Source: a virus
Taxonomy: Duplodnaviria > Heunggongvirae > Uroviricota > Caudoviricetes
IMG/VR virus record: IMGVR_UViG_3300033146_003879
Location: 118,990 to 182,989 of that record
Length of the DNA stretch: 64,000 nt
Strand: one strand, 5' to 3'
In this document: one piece after another, positions 1-64,000 of the stretch
Numbering within the stretch: position 1 is the first letter of the stretch
How the letters are laid out: each line of letters starts with the position of its first letter
Made by a program: the position numbers and the translations under genes
The notes under the pieces: generated by a model
Databases searched by the model: none
What the model saw: only the letters and a program-made list of their open reading frames with translations
Told to the model about the DNA's origin: nothing

Positions 1-3
1 GAT

Positions 4-3000
4 ATGTTTGCCCACCTGCGGATATACGATTACCATAACGCGAGATCACTTGATATAGTGAACGCACCAAAGCGAATAAGTACACTATCTGCATTCAAGA
101 CATACTTACCTGTTGGCAAAGAGAACGGAGGACCTATTTTCCCTACTATGACGGAGATGCAGAGTAAGGTTATAGAGGGCCTTGTTATGGCATCTAGTGC
201 AAAGAAAGCAAGCTCATCAGAAACAAAGACACTGTTATCTACGCTCACCGACATATATAGCTCTATAAATTACACACTGGTACCCTTGCTCAATAAGCCA
301 GTACACGCTGACAAGAGACTTGAGAGAAATTCATCCGGTGGATATAAACACAAGGTAGTCTCCAAAGGGTATATCGCCCCTGAGGTTATGGCGCAGCCTA
401 TATATAATCACTACGCACCTCCTTTATCAAATATTTTCTTCGGACCAGACATAGTGTCCGCAACCACAAAGGTTAGTGGTGGTATAAATAGCAAGTATCT
501 GTTTGTAGTTCGCCCCATCCTCCCCGCTATAAACTCACAAGACCTTCCTCCAAAGGTTTACACCATGGATATTGCATCCGGCCAAGCTACCCTAATAGAG
601 GAAACTGACAGCAACCTATCAGGAGCAGGTGATGCTGCTGCTAGTATTGACGTGGAATCTCCTGAGGACGTCGCATTTGAGTTAAATAATATCATCCAAC
701 GAGATATGTCACACGTCGTATCCCGTAAGTTAAAGTCGCTAATAAATGAGCCTGAAGTTAAACAATCGGTGGTTGATCCCGATGAAGAGGGTGTTAACAA
801 GATGCTCAGCTCAACTAAAGACCTGGAACTATATCTCAATACTGATCTTGTAGGCAATAGTGAGGAGCCTGTTAGTCAGGCCATAATAACACTAACCCTC
901 AACACAAACGAAAAGCCCAAAACAGAGTACAAAGACGTTACAACTACAACAGAAACATTCGATAACCACGATATATATCGTAAGTTCAAACAATCATTCC
1001 GCAAGGCTAACCTCGATGTTAACTGGGTTACTCGCTCGTTTGCTCCGGCATCAGAGGCTCCTCTCATAAAGGATGCCTTACTCTCAACGCAGGATTATGA
1101 CCCAGATGCGGATAAAGACGCTCCAAGCAGTAGCCTCGTTGTTGAAACGGTACTTGCACTTAAAGAAGTTACTACGAGGACAATAACAACAGATGAAGAG
1201 GGAAAAAGTGTTCATGCAGTATCAGGAGGAGCTATTCACACAAAGATAGCAATAAACGTTACTGCGCCATCGAAAGATGTGCTCACATCAATACTCCATC
1301 CTGCTGACGGTCTATTTGACACAGTAGTTAAGCCTCATATCGCTGCCTCAATATCGTACGGGTCTCTTGTTACAGTATCAACAAACACGGTGATGCGTAT
1401 TATATCTAACATTGTTACCGGGTACCTGCGCATACTTATACTAAGCGCCGTTAATAAGGTGTTCGATACATACAGGCAGCAACTTCGTAAAGGAAAGTCT
1501 GATGCGGAACTTATAAAGAATATGACAGAGTTCACAATGCTGTTTAAAAATATGCTTGCAAGCAACTCAACTAAGTTCCACGTTAAGATGATCGCTAAGA
1601 AGGGATTCCCTGTATCTGCAAAAATAGTTAGCGTATCGATGGAAGCCAAAGGGAGTATGCAGCGCCGGATACGAACAAGTTTCACAGGGTACGTGCTTGG
1701 TCAGTCAGGTGCCCCATCCGTAATAATAAACAACGCTTGGAACATAATAGAGTATTACACAACAACTATGTCTGCAGCAGCAATTAACCACGTAAAGGAT
1801 AACTCGAAAGATATGTACGGGGAGATGAATACGTACGGTATGCTATCTATTACTAAATTTACCAGGAAAGTAGGTGGTACGGCTACTCCCGGGAATCTTT
1901 ACGAGTATGTTCCTGTGTCGCCGGAATTAGCAAAGATGCTAAAAAAGAAGGATATAGTCGCACCGGCAACAGTAAATACGTTTGATATCACAAGCGTGAA
2001 CAAGAAAACCATAATGGGAACATTGGCGAACCTTATATTTGACCCTAAGTTATTGTTCCCTGTTAAGAAAGCACCTTGGTCAAAACTAGGATCCTTTACA
2101 CTTAATGCTACATCAGCATACCCTGTATGGGGCGAGAGCCTTTCGGGAGATAACGCCGTGTCATCACCTACTGCTAGTTTCACTAGTAACGGTAACATAA
2201 CCTCCTTAATGGACTCTCTGGCAGGATGTCTACTTGGGTGTGCACGGATAAGTGCTTCCGAAAAACTACACCACGGAATTGGTTTAAACAGAAGAGCTAC
2301 ACTTATGTCAAAACCAGATAACAACAAAGCTATTGTGCAAACAGTGCTGCAGGCAGCCCTCGTAAAAGGTGTTTCTGTATTTAATGACGTGATAGGGTCT
2401 AGTGTAGGCAAGTACATACAATTCTTGCAAGGTACAATAATAGCTGCTACTCACGTTGAGGTGTATCGCCCTGATATAAAGTCACCGCCTCCTGTTACGC
2501 AGACAACAGCGACAAACTCAGGTAAATCTACTGCATATAAGCTCACAAAGCTGTATCCATGGTTCTTACAGGGAACCAGTTCTCTTGGGGACGCAATAAC
2601 ATTGCGCAACCCGGCCACCGACACATTCAAGCCGCGGCATTACCTCGGGCCAAGAAAAGATGACACTCTCCACGTAGGACTTGACCTTATACTTACGCAG
2701 GGCATTAAGGGGAAGCCTTTGGGTAAGCTTTATGACTCAAAAGAAGCATTAGAGATACAACAAAAGGTGTGGGCTGACCCTACTGTTAAGTCAAAGGGGT
2801 CTGACATTCCTGTAGCAGTAGCTCCGTATGAAGGATATGTGTGCTACTCGCTAAATAACGGGTATGGAATTACTTGCAGATATGTCCCAAAAGATCGAAG
2901 GGTGGAGAGCAATAGTATTCCAGTATTTCTTCTCGGTCATAATGACCCTACATCATTCTTGTATGCTGGCCCCGCAAATGACACTCGTCTTCAGGTGTAT

Positions 3001-4761
3001 ATGCAGGGAATATTCAAACAGAAGTTACCGGATGCAGCAATCAAGAAGCTAAAGAGAATATCTGATGCAGATATTACGGATTATACTATATATAACTCAG
3101 CGGTTAAAGGACACGCTAAAGAGAACTTTGTCAGAATAAAAGATGCATACAAGAAAGATACGTACGCCTATTTCTTCTATGTATACATAAATTATTTCCA
3201 CGACCTTTACACCGAATCGGCAAGGCTTACTATAAAGGCTGCAACTAACATCGTGAAAGGGGTGATCAACGATGACCTTGCGAAGATACAGATGCGGGTT
3301 GCGGAAGGTGATGTACTATGCGTGTATGGTCATTCAGGAAGCAGTAGGACAAACTACCACTATGATGATGGTCACGCCGCACACATCCACTTTCTCCCGT
3401 ACCGTATACATAAGGATGGGCCTGTATGCAGGAAAAGTGGGAGGTTAAGGAAAATAGTTGAGAGGAGTTCCTCCTCCTTGAGTTCAGCAGAAGCATCTAC
3501 ATTGCTCATAAGTGGTGTGAATGGAATGCTTAAGTCAGTACACCCCTACCTAAAGAAAGAGAAAGACCTAAGAAGACTAACGTACAATCCAGACCTATTC
3601 TTGTATAATATCGATGAGATATCGACGGTATACCAATTCAGTAGGTCATCAGATGTCGGTGCAGCTTCTGACGAGGACGTTCGGGGTGAACTCAATGCTA
3701 CCGCGGACCCAGGAACGATACAGCTGAAGCACTTATATGAGAAAAGTGACTGGCGTAGATATATAGATTTTGAAGCGATGAATATAATGTTGGAGGAACA
3801 GTACTCGATAGATCTACCTTCTGTTTCTATGAGGTATTGTGATGTAGATGTTGCGGCTAACCTTCCTGCTGCGTACATCACATACGATGACATATATCTT
3901 GCGGGGATAAGGTCAACCGCCGTATCCGTTCGAGGAAACGGGTCTCATGTGGGAACTACAGTAAGCTTTACTAGAGGTATGTCGGTTAGGGCTCTTTGGC
4001 TTGTTATTCGTGCTCGAATAGAGCAAGGGGTGAGGGCGGAGCTTAAGATATCAAAACAAAGTGGGATATTTTCACTAGCGTACCTGCATGCTATGGGGAA
4101 GAGCTCGTCTGATATAGCTAACGCTGTGTCAAAGGCGGTTACTGCGACTCTGGCTTCTCCTTATATCCAACCAGCACTATCGGGGATATCACTCACCGTT
4201 GCAAACCATAGTGTAATTAAGAAGGAGTATGAAGATACGTTTGGTAAATCGGAGTTTGTGTTTGACTGGACTGAATATGTAACATTCTTGGATTTGTCAG
4301 GCCCGCACTATCTAAAAGATATACCTGAGTTGCTTGTTAGCAGTGATAATGTAGAAGATGCTCTGACCTTAGCGGTTGACATCATATTGAATCCCGGAAA
4401 TAATGGGAGGGTTCTTGATAAACAGGACCCTTACTTCAGGATAGAGGCCAGAAGCATTATGGCAGGGGAGGAGGGTCTACTGCAGGGAGAATTGGATCAG
4501 CTCTTAACAACAAGAGCCTGGGCTAATGATAGATACCTAACGTTCGATAAGTTCATAAATGAGCTAAAGATGTATTCTGATAAGACGGTTGTGTTTTCTA
4601 AAGACCCTGGAAAAGTTCTTGATATAACTACACGAGGACACGCACGCACGACTCTAGTTCAGAGCGCATTTGAGCGAGTATCGCTGATAACAGATAGATC
4701 TATGACGTATTATGATTGGTCAACTTCGTTCGGTGATGAGGATAAAAGTAAAGAAGAGTAG
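4..4761 (+). CDS. giant virion/structural-like protein, 5' end cut by window edge (>=1585 aa)
   Basis: Single uninterrupted ORF of 1585 aa on +. Converges with the minus-strand block at a shared hairpin terminator. No catalytic motif recognised. Confidence 0.5.
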   Translation: MFAHLRIYDYHNARSLDIVNAPKRISTLSAFKTYLPVGKENGGPIFPTMTEMQSKVIEGLVMASSAKKASSSETKTLLSTLTDIYSSINYTLVPLLNKPVHADKRLERNSSGGYKHKVVSKGYIAPEVMAQPIYNHYAPPLSNIFFGPDIVSATTKVSGGINSKYLFVVRPILPAINSQDLPPKVYTMDIASGQATLIEETDSNLSGAGDAAASIDVESPEDVAFELNNIIQRDMSHVVSRKLKSLINEPEVKQSVVDPDEEGVNKMLSSTKDLELYLNTDLVGNSEEPVSQAIITLTLNTNEKPKTEYKDVTTTTETFDNHDIYRKFKQSFRKANLDVNWVTRSFAPASEAPLIKDALLSTQDYDPDADKDAPSSSLVVETVLALKEVTTRTITTDEEGKSVHAVSGGAIHTKIAINVTAPSKDVLTSILHPADGLFDTVVKPHIAASISYGSLVTVSTNTVMRIISNIVTGYLRILILSAVNKVFDTYRQQLRKGKSDAELIKNMTEFTMLFKNMLASNSTKFHVKMIAKKGFPVSAKIVSVSMEAKGSMQRRIRTSFTGYVLGQSGAPSVIINNAWNIIEYYTTTMSAAAINHVKDNSKDMYGEMNTYGMLSITKFTRKVGGTATPGNLYEYVPVSPELAKMLKKKDIVAPATVNTFDITSVNKKTIMGTLANLIFDPKLLFPVKKAPWSKLGSFTLNATSAYPVWGESLSGDNAVSSPTASFTSNGNITSLMDSLAGCLLGCARISASEKLHHGIGLNRRATLMSKPDNNKAIVQTVLQAALVKGVSVFNDVIGSSVGKYIQFLQGTIIAATHVEVYRPDIKSPPPVTQTTATNSGKSTAYKLTKLYPWFLQGTSSLGDAITLRNPATDTFKPRHYLGPRKDDTLHVGLDLILTQGIKGKPLGKLYDSKEALEIQQKVWADPTVKSKGSDIPVAVAPYEGYVCYSLNNGYGITCRYVPKDRRVESNSIPVFLLGHNDPTSFLYAGPANDTRLQVYMQGIFKQKLPDAAIKKLKRISDADITDYTIYNSAVKGHAKENFVRIKDAYKKDTYAYFFYVYINYFHDLYTESARLTIKAATNIVKGVINDDLAKIQMRVAEGDVLCVYGHSGSSRTNYHYDDGHAAHIHFLPYRIHKDGPVCRKSGRLRKIVERSSSSLSSAEASTLLISGVNGMLKSVHPYLKKEKDLRRLTYNPDLFLYNIDEISTVYQFSRSSDVGAASDEDVRGELNATADPGTIQLKHLYEKSDWRRYIDFEAMNIMLEEQYSIDLPSVSMRYCDVDVAANLPAAYITYDDIYLAGIRSTAVSVRGNGSHVGTTVSFTRGMSVRALWLVIRARIEQGVRAELKISKQSGIFSLAYLHAMGKSSSDIANAVSKAVTATLASPYIQPALSGISLTVANHSVIKKEYEDTFGKSEFVFDWTEYVTFLDLSGPHYLKDIPELLVSSDNVEDALTLAVDIILNPGNNGRVLDKQDPYFRIEARSIMAGEEGLLQGELDQLLTTRAWANDRYLTFDKFINELKMYSDKTVVFSKDPGKVLDITTRGHARTTLVQSAFERVSLITDRSMTYYDWSTSFGDEDKSKEE

Positions 4762-4778
4762 CCCGTCGAAACGGGCTA
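4759..4778. terminator. bidirectional hairpin terminator between convergent genes
   Basis: Perfect hairpin tagcccg-tcgaaa-cgggcta that overlaps the stop codon of the + gene and lies just 3' of the minus gene ending at 4785. Confidence 0.6.
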
Positions 4779-4784
4779 GCGAGA

Positions 4785-5144
4785 TTACTCTGGTTTTTCG
4801 TCGCCTTCGATGATCTTTGCAATAATGTCATCAAGAGAACCGGCAATCTTTGGATCAGCTTCTGAAACAACTTCAGCAGGCTGAACATCAGGATCTGTTG
4901 GTGAATCTTCAGCAATCTTGCTCTTCTTCAGATCTTCCTGAAGTGAGGCGATGATTGATTTGTCAACTGCAGAAATAGCATCTGTGCTTGTTTCTGGCAG
5001 TTCCGGATCGGAAGCGGCTGCGTCTACTTTTGCGACAACCGCGTCAACAACTTCTGCAAATTTAAGCAATACAGTGTTAATGTTTGCTTGTTTCTCCATA
5101 AGCTTTTGCACTCCGATTGCGAGGATCTGTGTCTCTGTAAGCAT
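4785..5144 (-). CDS. acidic helical protein, scaffolding-like; start uncertain (5144, 5156 or 5231)
   Basis: Asp/Glu/Ala-rich and predicted helical. An internal ATG at 5144 is preceded by GGAGAG. Position next to a Cys-cluster protein and the giant structural genes. Confidence 0.35.
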   Translation of the reverse strand: MLTETQILAIGVQKLMEKQANINTVLLKFAEVVDAVVAKVDAAASDPELPETSTDAISAVDKSIIASLQEDLKKSKIAEDSPTDPDVQPAEVVSEADPKIAGSLDDIIAKIIEGDEKPE

Positions 5145-5230
5145 TGTACTCTCCATTATGTACGTTAACGTCAAAACACAGTTATTATAGATACTGTAGT
5201 GTTGGTAAAAAGGAGGTTCTGTGTAACCCA

Positions 5231-5938
5231 CTATTGAGAGACGTATGTTACCATGGCATTTATGTCTCCGTTAACAACGACATAGGAGATATCGAAGTAC
5301 ACCATTCCTGCATTTATCATATGTACAGGAACACCTTCGACGAAGTCAAGAAGCTGATACTTTACGTGGTCGCAGTGTTCACTTGTAGTACGTGCTCTGT
5401 TCCCACAGATAGAGCAGACATCATATTCAACACCGCATCCCATAGATACGAGGATGCCTTTTTTCTGTTTGAGCTTCCGGTATATTGTCGGTGCCGCTTT
5501 CTTCTTTACGGAAAGAACCAACTCAACTCGATGTTGTTCTTCGTTGTAATTCGCATAATAGATGTCCCCAATACTCTTGCTCGGGTCGTCACTTTTGTGA
5601 AACATATAAACACTTCCCTTTTCCATGTAAGTAGGGGTAGCTGCTGGTAGTGTCTGTGTCTCTGACACAAATGGCTTAAACGGCTTCTCGAATACGGAAT
5701 CTCCATTATCGTTCTCACCAAACACTTCAAATGGAAATACCGCGAAGCAGAGCGCTGTGATGGCCCCTTCTCCTGCTGCCTTCTGTGCTTTCTCTACTTC
5801 TTTTATAAGGTATTCTGCGGTGGTCTTTGCTGCCTTTTTTATAAGGCCACATCCAATCTTGCCGTTACAAGTTACTGAGTCTATCACTGTTAGGTTGCTT
5901 GTTAGTGTCTTCTCTAGCATCAGTGCCTCCGTGAGCAT
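5231..5938 (-). CDS. hypothetical protein with cysteine cluster (CGVEYDVCSICG ... EHCDH); possible Zn-binding or prohead-protease-like, unproven
   Basis: 235-aa ORF. Cys/His cluster visible in the translation. Position is adjacent to the scaffolding-like gene. Confidence 0.4.
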   Translation of the reverse strand: MLTEALMLEKTLTSNLTVIDSVTCNGKIGCGLIKKAAKTTAEYLIKEVEKAQKAAGEGAITALCFAVFPFEVFGENDNGDSVFEKPFKPFVSETQTLPAATPTYMEKGSVYMFHKSDDPSKSIGDIYYANYNEEQHRVELVLSVKKKAAPTIYRKLKQKKGILVSMGCGVEYDVCSICGNRARTTSEHCDHVKYQLLDFVEGVPVHMINAGMVYFDISYVVVNGDINAMVTYVSQ

Positions 5939-6137
5939 GTTCCATCAAACATATGAATTATAGAGGAAAAAAAAGAACGCCTAATAGATAGGCGCTCTTG
6001 ATACTTGTTCTTACGTTAATCTGCGTTTCTGCCTTCGCAAAGAGCTGCGTGTAAGGCTTCCTTGCACACCGCATCAGATTCAGGGACTCACTTGGGCAAG
6101 GTGTACTCGCCGCAGTCCTGGAGTGTCCCTCTCTGTG

Positions 6138-7126
6138 TCCGGATATTATCCGGATACAACAAGTGAATTCTCGGTTCTAAAGTGCGCGCGCTGCAGGGAG
6201 CGCCGGCCTGATACGTAACCCGCATGCGCATTACGGGCAGTAATGGCTCTCTCGCAGCCTGGCGGGATCACGGGAGCAACGAAGGAGTGATCCCGCGGCT
6301 GTTCCCTAATGGTAAGTGCTGAAGCTGATATTATCAGCAGACAACCGATAAAAATTACAATCTGAAGTACATCTCCGGTTAAATGGATAGGCCCATACCA
6401 GGATAGTCACAGATCAGGATTCACGCGGTCTCGCGCGAAGCAAGAGTCCGTTTGAATCCTGACAGTGTTGCTGATATTATCAGCGAACATTGTAATCAAT
6501 TCATTAAACTCATCTAAAGAGATCTTACAGATCTCATCCGGTACCTGAAGACCCAGGTTAGTGAATTGTTCGGTTTCACGAAGGTTGAAGGGGGAAGCGG
6601 GATTGCTGCACGTTCAAGCGGATGACAAGCACTCCATCCTGCGGTCCCAACGGGACAAGCAGGCAGTGAGTGGTTGCAGCGTGCTTGAACTAAGCTGGCG
6701 CGACACCTTCCCTTCTGAAACAGCCACAATGAGCTAATTGGGTCTTGTATGAGTGCCGATATTATCAGCAAACATGAGTTCTTTCGTGTGCTTCTTCATC
6801 TAACACTTGGCGCCGCGGGTTACCATCCAGATAACCATCTGCTCCGCCGACTCGAGCTCTCCGAGGGATGCGTAGCAGAGTGAGTCGAGCTCTGGCGGGC
6901 GGCTCATTTTTCCGACATTATCGGAAGACATGAAGAAATAACTTTTGTACATTCGTCTAATGTAGAATCACCGCGCAATTGCAGCCCGGGAACTAGTGTG
7001 ATCGCTGCAAGCATCTCATGAACACCTTCTGTGTGCCGGTCAAGCGCGTAGGCAGGAAATGGATTATTTTCTGTCCCAGCGCGTGAGGCGCACTGCAGGT
7101 GTATGTGATTTCCGATGTTATCGGAA
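6138..7126. repeat. six dispersed 15-17 bp inverted repeats with an ATATTAT centre inside a 1.2-kb GC-rich non-coding island
   Basis: Copies at 6138-6154 tccggatattatccgga, 6324-6338 gctgatattatcagc, 6470-6484 gctgatattatcagc, 6755-6769 ccgatattatcagc, 6910-6926 ttccgacattatcggaa, 7110-7126 ttccgatgttatcggaa. Each copy is followed by an ACA(T)G(A) tract. No ORF longer than 85 aa is present, and those that exist lack an RBS. Confidence 0.7.
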
Positions 7127-7149
7127 TGCATGAATGTATATTTTGTCAA

Positions 7150-7165
7150 CTTCTTATACCATAAT
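7150..7165 (-). promoter_or_regulatory. copy 1 of recurrent promoter-like motif (plus strand cttataccataat; minus strand reads TGGTATAAG, an extended -10)
   Basis: Member of the 14-copy motif family. Oriented so that minus-strand transcription would enter the 5940-7150 non-coding island. Confidence 0.4.
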
Positions 7166-7177
7166 AATAATGGAGTT

Positions 7178-8332
7178 TTACTCGAAAGATAAGCCGTTCT
7201 TTATCGTATGGACAATCTCTTTTGTTGCGTTATTAGCTGTTCGGTAAGGGAGCTTGGTTATACGGGCTATGTCAGTTACTTTTACATTGCCTTCTTCGCC
7301 AGAATCAAGAATCTTGCGCATAGCAGCAAATACCTTTTTCTTAATAGGCTCTTTCTCAAACTCCTTCTCGAGGATATCCATATCAAGACCCATATAGCGT
7401 TCTTTCCAGGGGATATTTGTTGTGTTTATTGAGGAGTCATTAAATACTTTACGACGCTCCGCTATTGCCTTCTCTATGTCAGCTACCGGCAGACCAGTCG
7501 CTGCGGCAAGAAGGTTCTTATCGTATTCGCCTGTCCCGTACTCGTGTTCATATGCCTCAAATGCTTTGTCGAGATCAGACCACTGGCTAATACGGTGCTC
7601 CGGTGTATGGAGCATAGGGCCGTATTTATTAACATATCTGTGTAGTTTCTGCAGTTGGTTTGTTACGTGTGTTGCTAACTTCGCTTTGCTGGGGTCCCAT
7701 GTGTCGATTGCGTGTGATGCAAGACCTACTCCTTTTCCGTATAGAGACCCGTGACTAATTGACTTGCTGACGTTTATCTCACCGACACGTTTCATTATGA
7801 GGGGTTTAAGTGCCTGGAGGGCTTTGTCTTTTGAATCCATATTACCTGTCTCGAGATACTGTTTAGCCCAGTATCCTTCATTGTATTTCTGATCCCGTTC
7901 AGGAACAGGCTCCTTAACTACTTCCTTAACTACATCATCGATCGCATCAGGTATGCCGTCAGCAGCCTTTGCTTCTTTAATAAGCCCGGCTATACAGTAA
8001 GCCAATGAGGATGTTTTCATTATGTCTTGTCTGAGATCCTCGAGGAACTGATCGTCATCTTTATTCTCATCTAACCTTCTGAATCGAGACTTCGTTCGTG
8101 TTGGTATCGGCCCAGCGCTGTCCAGCGGTGATGGATCTATTCCCAACTTAGCTACGACACTCCTTAGAATATCGTTTTCTTGTAATAACCTTACTAGCTC
8201 TCCTTTATTCAGCGCATTAGTTGCTACATTCATACTCTCCGATCGGGCACCAGAGCTTGCTGTGATAGCAGCTCTCCTTCCGGTCTTCGCAACCGATTTC
8301 AGCACTGCTGATGGGTTTATTCCTACTACCAT
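7178..8332 (-). CDS. putative sigma-70-like / helix-turn-helix transcription factor (low confidence)
   Basis: C-terminal segment VTDIARITKLPYRTANNATKEIVHTIKNGL resembles a sigma region-4 HTH. Segment GLASHAIDTWDPSKAKLATHVTNQLQKL resembles region 2. Based on motif resemblance only. Confidence 0.3.
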   Translation of the reverse strand: MVVGINPSAVLKSVAKTGRRAAITASSGARSESMNVATNALNKGELVRLLQENDILRSVVAKLGIDPSPLDSAGPIPTRTKSRFRRLDENKDDDQFLEDLRQDIMKTSSLAYCIAGLIKEAKAADGIPDAIDDVVKEVVKEPVPERDQKYNEGYWAKQYLETGNMDSKDKALQALKPLIMKRVGEINVSKSISHGSLYGKGVGLASHAIDTWDPSKAKLATHVTNQLQKLHRYVNKYGPMLHTPEHRISQWSDLDKAFEAYEHEYGTGEYDKNLLAAATGLPVADIEKAIAERRKVFNDSSINTTNIPWKERYMGLDMDILEKEFEKEPIKKKVFAAMRKILDSGEEGNVKVTDIARITKLPYRTANNATKEIVHTIKNGLSFE

Positions 8333-8343
8333 TATGGCTCCTG

Positions 8344-9294
8344 TTAAGATCCCATGAGGGTATTATATGATGCCTTATAGTCATCGTATGCTTTAACGCG
8401 TTTGCGAGCTGAGTATATTCTAGGTATATCACTCGCCATATATCCGAGGCCAAGTCCTGCGACAGCTGCTCCGGGTGTCCAGAATCTTGTCTTTGCGTCG
8501 ACCGCGTCTTGCGCTTTCTTATCAATATAACGCTTTGCAAACGGGAGGGCAGCAAGCGTTGTTCCGGTAGCTCCGAGGCCGATAAGTTGGGCTAATCTGC
8601 CGGTTGACATCGCATGTTTTATCAGATCTAACTCATTCGATGAGTACTTCCTTCCATATCGAGAAGCATTGCGAACGTTGCTTCGCATTGCAGCCATACT
8701 TCCTGTTGCGGCATTACCTCGTGTTATATAGTTGCGGGCAGAATCATTCAGCTTGTAGCCAAGTGCCCCTGTTGCTACTGCTGCGAGCAGTGCTCTTGGA
8801 ATACGTGTCATTGCTGTATGTTTTGCCCTATCTGTCGCGTCCTTCTTATAATCATATATCTTCTTGCCACCATAAGCTACAGTACCTGCCCCGAGGGCAG
8901 CAGCCGCTAGTTGTCCTACACTCATAGATTGTTTAGGCATACTAGGGATTGCAGGAGCTGCTGGTGATTGCCCGTTAACATTCCACGGCTGGAATTGAGG
9001 CTGTGTGGTTTGTACACTTTGCTGCTGCCACAAATCAGTGTACCCTGGAGTTGTACCTACTTTACCTATGTTTGAATAGTCGTTTATTCCGGTGTTGTTT
9101 GCGTCGGTCTGCCCTTTAGGTGCCATACCCATGTTATTACTTTCTACAGCCAGTGGTGTGAGGTCTGCTTGCTGCTGGGAAGGTTGAGCTTCGCTCTTCA
9201 TGGTCAGTGATGCTTCCGGCGTGCTAAGATTCATGTTGTTGTCACTAGAACTCTTGTTAAGGTTCTTGACAGCATACTTGTATAGTGCTCCCAT
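8344..9294 (-). CDS. hypothetical Q/N/G/A-rich protein (virion or ejection protein?)
   Basis: 316-aa ORF in the structural block with low-complexity composition. Confidence 0.45.
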   Translation of the reverse strand: MGALYKYAVKNLNKSSSDNNMNLSTPEASLTMKSEAQPSQQQADLTPLAVESNNMGMAPKGQTDANNTGINDYSNIGKVGTTPGYTDLWQQQSVQTTQPQFQPWNVNGQSPAAPAIPSMPKQSMSVGQLAAAALGAGTVAYGGKKIYDYKKDATDRAKHTAMTRIPRALLAAVATGALGYKLNDSARNYITRGNAATGSMAAMRSNVRNASRYGRKYSSNELDLIKHAMSTGRLAQLIGLGATGTTLAALPFAKRYIDKKAQDAVDAKTRFWTPGAAVAGLGLGYMASDIPRIYSARKRVKAYDDYKASYNTLMGS

Positions 9295-9309
9295 TACGAA
9301 ACCTCTTTG

Positions 9310-9894
9310 TTATTTCTTCCCACGTCGGCGGTAGTTGTGCTCTGATTCTACAAGGGTGTTCACCATCTCTGGTCGCAATGACATGGATCCAGAATCAATG
9401 GCCGTCTGCAAGATAGGTAGTATTGCAGAAGGGGCTGCGCTTGTTGCTTGCGGAGCAAGTGCTAGGACTTCACCTACAAGGTCACGAGCACGTTTACTTC
9501 CGATTGCCTGGATCTCAGGTGATTTTGACAGAGATCGCACAATAGCGTCAGCTGTACTTAGTGGTTGATATTTTGCTGTAGTGAAATCGGAGAGTGTTGT
9601 CCCCAAGCCTTTTCCTGTTGCTTTTGCGGCTTCCTCAGGAGTATTAAATAACATATTGTACATCATCTCTTTTGCACGAGTGCTTCTATACAAGTTGCCG
9701 TAGTCACTCATGAGTCTTGATTGACCTGAAGTCTCCCATACAGGCGCTGCTTGTGTAATGTACTTCTGTTTTATAACATCACCGATGTCGTCAACGATAT
9801 CATCGAGAGCGAGAGCTCCTGCGAGAGCGCCTCCACCAAGGCCGAGTGTCAGTAACGCAGGTCCCATTTTCGCTTGTTTATCCATCATAATCAT
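9310..9894 (-). CDS. hypothetical protein
   Basis: 194-aa ORF, tightly packed within the minus-strand operon. Confidence 0.45.
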   Translation of the reverse strand: MIMMDKQAKMGPALLTLGLGGGALAGALALDDIVDDIGDVIKQKYITQAAPVWETSGQSRLMSDYGNLYRSTRAKEMMYNMLFNTPEEAAKATGKGLGTTLSDFTTAKYQPLSTADAIVRSLSKSPEIQAIGSKRARDLVGEVLALAPQATSAAPSAILPILQTAIDSGSMSLRPEMVNTLVESEHNYRRRGKK

Positions 9895-9928
9895 TACCTC
9901 AAAGTAAACTCAACTTCTGCCATTGTAA

Positions 9929-11794
9929 TTATAGTAACGTGACTGCACACTCGTCTTTAATGATATTCTTCGGGAAAATTGACTCTGTTATAGGTAGTAT
10001 ATATTCTGTAGTATATAGTGCCCAGAGTGGCATAATATCATCTATGAAAGACAAGTCACTCAGAACGTGAATACCAGCTGTGGGGATACGTATTATTACC
10101 TTCAGGTGGGAGTTTTTGATGAGATCTTCCCAGATATAAGTATTGTATTCCTTTATTGTTACTCTATCTGGGAGAAGCTTATACTTCTCAGGAGATGTCG
10201 TTGTGAATACATCGTAGTTAGAATCTATGTCTCGTGTGAAGAAATCAAATGTTATTTGTTTCTGATCGGCACAGGGCGGCGGTGCTGTTGTGTATACCGA
10301 ATCGAGTGGAAAAAAAGAATCGGAGAAATCGTCCCTGACAAAGTAATCGCCGGGAGAAAATGTTGCAGTGTTACCGTCGAAATCAAGGTATGTTATTGCG
10401 GTGGCTGAGAGGGGTAGATGGAACACGTGGTACTCTTCACGGTGAAGCTGGTAGTCTGTTTGTGTTGGTAGTGTAGTAACGTCTCCTTTGAATATAAGGT
10501 TGCGGTAGCGCTCCCAACGCGTGCCGTCAGGTGCTACATAAAGAATGTCGCCCTTTACGTATGTCTGAGTATCTCCTCCCCGTTCTATCGGGTAGGATAA
10601 CACTATTGTGTCTGGTGTTACACGTAGGTAGTCTCCTGCTGCGTGAGGCGTCGCATCGAGGTCAAGGTCGCTAGGCACACTTGCTGTTCCAACATTATTG
10701 CGGAGCATTGCGTACTTGTAGTGCAGTGGTACTTCACCGGTTACATTTAATGTCGGTGTATACACACTAGCGGATACTGTTGTTGAAACCGGGGAATAGG
10801 GGTTTATTCGTACAAGGTGCTCACTGAATGTTGCTGGAGGAACACCTTCCTCAATAGTAACAACGGAGTGGAATGGGGTGTATACAGGAAGAGTTGCTCC
10901 GAGTAGTAGTATTCCATTATTAAACGGTATTGTGTTATCGAGTATGTATGTTTCTCTATCTGTCCTCACCTCTGTGTGGGTAGGACCTGGTGTTATTGAT
11001 ACAATAGTTTCTCCTTCATAAAGTGTTATAGGGAGTCCTATTATCGTATTTATAGATGCTTCCAGTGCGACCTTTGTTGTTCCGTGATAGTAGGTAAGCA
11101 TAAGCCCTACGATCTTTCTACGGTATTCTATTTCTGGCTCAATATCATTTATATCTCTGTAATATACCAGAGTTCCGTAGTCTCTGTAGAGAGGCCCTTC
11201 TTTAAACTCAATTCCCTGAAATAGGAATGATCCTGTGAGAACAGAGTAGGTCTTACCTGAGGGGCATACAATGTCACTGTGGGCCGCTCCCTTAATGGAC
11301 TCAATAGGGTCAACATCAAACCGCATGTAGTCTGTGAAACATGCGTAGTTTATGTCCTTTATCAGGAGAACCTCAGGAGCAAAATATCTATCTGTTACTT
11401 TTGAGACGTATTTTGTATCTTCGTAAAAAAGGTCGAACGATCCGAGGAAAGTAGAGAAACCACCAACCGGTTCATAGTGTTTCATAAGTACATTTCGCTC
11501 AATAAGGTATTCTCTGTCAACAGGAAGGAGGGTATCTTCGTCGTTGATGTTAACGAGTCTTCGTACTGACACGAACCGTACTGCAGCCGGACTTGTTATG
11601 TCCGCCAATTGAGGGTTAATACTGGCTTGCTCTGCGATTATCCCTTCAAGGATGTCATTCATAAGAAGGTTTCCCGCTTCAACAAAAGCAGCCTCCTTAT
11701 CGAAGGCGTACTTTATTACAGACCAGTAGAATGGCGTATTAACGGGTACGAGACTCATGTCTTGTATAATCATGTTACACTCCTGCTGGTACAA
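9929..11794 (-). CDS. hypothetical structural protein (621 aa)
   Basis: Long ORF in the structural block. Overlaps the next gene by about 20 nt, typical of operon packing. Confidence 0.5.
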   Translation of the reverse strand: MYQQECNMIIQDMSLVPVNTPFYWSVIKYAFDKEAAFVEAGNLLMNDILEGIIAEQASINPQLADITSPAAVRFVSVRRLVNINDEDTLLPVDREYLIERNVLMKHYEPVGGFSTFLGSFDLFYEDTKYVSKVTDRYFAPEVLLIKDINYACFTDYMRFDVDPIESIKGAAHSDIVCPSGKTYSVLTGSFLFQGIEFKEGPLYRDYGTLVYYRDINDIEPEIEYRRKIVGLMLTYYHGTTKVALEASINTIIGLPITLYEGETIVSITPGPTHTEVRTDRETYILDNTIPFNNGILLLGATLPVYTPFHSVVTIEEGVPPATFSEHLVRINPYSPVSTTVSASVYTPTLNVTGEVPLHYKYAMLRNNVGTASVPSDLDLDATPHAAGDYLRVTPDTIVLSYPIERGGDTQTYVKGDILYVAPDGTRWERYRNLIFKGDVTTLPTQTDYQLHREEYHVFHLPLSATAITYLDFDGNTATFSPGDYFVRDDFSDSFFPLDSVYTTAPPPCADQKQITFDFFTRDIDSNYDVFTTTSPEKYKLLPDRVTIKEYNTYIWEDLIKNSHLKVIIRIPTAGIHVLSDLSFIDDIMPLWALYTTEYILPITESIFPKNIIKDECAVTLL

Positions 11795-12284
11795 GCGTAT
11801 AGGTATATTCCAAGGTAAGTGCAGTTGCGTCGTCTATGTCGAGTGCCGATGAAAATGTTACTCGTGAAAATGCCGTGGTCGTGCCGCCGTGGTTCACGGA
11901 TACAGCTGCCATGTGTTGTGTTGTTGCTGGGAAGTACCCGGCGGGTATTCCTATCTCAAAAACAACTGAGGCGGGAACTGCAGGATCTGATGTGTATGCT
12001 ATTGTTGTAGATGAGGACACGGTAAGTGCTCCTTCCGATAACCCGGTTCCGTCAAGAGGGATGTCTGCGGTAGGAGGAGTTGTGAATGTTGTTGCTAGGG
12101 GTGCTTGTGAAGAGTCTTCGAGCGATAGTGTATCAGGTGCCAACAATGATGCAGGGTGTGCTGTGTAGGCAAGGAATGTTGCAAGGGCATTGACAGATCC
12201 AGTTGGATCAAGAGCGTTGAATTTGTCGACTATTTTGCCATTCTTCCTGACAAGTATTCTGCAGCGGCCTATTACTTTCATCAT
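11775..12284 (-). CDS. hypothetical protein (169 aa)
   Basis: ORF packed between two large structural genes. Confidence 0.4.
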   Translation of the reverse strand: MMKVIGRCRILVRKNGKIVDKFNALDPTGSVNALATFLAYTAHPASLLAPDTLSLEDSSQAPLATTFTTPPTADIPLDGTGLSEGALTVSSSTTIAYTSDPAVPASVVFEIGIPAGYFPATTQHMAAVSVNHGGTTTAFSRVTFSSALDIDDATALTLEYTYTLVPAGV

Positions 12285-12286
12285 AA

Positions 12287-15200
12287 TTATGACCCCTTCT
12301 TGACTGTTGAATATATCTTAACATTACGCATGCGCTGTGTTATTACTACTTTTCCTGGGCGGACGGTGGTGCGTTCTTGGGAGGCGAACTCATCAGAGTT
12401 TTGTGCTGTTAACAGCCCGCTATTTACTGTGCACGCAAACTTATTTTCCGTGTCAGCGGAGTACATTATTGCGTCCTGTATTGTTGAGTAAGGAACTAGG
12501 TCAGCATCTGTATCGTGAAAATAGAGAGGTAGGTATCCTATCGATACCGTGATTGGCACTGATAGCCCTGGAATAGATCCAGCATCTGACCATTGTGTGT
12601 GGTCTGCTGCTGTGTCGCCTACTTTTATTGCAGCTCGTGTTATACCTGAGTAAGGTGCTGTAAAGTCATCTGACAAAACAGTAGGGTCGGTACCCAACAC
12701 TAAGCCGTGATCGTGTAGCACATCTACTAGATCATCGACTAGGTCTATTTCTAAGCTTATTCCTAATGATAGGTCAGCAAATGCATTTATTGGGGAGATC
12801 TCTATCTCGTGATCTAGGTTTAGTGGATCAGTTGCTGTGCTAGGGGTGTTGAGTTTTATGTCTACGGCGATCTGTTCGAACGTGAGTTCCCGCAAAACAC
12901 TATCCGACACAGCCATGGCTATTGTGTGTAGAGTTGCTTTCCCAGGGACAGGCGGTGTATACATGTCAGGGTTACTAACAAGCACATTGTTGTCTTCAAA
13001 CACAATGTCAGTTGCTGTTCTTGTGATTATGAGAGGTGATGACACATCAGGGTAGTAGGAGAGATCACTGAGTGTATCGTTCATGGTCATGGTTTCAAGG
13101 GTTGTTTCTCGGGTACCATCAACACTGGATATGGTAGGGTCAGCAAGCTGTAGTACGTGGAACTCTCCGCTACTATCCTGTACGGAGGCGTCGTACTGTT
13201 GTCTTATGAATGTTGCGCTGTAGTCTTTCGCCGCTTCTGCCAGAGGAGGGTAGGCTACTATATCTTTGTTCCTTCCGAGAGAATCATCTCTATCAGCAAC
13301 GTACTTGGTAAGTCCTAGGTCTAATACAGTCCTCTCGGTACCTTTATATAAGTTGGTTATGTCGACACGGGTCTCCCCTGCTGCGTATACACCCGGGGTG
13401 CTCCTTATTAAGGTTACTTTTTTTATGTAGTTTGCAGCATCTACGTTGAAATACTTACGGGAAACACCGGGGGATACCTCTGATACTGCGTATACAGGAA
13501 GTGTAATCATTGCGAATGGAAATACCTTTGTTTTGTTTGCAGTAGAAGTTGCCCCTGCGAGCTTTATTTTCGATAACAGCCCTAAACTTTGCGCAAAGGA
13601 ACCTGAACCTAGATCTGAATCTGGACTATCTATTTCACGATAATAAGTAGACATTCTATATTTTTCTGAAGTGGGGTTGGTGTCGGTATTAGGCACTGTG
13701 TTTAACTGTATTGGGTTAAATACAAAAGTGTCGGATGCGGAGGTGGGGTCAGTTGTAGCATCAGTCTTTGTGGCAATTATTGATGGGTTAAACAAAGCTA
13801 TGTGAGCTATGTCGTATTGGGGTGCGGATGTATAGGTTGCTGCCCTTGATGATTCTATTGCTGGGTAGAACTTCTCTGTTGTTGTTGTTGCTGTTATGTA
13901 ATCTCCGTAAGTCGTGCTTGTTAAGGACTCATATGAAATCCCGTACACAAGAGCTAGTATGTACTCAGCGGAGAACAGTACAGATCTGTTTTTCGCACAA
14001 TTACCTCTAGCGCTAGAACTGAGCTTCAGGTCAGTATAATAGTCAACATCTACTGTGAAGTTGTCCACCATCGCATCCGGTAATGATCTGTTTAATGTCC
14101 TCTTTAAGTAAGTTTGTACCAGAGATGTGCTGTAGGTTTTTCTTAAAAGTGTTCTGAATCTTGTGAATGTATCGATTGTTAGTGTGTCGTGCGCTGGAGG
14201 TGGGCTGTAGTCAGAAAGGCTCTCCAAGACGTGCTGTACGTTGATGTATGTGTCTATGTTTGTGGCGGCAGATGTGAATACAGTTCTCCGTAACAGTGAT
14301 GCCTCATTATATCTGCCAAATGCTCGCTGATCGTGGCCGTTGGTCCCATCCGATCCCGCTACAGCGGTAGTGTAAATAGAATTAACTGTAGCGTCAACCA
14401 CCAGGTCTCCTGCTTGTCCGCCGAGGCGTGCTCCGGATGATTTGTCGTTTATTGCTATTGTTGTAGCTTGCCCCATTGATAGATTGCTTAGGAGATCCGA
14501 TAAAACGACGTGCATTGACGCCTGAGGCTCGTGGGTTATAGATATTGTGTCTGATATATCTCCGAAATGTATGGAGTATCCTGTTGCGGTGTCTCCTGTG
14601 TGTTCTATTTTTGTTTCATTAACGCCGCCGTATATACGTTTTGTGGATCCCCCGAGAAATAAGTTCAGAGATGAGTATATTGACGAATACCCTGTAAACT
14701 GGTCTCCTACTAATCCATGTTCAGGGGACTCAAGTGCAGGTAGAGGTCTTCTCATAATCGCTTGTTGAGGGAGAGGGGTGAATGGAGGTAACCCTTCACC
14801 ACTATTGGTTGTTGTTATAGCTCCGTTCGTCCCTATTATTGTTCCACCAGATCTAAAGTTCCCTACATTAACGCCGGGATCTCTCACATTACCTATGTAT
14901 GTGCTGCGTTTTGTTGCTCCTAGTATGTCTGTCACAACATACGCTTTTGGTTCTGCCCCGTGGGCATTGGGAGTTATTATGTTTATGAAACCTGTTGGTA
15001 GTATTGCCCCGACATATACAGGTGTTGTTGGGCTAGGCGTCCCTAGTAACAAAGGGATGAGAGGCAGTGTGTATGTTGTTGGTGATATTCTTTTCCATCT
15101 ATCAACGTGTATATTGTTTAAGTCGCTCGCCAAATCCGTTACCTCAATAGAGAACCCAACAGCAGATACTGTCTCAGGGTTTATCAACAACTCGGTACGC

Positions 15201-17101
15201 TTAACTGAATCAGGGTACACAGAAGATCTTCTGTTTATCAGCTCATAAAGAGCGGTAAACATCTGATCAATATACACAAGACTATCTTTTCCTGGTATTG
15301 TTGTGGTAGCCTCGTCTTGTGGTACTACTGGCCCTAACATTGTTGGAAATAGGTCTTTGTATGGCGCCGATGGGGTACCTCCCCACTCCTCTATGGCGTC
15401 GTAGGTTACGTTTGATAAGCGGGTTGCACCACCCGAAAAGAAACTTCCTCCAGACCCCGTCGACATAACGATGCTCGTCTCCCCTGTATGGAGAAAGTAG
15501 TCGAGATAATCATCGAGGTTTATTACTGTTCCATCAAGGAATGTTATCTTTTTCTCAGTAACAGTAAACATAGGTAAGAATGTGTCCTTCATGTATGCTG
15601 TACCGTCGCCAGGGTCAGGTGCACCTGTGTTGTGGTACAGGTAAGGATTGTTCTTATGGGAAGGTTTGTAGATGTCCCAAACTGGTACTTTCAGGCTTGG
15701 GTCAAACGTAGGATCTAGTTCTGTTGTTCCAGGCGCCATATTTGCTATAGCGTGTCCTAGTGATGCTGGTATGAATGCAAATTGAGCACTGGATGATGAT
15801 CCGTTTAAGTATTCGAAGTTTGTGTTTCCGGTTGAGGTTACGGTAGGGGTGTCGAACATTGATTTTTGTACCCCTTCTCTAGCAACAACAAATCCATAAG
15901 TTCCTGTATTTATGAAGTTAGCGTCGTATTTGGGGTGACCGTTTATCTCAGTGCTTGTGAGTTCGCCTGACACATCCCCTCGAGAAAACAAGAAGGGGTG
16001 GTGTCTTCCGTACGTAGGAACATCACCGTCATCAAGAGGTAGTTGATCATCAAATGAAACAGGTCTACCCTCAAACACAGGAGGAAACGCCGATGCTCCA
16101 GGGATCTCTATTCGGACACTACGTGGTTTTATTGTGGCTATGTAAGGTTTTTCTTCTCGGTTCTTCATGAATGTCATGTTGAGAGGGGTGGTCAACAAGG
16201 TGGATGGTGGTACTACCTCAGGGAATATCTTAACGTGAAGCGGGAATAAACCGTCATTAAACGTGCGTGCTGACCCAGCTGTAACAGACCCTAGTGCAGA
16301 TAACAAGTCACCTACAGTCATACTTGCAATGTCACACACAATGCGAATTGTAGTATACCTCTTTTTATTGTCAATAAGAACAGGATCCTCAACAAACGTA
16401 CCGTGCTTGTCTGCCTCAGTATTGTGCTCAACGATAATCGAGATGTTGTGATGTACTGCGGTCGTAAATATATCAGGGTTAGCACCCCCCTCATCAACGT
16501 ACAACATAAGAACTGTTTCTGCGTCGAAAGGAGATGGTTCGTCAGGTGATAGAGGTATCGCATGGTAGTATTCACCGTAACCTCCGAGCCCGTAGTTAAG
16601 AATCAGGGTGTAAGCGTCAGCTGTGTCAATAGATCCTGAAGAGTCCCAGTTACTTGCTGCCGCAAATCGAACCGGAACATATTGTAAGAGACGGCTGCCA
16701 GGAACACTTGTTCCGATAACACCAGAAAGGTCTCCCGGTTTCCATACTCGGATATTCACATCGCGGTCTTTCTTGTAGTAAGGGCTTCCGTAGGTCGCTT
16801 CCGGTGGGGGAGGAACAGCCGCAGGATGTCCCACAGCAGTTGCGCTAGGTTCACTTTGAGCGCTCATATACAGTTGGATCTTATCGAGGAACAACCTATG
16901 CTCAAGGCTTGACACCTCACTTTGGTTAATCCCATGCATTAGGCTAACCATCCGAGAATAAGCAGAACTACCGTAGAGCTCCGATTGACGAACGGGGTCA
17001 CAGTCCTTGTAAAAAATACCGCTGTTCTTAATGTTGTTCTTTTTGTAATCGCGAGCCATGAGTCTCCTCCTTGTTGTCACATCGAAATTATAGTAGAACA
17101 A
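12287..17101 (-). CDS. giant structural protein (1604 aa)
   Basis: Uninterrupted 4.8-kb ORF. First gene of the minus-strand structural operon, downstream of an AT-rich divergent control region. Confidence 0.6.
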   Translation of the reverse strand: MFYYNFDVTTRRRLMARDYKKNNIKNSGIFYKDCDPVRQSELYGSSAYSRMVSLMHGINQSEVSSLEHRLFLDKIQLYMSAQSEPSATAVGHPAAVPPPPEATYGSPYYKKDRDVNIRVWKPGDLSGVIGTSVPGSRLLQYVPVRFAAASNWDSSGSIDTADAYTLILNYGLGGYGEYYHAIPLSPDEPSPFDAETVLMLYVDEGGANPDIFTTAVHHNISIIVEHNTEADKHGTFVEDPVLIDNKKRYTTIRIVCDIASMTVGDLLSALGSVTAGSARTFNDGLFPLHVKIFPEVVPPSTLLTTPLNMTFMKNREEKPYIATIKPRSVRIEIPGASAFPPVFEGRPVSFDDQLPLDDGDVPTYGRHHPFLFSRGDVSGELTSTEINGHPKYDANFINTGTYGFVVAREGVQKSMFDTPTVTSTGNTNFEYLNGSSSSAQFAFIPASLGHAIANMAPGTTELDPTFDPSLKVPVWDIYKPSHKNNPYLYHNTGAPDPGDGTAYMKDTFLPMFTVTEKKITFLDGTVINLDDYLDYFLHTGETSIVMSTGSGGSFFSGGATRLSNVTYDAIEEWGGTPSAPYKDLFPTMLGPVVPQDEATTTIPGKDSLVYIDQMFTALYELINRRSSVYPDSVKRTELLINPETVSAVGFSIEVTDLASDLNNIHVDRWKRISPTTYTLPLIPLLLGTPSPTTPVYVGAILPTGFINIITPNAHGAEPKAYVVTDILGATKRSTYIGNVRDPGVNVGNFRSGGTIIGTNGAITTTNSGEGLPPFTPLPQQAIMRRPLPALESPEHGLVGDQFTGYSSIYSSLNLFLGGSTKRIYGGVNETKIEHTGDTATGYSIHFGDISDTISITHEPQASMHVVLSDLLSNLSMGQATTIAINDKSSGARLGGQAGDLVVDATVNSIYTTAVAGSDGTNGHDQRAFGRYNEASLLRRTVFTSAATNIDTYINVQHVLESLSDYSPPPAHDTLTIDTFTRFRTLLRKTYSTSLVQTYLKRTLNRSLPDAMVDNFTVDVDYYTDLKLSSSARGNCAKNRSVLFSAEYILALVYGISYESLTSTTYGDYITATTTTEKFYPAIESSRAATYTSAPQYDIAHIALFNPSIIATKTDATTDPTSASDTFVFNPIQLNTVPNTDTNPTSEKYRMSTYYREIDSPDSDLGSGSFAQSLGLLSKIKLAGATSTANKTKVFPFAMITLPVYAVSEVSPGVSRKYFNVDAANYIKKVTLIRSTPGVYAAGETRVDITNLYKGTERTVLDLGLTKYVADRDDSLGRNKDIVAYPPLAEAAKDYSATFIRQQYDASVQDSSGEFHVLQLADPTISSVDGTRETTLETMTMNDTLSDLSYYPDVSSPLIITRTATDIVFEDNNVLVSNPDMYTPPVPGKATLHTIAMAVSDSVLRELTFEQIAVDIKLNTPSTATDPLNLDHEIEISPINAFADLSLGISLEIDLVDDLVDVLHDHGLVLGTDPTVLSDDFTAPYSGITRAAIKVGDTAADHTQWSDAGSIPGLSVPITVSIGYLPLYFHDTDADLVPYSTIQDAIMYSADTENKFACTVNSGLLTAQNSDEFASQERTTVRPGKVVITQRMRNVKIYSTVKKGS

Positions 17102-17294
17102 AACAACAACGCAAATTTTTTAAGCAAAACACAAGAAAAACATAAGGTAGAGAAAATGTCAATAATCCTATGTGCGCGGGTGGCGCGGTATTAATTCTTA
17201 CGCGCGTTCGCGCCGGCGTAACTATTCTCTATATATTTTTTTCTTTCTTTAAAAAAGTTTTTTTCTGAGAGGAAACTTTTAAAAACGTGATTTT

Positions 17295-17570
17295 AGTCCC
17301 CAAATCAACGTAACTACCTGATAATACTACATGCACTTGGGGACTACTCGGGGACTTACTCTGATATTCGGGGACTTATTCCTCCTTTGCAAAGTAGCAT
17401 TAGTTGTATACTTTATTTAGTATCACAAGTGATACGTTAGGTTTACTGTAGTATACAATCCAAATAATTAAACGTCTTGTGTTCGTGTTTTTGTGTATTT
17501 CTGTGCAATGCTAGTCCCCAGATTTGCCGAGTAACTCCCCGGATCTTGGAATAACTCCCCAAATTTACCC
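17295..17570. promoter_or_regulatory. divergent control region with about 7 GGGGACT / AGTCCCC repeats
   Basis: agtcccca at 17295 and 17513, ggggact x3 at 17337-17385, actcccc at 17544 and 17564. Lies between the starts of 12287..17101 (-) and 17721..20115 (+). Confidence 0.45.
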
Positions 17571-17720
17571 TTCTGTTTTTCGCCACTTTATCCTCTTGTT
17601 TATTTTTGTGTGCGGCATTTTAATTAGACGCATATTTAATCAACAAATTATTTTTAATCAACCAGTACTTCCCCTTGTTATATACCCTATAATTAGAGTG
17701 ACGTTATTTTGGAGGCATAA

Positions 17721-20115
17721 AATGCATAATGTAAAACCGTATCAAGTTAGAAGACAAGCGGATGGTGAGCTCCACCCTGTAGCTATAACGGAGAGGCTAC
17801 TCGCTGTTCGTGACAAACAGTACTCAAGCCCTGTATTATTGCTTCGAGAACAACCCTACCTGCTTGATGGAACACCTACTGTTGCTGTGACACGTGTGTT
17901 AGCAGTGAGTTCACCACTAACAGAGGTTGCTCCTACGGCCGTTGTTCCTATAGAGTCCTTTGTTGTTAGTTACACAGAAGGCATTATATACCTGAACGAG
18001 TCTGAGGTCCCTACCGGAAGTGATGTAAGTGCTGCTTTATATATAGTAGAGTATAGTGGGCTAGGTACACTCGTCAGCACAAGAGATATTCTCAGCCGAG
18101 ACGCTGATGCGTCAAACGCGAGTGACACAAATAGTGCTCTCCAGCGCTTTAACGTAACAGATTCTTACAAACTGGACCCCTCATCATATACGGCGTCTGC
18201 ACAAACAACAGCAGACTCAGTCAATGATGTCTTCTCCTTCGTCCTCTCCGGGGTATATATAACTGTTGCGCGCAATTCTACGGTCTCGTTTATGGAGATG
18301 GATAGATCCACAGCAACACTGAACGCAGTAGCAATAACATCAGACGCGATACCTAATCTAGCAGCCTCAAACCCTGCAGATATATGCATCATATCAGAGT
18401 CTGCTACTGCAATACACGACGGGCTTGGCGGCTTACACTTATTTACCTTGTCAGGAACCTCTTCCGGGACAGCGCGCCGCCTCAAAGTAACATCATTTAA
18501 ACTAGGCTTTACTCCGATAAAACTTGCGGTATTATCACCAGGGAACGACTCTATTATTGTGACATATGTCATGGGTAACGGTACTGGTGCTTATTCCACA
18601 GGGTATTTGCGCTTAACATCCGGACTTATGTTGTTTGATCAAGTAAACATAGACATAAGTAGTCACATAGATACCGGGTTTATTGATATACTCAGTGTGT
18701 CCTCAATACAAGGACCAAACACAACATTTAGTATTTTACAGAGCACCGGAGGAACAACAGTAAGCGTGACGTCGCTGTACTTCAATAGTTATATTTACGA
18801 CGCTCCTGCAGGAGAAGTTATAAGAACAGGAACCCTACCATTTTCAGGGAACATGTACTCCTTCGCCGCCGGCTACGGACCCGACGGCTCTGTTGTAGTA
18901 GCAACGTTTGCCTCATTTACTATGGGACCAAATCTCTATACTACAGCAATACACCCAGATGGAGAGTGCACTACCCTAACCTTCCCGCTGATGCCGAACG
19001 AACAGATTGTGAGCACCACCCGATCACACGGACTCTACATAGGTGTTACTCGCTACCTCGACGGCTCGGATGTGCACTTAAGAACAGCGTTATTCGACTT
19101 TGCAAATTATGAGATAAGCCCCCCTTTAGACATAAATGCATCCGTCACAATCGGTCCGGTTGCACACAGAGAGAACCTTTCTGTATTTACCTATGAATAC
19201 GGAGGCTTTGCCCAAATTATTTACTACGACAACCGCACAGCGAGTAACACGAAGTACGTCCTTGACTATGCGCGGTTCGACACAAAAAGAGACGACTGCG
19301 TACATCCTGACGGACTGCTCCAATGGGAAGGCGACGTCATTAGTGACGAGACTTACATAGACGATACAACACCAGGAGTCCAACTTACTCTGCTAACAAC
19401 ATGTAAAGACACAGAGATTGAGGCAAATTCAGCAGGAACAATCGAGGCTACCGTAACAGGAAAACAAGATGTAACAGGGGACGTCGCGAGCTTCAGAGTT
19501 ACTGCAACTATTCATAATGATGGAATGGCAACAACTATTGTAGGGACCCCAACAACAACAGTACTCGCGAGCACGGCTGGTGCTACAGGCTGGGTAGCGC
19601 GCGCATACAATGCAGGAAACTATCTTATTATCTTTGTACATGCAGACGGCTCTACAAACAACGTACACTGGTCAGCAGAAGGGTTTGTTGTTAAAACAGA
19701 ACTACCTGCAGTTTACACACCAGGAAGCCTTGCTGTATGGGAAGGAGAGACGACAACAGATGAAACTTACGTCAACGATACGACACCAGGAACAAAGTTC
19801 ACATTAGTGCCGGCATCAACAGTAGATACACTAGCGAGTGGTGAGATTGCCAACGTATCAGCTGTAGTTACTGCCGCATCTGTTTCTGGTGAAGCTGCAA
19901 GCTTTAGAATAGAAGGGACTGTGCAGTATGACGGATCCACAACAATTCTTATAGGAACACCTACCGTGTCTGTTCTCGCAGCGTCTGCCGCCGCAGTTAC
20001 ATGGAGAGCACGTGTTTACTTCGATAGCAATCAGATCGTTATTTATGGACACGGGGACGGTAGTGGCGGCGACACTATTACTTGGAACGCCAAAGGTATT
20101 CTTATTAAGTTCTAA
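17721..20115 (+). CDS. tail-fibre / receptor-binding-like protein with internal ~130-aa domain duplication
   Basis: Start at ATG 17721 is preceded by ggagg. Two C-terminal repeats (TYIDDTTPG...WSAEGFVVK and TYVNDTTPG...WNAKGILIKF). Ser/Thr/Gly-rich composition typical of fibres. Confidence 0.5.
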
Positions 20116-20116
20116 T

Positions 20117-20154
20117 GAAAAAAAGAAAGCCCCCAACACGTAGTGTGTTAGGGG
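20117..20154 (-). terminator. rho-independent terminator for the minus-strand lipoprotein gene (hairpin cccccaacacg-tag-tgtgttagggg plus U-run on minus)
   Basis: GC hairpin at 20130-20154, followed on the minus strand by UUUCUUUUUUUC (20117-20128). Confidence 0.55.
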
Positions 20155-20163
20155 TGAACATAA

Positions 20164-20985
20164 TTAAGGTAGATGGTAATACACACCATCTACGTCTATG
20201 TCTATAAGGGCTTCAATTCGCCCTATAACCACTCCGGTCGCTACTGGACTATACGTAACAACCTCGTATGAGTCAGAATAATTGTAATCCAGAGATGTTA
20301 CGGTAAATGATAGATTATGCCTATCCCGCAGCATATCAACTGTCCTATCACCTAGTCGGGCTGGCATGCTCACGTTCGATTCTTTATTAAGTGTAAAGTA
20401 TAATGTAAGACTACTCATATCAGACACAACTGCGAAATACATAGTAAGTATGTAGCCGGAATAACGACCTACAAGCTCACACTCCATCACAGACCCGAGT
20501 AGTAGGTCACCGTCTTTCCTTAGAACCTCTTCACAAACAACATCTGTTATAGGCACGTCCGTGTCATCCGACTCCTCAGAATCATCAGCGACAGCGTCAT
20601 CATCAGCCGACTCCTCAGAATCAACAGTCTCATCGACACCACCAGCCGACTCATCAGAATCAACAGTCTCATCGACACCATCAGCCGACTCATCAGAATC
20701 AACAGTCTCATCGACACCATCAGCCGACTCATCAGAATCAACAGTCTCATCGACACCACCAGTAGCCTCCTCTGAGTCTACATCAGCAACTTCATCAGCA
20801 ACACAGATCGAGTCAATACACTCGAGCCTTGAATCACAGGTGTTATTATCGTAGCACTTTTCATGCCATCCTCCAACATCACCTGATCCTTTCGCCGCGT
20901 CTCCACCGCAGCTAACAACAAACATGTTCATCAAAACCACCAACAAAACCACCAACCACCCCTTTCTTCTTGTAACCTTAGTCAT
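20164..20985 (-). CDS. secreted lipoprotein with Cys-rich N-domain and acidic 13-aa tandem repeats (GVDETVDSDESAD x ~5)
   Basis: Start MTKVTRRKGWLVVLLVVLMNMFVVSCGG has GGAGG 7 nt upstream. Signal peptide plus lipobox VVSC. Repeats are visible in both protein and DNA. Confidence 0.65.
   Translation of the reverse strand: MTKVTRRKGWLVVLLVVLMNMFVVSCGGDAAKGSGDVGGWHEKCYDNNTCDSRLECIDSICVADEVADVDSEEATGGVDETVDSDESADGVDETVDSDESADGVDETVDSDESAGGVDETVDSEESADDDAVADDSEESDDTDVPITDVVCEEVLRKDGDLLLGSVMECELVGRYSGYILTMYFAVVSDMSSLTLYFTLNKESNVSMPARLGDRTVDMLRDRHNLSFTVTSLDYNYSDSYEVVTYSPVATGVVIGRIEALIDIDVDGVYYHLP
20569..20763. repeat. 5 x 39-bp tandem repeat inside the lipoprotein gene
   Basis: Unit ccgactcMtcagaatcaacagtctcatcgacaccaYcag repeated head-to-tail. 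Generates spurious shadow ORFs on both strands. Confidence 0.8.
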
Positions 20986-21225
20986 AACAACCTCCTGTTT
21001 TTTAACGTGGTTGTCTCCACATTGATATATACTACACAATAAAACCAGAAGTAATGGCTCAGACTACGCTTGCCTAGGCCTGTACGTAACTTCACGAGGT
21101 CTTTCTCCTCGCACACAGACATCTCAACACCTCCTCCTTTGTTGACATACCATACATATTCTTATACCTCAAAAACGCAGTTTTTATATCAAAAAAAGAA
21201 ACCCTGCAACTTAAGTAACAGGGTA

Positions 21226-21582
21226 TCATAACCCTCCATCTTGATTAATATTACGATGCCTAAGATCAATCCGAAAGCTCTTTTCAAATAACTTCGGGGG
21301 GAATACCAGCAGCGTACCATCTGTCCTACGTACTATATAGTCCCCTATGTTTGCTCCCGCATATGACTTGGCCCCATCCTGCATAAGCTGAGGCTTATTT
21401 GAGATAGGGCAAAGAACTATAGACAAATTCTTAATGTTTGTCCGTTTTGAGAACGCGTCGGCTTCCTCTTGGGTTTCTCCCCACCAGCGCTCAGCCATAA
21501 TTTCCTCTGCATGGGTTCCGGGACCCTTCTTGAACACATATCTATTCACAACACACCTCCTAGCGGTGGTATATTGTCGCAC
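21226..21582 (-). CDS. small protein, paralogue family A member 1
   Basis: Shares Y-x-[KR]...AAQW[LI]G[EN][TS]..AF and C-terminal GDY[VI]..G..[VI]F...F[EN][KR] motifs with three neighbouring ORFs. Confidence 0.5.
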   Translation of the reverse strand: MRQYTTARRCVVNRYVFKKGPGTHAEEIMAERWWGETQEEADAFSKRTNIKNLSIVLCPISNKPQLMQDGAKSYAGANIGDYIVRRTDGTLLVFPPKLFEKSFRIDLRHRNINQDGGL

Positions 21583-21902
21583 CTAAGATACACACCATAC
21601 CTACTATTAAAGAACTTCTCGGTAAACACCCTTATAACCCCCTTACCGTCGACAGCTATAAAGTTACCGTACTCGGCACTCCTAACTATTTTATCTTCAC
21701 CCGGTGTTACCACCACCTCCAGCTGTTGTGTGAAAGGATTTTCATCAAGAAATAGCCTACCTTGGAGTCCGTGTTCTTCCATGAACGCCTCCAGATCTTC
21801 CTTCGTATTACCTAACCACTGTGCTGCATAGAGTTCTTTGTCACACACCCTCCTATTATTGCTAAAGCCTGGAGGAGACCAACGTATTTTATACCTATCC
21901 AT
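21546..21902 (-). CDS. small protein, paralogue family A member 2
   Basis: LYAAQWLGNTKEDLEAF ... GNFIAVDGKGVIRVFTEKFFNSRY. Confidence 0.5.
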   Translation of the reverse strand: MDRYKIRWSPPGFSNNRRVCDKELYAAQWLGNTKEDLEAFMEEHGLQGRLFLDENPFTQQLEVVVTPGEDKIVRSAEYGNFIAVDGKGVIRVFTEKFFNSRYGVYLRCDNIPPLGGVL

Positions 21903-21944
21903 ATCTCACAACCCCCTTAGCAGTATACTGTTATTTATTAAGAA

Positions 21945-22493
21945 TCACCAATCAACATCATCGTCGTCCCAGCCATCATCATCGTCGTCCCAATCATCAT
22001 CATCGTCGTCCTCATCGTCCTCATCATCCTCATCCTCATCATACTCGCCAAGGAACTCCGCAGCTTCTTCATCATCACATGCGGCATAATCATACTTATT
22101 AGGATCTGATGCTGGGATATAGTCATCTCTCATGTTATCAACCCATATCTTTGGGAGCGATGGTTCGTAGGCACGCTCAAAGGGAATGCCTGGAATAATT
22201 AATATCTTTCCTGATTCACGCCTTACAACATAATCCCCTTGGCTAGCGTGTCTGAATGTCGCACCAAAACCCTCTTGCGTGAGCACCTTATTACCAGACC
22301 GGACACGAATAACCGTAAGCCCCTCAATTCCATGCTCCTCACCAAACACCTTAGCATAACACACGGTAGACCCGATCCAACACGCTGCGCGTATCCTTTC
22401 TGGTAAAGCCTTTCCTTCAGAGTCTGTTTTGTATCCGCTTTTCTTTAGTTTATACTCAATCACAACACCCTCCGCTACCCCATAGGTCCACAC
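21945..22493 (-). CDS. family A member 3 with a 60-aa poly-acidic, Trp-punctuated C-terminal tail
   Basis: Core matches family A (AACWIGS ... GDYVVRRESGKILIIPGIPFERAYE). Tail is EYDEDEDDEDDEDDDDDDWDDDDDGWDDDDVDW. Confidence 0.5.
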   Translation of the reverse strand: MWTYGVAEGVVIEYKLKKSGYKTDSEGKALPERIRAACWIGSTVCYAKVFGEEHGIEGLTVIRVRSGNKVLTQEGFGATFRHASQGDYVVRRESGKILIIPGIPFERAYEPSLPKIWVDNMRDDYIPASDPNKYDYAACDDEEAAEFLGEYDEDEDDEDDEDDDDDDWDDDDDGWDDDDVDW

Positions 22494-22912
22494 CCAACAG
22501 CTTTACCTGGAGTGCATAATTTCTCTCCTGGTACGAGGGCTTTTCTAGCTTCTTCCTCGCCCCCGAACGGAGTAAACCCGTGTATCAACAGGCGCATAAT
22601 TACCCCGTGGTTCTTTCTAATAGCAATCACACACATCACATTCTTATTGTGAGCGAGGATAGCTTGCTGAAGTGCTGACTCAACGTAATCTTCGCATGTT
22701 GTATTAGCAACACTCAGTAAGAGTGCGTCATGCACCCCTTGCAGTTCGCTTGTCCTCTGTTCCGTAGAAACGGCATCGACGGATATAACGAGCGCTACAA
22801 AGAACGCACTGCCAACCGCTGACCTGACAACAGCATCAGTCGTCTGTGCTGAGTGGGACTCGAGCACCAGAAACCCGATAATAAACAGAAATATCAGTAA
22901 TACAAAACTCAT
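22475..22912 (-). CDS. hypothetical protein with N-terminal signal/anchor
   Basis: Starts MSFVLLIFLFIIGFLVLES (hydrophobic). Confidence 0.4.
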   Translation of the reverse strand: MSFVLLIFLFIIGFLVLESHSAQTTDAVVRSAVGSAFFVALVISVDAVSTEQRTSELQGVHDALLLSVANTTCEDYVESALQQAILAHNKNVMCVIAIRKNHGVIMRLLIHGFTPFGGEEEARKALVPGEKLCTPGKAVGCGPMG

Positions 22913-22921
22913 GATCTCCTC

Positions 22922-23260
22922 CTAAATTAAACGCCCTTCTTGAGCAAGATTATTACCCACCAGCACAGGTTTTCTCACTTCTACATACTTCTTTTCGAAG
23001 ATATGCCTACTAAACACAGCTATACCGTTCTCCCAATCAAGAGCAACGTAATCACCCTGTTTTGCTACAGTAGATGCTATGAACGATCCTTTCAGTCTTA
23101 TGTGGTACACTTGTGAGTAATATGCTTTGTAGTATTTCAGCGCAGGTAACCCCTCTTTCTTTGCGAAAGCATCAGCATCAGCCTGGGACTCACCTAACCA
23201 CTGAGCCGCGTACAAAAAGCGCTCACCTATACCACGTCTCCGATACTTTTTCACAAACAA
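22922..23260 (-). CDS. small protein, paralogue family A member 4
   Basis: LYAAQWLGESQADADAF ... GDYVALDWENGIAVFSRHIFEKKY. Confidence 0.5.
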   Translation of the reverse strand: MFVKKYRRRGIGERFLYAAQWLGESQADADAFAKKEGLPALKYYKAYYSQVYHIRLKGSFIASTVAKQGDYVALDWENGIAVFSRHIFEKKYVEVRKPVLVGNNLAQEGRLI

Positions 23261-23353
23261 TGTCCTCCTACGACTTAAGATAAGCAGCGCCTTCTATACC
23301 GACAACCATCACACTGAATACTATAAAAGCAAGACCCCTTAATAAAAGTCTCT

Positions 23354-23665
23354 TCATTTCTTTCTCCTTATTACGTTCGTTGTGAATTCATATCTGTGAT
23401 CATAGACTCCTTTACACCCCCACACGGTTACTTTTGCCGGAGGGAACTTGAATCCACCGCACGAGTTATCAGGGAGTGCCTCTACAAAAGACGATACATT
23501 CACGGTAGGGTTATTCGGCTTAAGAGTAATCTCCCAAGACACATCGTCCCATCCGTACGGAATGACCTCTCCTAGCTTATCGTCAGAACTGTCGTTTCTA
23601 CCAGACATAATAGATGATAACAATAACGGGATAGCAAGGATCCCCATAATAACACTTACTTTCAT
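23354..23665 (-). CDS. small secreted protein (signal peptide)
   Basis: Starts MKVSVIMGILAIPLLLSSIMSG, followed by a hydrophilic domain containing CGG and GCKG. Confidence 0.45.
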   Translation of the reverse strand: MKVSVIMGILAIPLLLSSIMSGRNDSSDDKLGEVIPYGWDDVSWEITLKPNNPTVNVSSFVEALPDNSCGGFKFPPAKVTVWGCKGVYDHRYEFTTNVIRRKK

Positions 23666-23735
23666 TTTTTACTCCTGCGCTATCTGAGCGCAATTGTCAA
23701 TAAACATACACCGTGATAGTAACTATATACAGAGT

Positions 23736-24101
23736 TTAGTCAAGTTGCTTGGTTGTGACGTATTCCCTAACTGTCTTAGGAGACCCAGACACACGTATCT
23801 CTATTTGCGTGAACTCACTATATTTGCGAGACAGTATATAATCAACCACTTTCTGATAACAACTTGAGCTACAGGCATTTAGCTTCAAGGTAGCCCTACC
23901 TTGCACGTCACCTTTATCAATACCGCGTATTTCTACAAAATCATCTCGAGCACCTGCGTGAATACCTATTGTCTTTTCACACCCATCGCACTTTATGTGA
24001 TCTGGTTGATATTCACGATGCGTGTAACTCTCCACGGAGCTATTATCATCCACACGCTTTACACTCACGCTGCGCATAACCTCTCTTGCAACAACACTCA
24101 T
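23736..24101 (-). CDS. hypothetical protein with CDGC...C..SSSC cysteines
   Basis: 121-aa ORF immediately 3' of the tmRNA. Confidence 0.4.
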   Translation of the reverse strand: MSVVAREVMRSVSVKRVDDNSSVESYTHREYQPDHIKCDGCEKTIGIHAGARDDFVEIRGIDKGDVQGRATLKLNACSSSCYQKVVDYILSRKYSEFTQIEIRVSGSPKTVREYVTTKQLD

Positions 24102-24158
24102 GATGTAACCTCCTTAACGAATTTTAATTATTATCATATCACACCTGCTACTAAAAAT

Positions 24159-24499
24159 TGGTGGAGGCGGCGGGAATCGAACCCGCGTCCTAAAAACCTT
24201 CAAGATAGATACTACATGTTTAGTCCGTCTTTACTAAAATCTTCGGCGCCAACGGACAGGCCCCTCGAAGTTTCCTACGCTAAAGTTTTCGTGGCATCTC
24301 CCACATAGAAAGGATCAACCCTTAGTCTCACAGTTGTGCGCCCCAATTGGTGTCGTGAGCACCCCTCCAATAGGACGGCAGCTTATGCTGCTATGAGTTC
24401 AGTTTTTGCGTCTCTGAACGTGCCGCTTTTTACGAGGCCCGCGGCGCCTCGACATGCATCTATTCTCTCCGCGAATCCAGTCGAAACCAGGTCGCCCCC
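24159..24499 (-). ncRNA. ssrA: tmRNA (ssrA-like), about 341 nt, phage-encoded
   Basis: Minus strand reads 5' GGGGGCGACCUGGUUUCGACUGGAUUCG ... GGACGCGGGUUCGAUUCCCGCCGCCUCCACCA 3'. The 7-bp acceptor stem (GGGGGCG / CGCCUCC) carries a G3.U pair. T-arm GCGGG-UUCGAUU-CCCGC with terminal CCA. Internal putative tag frame ends ...ACU GAA CUC AUA GCA GCA UAA (TELIAA*). Confidence 0.8.
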
Positions 24500-24502
24500 A
24501 TA

Positions 24503-24907
24503 TTACAAACTACACTCCTTAACAATATGTTCTGTTCTCAAAGTGTCCTCAAACAACATAGAATGATAATACATCCTATGCCAACCGACCCAGGTAATGC
24601 TGTATGCATAGCAATACGCATGCTGGGAACGGAAATCAATAGATCCGTCAAAGATAGCGCTAACAGGAACTATCTCACCAGCGTATTCGATGATTCTCTC
24701 AGGCAGCAACAGGTAGCGCCCTCGCGCATACATCTTACCAAACGAGGTGAGCGCCTCCACATCTATTCTGTGGACCTTCCCCACTACCCCAATAACGGTA
24801 CCGACAAGGCCTTCATTAACAAGCTTACGCAAATAGGTCTCGCCCTTTATGCGCATATATTCGCGCAAGCTACCGTCAACTCTGTCACCATACATAGATC
24901 TAGCCAC
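24503..24907 (-). CDS. small protein, paralogue family B member 1 (probable GTG start)
   Basis: KIDVEALTSFGKMYARGRYLLLP motif shared with B2 and B3. Leader AGGGGG + 6 nt + GTG is conserved with B2. Confidence 0.45.
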   Translation of the reverse strand: MARSMYGDRVDGSLREYMRIKGETYLRKLVNEGLVGTVIGVVGKVHRIDVEALTSFGKMYARGRYLLLPERIIEYAGEIVPVSAIFDGSIDFRSQHAYCYAYSITWVGWHRMYYHSMLFEDTLRTEHIVKECSL

Positions 24908-24917
24908 AACGCACCCC

Positions 24918-25274
24918 CTAAACACTACCTATATTATCAACAGTTAAGCTATCAGTAAACAATAGAGGGCTAAGTATGATACCGCCTTCCGATATTCGGT
25001 AACCATCTACCATACCGTATGAAGACCTAAAGTCCGTGGCTAGCATAGGGCACACCTCCGCCTCTACCACCATACCTGCATTAGATATCATATCACAAGG
25101 CATCAACAAGAACTTGTTTCTACTAAACATCTTTCCGAATGTCTTAAGCATATTTATCCTTATTTTATATAAACCAGAGGGAGACCTTGTATCATTCACC
25201 CTTGAGTAAATCCCCTCATATATCATTCTCCCAAGGAACTCTGAACTCTGGACACGAAGTACTTTTGTCCGCAC
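24918..25274 (-). CDS. small protein, paralogue family B member 2 (GTG start)
   Basis: KIRINMLKTFGKMFSRNKFLLMP. About 65 bp of conserved upstream sequence shared with B1 (minus-strand TTTACT-17-TAATAT promoter-like). Confidence 0.45.
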   Translation of the reverse strand: MRTKVLRVQSSEFLGRMIYEGIYSRVNDTRSPSGLYKIRINMLKTFGKMFSRNKFLLMPCDMISNAGMVVEAEVCPMLATDFRSSYGMVDGYRISEGGIILSPLLFTDSLTVDNIGSV

Positions 25275-25413
25275 GCCACACCCCCTAAACGTTACCTATA
25301 TTACCAACAGTTAGGTTATCAGTAAACAATAAAGGGTTAAGTATAACACCATCACCCATAACCTTAGCGCCTATACCGCCAACAGAAACCCCAAGCCCTG
25401 TAACTACTTACAG

Positions 25414-25429
25414 TATCTTATACCACAAT
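25414..25429 (-). promoter_or_regulatory. recurrent promoter-like motif, copy 2
   Basis: cttataccacaat. Minus strand reads TGTGGTATAAG. Confidence 0.4.
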
Positions 25430-25668
25430 AGCAGCTCGTTAAATGTCACTGTCTGCAATATTGTTCACCATAAAACCAGTTGTAAATAGTGTAGGTTGGT
25501 AATGCAACGCATCATGCGTGCCGTCATTTACTAGGTCCCTAGGAATACCTTACTTTATATATGCACAGTAATCTCACCGCCTCTTACCATATAGCACTCT
25601 CCAATAAACGCCCCTCCCGAAGGAGAGGCAACACTATAAGCAGCGAGCTGCGCCCGCTTCCTAATACT

Positions 25669-26058
25669 TTAGATACCACCTAGATTATCCCCCAAGAGAC
25701 TATCGCGGAATAGTAATTGACTAAGACCGAATCCTCCATCCCGCAGTTGATACCCGACAGCATATCCTTTACTAGCGAAGTAATCGCACAACCAAGACTC
25801 ACTCGCCTTTACGTAGACAAGTCTATCAGCCATATCGAATAACTCTAAAGGAAGGACCAGGTAGTACTTCCTTCTATATAGCGGACCGAACGACATAAGC
25901 TTACCTACATCAATCTTATAGGCCTCACCTTCTCTTCCGTATGACCTAGCGACACTTCCTTCTTTAACCATTGTATCCAAAAAACCCCTACTCTGGGCAC
26001 GTACTACTCTTATAGCCACTCTACTTTCCCAATCAAACGGTCTCAGAATCTCACTCAC
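25669..26058 (-). CDS. small protein, paralogue family B member 3 (GTG start after GGAGGG)
   Basis: KIDVGKLMSFGPLYRRKYYLVLP. Confidence 0.45.
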   Translation of the reverse strand: MSEILRPFDWESRVAIRVVRAQSRGFLDTMVKEGSVARSYGREGEAYKIDVGKLMSFGPLYRRKYYLVLPLELFDMADRLVYVKASESWLCDYFASKGYAVGYQLRDGGFGLSQLLFRDSLLGDNLGGI

Positions 26059-26070
26059 AGCACCCTCCAC

Positions 26071-26094
26071 TCAAAACCCCGCCCGAAGGCGGGG
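26071..26094 (-). terminator. rho-independent terminator (ccccgcc-cgaa-ggcgggg plus U-run on minus)
   Basis: 7-bp GC stem with a CGAAG-type loop. Minus strand continues UUUUGAG. Lies after the radical-SAM operon. Confidence 0.5.
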
Positions 26095-26215
26095 TAACAC
26101 CACAACATTTACGAGCAGTGGCCGTTACCGCCACCCCCACTGTCTCCAGAACAATGGCCGTTACGGCCTTCATCCAAACGGCGAACAATTCGCCTCAATA
26201 GCCTTGTCCACATGC

Positions 26216-27079
26216 CTACCTCCATCCATTCGTCAGCGTCCCATCTTCATAGATTACGCCGTACTTGTTATTAACTGCTCCTGCGAGCGCCTTGTATGCC
26301 ACTTTCACTCCATCCATGACAGATGCTTTCAGCGTCTCTTCACACATAAAGCATGATCTCTTTAACAGCAACGGGGTCTTCATCCCAGGAAACAACCGGT
26401 TCGTGTCAATATGTTTCTGACACCCACTAAAGTAAGGGCTCCCGAGCTTAATGTCAAACACGTCCTCAAATGAGACGAAATACTCTTCTCCGTGCTGGAT
26501 CTCACTCAGCTTTATTTCACTGAATCCCATTGCGTCGTAGTGCCGGAGGCACGCTTCAATATCCTCTCTCTTATAGAGAAAAGGCTTCACGATGTTTATA
26601 TTGATCCGGATTTTCTCCTTGTGCGGCAAGCTGTTGTAAAACGCCTGCCTGTCATACTCAGACTTTGTTCTTCGTATCGAGTCTGCGACAGCTTCGTCAT
26701 GATGTTGCACACTCAGGTTGATACCGTCACACATGTCAATGAGTCGCTCAAACATCTCACGCTCATCATGGCATATCTTCGGGACCGCCGTCGTCACAAA
26801 CACTTTGAGTTTCGTGTTCGCTTTAATGAGGATAACACAATCAAGCAACTCTTTCAGATACAGAGCCGGTTCTCCTCCAAGAAACAACACATCATCATAC
26901 CCTTCAGCATTGTTCGCAACCGTATCAGCGATAGCATAGATGTCCGGTTTGTTAATACCGAACCCCGCATAGTGCGTATCGATGCAATGTGCACACTTGT
27001 TGTCACATGCACTTGTGAAGTGTATGTCGAAACTGTTGTATGTGCCGTCGCAGCTGTTTTTTACGAATTGGTTCTTCAT
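26216..27079 (-). CDS. radical SAM enzyme (CxxxCxxC), viperin-like features
   Basis: HFTSACDNKCAHC close to the N-terminus, LFLGGEPAL glycine-rich SAM motif, C-terminal ...TNGWR. Compare viperin HFTRQCNYKCGFC, SGGEPFL and its terminal Trp. Confidence 0.6.
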   Translation of the reverse strand: MKNQFVKNSCDGTYNSFDIHFTSACDNKCAHCIDTHYAGFGINKPDIYAIADTVANNAEGYDDVLFLGGEPALYLKELLDCVILIKANTKLKVFVTTAVPKICHDEREMFERLIDMCDGINLSVQHHDEAVADSIRRTKSEYDRQAFYNSLPHKEKIRININIVKPFLYKREDIEACLRHYDAMGFSEIKLSEIQHGEEYFVSFEDVFDIKLGSPYFSGCQKHIDTNRLFPGMKTPLLLKRSCFMCEETLKASVMDGVKVAYKALAGAVNNKYGVIYEDGTLTNGWR

Positions 27080-27100
27080 TCCACATCTCCATGCAAATTG

Positions 27101-27382
27101 TCAATCAAGATTCACAGCAAGAGCCCTCTCGATACTGTTGATAACGTCCTCTGTCGTAAAGGGAGCACTTTTACGCATAAAGAGTTTAATACCAACTTCA
27201 ATTTCTTCAAAGTTCTCGCCTTGCTGGCTAACACATGTTCCCCACAGCATCACTGCGTTCATCGGGTGCAGCACCTCATCAACAGAGACATCTGCATACC
27301 GATTTGAGAAGTGGGTAACAACAGCCTGCTTGTTTGCAGATACCGCTGCCCACTCCTCCACATTGTTATATTTCTTTTTCAT
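27101..27382 (-). CDS. hypothetical protein (93 aa) in the rSAM cluster
   Basis: ORF in a compact cluster. Confidence 0.4.
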   Translation of the reverse strand: MKKKYNNVEEWAAVSANKQAVVTHFSNRYADVSVDEVLHPMNAVMLWGTCVSQQGENFEEIEVGIKLFMRKSAPFTTEDVINSIERALAVNLD

Positions 27383-27398
27383 AGTCTTCTCCTATTGT

Positions 27399-28436
27399 TC
27401 ACTGCGCGAACTCACTCCATGATATAACTGGCTTAACAGGAACAGGGTAGTTCTCCTCATAAGTAAAGCTCCTCTTTCCTTCAATATCAGCCTCGCGCCG
27501 TGCGCACGCATCCCAATAAGCATGCAGCAGTGCACTGTTCTTACGCAGCTGTTTCTGCTGACCAGAAGTAAGCCTCTCTTCGATCACTTCCCAGACCTTG
27601 CTTAACGTAGACTCATTGTCATCAATGAATGTTCTGTCGAATTCGAGCTTCGGCCCAGCGTGCCCACGGCACCACTTGACAAAGGCAGCATCAGACATAA
27701 CGCGAAGATAAGGTAACTCTTGCACAAGGCCACCGTTCGTAAAACTAATGTCACCACAGACAACATTGTCGTACAGTTCAGAAGGAATCTTCTTGTTGAA
27801 GTCTCCTGTTGCACCACAATACAGATAGAGCGCCAGCGCTCTAAACTCCCCCTCCCGGAAATATGAGATCATATCATCGGTCTTATGAGCGAACATGTAC
27901 TTCAACTTCGCCTTAATGGCCTTATCCTCCATGTAGTAGCGATAGTCATACGCTCTTTGTGCAGACCGGCACACTATGGTTAGCCATTGATCAACACTCG
28001 CCTTCTTAATCTCCGGGGTAAACCCCGGGTCAAGTAGCAACGCCACATCGATCTTTCCAACAATCTCAGGGTACCATATTACGCGCTTATGCTCTTCGGG
28101 AGTCATTTCGTAAGGGTAGTACACCGCAGCGTACAGTGCAAACGTGTCAGAGTCACTGTTTTCGCTTTTCAATATATAGTGGTAGTACGCCCGCTCCTCG
28201 TCGGACAGAGGACTTACTTTCGACAGGCTCACAAGGAATGCCGAAGGATTTACATCACGTAACCATTTCTTCGCGTGCTTACCTAGCGCCTGCTTTCTTT
28301 CTTCGGATACTTTCCCAAAGGCGTCTATATTCTCCTTGGTACACCTCGGAAAGTATGGCGCCCTCACCCCCCTTCTCTCCTTGACAAGCTCGTTCAATAA
28401 CGGAACAAGTTTGTTTAACCTACTGATGTTACTCAT
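27399..28436 (-). CDS. hypothetical protein (345 aa) in the rSAM cluster
   Basis: ORF, no motif recognised. Confidence 0.45.
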   Translation of the reverse strand: MSNISRLNKLVPLLNELVKERRGVRAPYFPRCTKENIDAFGKVSEERKQALGKHAKKWLRDVNPSAFLVSLSKVSPLSDEERAYYHYILKSENSDSDTFALYAAVYYPYEMTPEEHKRVIWYPEIVGKIDVALLLDPGFTPEIKKASVDQWLTIVCRSAQRAYDYRYYMEDKAIKAKLKYMFAHKTDDMISYFREGEFRALALYLYCGATGDFNKKIPSELYDNVVCGDISFTNGGLVQELPYLRVMSDAAFVKWCRGHAGPKLEFDRTFIDDNESTLSKVWEVIEERLTSGQQKQLRKNSALLHAYWDACARREADIEGKRSFTYEENYPVPVKPVISWSEFAQ

Positions 28437-28445
28437 ATTACCCTC

Positions 28446-29267
28446 TCAAAAAGTTTTCCATTCTAAGTTCGGTTCATCAGGAGCCTCGTCCTGTTTTCCC
28501 CGATCATAATACGATTGTTCATCGTAGTACTTCCACATAATAGCCATGTTACGCGTAAGCTCCTCAGACACATCCTCAGAGAAGGAGTCCACCATCTGCA
28601 TAAGTAATGCGGGATACCCCGTAAGCTTACCGGTATACTCCTTTGCGATCTCCTTTAAGAAGTCAATCGGTAGTTTTTCCGGGATGACATCAAGCATACA
28701 CAGGTATTTTTCGACAAGATTATATCTCTTGAGCTCAGAAATAATCAACCTGATGTCTACGGAGGTAAGTTTCTCACGCATAACAGACATGAGCATGACA
28801 GCTATATAACTGCTTATTCTCTCTTCCTCAATACGTCTTACAGGAGCACGAGCAAACCAGTGATACCACGTGTTATCAACCAGCTTATCAAGGTTTCTAT
28901 TTTCCCCGAGAAGCTCAACTGTCACTGCACTCCGCACCGGAAGAGCAGCAAGCGCACGTAGCGCCTCCAGTTCCTCAGCAGGACTTTCATATTCTTCAAC
29001 ATGGCGCATCTTTGTGATGACATCAATAACGAACCCATCTGATGGATTCATGTCGTGCGCCGCATGCAGGAGTTGAGCGCGCCCTAGCTCTGTATCCCAC
29101 AACCCGTCAAACACCGTTCGCACAAACGGGTACTCTTCCTCCAACTCCCCGATTGACGCCTTCTCCCACAACCCTCTACGGGTAAGAGAAATAATATGGA
29201 AGATCTTTTCCTCTATGCTACATTGCTGCTGCAGATAGCAGAGGTGCTTCTCTTGCACTTCATTCAT
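28446..29267 (-). CDS. hypothetical protein (273 aa) in the rSAM cluster
   Basis: ORF, no motif recognised. Confidence 0.45.
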   Translation of the reverse strand: MNEVQEKHLCYLQQQCSIEEKIFHIISLTRRGLWEKASIGELEEEYPFVRTVFDGLWDTELGRAQLLHAAHDMNPSDGFVIDVITKMRHVEEYESPAEELEALRALAALPVRSAVTVELLGENRNLDKLVDNTWYHWFARAPVRRIEEERISSYIAVMLMSVMREKLTSVDIRLIISELKRYNLVEKYLCMLDVIPEKLPIDFLKEIAKEYTGKLTGYPALLMQMVDSFSEDVSEELTRNMAIMWKYYDEQSYYDRGKQDEAPDEPNLEWKTF

Positions 29268-29294
29268 GTAGGACTCTCCTTTTCCTAAGTATTT

Positions 29295-29807
29295 TCATAG
29301 TCGGAAATCCCTCATTGTTTCTCCTGTACCCTCTGCCCTTACATACTGTGCGTGTGCTAGTTCTGGTTCTCCTGCAGCGGTGAATATGTCGCCCTGCAAC
29401 TTGGCGAGTATAGCTCGTGACTCAGTAGAGTATCCAGAGTAGTACTCCGCCTTCTCCACAACGGCAATATACCGCCAGAACCACCTGTCATCATCACGTA
29501 GATCCCGTCGAACAAGAGCACTTCTTACAAATGTGTCTGCGATAGTTGCAGCATGTGCAATGTGATTAACATGTTCAAGCCTTCCCATGAAACGAACAAC
29601 ACAGTCAATAGCACCTACTTGACTAGTTGCCATCGACACGCACCGCCGCGCGTTAGCCTCCATCCGTGCTCTCGGTGCGGGCACAAGGGAATCATGTAGC
29701 TTCATAGCTACAGGAGCAACAATCAACAACAAAACCAAAGCAATCGCTATTAAGTCAATACAGGGAGACCAACAGAACTTCCCATCTAGTTTACATAAGT
29801 TAAACAT
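29295..29807 (-). CDS. hypothetical membrane-anchored protein (170 aa), first gene of the rSAM cluster
   Basis: Hydrophobic helix LIAIALVLLLIVAPVA. Promoter motif about 85 nt upstream. Confidence 0.45.
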   Translation of the reverse strand: MFNLCKLDGKFCWSPCIDLIAIALVLLLIVAPVAMKLHDSLVPAPRARMEANARRCVSMATSQVGAIDCVVRFMGRLEHVNHIAHAATIADTFVRSALVRRDLRDDDRWFWRYIAVVEKAEYYSGYSTESRAILAKLQGDIFTAAGEPELAHAQYVRAEGTGETMRDFRL

Positions 29808-29891
29808 AGCACTACCCCTATCAAATAAAAATAAACAACCAACAAGCCCATAACATTACATTACAGGATCGATACACAGCATAAGTCTCAT

Positions 29892-29907
29892 TATCTTATA
29901 CCATAAA
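29892..29907 (-). promoter_or_regulatory. recurrent promoter-like motif, copy 3
   Basis: cttataccataaat, upstream of 29295..29807. Confidence 0.4.
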
Positions 29908-29992
29908 TATGAGAAAATAGAGGCAGTTATCCAACAGCCCGTAAAACCCGGTCTCTGTAGGCCAGGCCCGACAAAGGCCGGGATATAAGGGC

Positions 29993-30367
29993 TTACTGAT
30001 TCTTAATGTATGTCTTGATGACTTCGAGCGGTGCGCCGCCAGAAGACGTAACGTAATAAGACGGGGACCATAATTTCTTGTGCCGTCTTAATTCCGGGTA
30101 TAAAGCTCTGAGCTTTTTGCTTGTTGGCCCCTTAACTGCCTGCACTATAGAGGAGATTGACTCTGTCGAAGGGTATTCAATAAGGAGGTGGACGTGATCT
30201 AAATCGCCGTTACATTCCTCAAGCGTGATCCCCTTCTTCTTGAACGCCTGTCTTGCATAATATGCGAAGTCTCCAAGTATTCTCGGAGAAAGCACCTTTC
30301 TCCTATACTTCGTTACCAATACGAGGTGTGCATGCAAGCTGCTTATGTTTGTTCTTGACTTCCTCAT
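29993..30367 (-). CDS. tnpA: IS200/IS605 Y1 (HUH) transposase TnpA
   Basis: LHAHLVLVTKYRRKVL ... DHVHLLIEYP (HuH) ... LWSPSYYVTS (catalytic Tyr). Confidence 0.85.
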   Translation of the reverse strand: MRKSRTNISSLHAHLVLVTKYRRKVLSPRILGDFAYYARQAFKKKGITLEECNGDLDHVHLLIEYPSTESISSIVQAVKGPTSKKLRALYPELRRHKKLWSPSYYVTSSGGAPLEVIKTYIKNQ

Positions 30368-30389
30368 AACCCTAAGTATACTCTTTTGT

Positions 30390-31508
30390 ATGAAAGTGTC
30401 AAGAGCATATAAATACCGCCTTTACCCTACGCGAGAACAAGAGATTAAGTTGTCTCAGTTCGTTGGAAACAATAGATATCTCTGGAACTTCGTTCTATCC
30501 GCTCTCGAAGGCAAGAAGTGGGACCGATTCGCTGTTTCCAAACAACTTCCTTCACTTAAGTCTGAAATACCATTCCTTAAAGAATCTCCGTCTCAAGCGT
30601 TTCAACAATTGTTAATTGATATGGATGCTGCATTTAAGAGCTTCTTTCGGAAGAAACACGGATATCCGAAGTTTAAGAAACGCGGTATGCACGACTCTTT
30701 TAGAATACCGGTTGTGAAGTCCCCTGAATCTATAAACAAGAATAGCTGCGTCTGGATACCAAAATTGGGTTTTGTGGAACTGCGTTTGTCGCGTGAGGTG
30801 AGAGGAGAAGCGAAGTCTATCACTGTGTCTCGGAGAGCGGGAAAATGGTTTGTCTCAATATTGACGAAAAGCGAGATGCAGGAAACAGGCGGAAAGACAG
30901 GAAATAGTGTAGGAATTGATCTCGGCGTTAAACACTTCGCGACAACGTCGGGCGGAAAGCATATACATGCTCCAGAGGAAAGAGTGCGCTATTTAGAGAA
31001 GAGAATAGAGCGCATGCAGAGGAAAGTCAGTAGAGCGAAGAAAGGATCAAGCAACAGAAGCAAGTTGCGTCTTAAATTAAGTAGACTCCACTTAACTCTC
31101 GCGAATGTGAAAGAAGACTTCTTGCACAAGGTGAGCACACAGTTAATCAAGAACCACGATTTACTTGTGCTCGAAGACCTTGGTGTAAAGGAGATGACAG
31201 AAGCAGGAGCGAGAAAAGCGAAGTTAAATAGAGCAATCTTGCGTCAAGGTTGGTATAAATTTAGGACTTTACTTGAGTATAAGAGTATGTGGTATGGCTG
31301 TGCCGTAGTGTTCGTCCCGCCTCAATTCACGAGTCAGCGCTGTAGCGAATGCGGGAATATAAACGCAGCAAACAGAAAGACACAATCGTCATTTAAATGC
31401 CTTTCGTGTGGCCATACTGAAAACGCTGATATAAACGCAGCTAAGAACATTTTCACCGTCGGGCAGACGGGTAGAGCCTTTGGAGACGCCGCGCTAGCGG
31501 GTCGATGA
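30390..31508 (+). CDS. tnpB: TnpB (OrfB, RuvC-like, RNA-guided nuclease family)
   Basis: N-terminus KVSRAYKYRLYPTREQ, GIDLGVKHFATTSGG (RuvC-I), C-terminal zinc finger CSECG...CLSCGH, DINAAKNI. Confidence 0.85.
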   Translation: MKVSRAYKYRLYPTREQEIKLSQFVGNNRYLWNFVLSALEGKKWDRFAVSKQLPSLKSEIPFLKESPSQAFQQLLIDMDAAFKSFFRKKHGYPKFKKRGMHDSFRIPVVKSPESINKNSCVWIPKLGFVELRLSREVRGEAKSITVSRRAGKWFVSILTKSEMQETGGKTGNSVGIDLGVKHFATTSGGKHIHAPEERVRYLEKRIERMQRKVSRAKKGSSNRSKLRLKLSRLHLTLANVKEDFLHKVSTQLIKNHDLLVLEDLGVKEMTEAGARKAKLNRAILRQGWYKFRTLLEYKSMWYGCAVVFVPPQFTSQRCSECGNINAANRKTQSSFKCLSCGHTENADINAAKNIFTVGQTGRAFGDAALAGR

Positions 31509-31526
31509 ATTAGGAATCCCGGTCTT

Positions 31527-32180
31527 TCAAGGCCGGGAGGATGTCAAGACGTTGAAACCCATCTCAATCAACTTTACGAGATGTTCTGGGCTGTGCCCGA
31601 CATTAAGTGTATAGGGGCCTCCACCGACAGTGTAATCCAACATAACGCTGGAGTCTCCCTCATTGAAGCGTAGTTTACCAAACTTCGCAATCATGATTCC
31701 TGGGAACCAACTCTCAATAATCTTTTTCTCATGCTCTTTGATGTCGGACAGGAGCCTACTGCCCATTTTAACCCTACAAGGTTCACCGCAGTTTACCATT
31801 CTATCCTCCCCAAATACATCGCATATTTCATACACGATTTGATTACTACCGTTAAACCGAGACACAGGAAGCTTTCTAGCCACCATCTTATCCTGGTTAT
31901 GCCACACAGAACCTCTTGGAGACAGTGCTACAAATCGCGTTTCCCAGTCTTTAACCTTATCAAGGTAGTGTTTATAGTGCTCCGGGGAAATATCATATGA
32001 GATATCAGTTATTTCATTGCTTGCTGCTATATCAGACAGTGCCTGCATAGCGACTTCATGCTGCCCTACATTCCCGACAGGAATATAGATTGGACTAAAG
32101 TGCTTTTTGTCTTCCCAGTCTTTCTGGGAGACTCTCTTAATCGATTCGATTTGTTCTTTGCTGAGACTTTCTTTAACCAC
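31527..32180 (-). CDS. hypothetical protein (217 aa) next to the RNA ligase
   Basis: ORF. No clear phosphoesterase or kinase motifs seen. Confidence 0.4.
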   Translation of the reverse strand: MVKESLSKEQIESIKRVSQKDWEDKKHFSPIYIPVGNVGQHEVAMQALSDIAASNEITDISYDISPEHYKHYLDKVKDWETRFVALSPRGSVWHNQDKMVARKLPVSRFNGSNQIVYEICDVFGEDRMVNCGEPCRVKMGSRLLSDIKEHEKKIIESWFPGIMIAKFGKLRFNEGDSSVMLDYTVGGGPYTLNVGHSPEHLVKLIEMGFNVLTSSRP

Positions 32181-32598
32181 TCTTCTCCTCCCATTTTCTC
32201 AACTGTTTCATCAAACTTCCATCAACATCAAGGCGTCCGTCACCCATGGGATTTCCAAAACTGAACCACCCACCATCGACGGTACGAGTAAATGTTAGCG
32301 GGGTATTTTCTTCATCATCCAGATGACCATATACTAGCACGTCAGTTTCCTTTGCATACAATCCCGAGCACTGGTCAACCTCTTGTTTCCACAGCTCTCT
32401 CAGATCCTTTCGCGCGGTATTAAAGGAAGCAACGGTTTGTATATAGGCCCGGTTGTGCCGGGTCATTTTGACCTTTCCGTCGTCGAAGAAGTCATACTCC
32501 TCCCCTACCAACGGGACAGGCATTAATTTTCTAACTCCCATAGTGTTCCCCTCCATCTCCGTGGTTAGTAACAGCCGCTCTAATACCCTCTGCGACAC
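32173..32598 (-). CDS. hypothetical protein (141 aa); part of it is duplicated at 34156-34400
   Basis: PLVGEEYDFFDDGKVKMT...SGLYAKETDVLVYGHLDDEE recurs in the downstream ORFs. Confidence 0.4.
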   Translation of the reverse strand: MSQRVLERLLLTTEMEGNTMGVRKLMPVPLVGEEYDFFDDGKVKMTRHNRAYIQTVASFNTARKDLRELWKQEVDQCSGLYAKETDVLVYGHLDDEENTPLTFTRTVDGGWFSFGNPMGDGRLDVDGSLMKQLRKWEEKSG

Positions 32599-33511
32599 TT
32601 CCGATAGCTATAACACCATCGATAAGGAGCATGCCGAGATGAATTAGTGTTTTAACGCTATCATGCTGTACCCCAGACACAGGTAAAGAAGGGTTAACCT
32701 CTTTCCCTGACACCGCGAGCTTCCCATCGTCTGCCGCAGAGAATTCAACATCAACAAGAATATCTTTGACACCCTCTCGAACAGAGTCAAGAACAGCAGG
32801 ATCTTTGATAAACAACTCAACATCCTTTCTTGTAGCGGGAACAGGCTCCATATCCCACTCTTCAATGATATTCCTCTCCGGCTTTATCTTAACCATGATA
32901 CGCTTACCACTTCTGGTGAGCATACCAAGAGGCGCCTTCAATACGACACCTTCTGCGGGATACTCTTTGTTCTCCGCAATTAACGACTTGAAGTCGTTGT
33001 TGACCAGGGCATCTGCTTCGGCAAGACTCATGTTTCCGAGAAACGGAACAACAAGAATCCCTATACGGGCCGCAATGTTTTCTATATCTTTTCTCTGCAA
33101 CCACCAGCCCCCTACACGAATATCAAACAGAATGAAGGACACATCTTTCTTTATGTAGTTCCCTCCTTTCTGAATCTTCACACCATACCCTTCTCCATAG
33201 AGACAGACGACCTGTCCACCCTCAAGAGTAAACCCTTTCTTAAGAGTCTCCGGAGTAAACAACTCATGCAGCTTCTTGTCAAGGTGCCCCGGCAAGATAG
33301 CTTTATCCGTCTTACCCCGGATATCGACTTTCTCTCCATCCCAGATAACACGAATGTTCGTGCCGTCTATTTTCTCTGTTGCTTCCCACAGGGCGTTCTC
33401 GAGTACCTCAAATTCAGGCATTGCGTACGCGCCTCTTATGAGAGGCTTATTTTTCATATGCATAGCCCTCTTCCACAAAGAGTTTATCTTTGTATACTTT
33501 CCTCCGTTCAT
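32531..33511 (-). CDS. ATP-dependent RNA ligase, Rnl2-like
   Basis: Motif I EKIDGTN (compare T4 Rnl2 EKIHGTN), motif IV EGVVLK, motif V IMVKIKPE. Start MNGG is preceded by GGAGGGAGAAGG. Confidence 0.7.
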   Translation of the reverse strand: MNGGKYTKINSLWKRAMHMKNKPLIRGAYAMPEFEVLENALWEATEKIDGTNIRVIWDGEKVDIRGKTDKAILPGHLDKKLHELFTPETLKKGFTLEGGQVVCLYGEGYGVKIQKGGNYIKKDVSFILFDIRVGGWWLQRKDIENIAARIGILVVPFLGNMSLAEADALVNNDFKSLIAENKEYPAEGVVLKAPLGMLTRSGKRIMVKIKPERNIIEEWDMEPVPATRKDVELFIKDPAVLDSVREGVKDILVDVEFSAADDGKLAVSGKEVNPSLPVSGVQHDSVKTLIHLGMLLIDGVIAIGSVAEGIRAAVTNHGDGGEHYGS

Positions 33512-33524
33512 CCTTCTCCCTCCT

Positions 33525-33806
33525 CTAAACACTATCAATAAACTTGAGAAGCTCCTCTTTCTTTTTCTTGACCTCTGGAGTCAGTTCCACCTCGTGTCTC
33601 CTGATCCTCGGGAACACACCGTACTCATCTTCATAGATACTATACATTATACCCAGACCTACAGCAGGCTCTACGTATCCAAACAGATGAGAAGGCAGGG
33701 ATAACGTCACTTTCCCAAACCTAACGGAAACGAACTCGTCACTGTACGAAACTATTACACCTGACTTCTCTGCTATCAGGTTAATCATCTGCTTTCCCGT
33801 CCACAA
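33525..33806 (-). CDS. hypothetical protein (93 aa)
   Basis: ORF. Confidence 0.35.
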   Translation of the reverse strand: MWTGKQMINLIAEKSGVIVSYSDEFVSVRFGKVTLSLPSHLFGYVEPAVGLGIMYSIYEDEYGVFPRIRRHEVELTPEVKKKKEELLKFIDSV

Positions 33807-34050
33807 CAGTAGCTCTATCGCCCGCTACATAACACTCCCTCCCCACGAGTTCCGGGTATACATCCTTCAGCAATCTCCACGCCTTCGCCCTCAACCGCCC
33901 TTGTTCTTTCGCCAAGGCTATTATCTTTTTCGTAGTAAAGGGGAAACGGCATAGTCTCTCCAAAGTCACCCTACACCCTGTTGCCTCATCAAACAGCAGC
34001 ATAATATCTTGTGGGACTACCCACTCTTGTTTCTTTTCCTTAGCACTCAT
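33781..34050 (-). CDS. hypothetical protein (89 aa)
   Basis: ORF. Confidence 0.35.
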   Translation of the reverse strand: MSAKEKKQEWVVPQDIMLLFDEATGCRVTLERLCRFPFTTKKIIALAKEQGRLRAKAWRLLKDVYPELVGRECYVAGDRATVVDGKADD

Positions 34051-34170
34051 GTACTTCTCCTCCTAATAAGATTATTCTGTTCTTCTAAACCCCCGACTGG
34101 ATTGTGAGCTCAATTATCCTCTCCGCTCCTCCTACAGCCACCAATACCTCTAGTACTATTCCTCCCTTAT

Positions 34171-34378
34171 GTCCTTCCTCGCGGTGTTAAAGGAGGTAAC
34201 GGTTTGTATATAGACCTGCCTGAGGCTTGTCATTTTGCCCTCCCCGTCGTCGAAGAAGTCATACTCTTCCCCCACCAACGGGATAGGTTTCCTCATCCTC
34301 AAAGCGTCCGTATACGAACACGTCAGTTTCCTTTGCATACAACCCTGAGCACCGGCCAACCTCTTGTTTCCTCCTGTT
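34171..34378. repeat. about 200-bp duplicated and circularly permuted copy of 32300-32520
   Basis: cgtcgtcgaagaagtcatactc..ccaacggga, cggtttgtatata and cgtcagtttcctttgcatacaa blocks all recur, but in permuted order. Confidence 0.7.
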
Positions 34379-34792
34379 CCGCTCGGGCTTTATTTTACCC
34401 ATCTCCTCTCCGCGAGAAGTGTCTCGGTTCTCTTCTGCCACGAGCGTCACCGTAACATCCATTGGGCCAAGATCACGCAAATAACCACCGGACTCGGGGC
34501 CAGTATTCTTGACAACAAAGAACACTTTTTCCTCCCCTGCTATTTCGATTAGACGCTCTTTCGTTATTTCGATAACACGGAAGCCGGCGTCTACGTAGAC
34601 ATGCGTGACCTGAGGCAGTACATCAACAAGTTCATTATTCCCAGCCCTAAGCATGCGCACTTGCTCTCTCTTTACTTTTAATTCAGATTCGGTCGCCGCG
34701 AGCTCCACGTTAGACTTATTTAACGCGTCTGCAAGAAAAGCAACAAAAGTGGCAGCGATCAGCACTGCGATTACAAATAGGATGTATATCAT
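34259..34792 (-). CDS. hypothetical membrane-anchored coiled-coil protein (carries the duplicated fragment in its C-terminus)
   Basis: N-terminal TM helix MIYILFVIAVLIAATFVAFL and a helical region. C-terminus is SGLYAKETDVFVYGRFEDEE. Confidence 0.4.
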   Translation of the reverse strand: MIYILFVIAVLIAATFVAFLADALNKSNVELAATESELKVKREQVRMLRAGNNELVDVLPQVTHVYVDAGFRVIEITKERLIEIAGEEKVFFVVKNTGPESGGYLRDLGPMDVTVTLVAEENRDTSRGEEMGKIKPERNRRKQEVGRCSGLYAKETDVFVYGRFEDEETYPVGGGRV

Positions 34793-35313
34793 AGCAATCC
34801 TTCCTCCATCATCCTGTCCACCACCTCTTTGAGGTAGTAGTGTGTTTGTAGCAACGCGGTTACGTCAGTAAACTCCCTGATAGCAGTGAATAGAGCATCT
34901 TCCTCCTGATCAGTCACTTTTCTAATAGACGCCACCTTTCCCATGTCCCCTACTCTTTGCGCCATGAGGAATTGGTCTGCATTCTGTGCCTCTGCCTGCC
35001 TCCTCGCAATTGTCTTGAGTATATCTTGTGTTAGCTCCGGGCGAGTATCCCTGACAAAAACATCAGGGTAGTCCCGAATAAGAACACGCTGCCCAAGGGC
35101 CGCCTGACATATATGTATGCCATCGGCCCAATTCCTCCCAACATCTTCTCGGAGGACAGGGAGTCGCGCATACTTGTTATGCGCTTCGATGAGCAGGTCC
35201 ATTACCTCCCGCTCCTCCTCGGTAAAGGGGTCTTTACTAGTCATAATTTTCTCCCCCGTCAACAATAACATCGAGTTCTTTAGTTGTAACAGTACCACCT
35301 TCGCGGACGGCAT
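34789..35313 (-). CDS. hypothetical protein (174 aa)
   Basis: ORF. Confidence 0.4.
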   Translation of the reverse strand: MPSAKVVLLQLKNSMLLLTGEKIMTSKDPFTEEEREVMDLLIEAHNKYARLPVLREDVGRNWADGIHICQAALGQRVLIRDYPDVFVRDTRPELTQDILKTIARRQAEAQNADQFLMAQRVGDMGKVASIRKVTDQEEDALFTAIREFTDVTALLQTHYYLKEVVDRMMEEGLL

Positions 35314-35623
35314 AACTTAACTTCCGCGTAAGAGCCTCACGCAGTATCTCATCTCTACCAATTGGGACCTCGACTCCTGAGATTGTCATAAATAATCGAC
35401 ACTCCCTACTTTCAATCAAGGAAATAAGTTTATCGTTGCCTGCCTTCACGCGATACAGCGTAAACGCAGCTTCCTCTTTATCCTCTTGCAGCCTTTTTAT
35501 GTAGTCACTAAGGTCTGCTAGTGTTTTGTTTGCCTCCCACAGTAGTAGTGAGGTAACGGTTGCTATTATTGTCATACACAAAGCGAGCATTGGCATAAAT
35601 ATATTAAATAAATCAACAGGCAT
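35237..35623 (-). CDS. hypothetical membrane-anchored protein (128 aa)
   Basis: N-terminal helix FMPMLALCMTIIATVTSLLLW. Confidence 0.4.
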   Translation of the reverse strand: MPVDLFNIFMPMLALCMTIIATVTSLLLWEANKTLADLSDYIKRLQEDKEEAAFTLYRVKAGNDKLISLIESRECRLFMTISGVEVPIGRDEILREALTRKLSYAVREGGTVTTKELDVIVDGGENYD

Positions 35624-35638
35624 AATATTGCCCTCCTT

Positions 35639-36235
35639 TTAAAAGTTAACAATCCCCGTCGCATCAGGCAACGTCTCAGTAGGGTCCCTATCTCCATTCT
35701 TATTGAGCTCCCAATTTACCATATGAGGGTATCGGATAGCCTCCCAGTTTATGTTGTATTTAACTGGGAGCAGGGCAAGTATTTTCTTAACCCCATCCTC
35801 TACCTCAGCAGGCAGTACGCCACAGAGCGAATCCCCTACTTTGAATCGTTTTGCAATATGACGAGCTTTCCTCTCAACTTCCTTAGAAGAAGGACTGTTG
35901 TAGAAAGAGTCAGTCTTCACGTGTACGACATTGAAGCTCTTATCGATAACGACTTTCAGTGGAGCTTTAGTCACGTGACTTGCGCCTCCACCCCAATCAC
36001 CGTAGCCTGATATGACACTACCGAACCCGATCTCGAGGCATTTACTGTTATACAGTTTTTTGTCGGTTATAGATGTATAACCAACACCGTTTCTCACACG
36101 AATATCCTTCCCGAGCACATCTGCTATTCTGAGTAGCTTCTTCTCGACAACAACCTCCCTCTCTGGCTGAATCAATGTAAAGATTGCTCCTGAAAGCGCG
36201 ATGGCGAATACCAATACTACTATCCACATAATCAC
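35639..36235 (-). CDS. hypothetical membrane-anchored protein (198 aa)
   Basis: N-terminal helix MIMWIVVLVFAIALSGAIFTLI. Confidence 0.4.
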   Translation of the reverse strand: MIMWIVVLVFAIALSGAIFTLIQPEREVVVEKKLLRIADVLGKDIRVRNGVGYTSITDKKLYNSKCLEIGFGSVISGYGDWGGGASHVTKAPLKVVIDKSFNVVHVKTDSFYNSPSSKEVERKARHIAKRFKVGDSLCGVLPAEVEDGVKKILALLPVKYNINWEAIRYPHMVNWELNKNGDRDPTETLPDATGIVNF

Positions 36236-36471
36236 TTACCCTCCTTTTTGTAGTCGTCAAGCCCTTTTAAGTATTGCCCCTTAATCGGCGTACACTCGAA
36301 CTCAACAACAGTTTCATCACCCGCAGCTCTAACACATTTGGCTTCCACTTTGACACCAAAAATAGGTCCGAGCACTCCTGCAACAGAATCGGCATCTGTG
36401 TCAAGAAGCCATGCAACTAACGCATTGTGCGCCTCGTTGTCTGTTACTGTAAATGTCTTTTTATTACTCAT
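36232..36471 (-). CDS. hypothetical protein (79 aa)
   Basis: ORF. Confidence 0.35.
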   Translation of the reverse strand: MSNKKTFTVTDNEAHNALVAWLLDTDADSVAGVLGPIFGVKVEAKCVRAAGDETVVEFECTPIKGQYLKGLDDYKKEGK

Positions 36472-36537
36472 GATTAAACTCCTATTATCGTATATATACT
36501 AATGCATCTTCCAGCTCAGCTAACCTTTCCTCTATTG

Positions 36538-36918
36538 TCATAAATTGCCCCCCTCAACTATATTAGACTCAAATCGCGTACCCTTAATATCTGTGATACC
36601 TGTAGGTACCACGCGAGCACCATACCTACTCACTGAGATTAGGTCCTGATGCGTGATTACCATCCGTCCTTGCGGCAATCGATTAAATGAGCAGTGCGAC
36701 ACCAGCAGTACCTCAGCGTAGGGATGTATGACTACATCCTGCCCTTCCCTCCAGTAAATACCCATTTCGAATAGGGCCAACTGTATTCTACGGGATGCAG
36801 CAGCGCTGGTTGGATAGATAGCGAGGAGTAAAGGCTCACCTGTTGTCACACTGATTTTCATCGCGTCAGCACGCGCATCAATAATGCGAGCAAGATAACT
36901 TTTATGGTAACTACACAC
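36538..36918 (-). CDS. hypothetical protein (126 aa)
   Basis: ORF. Confidence 0.4.
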   Translation of the reverse strand: MCSYHKSYLARIIDARADAMKISVTTGEPLLLAIYPTSAAASRRIQLALFEMGIYWREGQDVVIHPYAEVLLVSHCSFNRLPQGRMVITHQDLISVSRYGARVVPTGITDIKGTRFESNIVEGGNL

Positions 36919-36939
36919 ACCTCACCTCTCAAATAACTG

Positions 36940-37656
36940 TTACACAATATCCCGTATTAACGTTTCAATGCGTTTAAGCTTCCTTTCGCTATCCCGCAAC
37001 CGATCCAACTCCCGATGTTTAATAATAACCACGTCAATCTCAAACTGAGATTCTTCGTGCTTACTACTGTCTGCATACACCGTCCCAGCTATATCAACAA
37101 GCATCTTAATGTCGGTAATCGGAATACTGTGCAAGAAGTGCAGGAACTTCTCCTGTAATCTGGTAGTAGCATTGAGCAGACTCGTATTCGCATCCGCCTC
37201 TTCATCAACTAGCTTAATTGCTATCTCTACCTTCCTGCGCCTCTCCAGATAACTCTCACGTTCGACATGCATAGTAGAACTATCTCCTACCACAAACTTC
37301 TTAACCGCTTCTATGTTGTCCGTAACAATAGAAACGTAGTTCGTGAACTCAGTCGCCGCAGCCTCAACCTCTGTAGAAATATCGATAGTATGTACCACAA
37401 ACTGCTTCGCGTCTCGAACTACCACATTAACCGTCACACCATCACTGAACGCATGAACTTCTTCTCTAAGCATACTCCGCAGCATCTTACTCGTACACTC
37501 ATAAGGGGCCTGAGTCTCCACATGGACAATTGCATTAAGTGGGTGCACAAAGCCATCAATACCAACAACTGAGGCACCTATCTCATCCTCAATAAGCTTG
37601 AATTTCATACCCGTTGCATATAACAACACTACGCTATTCTTATGCATAACATACAC
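36940..37656 (-). CDS. hypothetical protein (238 aa)
   Basis: ORF. Confidence 0.4.
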   Translation of the reverse strand: MYVMHKNSVVLLYATGMKFKLIEDEIGASVVGIDGFVHPLNAIVHVETQAPYECTSKMLRSMLREEVHAFSDGVTVNVVVRDAKQFVVHTIDISTEVEAAATEFTNYVSIVTDNIEAVKKFVVGDSSTMHVERESYLERRRKVEIAIKLVDEEADANTSLLNATTRLQEKFLHFLHSIPITDIKMLVDIAGTVYADSSKHEESQFEIDVVIIKHRELDRLRDSERKLKRIETLIRDIV

Positions 37657-37819
37657 CTCTCATAAATTGTTATTAAAAGTCGCTCGACCTACGTCTTACC
37701 TCAATGCTCATGATCACCCCCGGTTAGTATCAACAGCAGCGTTCTCTTTCGCAATAGGAAGCAGCGTAAACATATCCGTACCCCAGTCTCCTATAAAAAT
37801 TAAAGATATATTGTTACAG

Positions 37820-37835
37820 TATCTTATACCACAAT
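37820..37835 (-). promoter_or_regulatory. recurrent promoter-like motif, copy 4
   Basis: cttataccacaatac. Confidence 0.4.
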
Positions 37836-37874
37836 ACATAAAAAATAGGGCGTAGAATTAACCACGCCTTATCT

Positions 37875-38303
37875 TTAGTTTACGACTACGCAGTTTATCT
37901 GCTCCTCAATGATACGAGTCGCATCCTCCTTATTTTTTGCGTCATATACAAACACCATACGCTCTTGGTACGATGCTATTGGGCAATTCTTGATGAGCCA
38001 TAAGTCCGCTTCATAGGAAGTGCTCCATATAGCTACATCCGCTTCACCCTCTGCCTCAACCCACTCGAGGTCCTTCTTGTTGGTTGCGAGTATTCTTGGT
38101 GTAGGCTCCACTTCCGCATCGAGCTCGAGTAGTGCGAACGGATACAACCAAATGCACCTACCTAACTCTTCCATCATCTTGTCGTAGTTAGCAATCCACC
38201 ACTCTCGGTAGATCTTGTATTCCTTTCCAGGAACGTACGTCTTGTCAATTCCAGCCACGTCACCCTCCAAACAGGTTAGTAAGAACAATCTAAAAGCCCC
38301 CAC
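37875..38303 (-). CDS. hypothetical protein (142 aa)
   Basis: ORF. Confidence 0.4.
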   Translation of the reverse strand: MGAFRLFLLTCLEGDVAGIDKTYVPGKEYKIYREWWIANYDKMMEELGRCIWLYPFALLELDAEVEPTPRILATNKKDLEWVEAEGEADVAIWSTSYEADLWLIKNCPIASYQERMVFVYDAKNKEDATRIIEEQINCVVVN

Positions 38304-38673
38304 CGGACTCCAACATGCGGTAGCTAAAGTAGACGAGCCCTGTTCCTGTTGAAAAAGCTAACACAGCAACACTCATACTAACGATAACAAACACTACATT
38401 TACTATAAAATGAAATGCCATGCCCACTGTGATCCTTAACCTGTACGCCAACAGCACAAACCATCGCCTACCAAACGTACGTCTCAGGTAAGATGCTAAT
38501 ACTCCCCCATACGTCCACGTACAGGATTCTCCGCGAGTGCCGACGCTATGGACTCAACAGCAATATAAAGCAACGACGGACCAATAAACAAAACCGTAAT
38601 CATACCGAACGTGCCTGCCCCAGGTATAAAAGGAACAGCATCTTGTTAGCTATATCAAGGTCAGGAGCAGGCA

Positions 38674-38970
38674 TTACGTAATCTCCTTAAGCGCAATAAT
38701 AAGGTCTTTTCTCTGGTCGGATGTAAGACCGTAGTACCCTGAGATAGCCATCTCAACAGCAGCGTCATCAAGCTTACCCTCATCAATGAACTGTCTAACA
38801 TCGCTAGGAGTTACGCCTGTCTTGCTTTCAAGTAGCCTCCCCTCATTCATGCCAACAATGTCGTCTACATTTTTGTAAACCTTATCTGAGGCATGTAAGA
38901 ATAGCGGCAACATAGTAACGAGCGTTGTCGCTCTGCCTACAGCGTGCTCCAATACATCACGATCACTCAT
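38674..38970 (-). CDS. hypothetical protein (98 aa)
   Basis: ORF. Confidence 0.4.
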   Translation of the reverse strand: MSDRDVLEHAVGRATTLVTMLPLFLHASDKVYKNVDDIVGMNEGRLLESKTGVTPSDVRQFIDEGKLDDAAVEMAISGYYGLTSDQRKDLIIALKEIT

Positions 38971-38980
38971 ACGATTCTCC

Positions 38981-39006
38981 TTTAGAATAAAAGCCCCCGA
39001 AGGGGC
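38981..39006 (-). terminator. rho-independent terminator (gcccc-cgaa-ggggc plus U-run on minus)
   Basis: Hairpin at 38993-39006. Minus strand continues CUUUUAUUCUAAA. Confidence 0.45.
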
Positions 39007-39011
39007 CTTTG

Positions 39012-39386
39012 TTAAACTTCAATCTCGAACGTGCCATCCCAGGCAGGCTCATTAACTGGCATCTCTCTGATTGCTGCAGCAAACACCTTTATCATGAGCG
39101 TAAGCTGCTTCTTTGGAAGCTCAATTAACAAGACTCCGGCAGGGTTTATGTTTTTATCCCGCAGGTTAAAGACCTTGGAAACTGAGTTACTTGATACAGA
39201 TACCTCTCCGGCAGGTCTGCCATCAGCATCGACGATGCTTGCACCGTGAACGCCGGGGTACTTCCCTACCGCTTTTGACAAAGCGTCAATAAGCCCCGCT
39301 TCGTCAATAGCCGTAGATCCATCAACAGTAATAAACACACCACTCTTACCAACTTTTACTCTTTTACTCATACCTTTGATCCCCAA
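39012..39386 (-). CDS. hypothetical protein (124 aa)
   Basis: ORF. Confidence 0.4.
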   Translation of the reverse strand: MGIKGMSKRVKVGKSGVFITVDGSTAIDEAGLIDALSKAVGKYPGVHGASIVDADGRPAGEVSVSSNSVSKVFNLRDKNINPAGVLLIELPKKQLTLMIKVFAAAIREMPVNEPAWDGTFEIEV

Positions 39387-39401
39387 ATATATGGTTTCTA
39401 T

Positions 39402-39635
39402 TTAAGATTCCTTTTCTCCCTCATCTACCTCACCAACGGCGCGATCACTCTTTTTATAGGCCTCACCAGACTTACAATCTTTTGTAAGTTCAATAAATGC
39501 GGTATACGCATCGAGTATACGTATTTTCTCATCGATAATATTGTATCTATTCCGGATATACCCTCTGATCACCATACTAAGCACGGCTACCAGTAATATA
39601 CCTAGCCCAAGACCTGTTGCAATAACACTACTCAT
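39402..39635 (-). CDS. small membrane protein (about 78 aa; the long ORF is trimmed to avoid overlapping the upstream gene)
   Basis: MSSVIATGLGLGILLVAVLSMVI. Confidence 0.35.
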   Translation of the reverse strand: MSSVIATGLGLGILLVAVLSMVIRGYIRNRYNIIDEKIRILDAYTAFIELTKDCKSGEAYKKSDRAVGEVDEGEKES

Positions 39636-40122
39636 GATCTTCCTCCTTTGTGTTAGCGTCCAATCCTGTAGCTGGGTACTGCGGCCGTGCCCCTTCATAA
39701 TTACCCCACAACTTAAACATACAATTACATGTGAAATGTTCCCAATGCGGTAACCCGCTATCAGGATCAACATCCAGTAGATGGTCAATCTCGTTATCTG
39801 CTCGACTCCGCCCGTTAAACACAGATGCAAGGTGTCTTATAGAGGCGCTAAAATAACGCTCTTGGAAATTAGCGAGATACTTCCAATTGTCAATACCGTA
39901 TTTTAATGCTCCGTGTTGCATAACCTCCTCTGTTGCCGCGATAGCAATGAGTCTCCAATCATCACCTACTTCCCCCGCATCAAACACAATACTTATGGCG
40001 TCCTTAACCATCTTAACGAGATGGTCATCATTTTTTTCATATAGAAGCTCAACCATTCTCTCAGGAATAAGTACGCGAGGCTTGTTACTATCATACTTAG
40101 TTCCTACTACCTCCTTACTCAT
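39628..40122 (-). CDS. dATP/dGTP pyrophosphohydrolase-like domain protein
   Basis: KYDSNKPRV ... MQHGALKYGIDNWKY, the motif pattern of the phage dATP/dGTP PPHase N-terminal domain. Based on motif resemblance only. Confidence 0.45.
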   Translation of the reverse strand: MSKEVVGTKYDSNKPRVLIPERMVELLYEKNDDHLVKMVKDAISIVFDAGEVGDDWRLIAIAATEEVMQHGALKYGIDNWKYLANFQERYFSASIRHLASVFNGRSRADNEIDHLLDVDPDSGLPHWEHFTCNCMFKLWGNYEGARPQYPATGLDANTKEEDHE

Positions 40123-40477
40123 GGCTCATTACCTCCAACCATTTACAGTTCCACAAATCAACATCTGGAGAAACACCTTTACGATGTCCATACCACAAAC
40201 CATTACTCTTTCTACGCACAGTACACTTAACAGTGTCACCTTTAGAACCCGCTCGCGGGTGATGCACCAACACGATATCATGCTCATATATAGCAACACC
40301 GTTTCTATCAACCCTCCCAATGTACTCACCTTCGGTACCCCTAACACAGGTGGTGAATAGCATTTCACGAGGGGCCTTTATGCAAGGTACCCCTCTATCG
40401 TAAACAAGATCACCATACATGAATTTACCGAATTTCGATATGTCGTCAGGCCGAGCTCTAAATACTCTTCTTTTCAA
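40115..40477 (-). CDS. hypothetical protein (120 aa)
   Basis: ORF. Confidence 0.4.
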   Translation of the reverse strand: MKRRVFRARPDDISKFGKFMYGDLVYDRGVPCIKAPREMLFTTCVRGTEGEYIGRVDRNGVAIYEHDIVLVHHPRAGSKGDTVKCTVRRKSNGLWYGHRKGVSPDVDLWNCKWLEVMSHE

Positions 40478-40691
40478 TCTTCCCCTCCTTATACAACTTC
40501 AGAAATGCTCTTTTCTCCAGTCCTTCCGGAAGAAGTTTGCATTTATGGTCAGGACGAGATGCTTCATAGCGGACAATCCGCTTGACAAGATCTAGCTCAC
40601 TATCGGCCGACAGTATCTCACCAACCTCAATATCAATGACTTCTCCGAGGGCAGTGTCCTCGGTTATCACAACATACATCTTCTCAGACAT
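40458..40691 (-). CDS. hypothetical protein (77 aa)
   Basis: ORF. Confidence 0.35.
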   Translation of the reverse strand: MSEKMYVVITEDTALGEVIDIEVGEILSADSELDLVKRIVRYEASRPDHKCKLLPEGLEKRAFLKLYKEGKIEKKSI

Positions 40692-40704
40692 GATATTACA
40701 CCCC

Positions 40705-41517
40705 CTACCTTAGGTTACGAATCACAGGTATGCCATTTGCACCCGAAGGTATATAAACAGTCGTGTGGTTTGGGGAATTTGCCATCTTCTTCTGAGCAGA
40801 GATGGCTTCATGCTGCAGGTAATTCTTTGTGAGAGTCGCGTTAATAATACGCTGCGCCTCCGCAATACCTTTCGCCTCTTCAATGCGTATCTCTGCATCT
40901 TTCTTGGCGATCTCCCTCTGCGTCTCTTTTTCTTCAAGTTTTTGTTTTGCAGCGAGCTTCTTTTCGACAGCTTTTGTAACAACGTCGGGATAATTTATGT
41001 TACCGACTACAGCTGAGATGAGTATAAAAGGTGTATCTTTCAAGTACTCCTGCATCTTCTTCATTACCGCTTTCGCAATAACAATACGTTGCGCTTTAAC
41101 AGCCCTACTGTTTAAAGGTTGTACATTCTCACGAACGGCAGAACGTAAAGGCTCATGAATATATTTCTCGTAGAACTTCGCTCCCGAGAACTCTTCTACA
41201 ACTCTCCGAATCGTTCCTTTCCGCACCTTTATGATTGTTTGGAACCTGAACCCAATGTTTAGCTCATCTTTCGCAAGGATCCTAAATCCCTCCGTATATG
41301 TCTGCGGACGGAAGTCCACGTTCTCAACCTCGTTACGCCACAGCGACACCCCGAAGTTACCTGGACCAGTAATCGCTCCTTGAAATCCACCGGAACCAAA
41401 GATTCGTGGATCCTCGAATACATATCCTTCATGCCCGGCAGGAGTGCTTGGGTTGCTGCAACTGATAGATGCAAGGGATACGAACAACAACATAATAACA
41501 AACAAGATCTTTTTCAT
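40705..41517 (-). CDS. lipoprotein with SPFH (band-7 / prohibitin / HflC-like) domain
   Basis: Signal peptide plus lipobox LASISC. Charged Ala/Glu/Lys-rich helical tail (KAVEKKLAAKQKLEEKETQREIAKKDAEIRIEEAKGIAEAQRII) typical of SPFH proteins. Confidence 0.55.
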   Translation of the reverse strand: MKKILFVIMLLFVSLASISCSNPSTPAGHEGYVFEDPRIFGSGGFQGAITGPGNFGVSLWRNEVENVDFRPQTYTEGFRILAKDELNIGFRFQTIIKVRKGTIRRVVEEFSGAKFYEKYIHEPLRSAVRENVQPLNSRAVKAQRIVIAKAVMKKMQEYLKDTPFILISAVVGNINYPDVVTKAVEKKLAAKQKLEEKETQREIAKKDAEIRIEEAKGIAEAQRIINATLTKNYLQHEAISAQKKMANSPNHTTVYIPSGANGIPVIRNLR

Positions 41518-41519
41518 TT

Positions 41520-42096
41520 CTTCTTCTCCAATAATTGTTTAAGTTTTTCTTTCATCTCCGGAATATTATTCTCAAGACTTCTTGTCTTGTACGACTCCAT
41601 ACTATCGTCTCCTGATAATAGGTAGTATTCTTTCAAGTAGTTCTGCACCAAGCGCTAGAGCGACTCTAGCGAGATGGAAATCCTCCTCCGTGACGTCGAT
41701 AATTTCTTTACCGTAACCGTTGTCAGGATCTTCCCCTTCACCTCTATCATCGCGTCTTAGTTCTTCAAGCTCTTCCGCGAAGTAGCGGATACGCCTCTAC
41801 TCATAGTCGAAGTGACTTCCACTACCTCAATGTAATCTCCATCTTTACTCATAACCGAGCTCCGCGAACAACTATAAATAGTAATGTTAGTAATATACCT
41901 CCCTTGGTACGGGAGCAAATCCTTTCGGATATCTTTCCAGGGCAGCATTTGCAAGCTCCACTTTCTCATCTCGTGAAGCCTTGTTGTACTTCGCAAGATA
42001 CTTCCTAATGGCTGTAGCGTTGATGGCACAACCTGTTAGCAGCTCTCCTAACAGTAGAGCATGCGTCCCGGCCAATACACTTCTATCTCTTACCAT
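41520..42096 (-). pseudogene. possible frameshift-disrupted gene (three overlapping partial ORFs in three frames)
   Basis: 41887..42096, 41757..42029, and a start-less acidic ORF fragment at about 41600-41760 sit in different frames and tile the region. A 28-aa ORF (41518-41604) overlaps the next start by ATGA. Confidence 0.25.
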
Positions 42097-42097
42097 C

Positions 42098-42346
42098 TTA
42101 AACCCCTGTAATATGTCTGAAAAGTTCCTTGTTTAGTACCTCAAGATTCTGCAAGTAATAATATAGATATTTGGAATCTATCTTGGTGCGATCGTACTCA
42201 AAAACAACGTCACCACGCACCACATGCACAGTAATACCCTTTGGTACGAACTCAATCTGTTTATCTTTCGACCGGAAAATAACAGCGTCACCAACAACGT
42301 CACCATCCTTTTCTACACTATTCGATGTAAGTTCACCTCTACTCAC
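42098..42346 (-). CDS. hypothetical protein (82 aa)
   Basis: ORF. Confidence 0.35.
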   Translation of the reverse strand: MSRGELTSNSVEKDGDVVGDAVIFRSKDKQIEFVPKGITVHVVRGDVVFEYDRTKIDSKYLYYYLQNLEVLNKELFRHITGV

Positions 42347-42355
42347 AACAGCCTC

Positions 42356-42883
42356 CTAATAGTTAAACGAGTCAAGGTGCCACGCCATAACGTTAAGCTC
42401 CTTCTCTGTTATTTTCCCATCCACAGCGCGGAATACACCAGGCATTCCTGTCATAGTATCAAGCATAGAGGGTAGCTCGACGACAATACAGTAGCGTCTG
42501 AACTTATGAGTACGGTGCTCATCTATCCAGGTACTCACACTAACCATATTTCCAGACCCTCCCTTTATGCGCACAACCTCGGCTTTGTACTCCTTAACGA
42601 AGTCAGCTAAGCCATCTTCATCAATCCCTTCCTCAAGGAATATGACAGGGGCAGCTAAATGAGGTCTTAACAACACCTCTCCTTTAGTAAGCTCCTTCAA
42701 CGTAAGTACGCATCTGTTAACGAGGGCAACGCGACTTGTGCACGCAACACCACTAGGGGTTCTCCCGTGGGCGTGCTTGCATTTACCTACTTCACCCTTG
42801 TTGTACACACAAGGGTTTTCTTTACTGTCCTGACATAACAACGACAACGACGCTCGGTTATCTCTTAACTTTTCTTCACACAT
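42356..42883 (-). CDS. hypothetical Cys-rich protein (start MCEEKL after GGAGG)
   Basis: ORF with an internal RBS-supported start. Confidence 0.4.
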   Translation of the reverse strand: MCEEKLRDNRASLSLLCQDSKENPCVYNKGEVGKCKHAHGRTPSGVACTSRVALVNRCVLTLKELTKGEVLLRPHLAAPVIFLEEGIDEDGLADFVKEYKAEVVRIKGGSGNMVSVSTWIDEHRTHKFRRYCIVVELPSMLDTMTGMPGVFRAVDGKITEKELNVMAWHLDSFNY

Positions 42884-42893
42884 CACCACCTCC

Positions 42894-43274
42894 TTAGTTC
42901 CACAAGCTGAGGAAATTTTCCCCAAGCAACTTGAGTCCTTCCTCCACCTTTTCCTTCTCACCTTCCACAGTAAACAATCCTCCTCCCCCTTCCTTGATTA
43001 TCATCTCAAGTGCGACAACAATCTTGTCAAGGTCACTAATAAACTCTGCACTCTGTTCTGCATCTCCAGGGTATGTGTCCCTGAATTCTTTTATTCTCGG
43101 GAGCATGAACTTCGAGAGAGTAAGATCGAGGCTCCACAATTCACTTTCATCAAACCCACGCGCTAGGCGCTGTTCCCTGAACTGCTCCACCCTACCATCA
43201 TCTTCTGATACAGCAGTGAAGTTTACGTTTGGCACCCCGCACTCTTTCGGGTCAAAAATCCTTCTTTCAGACAT
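42894..43274 (-). CDS. hypothetical acidic protein (126 aa)
   Basis: aggaggagg RBS. Preceded by a 500-nt structured leader. Confidence 0.45.
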   Translation of the reverse strand: MSERRIFDPKECGVPNVNFTAVSEDDGRVEQFREQRLARGFDESELWSLDLTLSKFMLPRIKEFRDTYPGDAEQSAEFISDLDKIVVALEMIIKEGGGGLFTVEGEKEKVEEGLKLLGENFLSLWN

Positions 43275-43781
43275 AATAGTAACCTCCTCCTCCTTTTGCT
43301 ATAAAAAATGTGGCTTCCGCCAGTAAAACATCCTGCAGTAGTTAGCAAGACAACGTCACACAGACATCCTCGTGTGGCAATAACGGCTCCCTTATATAGC
43401 AGGGAACTGCAGACGTGAGTGTAGAGCAAAGGGCCACCTTCGCTACGCACACTCACTAATTTTATGCACAGAGTCCATCTTGTGCAACCTCCTATCGCGG
43501 AAGGGTTCGGCCTCACCCGTAGTAGTAAACTCATACACCGGTGAGGAGATATATGAGCCGTAGAAGCATAGCCGTGGAGCCAGGAAGCTATCCCAACTTC
43601 GCACGAACTATAACTTTTACACACGTTGCTTAAGCGTGCAACCTGGCTCCTGCAGGTATAGGGTATGTCCAGTCTTCACTACGGGATAGGACATACAAAC
43701 GTCCCGCAGAGCCCCGTTCTTACACGAGGATTTTACCGTCAGCTAATACGGCTTAATGAATATACATTGATATTCATTCAA

Positions 43782-43797
43782 CTTCTTATACCACATA
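43782..43797 (-). promoter_or_regulatory. recurrent promoter-like motif, copy 5
   Basis: cttataccacatatctaggatttttacact. Confidence 0.4.
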
Positions 43798-43807
43798 TCT
43801 AGGATTT

Positions 43808-46442
<2,635 letters not shown>

Positions 46443-46578
46443 TACCCTCCTCTTTCGTCTCTACCTCAATCTCTACGGGGTTGTGCTCGACAGCCTCCCC
46501 AACAGGAACAGGCTTCTCTTTAAGGAACATCTTAAATACATTAAACATGATTACCTCCAAGGTAAATAAATTATCCAT

Positions 46579-46594
46579 AATCTTATACCATAAA
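46579..46594 (-). promoter_or_regulatory. recurrent promoter-like motif, copy 6 (divergent region; a separate TATAAT + GGAGG serves the + gene)
   Basis: cttataccataaacaccctccTATAATttac. Confidence 0.4.
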
Positions 46595-46633
46595 CACCCT
46601 CCTATAATTTACACAGAATAGATGGAGGGTAAT

Positions 46634-47506
46634 ATGGGAAGCTTTCTTAAGTATGCTAAATTAATGCTCGACATAAATATCGGAGATATTATGTTAACCG
46701 GTCGATTCAAGAATCACCGCGAGGTAGTAAAAACAATGGGTACTGACGAGCTTGGGCAGCCACTGATAAATGGGAAGAAACTACTTGATATGCGCATCGA
46801 GAAGAAACTCCCTTTTGAGAAGAGAAGTAAGAAGACAAAGGAAGAGTCAGGAAAGAGTGTAAAGAAGTTCAGTAAGAAAGCGGACCAAAAGTCAATGGTG
46901 ATAGACGGCGACAAGATACAAGGCGTAGGCATGAGAAGAACACTGCATGACTATCTTGATGAAAAAGGAATTAAAGGCGTTGCTGTTAATGATGCGAAGA
47001 CCGGGAATGTCGAGGTGACTGTAGATGCCCCAACAAAAGACGATGCGGTGCGCGCTCTTGAAGAACTAAAGGTGATCGCAAACAACCGTGTTGGTGAACC
47101 GCTGCGCTACAATATGCCTAAGCGTCCTCTACCGTTACGGGACGCAGTAATAACAAACGAGGACATGGAGCGGTTCAACACAAAGTCATACGAAAGCTTT
47201 CTCCGATCACGTAAGCTTCATCCTGAAATGCGGTTCTCAACAGGTAGACTTCCGCTTGAAGATGTCATAAGGGAAACAGCAGAACGCTATCGACTACAGC
47301 GCGGAGAAGGTGATGTTGCCTTGCAAGGACTCGTCACAGCAAGAGCATTACGGCAACTCCTAAACAAGGAAACACAATACGAATTCATGCGTAGAGAGAA
47401 CCTTGTTCGCAGTAAAGCCGAGGGGTATGCGTTACTCGCTAAGATAAAAGCGATGCGTGAGGCAAATGGAAGAGGAGACGACACCGACTGGCCATCAAAA
47501 AAATAA
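46634..47506 (+). CDS. protein with acylphosphatase-like domain
   Basis: IDGDKIQGVGMRRTLHDYLDEKGIKGVAVNDAKTGNVEVTV matches the acylphosphatase V-x-G-x-VQGV-x-FR signature. GGAGGG RBS. Confidence 0.45.
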   Translation: MGSFLKYAKLMLDINIGDIMLTGRFKNHREVVKTMGTDELGQPLINGKKLLDMRIEKKLPFEKRSKKTKEESGKSVKKFSKKADQKSMVIDGDKIQGVGMRRTLHDYLDEKGIKGVAVNDAKTGNVEVTVDAPTKDDAVRALEELKVIANNRVGEPLRYNMPKRPLPLRDAVITNEDMERFNTKSYESFLRSRKLHPEMRFSTGRLPLEDVIRETAERYRLQRGEGDVALQGLVTARALRQLLNKETQYEFMRRENLVRSKAEGYALLAKIKAMREANGRGDDTDWPSKK

Positions 47507-48016
47507 ATAACGCCACCACCACAGTATGCGGGAATGGGGCACTATCAATGCATAACAACAGCTGTCTTCAGCCAATCGCTCCAAACCGCTACGCCGTGAA
47601 GGCTCGGTGGATTGAGATGTTATGCATTGATAGTTGCACACCAGATTTGATTTTTACTTCCAGTTTTCTCTGGAACCCAAGTTTCACCACTGCCTCCTGT
47701 GTGGATCCCCCGGGGAGCAACTCTTGTTTATCCCGGCGTCGCAGTGCTATCGCGACGGAGCACACCCTCTGTTTTTAAGTGGTATCGGGTGCTCCCTTCC
47801 ACTGGTTATTGATGGCTGTTCGCGCAGCTCGGGATGTGAGTCCCGCCATCTAGGTATGGCAATCGTCACCCTAACCACCCTACTTACCGCGAGGTGGAAG
47901 CGTCTGACAGTTTTCACTGTCGGTCGGGTGCTAACTAACGTGTTCGACCATTACGCTCGCATAGTTTTCCATCTATACGAGTATGACGTATACATCGGGA
48001 GTATACTTCATATCAT

Positions 48017-48032
48017 ATTCTTATACCACAGA
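48017..48032 (-). promoter_or_regulatory. recurrent promoter-like motif, copy 7
   Basis: catattcttataccacagaatacgattttttgcagg. Confidence 0.45.
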
Positions 48033-48083
48033 ATACGATTTTTTGCAGGGTATTTAGGGCGGATCTATCTGGAACCCGGATCG

Positions 48084-48136
48084 AAAAAAATATACTTACT
48101 CCCAGGGGACACCGCTCGTCAGCGGCTACCCCTGGT
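48084..48136 (-). terminator. rho-independent terminator (ccaggggacaccgctcgtcagcggctacccctgg plus U7 on minus)
   Basis: Long GC hairpin. Minus strand continues GAGUAAGUAUAUUUUUUUCG. Confidence 0.55.
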
Positions 48137-48378
48137 TTCAGGCACCCCTCTACAACTAGGCTCTAGCCTAGACCAATACCCTTGAGGGGAAAGTATATTG
48201 GTCACCGCGTTTCTTTTTACCCATGAGGCTCGCGGCTAGCCTCTGCGGATGACCTTTCTCAAGGCTCCGCTTCCTTTATTCTCTTCATGATCTCTGCACC
48301 TCCCAGTGCTTGCCCGGTGACCAACCCGGATAATGGCCAATAGTATCCCGGCTGCCTGGCAGGGATACTTCATATCAT
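48084..48378 (-). ncRNA. candidate about 290-nt structured ncRNA bounded by a promoter (48379-48394) and a terminator (48084-48136)
   Basis: No ORF with an RBS. GC-rich, with multiple hairpins. Discrete promoter-to-terminator unit on the minus strand. Confidence 0.3.
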
Positions 48379-48394
48379 GTTCTTATACCATAGA
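48379..48394 (-). promoter_or_regulatory. recurrent promoter-like motif, copy 8
   Basis: catgttcttataccatagaatcacagtttttgcagg. Confidence 0.45.
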
Positions 48395-48605
48395 ATCACA
48401 GTTTTTGCAGGTGCCTATCTGGAAGCCGAAAAAAGAAACGCACTGCTGAGTACTACGCAGTTTGTTCCTTTTACCACGTGGCGTTCGTGGATTTGTGCAT
48501 CGTCTTTTCTATGTACTACGGGGCGGATTGCAGTTCCCCTCATGTCTATTTATATTTTGTTTTACATCAGCGCCAACACGGCGAGCGCTGATAGACGGCC
48601 AAGGC

Positions 48606-49115
48606 TCAACCCACAGGAGGAGTAGAGACGATAGGTCCGTAGTAGACCCACACCTCATGATATGAGCCCACTATGCTCACACCATACTCCACACCATACT
48701 CCTTGCTAAGGTCCGCCTTAATCTCCTCGAGATCAGGGTACCCATTCACAGGAGCATCTGTGCAGTGATCTGCTACTTGGTAGTAGATGTCACCCTCTAC
48801 ATCGTAGAGTTTGCCACTTACCTCGCAGATCTTGAGATCAGACAGACTGATGTCTTTGGCATGAAGGTCCACCAGAAGTGCGTATGCACCTCTCGAGTAC
48901 TTCAATGCGTCAGCATCAGATGTCCCTTTATCAACAATACCCTTATCACGGGCACAGTCGAGTATAAGGGCAGCACCGATACGGTGCATGTCCGCTAGGC
49001 CCTCATGCAGAATCTTTGCTGCACGAACACCCAGGATCTCATTCTTGTAGTCACGTACCGTTGCGACGTACTCCCAAACGGAGCGTCGAACGATAGAACC
49101 ACAAGCCTCCACCAT
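48606..49115 (-). CDS. hypothetical protein (169 aa)
   Basis: ORF. Confidence 0.45.
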   Translation of the reverse strand: MVEACGSIVRRSVWEYVATVRDYKNEILGVRAAKILHEGLADMHRIGAALILDCARDKGIVDKGTSDADALKYSRGAYALLVDLHAKDISLSDLKICEVSGKLYDVEGDIYYQVADHCTDAPVNGYPDLEEIKADLSKEYGVEYGVSIVGSYHEVWVYYGPIVSTPPVG

Positions 49116-49232
49116 CTTTATAGACAGTATGTTATCAACACACCTCCTACAAAGAGAGAGCCCACCTCAATCAGGGCAGCACGCATACACCTATACACGT
49201 ACCAGCGATCTACACAATGTATAGACTACCAT

Positions 49233-49248
49233 ATTCTTATACCACAGA
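49233..49248 (-). promoter_or_regulatory. recurrent promoter-like motif, copy 9
   Basis: catattcttataccacagaaaac. Confidence 0.45.
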
Positions 49249-49518
49249 AAACAAGTTCTTACGAAAAAAGAGAAGGGCACATATTATAAACACATGCCCT
49301 TTGTCGACCTACCAGATCTTCCCGGTATTTCTATCCCGCCCCGGTCGGCGGTAAGCAGTGTGTGACCCCCGAAGGGGTCTCTTACTCTTCTTTGTCGCGG
49401 CTTGCCTTGCGGGCGAATTTCTTCGCTCCGCGTACAATCCAATAGCCCGCCACGTAGGCTATTGCAAGGTCTACTGCGACCACAGCCGCTTTTACAACAC
49501 TTCCCATAAAATTCTCCC

Positions 49519-50367
49519 CTAGGTTTGTGGCAACGCTTCCGTCACCAGTTTTTTGTACTCCGATTCATCAGACGGGATGAAGTTCAACAAGAATCCGCCC
49601 TTATGGGCGAACACAAGGTTCTTCGGTCTTGACTTCACAAAGTCGAGACCAGCGTCCTCTCCTTGCCGGGTTCGGAACAGGGTGCGTGTCTTGCCGGCGA
49701 GGTCACGAGGATCAAACGAGTATGTTGCAACTGCATCATACTTGTTGATTAACTCCCCTTGGGCCGCGTTCACGACTGCTGTCTCAAGCCCTGCGGCTCT
49801 CGGGTTAGACAACAATTCAATGACCGCATGCCCACCGACGGTAACAACAGCGTGGTTCTCCTCCAACCACGCCCCTGCCTCCTTTACGGAGCGCATGAAC
49901 TCGAGGCGATCTTTCACGATCTCCCCTACAAGCCCTGCGACATCCGTCGGCGCATGCTCGAAGAGTCGGATAAGCCCGAACTCGAGCGTGAGCAGCGGAG
50001 CCACTCTGTTCCCGCCAAACTCCGCGTCCAACGAACGGAGGCCGCCGTTATCTTGAATCTCGACTAGCTTCAAGAACGGACCCCATACGGAGTCCTTGAG
50101 AAGATCTGGAGCAAACGCCTGGGAGATCAGAGTCGCCGCGCATTCGCCTGCAACAGCAGCCTCCTTTTGATGATGATCAAACAGACGGACTCCGTCATAC
50201 TGACCACCTACGTCGAGGATATAATCCTCGTCGCCGGTGGGGTTATTCGTACGAATTACTTCATACGAACCTTGGTACCACCCTTTTGCCGCGATGAGTA
50301 TGCCTGCGGCAAGCAGGTCATCCTTGTGTGCGGCCCCGGCATGGACCGCAATAATTATTTTCTTCAT
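49519..50367 (-). CDS. putative metal-dependent hydrolase (H-x-G-x-x-H-x-DD N-terminal motif plus DHHQ); family assignment tentative (MYG1/UPF0160-like?)
   Basis: IIAVHAGAAHKDDLLAAGIL ... LFDHHQ. GGAGG RBS. Confidence 0.3.
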   Translation of the reverse strand: MKKIIIAVHAGAAHKDDLLAAGILIAAKGWYQGSYEVIRTNNPTGDEDYILDVGGQYDGVRLFDHHQKEAAVAGECAATLISQAFAPDLLKDSVWGPFLKLVEIQDNGGLRSLDAEFGGNRVAPLLTLEFGLIRLFEHAPTDVAGLVGEIVKDRLEFMRSVKEAGAWLEENHAVVTVGGHAVIELLSNPRAAGLETAVVNAAQGELINKYDAVATYSFDPRDLAGKTRTLFRTRQGEDAGLDFVKSRPKNLVFAHKGGFLLNFIPSDESEYKKLVTEALPQT

Positions 50368-50460
50368 AATAGTACCTCCTAAGTACTTTCCCGGAGACTA
50401 ATCCGGATTAAGTCTTATCAGCACGCAGACTACTGCGCGTACCGAAACATATACATTCAC

Positions 50461-50476
50461 ATTCTTATACCACAGA
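50461..50476 (-). promoter_or_regulatory. recurrent promoter-like motif, copy 10
   Basis: cacattcttataccacagaatgtgagttcttgcat. Confidence 0.45.
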
Positions 50477-50548
50477 ATGTGAGTTCTTGCATAAAAAATA
50501 AACGCACAAAGAGCAGCCACCAACCCCGAAGGGTTGGCAGCGGAGATA

Positions 50549-51463
50549 TCACATGCATCCTGAGTTGTAAATAAACTCATTGAATGCAAGGCTGTCTAAC
50601 TCATCAGAAAGGGCTTGCACAGAAATGGCTACTTGTACTTGCGCCTTATTCATGTTTGCAATGTTTCCTCGGACGAACGCTGCGAGAATACCACGCAGGC
50701 TGTGTCCCCTACTTCTTATTGAGGACGCATACTTACGTACAGCTTTTATGCGCTTCATCTGACGTTGCTGTACGATTCCCGTTTTCATACCCTTGCCATT
50801 TTTGTCATAGGCAAGAACTTCTTCTCGACCGGTATATGACTTCGCAAGGGTCGGTAATACTTCTTCGACCTGCTCGACAGAGACATGGATAGGAGCCCAC
50901 ATGTGAGCCAACCACGTCAGTGAACCATCAGGCATAGTTACAATAATATCATGCACTGGATCAGCGTGCATCTGCGGGGTGTCTGTTAGAATGACAATAG
51001 TGTACACCCCCTCCTCCTCAACTTCGTGATTCTTCAGCACGATGCCGAGCTCCGCATCCGTACCAACCTCATTGAGGTTGACTCGTATAATGTCTCCTAC
51101 TTCACAGTAGGGATTTCCTGCAGTAAACCCAGCAATGGAGTAAGTAAGGTCTGATAGTTTAACCCACTCCTTACCGAGTTGCTCCAGCATGTCATCAGTA
51201 CCGCCCGCGAGCGATATCTCCTCCGAAATGGCGCGCACGTCCTTCATCATAGTACGTGCTTGCTCTCGCATATCTCTCTTCTCCGCATCAGAGCTTCCGA
51301 GAGCGTTATCGAGGTCGCTCCTGAACTCATGCACTGCGTGGGACAACCCACCAATTATCTCAGAGAGACTATCTACGTCTCCTGAAGATGCGGTTACCTT
51401 CTCTTTGTACTCTTTTATCACCACTCTCTCCCGTGTAGTTGCTACCGAGCACATGAAGCTCAA
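50549..51463 (-). CDS. hypothetical protein (304 aa)
   Basis: ORF. Confidence 0.45.
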   Translation of the reverse strand: MSFMCSVATTRERVVIKEYKEKVTASSGDVDSLSEIIGGLSHAVHEFRSDLDNALGSSDAEKRDMREQARTMMKDVRAISEEISLAGGTDDMLEQLGKEWVKLSDLTYSIAGFTAGNPYCEVGDIIRVNLNEVGTDAELGIVLKNHEVEEEGVYTIVILTDTPQMHADPVHDIIVTMPDGSLTWLAHMWAPIHVSVEQVEEVLPTLAKSYTGREEVLAYDKNGKGMKTGIVQQRQMKRIKAVRKYASSIRSRGHSLRGILAAFVRGNIANMNKAQVQVAISVQALSDELDSLAFNEFIYNSGCM

Positions 51464-51695
51464 TAATTACAAATAATACCGTAGGTGTCATGAACGCCAC
51501 CATAACCCAGAACGTACCTCCCGTTCCGAGCGCACTCGCCTGCCACGCATACGACGTGATAAGAGCCCCTGCCATAATACCAGACAGGGAATCAACTACT
51601 CCAGGCCTGATGAATAGATAGTTCTTAATAGTACGAAACAGTGTGTACTGTGCAGCAAATACTAATGCTACGGACACCCATACACAACTAGACAT
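51369..51695 (-). CDS. small polytopic membrane protein
   Basis: About 3 hydrophobic helices (VWVSVALVFAAQYTLF, GIMAGALITSYAW, FWVMVAFMTPTVLFVIIEL). Confidence 0.35.
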   Translation of the reverse strand: MSSCVWVSVALVFAAQYTLFRTIKNYLFIRPGVVDSLSGIMAGALITSYAWQASALGTGGTFWVMVAFMTPTVLFVIIELHVLGSNYTGESGDKRVQREGNRIFRRRR

Positions 51696-52311
51696 TTTGC
51701 ACCCCCTTAATTTCAGGATATGTTTCTTCAATCGCCTCTTCGTAATATCGCTCTACAGCCATCACAACACGCTCACCTCGGTTAAGCAATCGGCTTACGT
51801 CAAGTACGCGTTTAGCAATATCGTCAGCAGCTTCCCTCGCCTTTGCTGAGTACCTATCTCCGTGTACTCCTGCATAGGCTAGAGAATACAGCCTATGCGT
51901 TAAGACTAACGCCTGGGCAGCACCTACTAGATCCATGTCGAAGTCTTCTGCTCGTCTTGCCAGACCAACAACGGAATTCAACATATCACCCGGTCTCCCG
52001 GTCCGCAGTTCATCCCACACTGCCGCATACTTATTATTACGCATACCGCCTCGAGTAACTTCCCCACGCAAGGCTGTATCCCGATACAAAAGAACGTATG
52101 CATGGAGTAACGTATACTCTCGCAGCTGCCTGGTATTTATGAATATACCAAACATAGTGTCCGAAACACTACGCGCTTTTATGGCTGCGTCCATGTTGTT
52201 GTGTGATATGTACCACTGCCATTTGTGCAGTAGCACGAGGTCATAAGCCACAAGGATAGCGGCAGTTAGTATCTGCAGCGCTATCATTATGAAGATAGTT
52301 TTGACGTCCAT
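51688..52311 (-). CDS. hypothetical membrane-anchored protein (207 aa)
   Basis: N-terminal helix IFIMIALQILTAAILVAY. AAGGAGGG RBS. Confidence 0.45.
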   Translation of the reverse strand: MDVKTIFIMIALQILTAAILVAYDLVLLHKWQWYISHNNMDAAIKARSVSDTMFGIFINTRQLREYTLLHAYVLLYRDTALRGEVTRGGMRNNKYAAVWDELRTGRPGDMLNSVVGLARRAEDFDMDLVGAAQALVLTHRLYSLAYAGVHGDRYSAKAREAADDIAKRVLDVSRLLNRGERVVMAVERYYEEAIEETYPEIKGVQNV

Positions 52312-52505
52312 TACGCCGCCCTCCTTTATAAAAATTAAAGTACCTCATGCAGGTTGACCCTCTCCTGGTTGGGAGGGGTCGGTGTCCTGCACTAACCGTA
52401 TTAACTGACGGCTAACAGCGCGATAGATTAACTGCTATCACTGGTGATGCTTTCGCTGACGGAGTCACTTACCCGGGCCCTTTACGTCTAGCCGTAGACG
52501 GGTTA

Positions 52506-52676
52506 TTATTTTACATCCAGTATGCTCTGGAGTGTTGGGCGAACGCCCCGGGCATGCTGAGCAGCATGGTAGATCCCACGACCTTTAGGAAGGCCGTACC
52601 TATTACGTACAACAGGTAAGCTGTTAGAAGTGGGGCTTGCACGCGGGGTTTCCCCCGTCATAAGTTCATAATACAT
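52506..52676 (-). CDS. small ORF (56 aa) with a strong RBS inside a long leader
   Basis: GGAGG + 7 nt + ATG. Leader and start are near-identical over about 50 nt to those of gene 49519..50367. Falls below the 60-aa ORF-track cutoff. Confidence 0.3.
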   Translation of the reverse strand: MYYELMTGETPRASPTSNSLPVVRNRYGLPKGRGIYHAAQHARGVRPTLQSILDVK

Positions 52677-52790
52677 AATAGTACCTCCTAAGTACCTTCC
52701 CGGCGACCAACCCGGATAATAGTCATCGCACCAACCACACGGTCAATACTTATAGGAGGTATGCTATTACATGCGCAAATCTCCTATCAT

Positions 52791-52806
52791 ATTCTTATAC
52801 CACAGA
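52791..52806 (-). promoter_or_regulatory. recurrent promoter-like motif, copy 11
   Basis: catattcttataccacagaatctgaatttttacact. Confidence 0.45.
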
Positions 52807-52848
52807 ATCTGAATTTTTACACTGATTCTAGGCACCTATCTGGAAGCC

Positions 52849-52880
52849 GAAAAAAGAAACCCCCAGCGTTTAGCTAGGGG
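52849..52880 (-). terminator. rho-independent terminator after gene 52889..53263
   Basis: Hairpin cccccagc-gttta-gctagggg, followed on minus by UUUCUUUUUUCGG. Confidence 0.5.
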
Positions 52881-52888
52881 TGTGCATG

Positions 52889-53263
52889 TTATTTCTTTGC
52901 GGTGTCAGGCATCAGTCTGAACCTCCGCATGGTGGCTTTTGCTTTCCTGAGCTCTCCACGAACTATGTGCTCGTAGAACCGCAGACGTTTCCAATCTGTC
53001 TTGTTTTCAAACTCTTTTAGTGAGGCACGCAAACCTTCAGCGTCACGTTTTATGTCCGCTATGTACTTTTCCTTGTCCTCCTCAAGTACCGAGACATGCG
53101 TCGCGTCAGCTATGAGCTGTAGAGCAACGGCGTTCAGCCGTCCCGCCTCTTCTATCAGGTCATCCGCCTTCTTCTCGAGCGCTTCATAGTTAACGCCCTC
53201 CCACGCTTGTTTTTCGTTACTACTCATAATCTCCTCCACCTTCATTAATAATATACCTGTCAT
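52889..53263 (-). CDS. hypothetical helical protein (124 aa)
   Basis: ORF. Confidence 0.45.
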   Translation of the reverse strand: MTGILLMKVEEIMSSNEKQAWEGVNYEALEKKADDLIEEAGRLNAVALQLIADATHVSVLEEDKEKYIADIKRDAEGLRASLKEFENKTDWKRLRFYEHIVRGELRKAKATMRRFRLMPDTAKK

Positions 53264-53513
53264 CCAGCCACTGGATTAGCTCCGCATTCTCGTTACACAC
53301 TTCGAGCTCACCTCGGGCAATTGCGAACCCTGCAATCCCATCGGGAGTTATAAGTGTATACCCATTAATGTCGACCTCCCAGTTCTCAGGGTTACTCAAA
53401 GGTCTGTCCGAGATACTGCTGCTTGTTGGTCCAATGTACTCACGGCTGACGTCCTCGATGACTTGTACTCCGGCATCTACAGCACGATCAACGTTAAACA
53501 TAACTACTTTCAT
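53220..53513 (-). CDS. hypothetical protein (alternative longer start at 53630)
   Basis: MKVVMFNVD start is preceded by GGAGG. The ORF track extends the ORF to 53630. Confidence 0.4.
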   Translation of the reverse strand: MKVVMFNVDRAVDAGVQVIEDVSREYIGPTSSSISDRPLSNPENWEVDINGYTLITPDGIAGFAIARGELEVCNENAELIQWLDDRYIINEGGGDYE

Positions 53514-54041
53514 AACTACCTCCTGCGGTATGAAAAATAATATCTTAGTAATGTATTTTGTTAAGAAACATAAGGGGCGCCGCGCAGGTTTCTGTACAGA
53601 TCCGAAAGGATCCATGCTCCACCTGCGCATGATTCAGTTTCCTTCGCCGGAACGCACGTTCCGGTTCAGATACGTACAGCATGTCGGCCGAACCACACCG
53701 TTTGCTGCACGAGAAGTAAGTAGAGGTGCACCCCTAATTACTTCTTTGATTTTTCAGAGCTCGCATTACATTCCTGCTCCCTAGGGTTTACTCCCTGACC
53801 TACCGCCCGATTGTTTTTTATAGCAGTATTCACCGGTAGGTGCCCTCTGCAACCGCACTCCAAGGTACGGAGGTCCTTAATTTATATTGCGGTTCGACCC
53901 TGCCCGCTAACTCTGTTGCCCTCTGAGAGGTGTCGGCTGAGTTTACATGCGCCTTGTGTGTGCTTGGTGGTTAACCTAACGTCTCGCCCAGACGCTACGT
54001 ATCACTACGTAGTAAAGAATCACGTGAAGATACTTTATCTA

Positions 54042-54057
54042 ACTCTTATACCACAAA
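54042..54057 (-). promoter_or_regulatory. recurrent promoter-like motif, copy 12 (a TATAAT for the + gene follows at about 54073)
   Basis: ctaactcttataccacaaacctcagatttttcacactacTATAAT. Confidence 0.4.
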
Positions 54058-54114
54058 CCTCAGATTTTTCACACTACTATAATTACCATGTACCACTCGA
54101 TGGAGGGAGCCGTG

Positions 54115-54594
54115 GATAAGGAAGCAAAGAAGCTAACGACGTACGCTCGTAAACACATAGCAGACAAGAACTTCGCAGGTAAAAAGAAATCATATCCTAT
54201 ACATGATATATCCCATGCAAGATCTGCTCTATCTTACGGATCACGTTTCCTGCCGAAGGATGAGTACAGTAAGCTGCGGACACGCGTTCACAAGAAGTAT
54301 CCAAGTCTCGCTAAAAAGAGTAATCTCACAAGCTACGTTGGGAGCATGTTGAAGGAATCTGCGTATGACCCGCTCCCACAAGAGCTCGGTCACTTCGTGG
54401 GGAGAAAGGCAGCCCGCGATCAAGATGCTCGATACAGTTACGGCGGAGCAGCGACAGCAGCTCTCGGAACAGCTGCTCTTACAAGTCTCTTCGGTGAAAA
54501 CAAGTGGAAGGCACTGCGTAACGGAACGCTCGCTATCTTCCCAGGAATGTTTGCAGGTGAAGCTGCGAAGCATTATGTAAATAACAAAAAATAG
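54115..54594 (+). CDS. hypothetical protein (GTG start after GGAGGG; ORF track extends to 54088)
   Basis: ORF with an RBS. Confidence 0.4.
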   Translation, partial: DKEAKKLTTYARKHIADKNFAGKKKSYPIHDISHARSALSYGSRFLPKDEYSKLRTRVHKKYPSLAKKSNLTSYVGSMLKESAYDPLPQELGHFVGRKAARDQDARYSYGGAATAALGTAALTSLFGENKWKALRNGTLAIFPGMFAGEAAKHYVNNKK

Positions 54595-54787
54595 TACAAA
54601 CAGGCTGCATAATTCCAAAGGGAGACCCCAAGGCCCTCCTTATTTCAAGTTACTTATAATTCATCGAGCTATAACTGCGCGCCCTCTGTCTAGTGCCTTT
54701 GATATCTGGGTCAAAAGGCGCTGCTGCATGTTATCCCACACTATTTAATAAATTACATCTGCGCAGGATGAAGTGAACACAAGAAAA

Positions 54788-54848
54788 AATAAAACAACAA
54801 AACAACAAAACAACAAAGCAATAAAGCAATAAAGCAATAAAACAACAT
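54788..54848. repeat. short tandem repeats (aacaaaac)x3 followed by (caataaag)x3
   Basis: aaaacaacaaaacaacaaaacaacaaagcaataaagcaataaagcaataaaa, in a 1.1-kb non-coding stretch. Confidence 0.8.
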
Positions 54849-55648
54849 CGGCGCAGTCCCCTGAGTGTTCGGGGTACGTAGCGCCATGGTAGCATTTTTA
54901 ACCTTTCGGCCATTACACACACCCACATTTCTGTAGGTAGCCACCAGAAACACAGCAGATAAGTTCTGCCGCAAACTCCTGCGCTGCTCATCATAGGTTT
55001 CCTCTGCTAGCAACCCCTTTGGTAGGGTTCAACGACTCCCGCCGTTTATTGTCCAACATTTTCCGCCTCACAGTTCACCTTGTGGGATTCCTGCGTCATC
55101 ATTTTTCAGATGAATAAGTTTCTTTTCAGAATCAGCGCCTACACCGCTTTTTACCATTTGTTTTCTTGATTAATAGTCAAGTAGTTGATTTCGAGTCGCC
55201 GGTGTAGCCGATAACCTAGATGCCTTTTGAGCACCCGTGCGGTCCTACGCCTCGTTGTTTCAAGTTAGACCGGGTAAGGTCCTGAAACGGGAATCTTTTC
55301 TTGAACCGCGTGATTTCGCACGTGGCCCAAAAGTCCTTACGTAAAGCCCTTGCTCCTCAGCTCGAACAATACACAGTGCAACCCCCTATTGCCTCTCAGC
55401 TCACCTACCATACTACTGATAGGCATTACCACTTCTGCGCCGCCAGTTGGCCTTGCATTCCCGTGATAACGGTAGTTGTACTCCTCTCTACGGTCACGGT
55501 TTAACCCGCGCGCATCCGTGGTTCACTTTCCACTAAATGCCTTTTAGGCTCATCACTGAGCTTACCCTAACGACAAGAAGGCTGCCGTCGCAAAGATATA
55601 CGGTAGATGTTTCTAACTAGGTTAGCATACAAACATATACCTTTGCAA

Positions 55649-55664
55649 CTACTTATACCAGGTT
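55649..55664 (-). promoter_or_regulatory. recurrent promoter-like motif, copy 13 (divergent variant: cttataccaggttttactgtgagttttacact)
   Basis: Oriented towards the 54600-55645 non-coding stretch. Confidence 0.35.
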
Positions 55665-55847
55665 TTACTGTGAGTTTTACACTTATTTCTCAGCTAGTCT
55701 CTGTTTCTGTCTCGAAGTTAGATTTAATACCACTTAGCCATCTATCCCGTGTCTTTGTAGACACCATAAAATCGTGATACCAATCTGCTGCAGTATCGTT
55801 GCCCCACGGCTTCGGTCCCCATGTTCCCATATTAAACCTCCAGCTTA

Positions 55848-56432
55848 CTAATTGTAATTGTACCCAATCCAACGGGCAATAGTGATAAGTGAAGCACGCT
55901 TCACCTTGCCGTGATCATCAACGTAATCCGGCTCTAGCTTAGGAAGCAGCCTTTCAAGGTCTTCTCTATTTCTACTTACGTGCACTGAGTCAACATCCCG
56001 CATAACGTAGCCAAAGTAGTCATCAACTATTGTATAAAATACTTTTGCCGCCGTAAATTTTATATTTGATATTATCCCAGTATGAATGCCAAACTTCAAG
56101 TTACTATGCTCATTCAAGTTATCTGCCATAGGTATGTAATTCACGCTCTCGCCTAGATTCAGGTTGCTTATGAATGTAGGTCTCACCTCATCAGGCGGAC
56201 GCTCGTTAAGTAACTCCATTGAACGCTGGTATAGAGGTCCAAGCATGTACCCGCCCTCGTCAACAAGTGATGCTTGGGGGAGATCTTCGCTGAATAGTAC
56301 TGACGTGATAGGTCCTGTCGCCGCCTTCCCGCTTCCGTTATTCTTTGTGCGAACAATGTCGCCGATAGCAACTTTAGAAGAGAACATCTCTTCGGCAAAC
56401 TTTAAGAGTCTGTTAGTCATCACTTCCCCCAT
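55848..56432 (-). CDS. hypothetical protein, paralogue family C member 1
   Basis: N-terminal TNRLLKFAEEMFSSKVAIGD is shared with the next two ORFs. Confidence 0.45.
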   Translation of the reverse strand: MGEVMTNRLLKFAEEMFSSKVAIGDIVRTKNNGSGKAATGPITSVLFSEDLPQASLVDEGGYMLGPLYQRSMELLNERPPDEVRPTFISNLNLGESVNYIPMADNLNEHSNLKFGIHTGIISNIKFTAAKVFYTIVDDYFGYVMRDVDSVHVSRNREDLERLLPKLEPDYVDDHGKVKRASLITIARWIGYNYN

Positions 56433-56559
56433 ATGCGTTTACTATGTTCCTGTCGGGAACGTCCCTTATCATAAGGCTTGTCTCAGCATCAAGTATATCG
56501 TACAAGATACCTTTGCGTGTGAAGATGACACCCATAACAGTTCCTGCTCGAGGTTCATC

Positions 56560-56886
56560 TTACTTGACATCAGGATCCTTGTACACATCTTCTGGCATAT
56601 ATATAATCGAATCACCTAAATCAACATCACTTTGGTAGATCACGTCGGAATAATCAGGGTGCTCACCATGGTAATCAAATACATGACTTAAGTTATGTTC
56701 GAGATTAGAACCGCTAACCATCTGAGGCATACCATTGTCATTACGATTACCCTCAGTGAATGCTATCCTTGAAACAATACCGTTAATAGAGTCGCTATTA
56801 TTCTCGTTAATTGCTCTAGCACGCTCACCAATCCTTATGTTTGACTTGAATAATGCCTTTCTTGCAAATTTAAGAAGCGTTGCCAC
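56560..56886 (-). CDS. hypothetical protein, paralogue family C member 2
   Basis: MATLLKFARKALFKSNIRIGERARA. Confidence 0.4.
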   Translation of the reverse strand: MATLLKFARKALFKSNIRIGERARAINENNSDSINGIVSRIAFTEGNRNDNGMPQMVSGSNLEHNLSHVFDYHGEHPDYSDVIYQSDVDLGDSIIYMPEDVYKDPDVK

Positions 56887-56892
56887 GACAAC

Positions 56893-57177
56893 CTACCTAT
56901 GAACATACGCAAGTATGTCTACATACACGGACGCGAGTGATTGCATCTGAGAGACAGTCTTCTTTTTAAGCCCACTACCGATATTGCTTTCTTGAATACT
57001 TCGTATGAGTTCTTTTACGTTAATCTTCTTCTTAGCTGCAGATGAGACTGCGTCACCTCCGGCATTTAAGATCTTACTCTTATTCTTGTTGAATAACTCA
57101 GCAAGAGCGCGTTTTGCTGGTCCGATGCTTTTCATCTCAAGTCTAGCATATTTAAGAAGTCTTCCCTCAGTAATCAT
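56893..57177 (-). CDS. hypothetical protein, paralogue family C member 3
   Basis: EGRLLKYARLEMKSIGPAKRA. Confidence 0.4.
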   Translation of the reverse strand: MITEGRLLKYARLEMKSIGPAKRALAELFNKNKSKILNAGGDAVSSAAKKKINVKELIRSIQESNIGSGLKKKTVSQMQSLASVYVDILAYVHR

Positions 57178-57192
57178 TAGCTCCTCCTATCG

Positions 57193-57747
57193 TTACTTAT
57201 TTTTATTGTAGATATCGTAACCAACACCGCCAGCAACCCCTGAGCTAACTAAGCCTGCAAGAGCTTGCTTCCTTGCTTTGGCAACAAGCGCATCCTGATA
57301 GGAAACTTCACGCGCCGCTTTTGCAAGGAAAGGGGAGTGTGCAATGTTTCCGAAGATGAGACTAGGGTTTGGTACCCCTTGTGCGAGACGTAGTTTTGGG
57401 TGTGTCGCAAGCATGTTATACACAGCTTGAGGATTCCCTACTCCGAGGTTACTTAAATAGTTAGGATCAAACTTCGTAGCAAACTCCTTAACGATATCGT
57501 CAGTTACGTTTGCCTGCCCCTCCTTTACCCACTTCCCGAAGTCCAGAGAGGCAAGGGACTTCCACGAATCTACTTTAAGAGGAACGCGGCTGAATATCTT
57601 CTTTTGTTTAGCAAGAGCAGCAGCGTAAGCAGCTATAGCCTCCATACGCTGAGACTCCACAATCCCTTTAACGTTATTCAGATTAGAAACAGCATCACGG
57701 GCAGATGTCCCCAACACGCGGCTTATAAACTTAGTTACTTTACCCAT
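57193..57747 (-). CDS. hypothetical protein (184 aa)
   Basis: ORF. Confidence 0.45.
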   Translation of the reverse strand: MGKVTKFISRVLGTSARDAVSNLNNVKGIVESQRMEAIAAYAAALAKQKKIFSRVPLKVDSWKSLASLDFGKWVKEGQANVTDDIVKEFATKFDPNYLSNLGVGNPQAVYNMLATHPKLRLAQGVPNPSLIFGNIAHSPFLAKAAREVSYQDALVAKARKQALAGLVSSGVAGGVGYDIYNKNK

Positions 57748-57833
57748 TAGCGTTTACCTCGTATATGGGTTACCCTTCCTTCAGCCATGTTCGTCTCCAC
57801 ATAAATCATCAGCTGATATAATTATAGGCTAAC

Positions 57834-58130
57834 TCAAGAAGGATTAGATGCATTACCGACAATAGCGAACAGATCTTTTGCGGCGATGAGCAAGCATGTC
57901 TGACCATCGACGACTACCTCTCTACCACTGTAGCTATTGTACAGCACTATATCATCTTTCTTGATAGGAAGTTCAACATCATCTGCGGCGTCCATAACAA
58001 TACCCTCTGGGATACCAGGCTTGTCATCATCGTCAATTGATACTGGTATGATAATACCACCAGCTGTCTTTCTCTCATCTGCCTCTGGTTTGTCAACACT
58101 TAGCAATACATGTCCGTTCAATGGCTTCAT
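57834..58130 (-). CDS. groES: co-chaperonin GroES (Hsp10) homologue
   Basis: MKPLNGHVLLSVDKPEADERKTAGGIIIP ... KKDDIVLYNSYSGREVVVDGQTCLLIAAKDLFAIV. Compare E. coli GroES KSAGGIVL...VGDIVIF..YG..EV..D..E.L...E.DILAIV. Confidence 0.75.
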   Translation of the reverse strand: MKPLNGHVLLSVDKPEADERKTAGGIIIPVSIDDDDKPGIPEGIVMDAADDVELPIKKDDIVLYNSYSGREVVVDGQTCLLIAAKDLFAIVGNASNPS

Positions 58131-58224
58131 AGCAATCTCCTTATAGTGTTTTATTAAAATAACACAGCCCAAAAAAACTGACGCACGGCATTTAGCTGTG
58201 CGTCATAGGTACTGTTTTACAATT

Positions 58225-59322
58225 TTACTTATTAGACTTACGTCTATTACAGCTCTTACAAAGCACCTGGCAGTTAGCGGAGATGGTTTTCCCACCTTCG
58301 CTCCACGGTGTAATGTGGTCAGCCTCCATGTCCTCTATGATAAACTTCTTCTTGCACATAGAACATTTCTTTTTCTGTTTCTCATACACAGCTATTTTCA
58401 TAGCAGGTGTGAACGCACGGATTGATAAGTAGCGCTCATCTCCGGTAAGAACGTAGGAGTACATGCCGCGTTTTGCTGTGACGTCATCATCAAGTATTAG
58501 TCTAGCGATCTCGACTTCGAGGGCATCGGTGTCATAGGTGTTATCCTTGAACGCATTGTACAGGTAGCCCCACTCAACACCCTTCATGAATTTTGTTCTG
58601 CCCTTATTGTATTTCACTGGAAAAGTATCCTCTACCCATGTCACTACCGATTGAAAATACCTCCACAGTGCTCCTGCGTTTTGTTCTCCTTGGTGTTTTG
58701 CCATGTACGCTTCGATATTATCATCCGATATCCATCGAATCGCAGTCTCGAGATAATCTTGCCGAATAGCGGATCCAGTCAGGTACACACTTCCGATACG
58801 GTGTGCTGTGCACCCGGTCTTGCTGAAGCGCGCTTTAGCAGCAGTTACCCACGGCCCAGAATAAACAGCGTTGCGCAACTCTTGATCAGTAAGCTTCATA
58901 CCTGAGATATTAACCGTTTTAAACCACTCAAGCTTGTCGCTGTCCCCACCCTCACAGAAGTACACCATTAACTCGTAATTAAGAACCTCTTCTTTCTTAT
59001 CGGATGGGAGGTTGCTAAACAACATACCCTCAACAGAGAAGTCATCGTTAACATACTGGCATATAGACAACGTGCGCTGCTGACCATCTATTATCTCGAA
59101 TGATTCTTCTGAATTCACTGCCCAGTAGATAGCACTGAGCGGGAACCCTTTCATAACAGTGTCAATAACAGCAGCGCGCTGCTTATCATTATACACAAAC
59201 TCTCTCTGATAAGGAGGCCTGATGTCAAGTTTTCCATCTAACCCAACAACACCCCCTTCGTCAGCATCCTTGAATCCATGAACAACATCTCTTACTGTAA
59301 CTCTTTTTAATTCAACTCGCAC
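58225..59322 (-). CDS. DUF262 (ParB-like, DGQQR) + HNH nuclease fusion, GmrSD / type-IV-restriction-like
   Basis: N-terminal EIIDGQQRTLSI. C-terminal CSMCKKKF...ADHITPWSEGGKT...NCQVLCKSCNRRKSN (HNH). Confidence 0.65.
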   Translation of the reverse strand: MRVELKRVTVRDVVHGFKDADEGGVVGLDGKLDIRPPYQREFVYNDKQRAAVIDTVMKGFPLSAIYWAVNSEESFEIIDGQQRTLSICQYVNDDFSVEGMLFSNLPSDKKEEVLNYELMVYFCEGGDSDKLEWFKTVNISGMKLTDQELRNAVYSGPWVTAAKARFSKTGCTAHRIGSVYLTGSAIRQDYLETAIRWISDDNIEAYMAKHQGEQNAGALWRYFQSVVTWVEDTFPVKYNKGRTKFMKGVEWGYLYNAFKDNTYDTDALEVEIARLILDDDVTAKRGMYSYVLTGDERYLSIRAFTPAMKIAVYEKQKKKCSMCKKKFIIEDMEADHITPWSEGGKTISANCQVLCKSCNRRKSNK

Positions 59323-60415
59323 TTGATTCTCCTTTTCTTCTTATTAAAACTCTAGCGTACGGGACAACTACTACCTCTTCTGAGACCATATACAAGTCTC
59401 CGTCCACCGCTCCTCTTTTTTGAACATCCCTACGGTACTCCCTGTGCTCTACCGTATAGGGGCGTACCCCTATTTCCGTACCAGATCCTGCTATCCCTAA
59501 CCCAATAACCTCAAATTGTTCAGGATTATACTTAGATAGGAACGTCACAGGGACACCCATGACACCGTCATAGTCCTCTGGTATGTCAGAAACCTTGTCG
59601 ATATTTATAGCATCGTAGTTATAATATCTTGTATACAGCAGAGGATCATATTTACGGTACATTAATAGGTCTACGTGCCTCTTTGTAATATCCAGGTTTG
59701 TAAACCAGCAAATGTTTCCAAACTTTCGTAATTCGTAATCTGAACCGCCTCTCTCCCGCGCACCGCCAACAGGAGAACGGAAACTCATAGCACCACTTCT
59801 ATACCCTAACCATACTCTGTCTTCCTTTATTAATGCAAATATCGCTTTATACGTCAACGCATTCATGTTACCTATAATCAGGAACTGTTTGTTATTTGAA
59901 ACAAGCGCATGCATGAACTCTCTGAACAAAGAGAATGGAGGATTTGTAACAACTACGTCAGCCTCACGCATTAAAGCTAAGCACTCTTCACTGCGAAAAT
60001 CACCATCACCAGCAAGAGCGGTAGCCACATTACCATCATGCAGTAACAGGTGTTCGACGTCAAATATGTTTACCGACCCGTCACCGGTGTAATCGCGTAC
60101 CTCTGTGATCTCAATCTTTATAGGTGCTCCCCGGTCACTCTCTGCTATACCTTGCATATCGCTAATAGAAACCTGATCCCCGATTATAGGAGAGCTGACG
60201 TAACTTGTAGCTATAAGCTTCTTCAGCCCGAGTATATTAAATTGCATAGCGAAGTACTTGAAAAAGTTACTCTCGAAAGGGTCGTCTGCATTACAGTACA
60301 CAGTTTTCCCTCTAAAGTAATGCTTATAGTGCTTTAGCTCCTTCTCAATATCTGATAACTGAGTGTAGAACTCGTCATTCTTATTCTGCTTCGCATTCCG
60401 TAAACTAGCGTTTGC
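59312..60415 (-). CDS. N6-adenine DNA methyltransferase (NPPF motif IV)
   Basis: NDEFYTQ near the N-terminus. VVVTNPPFS. Size and layout fit gamma-class adenine MTases. Confidence 0.65.
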   Translation of the reverse strand, partial: ANASLRNAKQNKNDEFYTQLSDIEKELKHYKHYFRGKTVYCNADDPFESNFFKYFAMQFNILGLKKLIATSYVSSPIIGDQVSISDMQGIAESDRGAPIKIEITEVRDYTGDGSVNIFDVEHLLLHDGNVATALAGDGDFRSEECLALMREADVVVTNPPFSLFREFMHALVSNNKQFLIIGNMNALTYKAIFALIKEDRVWLGYRSGAMSFRSPVGGARERGGSDYELRKFGNICWFTNLDITKRHVDLLMYRKYDPLLYTRYYNYDAINIDKVSDIPEDYDGVMGVPVTFLSKYNPEQFEVIGLGIAGSGTEIGVRPYTVEHREYRRDVQKRGAVDGDLYMVSEEVVVVPYARVLIRRKGESSAS

Positions 60416-60462
60416 CATAATTAACACATCCTCAATAAAATGTTGTATAAGATACCATCCAC

Positions 60463-60478
60463 TATCTTATACCACAAA
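60463..60478 (-). promoter_or_regulatory. recurrent promoter-like motif, copy 14
   Basis: cttataccacaaacaac, 35 nt upstream of the MTase start. Confidence 0.45.
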
Positions 60479-60499
60479 CAACACTCAGTTGCACTACAC

Positions 60500-60868
60500 C
60501 TATCTTTTACCATCACCGCGTTTCTCTCGACGCCTGCGAGCTTTCTCTAACGCGTCATACCGCAAGTGATCTAGCTGGCACATAGCACGCAGCCTATCAT
60601 CAGCAACCTCTTCATTCTCTTCATCATGATCAAGGTGAGCAACAGTAAGCACCACCTTCACATCTTTCCCTTTGTCCCAAATATCATTGTCAATGTGAAG
60701 CTTATAGTGCATTGGTAACCACTGTCTAAATCCATCAGTCCCAATAACGCTGCGTACGGTATCCCCGTTCTCTAGCCCGCAAACTTCGCATCTATTGTTT
60801 GCGCGTTCCAGTATGCGTGCTCTTGTTTCCTTCCAGTCTTTTGGGTACCTATTGTAGTCAATTGGCAT
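60500..60868 (-). CDS. HNH endonuclease (start trimmed to MPIDYNRY)
   Basis: NRCEVCG ... VAHLDHDEENE ... LRAMCQLDH (C..C...H..H..N...C..H pattern). Confidence 0.6.
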   Translation of the reverse strand: MPIDYNRYPKDWKETRARILERANNRCEVCGLENGDTVRSVIGTDGFRQWLPMHYKLHIDNDIWDKGKDVKVVLTVAHLDHDEENEEVADDRLRAMCQLDHLRYDALEKARRRREKRGDGKR

Positions 60869-61469
60869 TCTTTCTGTCACTCCGGATGTGGTTGTACCAG
60901 GCCTCAATGATGTACGCGTCGTACAGTGAATTGTGTTTCTGCACCCCTCTCTCCTCGGCGTCGCCAAAGGTAGGTGTATGCAGGTCAACTACATCTTCCC
61001 GCGTGACATCGGGGTCGATGCCGGACATCTTCATAAGAGTAGCTATATCAAAGGGGATATAATATACTTGTTTCGGCAAGTTCGGGTAACCATTCTCGTA
61101 TGTTGCGAAGATCTTGTTGAATAACACCCAATCGTAAGCGAGGACATCGGACCACATCTCTACATCCTCTCCTGCTAGATCGTCACGCAGCCAGTACCCA
61201 AATGCATCACGTACTGTATCGGTATTTCCACACACTGTTGTGTGTACGCCATTCGTATGAACTCCTGAAGTGCCAACTCTTCCTAGAAGCGTAAGCTTAT
61301 CAAGTACGTTCTTTTGCAGCCAGTCATTTATATGGGACTTATCATAATCAGTGAACTCAGCGTAGAACGTGTGTCCTGTCTCCGATACGATACCTATAGA
61401 TATAGGCGTTGTGTCTTGTCTCAATCCAGTAAACTCCATATCAAAAAAAAGCTTAAGTCGCTCACTCAT
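60858..61469 (-). CDS. DnaQ-like DEDDh 3'-5' exonuclease
   Basis: Exo I LFFDMEFTGL. Exo III HNSLYDAYI. Start MSERLK after GGAGG. Confidence 0.7.
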   Translation of the reverse strand: MSERLKLFFDMEFTGLRQDTTPISIGIVSETGHTFYAEFTDYDKSHINDWLQKNVLDKLTLLGRVGTSGVHTNGVHTTVCGNTDTVRDAFGYWLRDDLAGEDVEMWSDVLAYDWVLFNKIFATYENGYPNLPKQVYYIPFDIATLMKMSGIDPDVTREDVVDLHTPTFGDAEERGVQKHNSLYDAYIIEAWYNHIRSDRKNAN

Positions 61470-61902
61470 TATCAAGTTCCTCCAAAGCAGACTCAAGCAC
61501 TCCTGTATAGACTTCTCCTGTAGCATTTCTCACAACAGTATAGGTAGCTGCATCTCGTGTGAACCGGATGGAACTGACGGTAACCTTGTGCCTCATCACA
61601 ATAGGAGGGTCACATGCTGCATCTACGTACACTAACTGCTGTACCTGGTTACCTACGCGAAACTTGTGAAGCAGTCCCCTACGAACAGGCGTGTCTCTGA
61701 CGTTTTCCACAGGAACAGAGTCGTGGGTTGTTTTTGGAGTACGAACGATATCCTCTTCTTTAAGTGTGCAGGTAGCTCCTGTATAATCAACTAGCTCGTA
61801 GAAGTTTGACACCCCGTCATAGACAATAAAGCATATTGTCCCTACGAAAGGTGAATACTGTTTTTGAACGACGTCATTAAATGAAAAAGAAGGTACATGC
61901 AT
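61462..61902 (-). CDS. hypothetical protein
   Basis: Start MHVPSF after GGAGG. Confidence 0.4.
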   Translation of the reverse strand: MHVPSFSFNDVVQKQYSPFVGTICFIVYDGVSNFYELVDYTGATCTLKEEDIVRTPKTTHDSVPVENVRDTPVRRGLLHKFRVGNQVQQLVYVDAACDPPIVMRHKVTVSSIRFTRDAATYTVVRNATGEVYTGVLESALEELDNE

Positions 61903-62008
61903 ATTACCTCCTCTCACCTCTTTACTTGCCGATTTACTCATGATTAACCTCCAAGGATCATTTACTGGCTGCAGGAGAGATTATTACATCTCCCCTGCAG
62001 TGTCAAGT

Positions 62009-62641
62009 TTATAGTGATGCTAACAACTCTTGGATATCGAACTTCGATATGTCGTTCTCACCAACCGCTTTAAGCTTCTCATTTTGCATCTCAGCGTAAG
62101 GAGCCTGAGCAATCGCCTCCTTCTCCGCTTCTTTTGCAGTAGCATACCACCCAACAGGATACCCGTCGACATATCCGCAGAATGGACGTTTAAATTGAAC
62201 ACCTTCGTAAATAACAGTTATGACTCTTCCGTCAACAACTCGACGTACCGCTGCCTTTGTATCACCATTACCATCTCTTGCATGTATAGCATCAGATAGC
62301 TTTCCAAATACACCCAGTGTGAGTCCTCTGCTAGAGGTTGAATTGGATAAAGCGGTAAAAGTGACGCTCCCATCTGCGTACGCTCTTTTATATATCCTCG
62401 GTGCTACCTTCTCTTTGTTAATTAGAGTACGATCTTTCTGATTAGCAACAATACAGTTATCTTCCGAATAGACACCTAATCGGCTCCTTCTACGTACAGT
62501 AGGTGAAACTATGCCCTTACTATTCTTGTTAAACCACTCCTCAAACACAGAGAAGTCTTCCCACTCCGAAGACACACCTACCCCATTCTTGAGCTGCCTC
62601 CAACGAAGTATTAGTTTCTTTCCCTTACCTTTCTTCTGCAT
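62009..62641 (-). CDS. hypothetical basic protein (DNA-binding?)
   Basis: Start MQKKGKGKK after GGAGG. Lys/Arg-rich N-terminus. Confidence 0.4.
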   Translation of the reverse strand: MQKKGKGKKLILRWRQLKNGVGVSSEWEDFSVFEEWFNKNSKGIVSPTVRRRSRLGVYSEDNCIVANQKDRTLINKEKVAPRIYKRAYADGSVTFTALSNSTSSRGLTLGVFGKLSDAIHARDGNGDTKAAVRRVVDGRVITVIYEGVQFKRPFCGYVDGYPVGWYATAKEAEKEAIAQAPYAEMQNEKLKAVGENDISKFDIQELLASL

Positions 62642-63062
62642 CGGGATCCTCCCCCATTGAAACAAATATCTCCCTGTCTATCTCAGCAACAAGATCAATT
62701 ATCGAGCCCCTATACTGAACAGCACGTTTCCGGAAATCAGACAACTCTTCATCAGGATCACGTTGAGGTATATTATCCGGGACATCACGGTCATAGGAAT
62801 CTGCCTCAAGTATTGACTCGACCCATTGATTGGCTATACGGAATGGATCTTCATGCATTCCGTCCCACACATAGAAGGAGTACAACGTGTCGGATTCTTC
62901 GGAAGGTACCGCCGGTAAGACACGGCCAAGGAGGTTATTAATCTCGCTTGTATACAGTGCCCCTTCTGGGCTGAGAAATCCTCCCATGTAGTTACTGTAG
63001 CCTCCGTCTACTGATAGCACTGCCCGCATGTCTTCTACGGACTTCATCTTAACAAATAGCAT
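62625..63062 (-). CDS. hypothetical acidic protein (145 aa)
   Basis: ORF. Confidence 0.4.
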   Translation of the reverse strand: MLFVKMKSVEDMRAVLSVDGGYSNYMGGFLSPEGALYTSEINNLLGRVLPAVPSEESDTLYSFYVWDGMHEDPFRIANQWVESILEADSYDRDVPDNIPQRDPDEELSDFRKRAVQYRGSIIDLVAEIDREIFVSMGEDPDAEER

Positions 63063-63572
63063 TTATTCCTCCGGGAATAGTTCACGAGCCGTGTTCTCAA
63101 GAATATGACACAGCTGGTCAGATAAGCCAAACCTTTTCTTGTTTATCTTGATAGACTCAAATATATTACCGTCAGCATGGCGTTCTGACGCAGCCTTCCA
63201 ATCGAAGAACATCTCAATGAGATCGAATAAGTCAAAGCCATCAACACCATTCTCGTAATGTTCCGGGTGGTGGCTGTTGTTCTCATAGTGGTGTTTAAGT
63301 GCAACACCTAGCCCTTTGAGTAACTCTGCATACTCAGGACTCCCATAAGTAGATCCTTTCAGCTTCGGTGTATATTCGTCGAACAACTCTTTCTCTTCCT
63401 TGCTCAACTTAGACAAGTCGTGATCGATACCACGTCTCCTTAACTCGGAAGAAGCTTCCTCGAGCAACTCTCTAACTCGGTTAATATGAGCTTCCGTGTC
63501 TCTCCTGCTATCATACTTCTTCATATCATTCTCCCATGATGTCTGCGAACATCGTGTCAACGATTGCTGCAA
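63063..63572 (-). CDS. HD-domain phosphohydrolase-like protein
   Basis: RRGIDHDLSKL (HD motif) followed by H-rich KHHYENNSHHPEHY. Confidence 0.5.
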   Translation of the reverse strand: MQQSLTRCSQTSWENDMKKYDSRRDTEAHINRVRELLEEASSELRRRGIDHDLSKLSKEEKELFDEYTPKLKGSTYGSPEYAELLKGLGVALKHHYENNSHHPEHYENGVDGFDLFDLIEMFFDWKAASERHADGNIFESIKINKKRFGLSDQLCHILENTARELFPEE

Positions 63573-63900
63573 ATAATTTATCCTTCATCTTTTCAGACTT
63601 AGGTAGTTTCCCGTATGGAACCATACTGGGGTGGGTCTTTGCTTCCGCGTCTTTTACCTTACCGTATACCCATCCTTCTTTCTCTTTTTTCTTAACCCAC
63701 TCCTCATGCAGTGCTTTAGCACTTACTTTCGGGTTATTAATCTTAAACTGAACACCTGCTATTGCTGATTTCCGCTGCCACTGAGGAGCTTTATCCCAAA
63801 CTACCTGAGATCGGTCACCCGTATACACACTGAACACTCTGTTTACTTCATGACATAACCTAGCTGCTTCTAACAATGCAGCGTCTGATACTACAACCAT
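63526..63900 (-). CDS. RyR-domain protein (phage ryanodine-receptor-like domain)
   Basis: HEEWVKKKEKEGWVYGKVKDAEAKTHPSMVPYGKLPKSEKMKDK fits the RyR-domain pattern HE.W...K..EGW.YG......K.HP.LVPY..L...EK..D. Confidence 0.5.
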   Translation of the reverse strand: MVVVSDAALLEAARLCHEVNRVFSVYTGDRSQVVWDKAPQWQRKSAIAGVQFKINNPKVSAKALHEEWVKKKEKEGWVYGKVKDAEAKTHPSMVPYGKLPKSEKMKDKLFAAIVDTMFADIMGE

Positions 63901-64000
63901 TACGCAATCCTCCGTCTATGTACTAAGTAATAACAGATACACGTTAGCAAATGTGGATTTTGAAGTCAAGTTATTTGCGAAATGCTTTTTGTTGCTCCTT

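Follow-up and report, generated by a model that had tools for sequence, protein, structure and literature searches.

A gene-free stretch of a phage-like genome probably encodes a divergent member of the GOLLD class of large non-coding RNAs

What is encoded at 54595-55689 of a 64,000-nt window of viral DNA, where no gene is apparent? The window is the whole stretch of DNA analysed here, taken from IMG/VR virus record IMGVR_UViG_3300033146_003879, and all coordinates are window coordinates. A preliminary description, made from the letters of the sequence, had called the stretch gene-free, noted tandem octamers and a divergent promoter variant, and proposed either a large non-coding RNA (ncRNA) or a contingency locus. 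Its gene-free character was borne out. The stretch is non-coding and lies between the ends of two genes:

54088-54594, plus strand: left flanking gene, 168 aa, ending at 54594 and convergent with the RNA gene described below.
Ending at 55690, minus strand: right flanking gene, a small DUF4259-like ORF.

The ORFs inside it are no longer than 87 aa, and their codon usage is that of non-coding sequence, at −0.39 to +0.04 bits/codon, compared with +0.15 to +0.43 for neighbouring genes outside the training set. Pfam searches of these internal ORFs found no credible family, the single match, at 0.005, lying below the cutoff. We conclude that the stretch very probably holds a minus-strand gene for a large ncRNA, a divergent member of the GOLLD class.

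GOLLD is a giant phage-encoded RNA that self-assembles into an RNA-only cage (Weinberg et al. 2009; cryo-EM of env-38 by Kretsch et al. 2025, PMC12286853). GOLLDs increase in lytic growth and have suspected ties to tRNA and translation. To our knowledge, they are among very few natural RNAs that form protein-free cages bigger than the ribosome.

The assignment begins with a match to the Rfam covariance model for the family:

54858..55252, minus strand: conserved GOLLD 3′ domain (P13-P27); Rfam RF02032, model positions 1-416 of 416, 63.3 bits.

The match has a bias of 0.0 and full model coverage, with an E-value of 2.9e-15 when 4.2 kb was searched and 4.4e-14 when the whole window was searched with all 4227 families. 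The suggestion of a large ncRNA is thereby upheld. The Rfam check that the preliminary description had proposed does identify GOLLD, but in E-value mode alone: at gathering thresholds a tmRNA is all that is recovered in the window, and the score falls short of the 150-bit gathering threshold of the family. GOLLD is the sole significant sub-threshold match in the window, the others all having E >0.1. Nine reference GOLLDs score 142-216 bits on RF02032, each of them above the candidate. The 150-bit cut-off is conservative, because the GOLLD of Erythrobacter phage L02, which is accepted and part of the Kretsch 2025 alignment, scores 141.9 bits and falls under it.

All 14 helices of the 3′ domain are represented, and canonical pairing is possible for 77 of the 98 consensus pairs, a count made on an alignment that was itself fitted by the covariance model. 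Both partners differ from the consensus in 39 of the 77, so that helices are largely retained by compensatory changes. The weak helices are P18 (2/5 pairs) and P19 (3/4 pairs), and the GOLLD loop-E motif GAGUAA reads GAGGAA. The consensus fold has an energy of −41.6 kcal/mol, versus +67 ± 10 for shuffled sequences, and an unconstrained minimum free energy fold recovers 47 of the 77 pairs. Comparison with eight phage GOLLD loci and env-38 by nhmmer and blastn revealed no primary-sequence similarity. Aligned by MAFFT to known 3′ domains, the candidate sequence could not be placed reliably.

Four elements of this domain correspond to parts of the RNA with described roles in GOLLD assemblies:

55224..55230, minus strand: L14 loop UCAAAAG, aligned with the same, invariant sequence in the model; top match of sub-domain model R2 (see below).
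55138..55199, minus strand: linker J13/15, 62 nt, A-rich, placed by the covariance-model alignment; no nested tRNA (ARAGORN).
55069..55095, minus strand: P17 hairpin, whose loop is the L20 of the cryo-EM papers; 7/9 pairs form.
55013..55046, minus strand: P21a (ACGGC-GGGA-GUCGU) and P21b (AACCCU-ACCAAA-GGGGUU); 9/9 consensus pairs form.

The L20-J13/15 interaction is the covarying GOLLD ‘pseudoknot’, which has proved to be a kissing pair between molecules. L20 in the candidate reads CACAA (55084-55080), within which A55083-C55082 is able to pair with its proposed partner in the linker, G55154-U55153, provided that the covariance-model alignment of the single-stranded junction is shifted by 1 nt. 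The dinucleotides involved are GC/GC in eight phage GOLLDs, UC/GA in env-38 and AC/GU here. The J13/15 linker is disordered in env-38, where it occupies the interior of the cage; elsewhere in the family a tRNA may sit in it. The conserved A-rich L14 loop region is GCUCAAAAGGC at 55233-55223, aligned to the invariant loop. In env-38 the adenosines of L14 act as A-minor donors in intermolecular bridge B6 (PMC12286853 supplement), and the same role of L14 in assemblies is also described in PMC12990946. By homology with the members solved by cryo-EM, the 14-mer of env-38 and the 12-mer of S. agalactiae (PMC12286853, PMC12990946), the RNA would self-assemble as a dihedral cage or ring, its short linker facing inward. 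Both contacts made inside one ring, the L14 loop and the 2-bp L20-J13/15 pair, appear from their sequences to be kept.

In env-38, L21a (G656:C657) and L21b (G675:C676) form symmetric kissing loops that join two half-shells (PMC12286853). Residues were mapped onto env-38 with region-specific offsets, because its sequence, extracted from a PDF, comprised 816 of 833 nt with 17 dropouts. In the candidate these loops are replaced by GGGA and ACCAAA, neither of which contains a self-complementary dinucleotide; a different subunit count, or a different junction of the two halves, is therefore likely.

Upstream of the 3′ domain lie two further elements of the predicted gene:

55652..55682, minus strand: promoter-like element of the RNA, with GTGTAAAA (55682-55675), a 14-nt spacer and the extended −10 TGGTATAAG (55660-55652).
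55253..55647, minus strand: 5′ domain, ~395 nt, lineage-specific; folds better than 100/100 shuffles, z −2.77.

The extended −10 TGGTATAAG occurs 14 times in the window, always on the minus strand, against 0.56 copies expected. Its 13th copy, at 55660-55652, is directed into 54595-55689 on the same strand as the RNA. Aligned promoter copies have the consensus GTGTAAAA-N12-TGGTATAAGAAtATG. The 13th is a variant because its −35-like GTGTAAAA lies 14 nt upstream and not the usual 12, confirming the divergent promoter, pointing in from the right, that had been noted. By its position, transcription would start at about 55645. The 5′ domain has no coding potential, and we found no sequence similarity between it and the 5′ regions of env-38 and eight phage GOLLDs; the 5′ domain of GOLLD is known to vary (PMC12286853, PMC12990946). 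Since the 395-nt 5′ domain starts at the promoter copy, the distance from promoter to P27 gives an RNA of about 790 nt, both ends being predicted. The fold z-score over the whole 790 nt is −3.88. A length of about 790-800 nt would fit published GOLLDs, which measure 700-833 nt.

GOLLDs are customarily linked to tRNA islands, and here no tRNA was found in the 64-kb window by either ARAGORN or Rfam. The preliminary description had examined a ‘T-arm-like’ segment, gggttcaacgactccc, and rejected it as a tRNA; its reverse complement makes up GOLLD hairpins P21a/P21b. A tRNA or tmRNA identity for 54595-55690 as a whole was also ruled out, with no ARAGORN or Rfam tRNA-model match. The sole translation-related RNA in the window is the tmRNA, 30 kb from the candidate. 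The surroundings, part of a 183-kb contig, include, besides the tmRNA, genes for an RNA ligase, an NAD ligase, GroES and TnpB and the recurrent promoter, and most proteins are ORFans, circumstantial evidence for a phage-like genomic context. A tblastn search of the phage collection with the 1604-aa ORF found no homologue. Seven large ORFs were compared with PHROG families and none matched; an RNA-ligase ORF does match one.

Relatives of the locus were sought widely. Neither a blastn search for distant matches with 54400-55900 nor megablast with the 40-64 kb region gave a match among 50,697 phage records. No related loci were reached in IMG/VR through the 194-aa and 168-aa neighbour proteins; beyond their own record, homologue searches with the flanking proteins returned only unrelated proteins that have a 70-aa N-terminal domain in common. 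Three DNA-pattern scans of viral contigs gave 0, 0 and 11 matches, the 11 being chance coding matches; two scans of metagenome contigs gave 0 and 8, the 8 by chance, and one scan of genome contigs gave 5, all by chance. Since no relatives were found, there is no lineage-specific covariation for the candidate RNA.

Could the locus be a decaying relic, a GOLLD homologue whose RNA has ceased to fold or assemble functionally? The low bit score, the loss of the L21a/L21b kissing loops, the weakening of P18 and P19, the U to G change in loop E, the missing tRNA context and the low-complexity repeat expanded at the 3′ end would all suit such a reading. We nevertheless consider it improbable. The RNA keeps 79% of consensus pairs, half of them by double changes, which would not be maintained under drift, and it folds significantly better than shuffled sequences. 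It has also retained a dedicated promoter copy, the L14 loop and L20-J13/15 complementarity, and loss of P21b is already known from the functional, assembling GOLLD of S. agalactiae.

The call depends mainly on one covariance model below its curated threshold, whose A-rich linker might attract A-rich sequence, and the match might be due to chance. The stretch would then be a structured RNA unrelated to GOLLD, or a long spacer, untranslated, that separates convergent units. Sub-domain covariance models built solely from eight published phage GOLLDs bear on this. The R3 model (J13/15-P17) has its top match in the window at 55154-55067, full length, with 16.4 bits and E about 0.009 (runner-up 7.4 bits), in agreement with the RF02032 alignment in coordinates and register. 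The top match of R2 (P13-P14), at 55235-55219, is the L14 hairpin, but its E-value alone is 1.5, and R1 (P24-P27, the 3′-terminal part) did not detect the candidate locus. Two of the three are therefore not significant; against this, the only significant match of R3 and the best of R2 both fall where RF02032 places them. Together with the whole-window E-value of 4e-14, reached without bias over the full model while every remaining sub-threshold match in the window has E >0.1, this makes a chance match very improbable.

At the other end of the GOLLD-class RNA lie a putative terminator, the octamers and a remnant of spacer:

54846..54888, minus strand: terminator-like hairpin that extends P27 (54873-54859) via GGCGC/GCGCC; −19.3 kcal/mol, z −2.8.
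54779..54847, no strand assigned: octamer tandem array; TRF period 8, 8.8 copies, 87% matches, score 75-89.
54595..54778, no strand assigned: leftover spacer from the RNA to the stop codon of 54088-54594(+); unstructured, z +0.15 to +0.9.

The hairpin is followed directly by UUGUUUUA (6 U in 8) and competes with the 3′ strand of a consensus helix at 54885-54880. No convincing terminator at the RNA 3′ end emerged from a simple scan, which did not call this hairpin. The predicted transcript, starting near 55645 on the minus strand downstream of its own promoter copy, would on this modelled structure terminate at the hairpin, running into the U-rich octamers. On the RNA strand the units of the array are GUUGUUUU once, AUUGCUUU three times, GUUGUUUU three times and AUUUUUUC, that is, (R-UUG-Y-UUU) x8, forming a U-rich 3′ trailer. 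The trailer, assessed over 54595-54880, is unstructured (z +1.57). Such a tail is found at none of eight known GOLLD loci (62% U in the candidate versus 20-33%). The octamers are most simply explained as a trailer generated by slippage that supplies the U-tract of the terminator. In the spacer, the best Rfam match was no better than E 9.8, no ORF has a coding signal, and a hairpin near 54621-54641 is unstable on both strands.

The tandem octamers of the preliminary description are thus real, as confirmed by TRF, but its proposal of a contingency locus is unsupported. Under that proposal, gain or loss of octamers would switch a neighbouring gene, and the array is indeed a true tandem repeat of 8 nt, almost perfect and of a type prone to slippage. 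It lies, however, 3′ of the last conserved RNA hairpin and of the convergent gene, and so 3′ of both convergent units. Because the array is outside promoter elements, not falling between a −35 and a −10, and outside any ORF with a coding signal, changes in copy number would not affect spacing relevant to expression. A period of 8 within an untranslated trailer alters no reading frame, and the trailer, being unstructured, offers nothing to disrupt. We regard phase variation at this locus as extremely improbable.

The statement that no ORF in the stretch has a ribosome-binding site does not strictly hold, as the 87-aa ORF at 54731-54994(-) has GAGGA 7 nt 5′ of its ATG; this GAGGA coincides with the conserved GOLLD ‘GAGuAA’ position. 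There is next to no chance that the stretch conceals a protein gene with an unusual start, to which this Shine-Dalgarno-like motif might point, or a replication or packaging site marked by repeats and hairpins, as origins can be by gene-free AT-rich repeats: the ORF has the lowest coding score of the region (−0.39 bits/codon), no Pfam match and a translated octamer repeat for half of its length, GC skew has no inflection at 54595-55689, and the repeats are a simple microsatellite and not spaced iterons.

The candidate is a divergent member of an already known class. Like other GOLLDs (RF02032, env-38), it would be a large ncRNA, with a predicted length of ~0.8 kb, borne by a phage-like element; the 3′ half covers P13-P27 end to end with the helices kept, it has the invariant L14 loop, an A-rich unstructured linker after P13 and the 2-nt complementarity of L20 and J13/15, and the 5′ half appears to be variable and folded separately. 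It differs from the nine reference GOLLDs in its score (63 versus 142-216 bits) and the absence of shared primary sequence, and further in having no tRNA adjoining it or in its linker, in its loop-E sequence GAGGAA, and in its U-rich octamer tail and putative phage promoter of its own. The self-complementary GC with which the L21a and L21b loops of env-38 kiss between half-shells is missing.

The GOLLD of S. agalactiae, compared here by its published description and not by sequence, is a 700-nt RNA forming a dodecamer that lacks P21b and several 5′ helices and still assembles (PMC12990946). Like the candidate it deviates in the P21 region, where the family varies, as it does in subunit number. 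In S. agalactiae, however, an L21-L21″ kissing loop joins the two planes (PMC12990946). Since neither L21 loop of the candidate can self-pair, to judge from their sequences a different inter-plane contact would be needed, for example one involving the GGGA tetraloop.

The phage GOLLDs named for comparison are those of phiCbK, Mesorhizobium Cp1R7A-A1, DSS3P8, MD18, Vibrio PG07 and 70E35.6, and mycobacteriophage PegLeg. GOLLDs of large tailed phages resemble the candidate in residing in big genomes (81-216 kb), in gene-free stretches often filled with spurious small ORFs, and that of phiCbK has a terminator after its 3′ end. Unlike the candidate, all lie in tRNA islands, with a tmRNA within about 1 kb in four of eight and a linker tRNA in five of eight. 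ROOL, another large and ornate RNA associated with phages, also builds a homo-oligomeric nanocage, but is unrelated to GOLLD in sequence and fold; it gave no Rfam match at E up to 1 in the whole window.

A bolder reading would make the candidate the founding example of a separate GOLLD subclass, with a new 5′ domain, independence of tRNA islands, its own phage promoter, a GNRA tetraloop and an A-rich loop in place of the L21 kissing loops, assembly with another number of subunits or as an open ring, and a length-variable U-rich tail that is functional, for example as a determinant of the 3′ end or of turnover. We consider this rather unlikely, if conceivable.

The candidate GOLLD keeps its core fold without detectable sequence similarity, which points to L14 and L20-J13/15 as the indispensable contacts and to L21a and L21b as replaceable ones. 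It also breaks the customary link of GOLLD to tRNA islands. The Rfam threshold of 150 bits hides genuine GOLLD members in novel phages, and standard annotation misses this one. The minus-strand segment at about 54840-55647 offers a concrete construct for studying how changes in loops set the stoichiometry of the cage.

Run at its curated thresholds, Rfam gave no match in 54595-55689. In E-value mode, the model of the giant phage RNA class GOLLD (RF02032, covering the conserved 3′ domain, P13-P27) aligned over its full length (model positions 1-416) with minus-strand 55252-54858 and scored 63.3 bits. Its E-value was 2.9e-15 in a search of 4.2 kb and 4.4e-14 when the whole window was searched with all 4227 families, and the remaining Rfam matches below threshold in the window all had E > 0.1. 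This bears out the large ncRNA that the preliminary description had put forward as a candidate. In the parsed alignment 77 of 98 consensus pairs are canonical, 39 of the 77 being changed on both sides relative to the consensus, and all 14 consensus helices have counterparts, the weak ones being P18 (2/5 pairs) and P19 (3/4). Threading the consensus structure on the sequence gave −41.6 kcal/mol, against +67 ± 10 for shuffles, and the unconstrained MFE fold recovers 47 of the 77 pairs.

For comparison, we retrieved eight of the phage GOLLDs whose accessions and coordinates Kretsch et al. 2025 (PMC12286853) tabulate in their supplement. These score 142-216 bits on RF02032, so the present locus is much more divergent; one accepted GOLLD also falls under the Rfam cut-off of 150 bits. 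Neither nhmmer nor blastn detected similarity between the region and the eight loci or env-38, a GOLLD solved by cryo-EM. Three sub-domain covariance models, built from the eight phage sequences alone, were then run over the entire window without filters. The model of J13/15-P17 (R3) gave a sole significant match, full length, at 55154-55067 (−) (16.4 bits, E ~0.009; next 7.4 bits). The top match of the P13-P14 model (R2) fell on the L14 hairpin (55235-55219) with E 1.5, and the P24-P27 model (R1) did not recover the locus. A chance match to the GOLLD model is unlikely, given the low E-value and the independent R3 match at the same coordinates. Judged from these alignments, homology to the GOLLD 3′ domain, as a distant member, is well supported, and 54595-55689 very probably represents a new, strongly divergent member of this known class that standard thresholds overlook.

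Features of the putative GOLLD locus
54088-54594, plus: 168-aa gene, its stop codon bordering 54595-55689 on the left
55690-55830, minus: small DUF4259-like ORF, its stop codon bordering 54595-55689 on the right
55682-55675 and 55660-55652, minus: GTGTAAAA and TGGTATAAG, promoter copy of the RNA (motif match)
395 nt after the start at ~55645 (predicted from sequence), minus: 5′ region, folding better than all shuffles (z −2.77)
55252-54858, minus: GOLLD 3′ domain, 395 nt (RF02032 match)
55199-55138, minus: linker after P13, short and A-rich, without a tRNA
54873-54859, minus: last GOLLD hairpin, P27 (RF02032 alignment)

What defines the family is the combination of a conserved 3′ domain with a variable 5′ one (PMC12286853, PMC12990946). 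The whole 790 nt folds with z −3.88, and its size is in keeping with env-38 (833 nt; PMC12286853) and the S. agalactiae GOLLD (700 nt; PMC12990946).

The window has 14 exact copies of the motif TGGTATAAG where 0.56 would be expected, every one of them on the minus strand:
7161, 25425, 29903, 37831, 43793, 46590, 48028, 48390, 49244, 50472, 52802, 54053, 55660, 60474

In most copies, (G/C)TG(T/C)AAAA lies 12 nt upstream of the motif, which is followed by AAtATG. The 13th (55660-55652) is directed into the stretch, with its GTGTAAAA box 14 nt upstream rather than the usual 12, and is thus the inward-pointing divergent variant noted earlier. A decaying GOLLD relic is unlikely: the helices are maintained by compensatory changes, the folding is significant and a dedicated promoter is present. 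Elsewhere, the copies at 25425, 29903 and 37831 have T-rich sequence upstream instead, which may be a sign of two promoter classes. The copy at 52802-52794 (−) heads a 476-nt stretch (within 52312-52802) whose folding surpasses that of every shuffle (z −3.17) and which has no Rfam match. Codon usage of its only ORF (52506-52676), preceded by GGAGG, is non-coding (−0.06 bits/codon), and the stretch may be either another structured RNA or a long leader. The copy at 54053-54045 (−) is followed, within 53631-54053, by ~410 nt lacking a convincing ORF ahead of a 136-aa gene; this part has only a slight folding advantage over shuffles (z −1.63).

At the 3′ end, an alternative GGCGC/GCGCC pairing downstream of P27 extends it to a hairpin at 54888-54846 (−19.3 kcal/mol, z −2.8), directly followed by the first repeat unit, UUGUUUUA. 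The tandem octamers reported earlier are real: Tandem Repeats Finder places an array at 54779-54847 (period 8, 8.8 copies, 87% matches). On the RNA strand it forms a U-rich trailer (62% U, against 20-33% downstream of the eight known GOLLDs) without structure of its own (z +1.57). We infer that the RNA ends in a terminator-like structure and that slippage has lengthened its U-tract; a simple terminator scan made no call there. The suggestion that repeat-number variation makes this a contingency locus finds no support, since both convergent units have the array on their 3′ side.

As first described, the stretch is gene-free. Its longest ORF has 87 aa, no ORF inside it has a credible Pfam match, and they score −0.39 to +0.04 bits/codon under a log-odds model of codon usage, for which 20 long ORFs from the window served as training set, against +0.15 to +0.43 for neighbouring genes outside that set. 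The claim that none has an RBS holds apart from 54731-54994 (−), which carries an SD-like GAGGA yet has the lowest coding score of all. A protein-coding gene or replication origin is unsupported, judging by codon usage, Pfam and the lack of a skew inflection.

GOLLD RNAs form protein-free dihedral cages by cryo-EM, with 14 subunits in env-38 (PMC12286853) and 12 in S. agalactiae (PMC12990946), in which 3′ domains build the rings and 5′ domains the caps (PMC12286853, PMC12990946). Residues of env-38 were mapped through local sequence context and published interaction tables (PMC12286853); the PDF-derived env-38 sequence is 17 nt short, and region-specific offsets were used. At 55230-55224 the sequence conserves the UCAAAAG of loop L14, which in env-38 is the A-minor donor for bridge B6 (PMC12286853). 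Bridge B7, a 2-bp kissing contact of L20 with J13/15, can form between AC (55083-55082) and GU (55154-55153), with a 1-nt shift from the covariance-model alignment of the single-stranded junction. The eight phage GOLLDs all have GC/GC as this pair, and env-38 has UC/GA; AC/GU, as aligned here, is a third Watson-Crick combination at a covarying position. In env-38, self-complementary GC dinucleotides in L21a and L21b link the two half-shells (bridges B8 and B9; PMC12286853), whereas here these loops are a GGGA tetraloop and ACCAAA, neither capable of self-pairing. Differences in the L21/P21 region accompany different stoichiometries; the S. agalactiae GOLLD, for example, lacks P21b (PMC12990946). 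By analogy, the best reading is that the RNA would multimerise through the conserved in-plane contacts, with its two halves joined differently, or its subunit number different, from known GOLLDs. Confidence in where the RNA starts and stops, in a terminator role for the repeats and in this mode of assembly is lower than in the identification.

Other features of the window
24159-24499, minus: phage-borne tmRNA (173.6 bits, tag AKTELIAA*)
30345-31508, plus: IS605-type TnpB gene (Pfam OrfB_IS605 and Cas12f1-like TNB domains)
58225-60427, minus: EcoRI-like adenine methyltransferase (Pfam E 1.9e-127) and GmrSD-N/HNH endonuclease fusion, overlapping by a few bases
4-4761 (+), 12287-17101 (−), 17524-20115 (+), 9929-11794 (−): very large ORFs of 621-1604 aa, no Pfam/PHROG match

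Each of the eight reference loci is part of a tRNA island; in five the linker itself contains a tRNA, and four have a tmRNA within ~1 kb (phiCbK, DSS3P8, PegLeg and MD18; L001, L003, L007 and L008). Here, in contrast, ARAGORN and Rfam found no tRNA in the 64 kb, in agreement with the earlier rejection of one, and only the tmRNA, 30 kb away. The GOLLD-tmRNA association across phages may be worth a systematic count. In two published records (L006, 464-1304; L007, 1285-1428), small 'hypothetical protein' CDSs fill the region just upstream of the 3′ domain, whether annotated or found by Rfam, and are probably spurious calls within the GOLLD 5′ domain.

Neighbouring proteins had no homologues among 5.8 billion clusters outside the 183-kb source contig, the large ORFs tested matched no PHROG or Pfam family, and tblastn of the 1604-aa ORF against 50,697 phage genomes gave no match. 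Blastn, protein look-ups and DNA-pattern scans in collections of viral, metagenome and genome contigs likewise found no relatives of the RNA or its flanking genes. Besides TnpB, the methylase and the GmrSD/HNH protein, an RNA ligase and GroES are recognisable, and the NAD ligase shares no more than 40% identity with phage ligases. By these searches the element is highly novel and almost wholly ORFan; its source is most likely a large phage, on circumstantial grounds. The methyltransferase/GmrSD-N-HNH pair sits 2.5 kb upstream of the GOLLD promoter. Rfam also gives a weak HgcC-family match (24.4 bits, E 0.16) at 31483-31560 (+), overlapping the 3′ end of the TnpB gene; it is probably the omega-RNA of that gene. 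A 39-nt tandem repeat at 20564-20762 (5.1 copies, 92% matches) is a coding repeat inside a 291-aa ORF (20164-21039, −), unrelated to GOLLD.

GOLLDs are phage-encoded and increase in expression during lytic growth, and a connection with tRNAs and ribosomes has been proposed (PMC12286853). Standard Rfam thresholds overlook 55252-54858 (−), which is not a new kind of element but a useful outlier of the GOLLD family.

Follow-up and report, generated by a model that had tools for sequence, protein, structure and literature searches.

Two adjacent minus-strand genes in the 64,000-nucleotide stretch of viral DNA analyzed here (the window) encode an EcoRI-family DNA methyltransferase (M) and, directly downstream, a nuclease that combines a DUF262 domain with a zinc-bound HNH domain (R). 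We consider it likely that M and R are an autonomous two-gene restriction-modification (R-M) cassette that a phage, probably a large and novel one, acquired and placed under its own transcription program. The cassette is real and ordinary in kind: a further example of a system that is known but has hardly been studied. An earlier reading of the sequence alone had placed four genes here, and open reading frames were indeed present at those positions, all on the minus strand (Table 1); among the four genes (M, R, a second HNH, and an exonuclease), only M and R form a unit. The contig itself was taken as a probable large, novel phage because it has PHROG matches, numerous ORFans, genes arrayed on one strand, and promoters in repeated copies. 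Structural genes were not recognized within the 64-kb window, and nucleotide and protein searches revealed no close relatives: neither megablast with the region as query (50,697 phage records) nor tblastn with a 1,604-amino-acid ORF gave a match, and the exonuclease together with a flanking 184-amino-acid protein retrieved only two distant exonuclease homologues, without synteny. Contig records encoding the R protein of the window itself were not found either.

Table 1. Coordinates of genes and signals in the M-R region of the window
Feature	Position	Strand	Basis or detail
Intrinsic-terminator-like hairpin	58171..58205	-	8-bp G+C-rich stem UGACGCAC/GUGCGUCA, then U7
R: DUF262, helical middle region, C-terminal zinc-bound HNH, 365 aa	58225..59322	-	Pfam, PADLOC
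M: EcoRI-family N6-adenine DNA methyltransferase, 368 aa	59312..60418	-	PF13651, PADLOC MTase_II
Inverted repeat, 14 nt, 93% complementary, 8-nt spacer	60441..60476		One arm is the promoter motif
Promoter-like extended -10 motif TGTGGTATAAGA (TG-n-TATAAG)	60465..60476	-	Last of the 14 copies by plus coordinate
Free-standing small HNH endonuclease, 122 aa from ATG	60500..60868	-	phrog_1571, E 4.6e-24
DEDDh 3'-5' exonuclease, Rv2179c/RNase AS type, 203 aa	60858..61469	-	PF16473, phrog_2259

M is a member of the EcoRI_methylase family, whose Pfam profile it matched over the full length with an E value of 1.9e-127 and 425.7 bits (gathering score used as cut-off, 26.4 bits); the PADLOC profile PDLC03297 was matched with an E value of 1.3e-109. 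The motifs NDEFYT (residues 14-19) and NPPF (residues 159-162), reported before, are both present, and all columns invariant in 30 M homologues are kept, including DEFYT 15-19, C42-N43-x-D45-D46-P47, and T158-NPPF-162. By the two profile matches and its NPPF, M is the SAM-dependent methyltransferase with a (D/N)PP(Y/F) motif expected of a Type II R-M system. A sequence search of the PDB with M gave no match. The gene had been given as 59312..60415; the gene is there, but its best start is the ATG at 60418, which is preceded by GAGGA 9 nt upstream and is preferred over an alternative in-frame GTG at 60427 in the ORF listing. An orphan phage anti-restriction methyltransferase was ruled out, since an intact R lies directly downstream.

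In R, Pfam detected a GmrSD_N/DUF262 domain (residues 34-154; E 1.2e-19) and an HNH domain (residues 320-365; E 9.7e-14). The C-terminus matched PF01844 (HNH) and PF14279 (HNH_5), and no Pfam match to DUF1524 was obtained. Residues 1-365 aligned with positions 1-372 of the 372 positions of the PADLOC profile REase_II (PDLC03418; E 2.1e-127), a profile whose basis may be predictions in REBASE and not characterized enzymes. The catalytic residues of the DUF262 domain, which were inspected for mutations, proved to be intact (DGQQR, residues 79-83). Indeed, every column invariant across 145 homologues is kept, including DGQQR, DH...N, and the four zinc cysteines (D79-G-Q-Q-R83, C320, C323, D335-H336, N350, C351, and C355), and the HNH residue N359 is also present. 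R thereby qualifies as the separate, adjacent endonuclease with an intact nuclease active site that is typical of Type II systems. An AF2 model of R calculated from 145 sequences of two subclades reached a pLDDT of 81.8; an earlier one from 37 close homologues (pLDDT 57.5) was discarded. The model predicts a ParB/sulfiredoxin-like NTPase fold for the DUF262 domain, and the best structural matches of the C-terminus were the HNH domains of McrA and Cas9; the sequence search of the PDB with R returned HNH domains only. Since the invariant DGQQR lies in a ParB/sulfiredoxin-like domain, nucleotide binding by R is suggested, and the classical Type II behavior of requiring Mg2+ only, with no NTP, may not apply to R. 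A free-standing HNH homing endonuclease was ruled out for R because R travels with M.

The M stop codon TGA (59314-59312) overlaps the R start codon, a GTG at 59322, by 11 nt, in agreement with the overlap noted in the sequence-only reading. The ribosome-binding site of R, AAGGAG, is located at 59334-59329, and R appears to be translationally coupled to M through the overlap. The motif TGTGGTATAAGA occurs in 14 copies at ≤1 mismatch in the window, every one on the minus strand, and at 2 mismatches 20 matches were found versus 6.6 expected by shuffling. Copy 14, numbered by rank in plus-coordinate order, lies in the 72-nt gap that separates the stop of the small HNH gene (60500) from the ATG of M (60418), 47 nt ahead of this ATG. 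We infer that this copy is active as a promoter; from its position past the end of the HNH gene, it can serve M and R, whereas neither the HNH nor the exonuclease gene lies downstream of it. The proposal that copy 14 drives the whole set is thus retained for M and R, with the motif as a putative promoter, and is dropped for the other two genes, both of which lie upstream of it. Copy 14 alone is part of an inverted repeat (arms 60441-60454 and 60463-60476), a partner that the flanks of the other 13 copies lack, and the repeat may act as an operator or as a promoter for divergent transcription. At the other end, a hairpin starts 20 nt past the R stop codon and folds with -22 kcal/mol (z -3.3; 0 of 200 shuffles equally stable); it had been missed by a consensus scan because its loop is longer than 8 nt. 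Copy 14 and the terminator-like hairpin are the putative left and right boundaries, respectively, of the M-R transcription unit.

Among 69 loci with a gene for an R homologue (63 in genomes of many phyla, 2 on IMG/VR contigs, and 4 on contigs carrying protein P0005), an EcoRI-family M was encoded immediately upstream of R on the same strand in 62. Two further loci have M 401 and 971 nt upstream of R, and in the remaining five the upstream sequence is too short or R is truncated. The distance from the M stop to the R start was -26 to +23 nt at 55 of the 63 junctions measured. Apart from M and R, no gene is common to the window and any of the 69 loci. A natural M-R fusion of 688 amino acids (P0385) contains EcoRI_methylase, GmrSD_N, and HNH in one chain. 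On plasmids of cultured bacteria, M and R are annotated side by side, and the plasmid search gave no Bifidobacterium match as long as the full R. The full pair is present in 4 of the 50,697 records of the phage collection, which represent three distinct phages (MT835503, MT838873, and Flavobacterium phage laban6-1, gp07/gp08), and M adjoins R in every one of the four phage records with a coverage of R of 80% or more. A block of 2,275 bp is 100% identical between a contig that is phage-like by PHROG matches (L001) and bacterial defence-island contexts that carry SIR2, Piwi, a Type I S subunit, and MvaI_BcnI; it consists of M-R with 57 nt on the 5' side and about 53 nt on the 3' side and contains no other gene. 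Members of the R family are about 65 to 71% identical across phyla, and the DUF262-HNH family comprises 447 clusters at 50% identity (E ≤1e-30) and thousands at 90%. By this distribution, the M-R cassette moves among bacteria, plasmids, and phages and behaves as a selfish, horizontally mobile unit. The earlier suggestion of a compact restriction module in which the MTase protects self-DNA thus holds up for the M-R core, for which the pairing, the PADLOC matches, the fusion, and the identical block are strong comparative evidence; the HNH and the exonuclease are not members.

The described relative of the window system is likely BanLI of Bifidobacterium animalis subsp. lactis, which was compared by its published description only and which was the sole biochemical study of the DUF262-HNH nuclease family found in our literature search. 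BanLI is assigned to Type II by REBASE class and consists of an EcoRI-like M of 41.7 kDa, followed by an R of 43.5 kDa (PMC3990576); the window has the same layout as far as BanLI is known from the descriptions, with an M of 368 and a DUF262-containing R of 365 amino acids. The authors aligned M.BanLI with M.EcoRI, and the R homologue of CECT8145, a strain of the same subspecies, is annotated "DUF262 domain-containing protein" (PMC13091528). In Escherichia coli, BanLI lowered P1vir plating about 10-fold, restriction by R.BanLI being weak, and methylation by M.BanLI raised transformation 1.8-fold (PMC3990576). Whereas the window copy belongs to what is probably a large lytic-type phage and has a phage promoter, BanLI is chromosomal and adjoins an integrase. 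The site of BanLI, RTC(m6A)GG, is asymmetric and is methylated on one strand (PMC3990576), which calls for caution in assuming an AATT-type site for the window enzymes. AATT occurs in the window at 0.48 of the zero-order and 0.79 of the Markov expectation, no more extreme than TATA or CTAG, and in 569 kb of cassette-carrying loci AATT is not avoided and no common avoided palindrome stands out. Palindrome avoidance in the window and these loci was therefore rejected as uninformative for the recognition site.

With the EcoRI system, the window shares the PF13651 methyltransferase with its NPPF catalytic motif and N-terminal DEFYT block, and M is 45% identical over 313 amino acids (E 3e-87) to the methyltransferase beside R.EcoRI on E. 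coli plasmid pU90-3. In contrast, R.EcoRI is a 277-amino-acid PD-(D/E)XK enzyme unrelated to the DUF262-HNH nuclease, and the order of the genes is R then M, the reverse of that in the window; the pair is, for both reasons, not an EcoRI system proper. M is also extended at its C-terminus by about 60 amino acids, a segment conserved among members of its clade (G306 to R356), and GAATTC specificity is therefore not to be assumed.

R resembles GmrSD, BrxU, and SspE in its N-terminal DUF262 domain with a DGQQR-type motif and in the arrangement of a ParB-like NTPase domain and a His-Me nuclease fold, so that the earlier label "GmrSD-like" was right at the level of domain and fold. It differs from them by ending in the canonical zinc-bound HNH (PF01844) rather than DUF1524, by being about 200 amino acids shorter, and by having a methyltransferase partner, which implies restriction of unmodified DNA. 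R was not assigned to this group, since DUF1524 is absent and M accompanies R in 62 of 69 loci and in one fusion. Two virus-borne pairs were also compared. Flavobacterium phage vB_FspS_laban6-1 (NC_048834) encodes a PF13651 M and a DUF262-HNH R in overlapping genes, 39.5% (M) and 40% (R) identical to the window proteins, but its 387-amino-acid R belongs to a different subclade, and this phage is a temperate siphovirus of 43 kb whose structural module contains the pair as an opposite-strand insertion; DUF262 is absent from the main text of the paper describing it (PMC7077304). Chloroviruses, lytic viruses whose own DNA is premethylated, encode pairs of methylase and endonuclease, as summarized in a passage of PMC7248222 citing Agarkova et al. 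2006. By that passage, they are a precedent for virus-borne R-M directed against host DNA, but they are viruses of eukaryotic algae, and their enzymes are unrelated and the nucleases packaged in the virion.

Could the cassette be a decaying or silent passenger, with an inactive R and an M that still serves for anti-restriction? The weak restriction by R.BanLI (PMC3990576), orphan M genes of the same clade in phages, and a locus with a truncated R and no detectable M (L067) point in this direction. However, the window R is full length, its invariant residues are kept, and a good ribosome-binding site precedes it; a promoter motif and a terminator belong to the M-R unit itself; and the G+C content of M-R (0.43 to 0.45) agrees with that of the window (0.455). 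We regard a silent passenger as improbable. Still less probable is that R is a modification-dependent, GmrSD-like Type IV nuclease acting on competitor DNA, with M serving another use such as anti-restriction. The structurally characterized DUF262 nucleases (BrxU/GmrSD, SspE, and DndI) do all sense modified DNA (PMC12707154), and mycobacteriophages such as Marchy carry a solitary M of the same clade with no R gene downstream. Against this stand the obligate pairing of M with a downstream R (62 of 69 loci), the gene overlap, the fusion, and the joint 2.3-kb transfer, which together are the signature of a toxin-antidote R-M system; the canonical HNH in place of DUF1524; and the adjoining M in the four phage records. 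Moreover, a nuclease that needs the mark of its own partner would be suicidal. An anti-restriction methylase with a nuclease directed against host or competitor DNA, the second possibility raised in the sequence-only reading, is no true rival of the R-M cassette but one possible use of it.

The small HNH ORF spans 60500-60988 with a likely start at ATG 60868, and the gene would suit the class of free-standing HNH homing endonucleases better than R does. The exonuclease ORF spans 60858-61526; its likely start, ATG 61469, coincides with the end coordinate given earlier. The exonuclease matched PF16473 (Rv2179c-like; E 7e-9), phrog_2259 (E 4e-41), and, in part, NCBIfam RNase_AS, and the DEDDh motifs FFDMEF, WSDVLAYD, and HNSLYDA are found in its translation. 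That these two genes, M, and R are one nuclease or exclusion module is very improbable: the four are adjacent on one strand, the exonuclease and HNH genes overlap by 11 nt just as M and R do, and in L001 a gene whose product shares the Rv2179c-like Pfam domain lies about 700 nt ahead of M, but that product has no detectable similarity to the window exonuclease at E 1e-5, homologues of the window HNH or exonuclease occur at none of the 69 loci, the promoter motif separates HNH from M, and the identical mobile block holds M and R alone. Being upstream of copy 14 and never with M-R elsewhere, they are neighbors only, and a role as accessory subunits was rejected. The terminator-like hairpin closes the M-R unit directly after R.

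For the R-M cassette, we propose that M is transcribed and translated first and would place a SAM-dependent m6A mark on a specific DNA motif, with R translated by coupling through the overlap. Since M is made first and R is coupled to it, protection would come no later than the nuclease. R, with its NTP-binding DUF262 domain, helical region, and zinc-bound HNH, would cut DNA that lacks the mark; the obligate methylase partner argues for methylation-sensitive rather than modification-dependent restriction. Virion DNA would carry the methylation of the preceding infection cycle, and in a newly infected cell R would preferentially hit the unmethylated host chromosome, co-infecting phages, and plasmids. 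A bolder extension, to which we give a rather low probability, is that DUF262-HNH nucleases and EcoRI-family methylases constitute a large, almost unstudied class of restriction systems that is methylation sensitive and yet nucleotide dependent, with the ParB-like NTPase as a switch, a clamp, or a means of site-to-site communication, and that stands in its mechanism between Types II, III, and IV. This would allow a single methylase that modifies one strand of an asymmetric site, as in BanLI, to protect replicating DNA in a Type III-like manner. The large lytic-type phage would then have domesticated M-R as a weapon against host or rival DNA, equipping the pair with a promoter and a terminator of its own and with an operator-like palindrome that occurs only there.

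Complete phage-borne R-M systems are far rarer than orphan phage methylases, and a phage-borne R-M system can alter what survives in a co-infected cell, be it host DNA, rival phages, or plasmids. The identity of the 2.3-kb block in a phage-like contig and in defence islands indicates recent exchange and supports the view of phages as vehicles of defence genes. The DUF262-HNH family is abundant and barely studied, the functional work found being one modest study (BanLI), and a GmrSD-like R with an obligate methylase is a clean test case for a ParB-like NTPase in the restriction of unmodified DNA. Genes of this kind, now labeled "DUF262 domain-containing protein", can be read as coding for the restriction subunit in R-M pairs.

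The ORF listing of the window gave four successive minus-strand ORFs from 58225 to 61526, and domain matches confirmed that they encode an m6A methyltransferase (M), a DUF262(DGQQR)+HNH nuclease (R), a small HNH protein and an exonuclease, as the sequence-only reading had it; its coordinates needed only minor corrections. M most plausibly starts at ATG 60418, with GAGGA 9 nt 5' of the ATG, and its length of 368 residues from this start is similar to that of the closest homologues (356 to 400 aa). The stop codon of M (TGA, 59314-59312) lies within the start region of R (GTG 59322), and the resulting 11-nt overlap has the pattern typical of translational coupling; a ribosome-binding site for R, AAGGAG, is located at 59334-59329. 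The motifs named before were all found, NDEFYT (residues 14 to 19) and NPPF (159 to 162) in M and DGQQR (79 to 83) in R, and the exonuclease has the DEDDh motifs FFDMEF, WSDVLAYD and HNSLYDA. A mutated DGQQR had been named as an argument against the proposed module, and the motif is intact. Indeed, R retained every column invariant in 145 homologues from two subclades, including D79-G-Q-Q-R83, C320, C323, D335-H336, N350, C351 and C355. M retained all columns invariant in 30 homologues (DEFYT, C42-N43-x-D45-D46-P47 and T158-NPPF) and also the clade-specific C-terminal block of these proteins, from G306 to R356.

Features of the restriction-modification locus and its surroundings (positions in the window)
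Feature	Position	Strand	Length	Description
GroES co-chaperonin	57834-58172, start ATG 58129	-		own ribosome-binding site; directly 3' of the R-M terminator
Terminator-like hairpin	58171-58205			20 nt after the R stop; 8-bp G+C-rich stem, then U7
R	58225-59322	-	365 aa	Pfam GmrSD_N/DUF262, E 1.2e-19, residues 34-154; HNH, E 9.7e-14, residues 320-365
M	59312-60418	-	368 aa	PF13651 EcoRI_methylase, entire profile covered, E 1.9e-127
Inverted repeat	60441-60454 / 60463-60476		14 nt	93% complementary; 8-nt spacer; one arm is motif copy 14
Promoter motif copy 14	60465-60476	-		within the 72-nt gap from small HNH to M
Small HNH	start ATG 60868 (most likely)	-		phrog_1571, E 4.6e-24
Exonuclease	start ATG 61469 (most likely)	-		Rv2179c-like; phrog_2259; RNase AS match partial

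M is a true relative of M.EcoRI, since it shares 45% identity (E 3e-87) with the methylase whose gene adjoins that of R.EcoRI on the Escherichia coli plasmid pU90-3, but it has about 60 additional conserved C-terminal residues, and its nuclease partner is entirely different from R.EcoRI. R has the same layout as the nucleases GmrSD, BrxU and SspE, in which a ParB-like nucleotide-binding domain is followed by helices and then a His-Me nuclease, but it differs from them in its C-terminal domain, which is a canonical zinc HNH and not DUF1524. A Foldseek search with the model of R ranked BrxU at the top with a weak score (E 0.0098), and R matched PDLC03418, a Type II REase profile of PADLOC, from end to end (E 2.1e-127); the profile may derive from a characterised enzyme or from REBASE predictions. 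Since DUF262 has an NTPase role in GmrSD, BrxU and SspE (PMC12707154, PMC8713573) and DGQQR is invariant, nucleotide binding by R is suggested. With 447 matching representatives (E<=1e-30) in a 50%-identity clustered library, and >8,000 clusters (90% identity) at E<=1e-20, the R family is abundant yet mechanistically unexplored. The only functional study fitting the M-R architecture that we found in the literature is that of BanLI, an R-M system of Bifidobacterium animalis encoded by BALAC2494_1402 and BALAC2494_1401, in which the gene for an EcoRI-like M (41.7 kDa) precedes that for R (43.5 kDa); the modification is single-strand m6A at RTCAGG, P1vir was restricted about 10-fold in E. coli, and methylation raised transformation 1.8-fold (PMC3990576). 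In CECT8145, another strain of B. animalis subsp. lactis, the homologue of R.BanLI bears the annotation DUF262 domain protein (PMC13091528). The window pair probably belongs with BanLI, to which it is likened through published descriptions and not through sequences. The kind to which the pair belongs is already listed in REBASE and PADLOC, BanLI is an example of it, and Flavobacterium phage laban6-1 provides a phage-borne precedent.

The genetic context of R was analyzed in 69 loci that have a homologue of R, drawn from 63 genomes (Gammaproteobacteria, Bacteroidota, Patescibacteria, Chloroflexota, Acidobacteriota, Spirochaetota, Bacillota, Actinomycetota and Rickettsiales), two contigs from IMG/VR and four others with protein P0005. 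An EcoRI-family M was encoded directly 5' of R on the same strand in 62 of the 69 loci and 401 and 971 nt upstream of R in 2 further loci; the other 5 had a truncated R or too little upstream sequence. The distance from the M stop to the R start was -26 to +23 nt in 55 of 63 measured junctions. The pair was present on plasmids of cultured bacteria, among them Macrococcoides, Aeromonas, Gordonia, Variovorax and Lactiplantibacillus, where its two genes have adjacent annotations, and in three phage genomes (MT835503, MT838873 and laban6-1, as gp07/gp08), and one protein, P0385, joins EcoRI_methylase, GmrSD_N and HNH in a single natural fusion of 688 aa. A reading of R as a Type IV nuclease is at odds with this genetic linkage to M. 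None of the 69 loci contained a homologue of any window protein other than M and R, be it the small HNH, the exonuclease or GroES, and therefore the functional unit consists of M and R only. Across the loci, the identity of M to its window counterpart correlated only moderately with that of R (Spearman 0.36, p 0.007); the means were 47% for M and 56% for R, and by this measure R is unusually conserved. Orphan methylases of the clade of M, full length and with the C-terminal extension, also occur in the temperate mycobacteriophages Marchy (gene 72; L074), Hami1 and Norz, with no DUF262-HNH gene nearby. Thus, phages carry both configurations, the orphan methylase and the complete pair, and the window has the complete one. 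Two further proteins, P0122 (632 aa) and P0143 (611 aa), are tandem double EcoRI-family methylases, a hint that some relatives may handle asymmetric sites.

The promoter motif TGTGGTATAAGA is an extended -10 (TG-n-TATAAG), upstream of which an A-rich element is loosely conserved. It has 14 minus-strand copies in the window; at 2 mismatches, 20 matches were found versus 6.6 expected. The position of copy 14 allows it to drive M and R and excludes the two genes upstream. The earlier claim that this copy drives all four genes is thus tenable for M and R, whereas the small HNH and the exonuclease lie 5' of it. No comparable inverted-repeat partner flanks any of the other 13 copies in the window, and the repeat at copy 14 may be an operator, or a divergent or antisense promoter, controlling the R-M unit. 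The hairpin behind R has a predicted fold of -22 kcal/mol (z -3.3). Because the G+C contents of M (0.427) and R (0.449) match that of the window (0.455), the nearest homologues are just 62% (M) and 71% (R) identical, and the cassette has a copy of the promoter motif that the element itself uses, it is no fresh arrival in this genome. If it were a decaying passenger, neither the perfect retention of motifs nor the dedicated expression signals would be expected. A single module of exonuclease, small HNH, M and R is at odds with both the promoter position and the comparative data, in which homologues of the first two are absent from 69 of 69 M-R loci, and these two genes, counted in the set by the sequence-only reading, have to be removed from it.

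Several other features of the window were recorded. A tmRNA gene with the tag peptide AKTELIAA* was predicted by ARAGORN at 24159-24499 (-). A transposase-like ORF at 30345-31508 (+; phrog_506, E 5e-108) is on the strand opposite to nearly all of its neighbours and probably represents an inserted IS element; GC skew is about zero in the 30-32 kb bin and strongly negative otherwise. A perfect TTGACA followed by a perfect 12-bp hairpin, CTGCAGGGGAGA-N8-TCTCTCCTGCAG, without a T-run, lies at 61969-62006 (-), just 3' of the stop of ORF 62009-62665 and 5' of ORF 61462-61941, and the 17-nt stretch of TTGACA and the first hairpin bases occurs once in the window. Tandem repeats of 39 nt (about five copies at 83 to 89% identity and one at 64%) are located at 20525-20782, in or near ORF 20164-21039. 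Further window genes encode an NAD-dependent DNA ligase (43808-45796, -; phrog_3869, E 2e-171), the best phage relatives of which are about 40% identical, and an RNA-ligase-like protein (32531-33538, -). Very large ORFs at 4-4761 (+; 1,585 aa), 12287-17101 (-; 1,604 aa), 17524-20115 (+; 863 aa) and 9929-11794 (-; 621 aa) had no match in Pfam and PHROG searches, nor did the 1,604-aa ORF in a tblastn search of 50,697 phage records; by its sequence, the element is of a very divergent lineage. AATT occurs 169 times in the window versus 352 expected (0.48 of zero-order), and TTAA, ATAT and TATA are not similarly low; with a Markov expectation the ratio is 0.79 (z -3.1), a modest deficit, and the bacterial loci carrying the cassette do not share it.

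Direct evidence for mobility came from a block of 2,275 bp that is 100% identical between L001 (6877-9151), a phage-like contig of a Bacteroidales MAG whose flanks match PHROG families for Dda-like helicase, DHFR and exonucleases, and three defence-island contigs (L002, L003 and L004) with SIR2, Piwi, a Type I S subunit and MvaI_BcnI as neighbours. The block begins 57 nt 5' of the M ATG and ends about 53 nt beyond the R stop, and this identity between phage-like and defence-island contexts marks, at the sequence level, a discrete cassette moved very recently between unrelated backgrounds. The large viral IMG/VR contig L006 (UViG_3300012662_000008, 166.5 kb) has an M gene (4809-5843) with three TGA codons in frame; at two of these the window M has an aromatic residue. 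The gene ends with TAA, and R is intact; this suggests a TGA-recoded (code 4-like) phage and not a pseudogene.

R-M systems follow an established toxin-antidote logic (Kobayashi-type). Because of this logic and the obligate pairing, fusion and joint transfer of the two genes, methylation by M would shield DNA from R, and R would restrict unmethylated DNA. The main proposal of the sequence-only reading, a compact phage-borne restriction module in which the methyltransferase protects self-DNA, therefore holds; pairing, fusion and joint transfer agree with it, and the protection step itself we infer. Since virion DNA would arrive in the cell already methylated, R would preferentially attack host or rival DNA after infection. 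Chloroviruses offer a precedent for such use, and in them the virion even contains the restriction enzymes (PMC7248222). The importance of the finding is moderate: the family is abundant and unexplored, its architecture is intriguing, and the identity between phage and defence island is a neat case of exchange.
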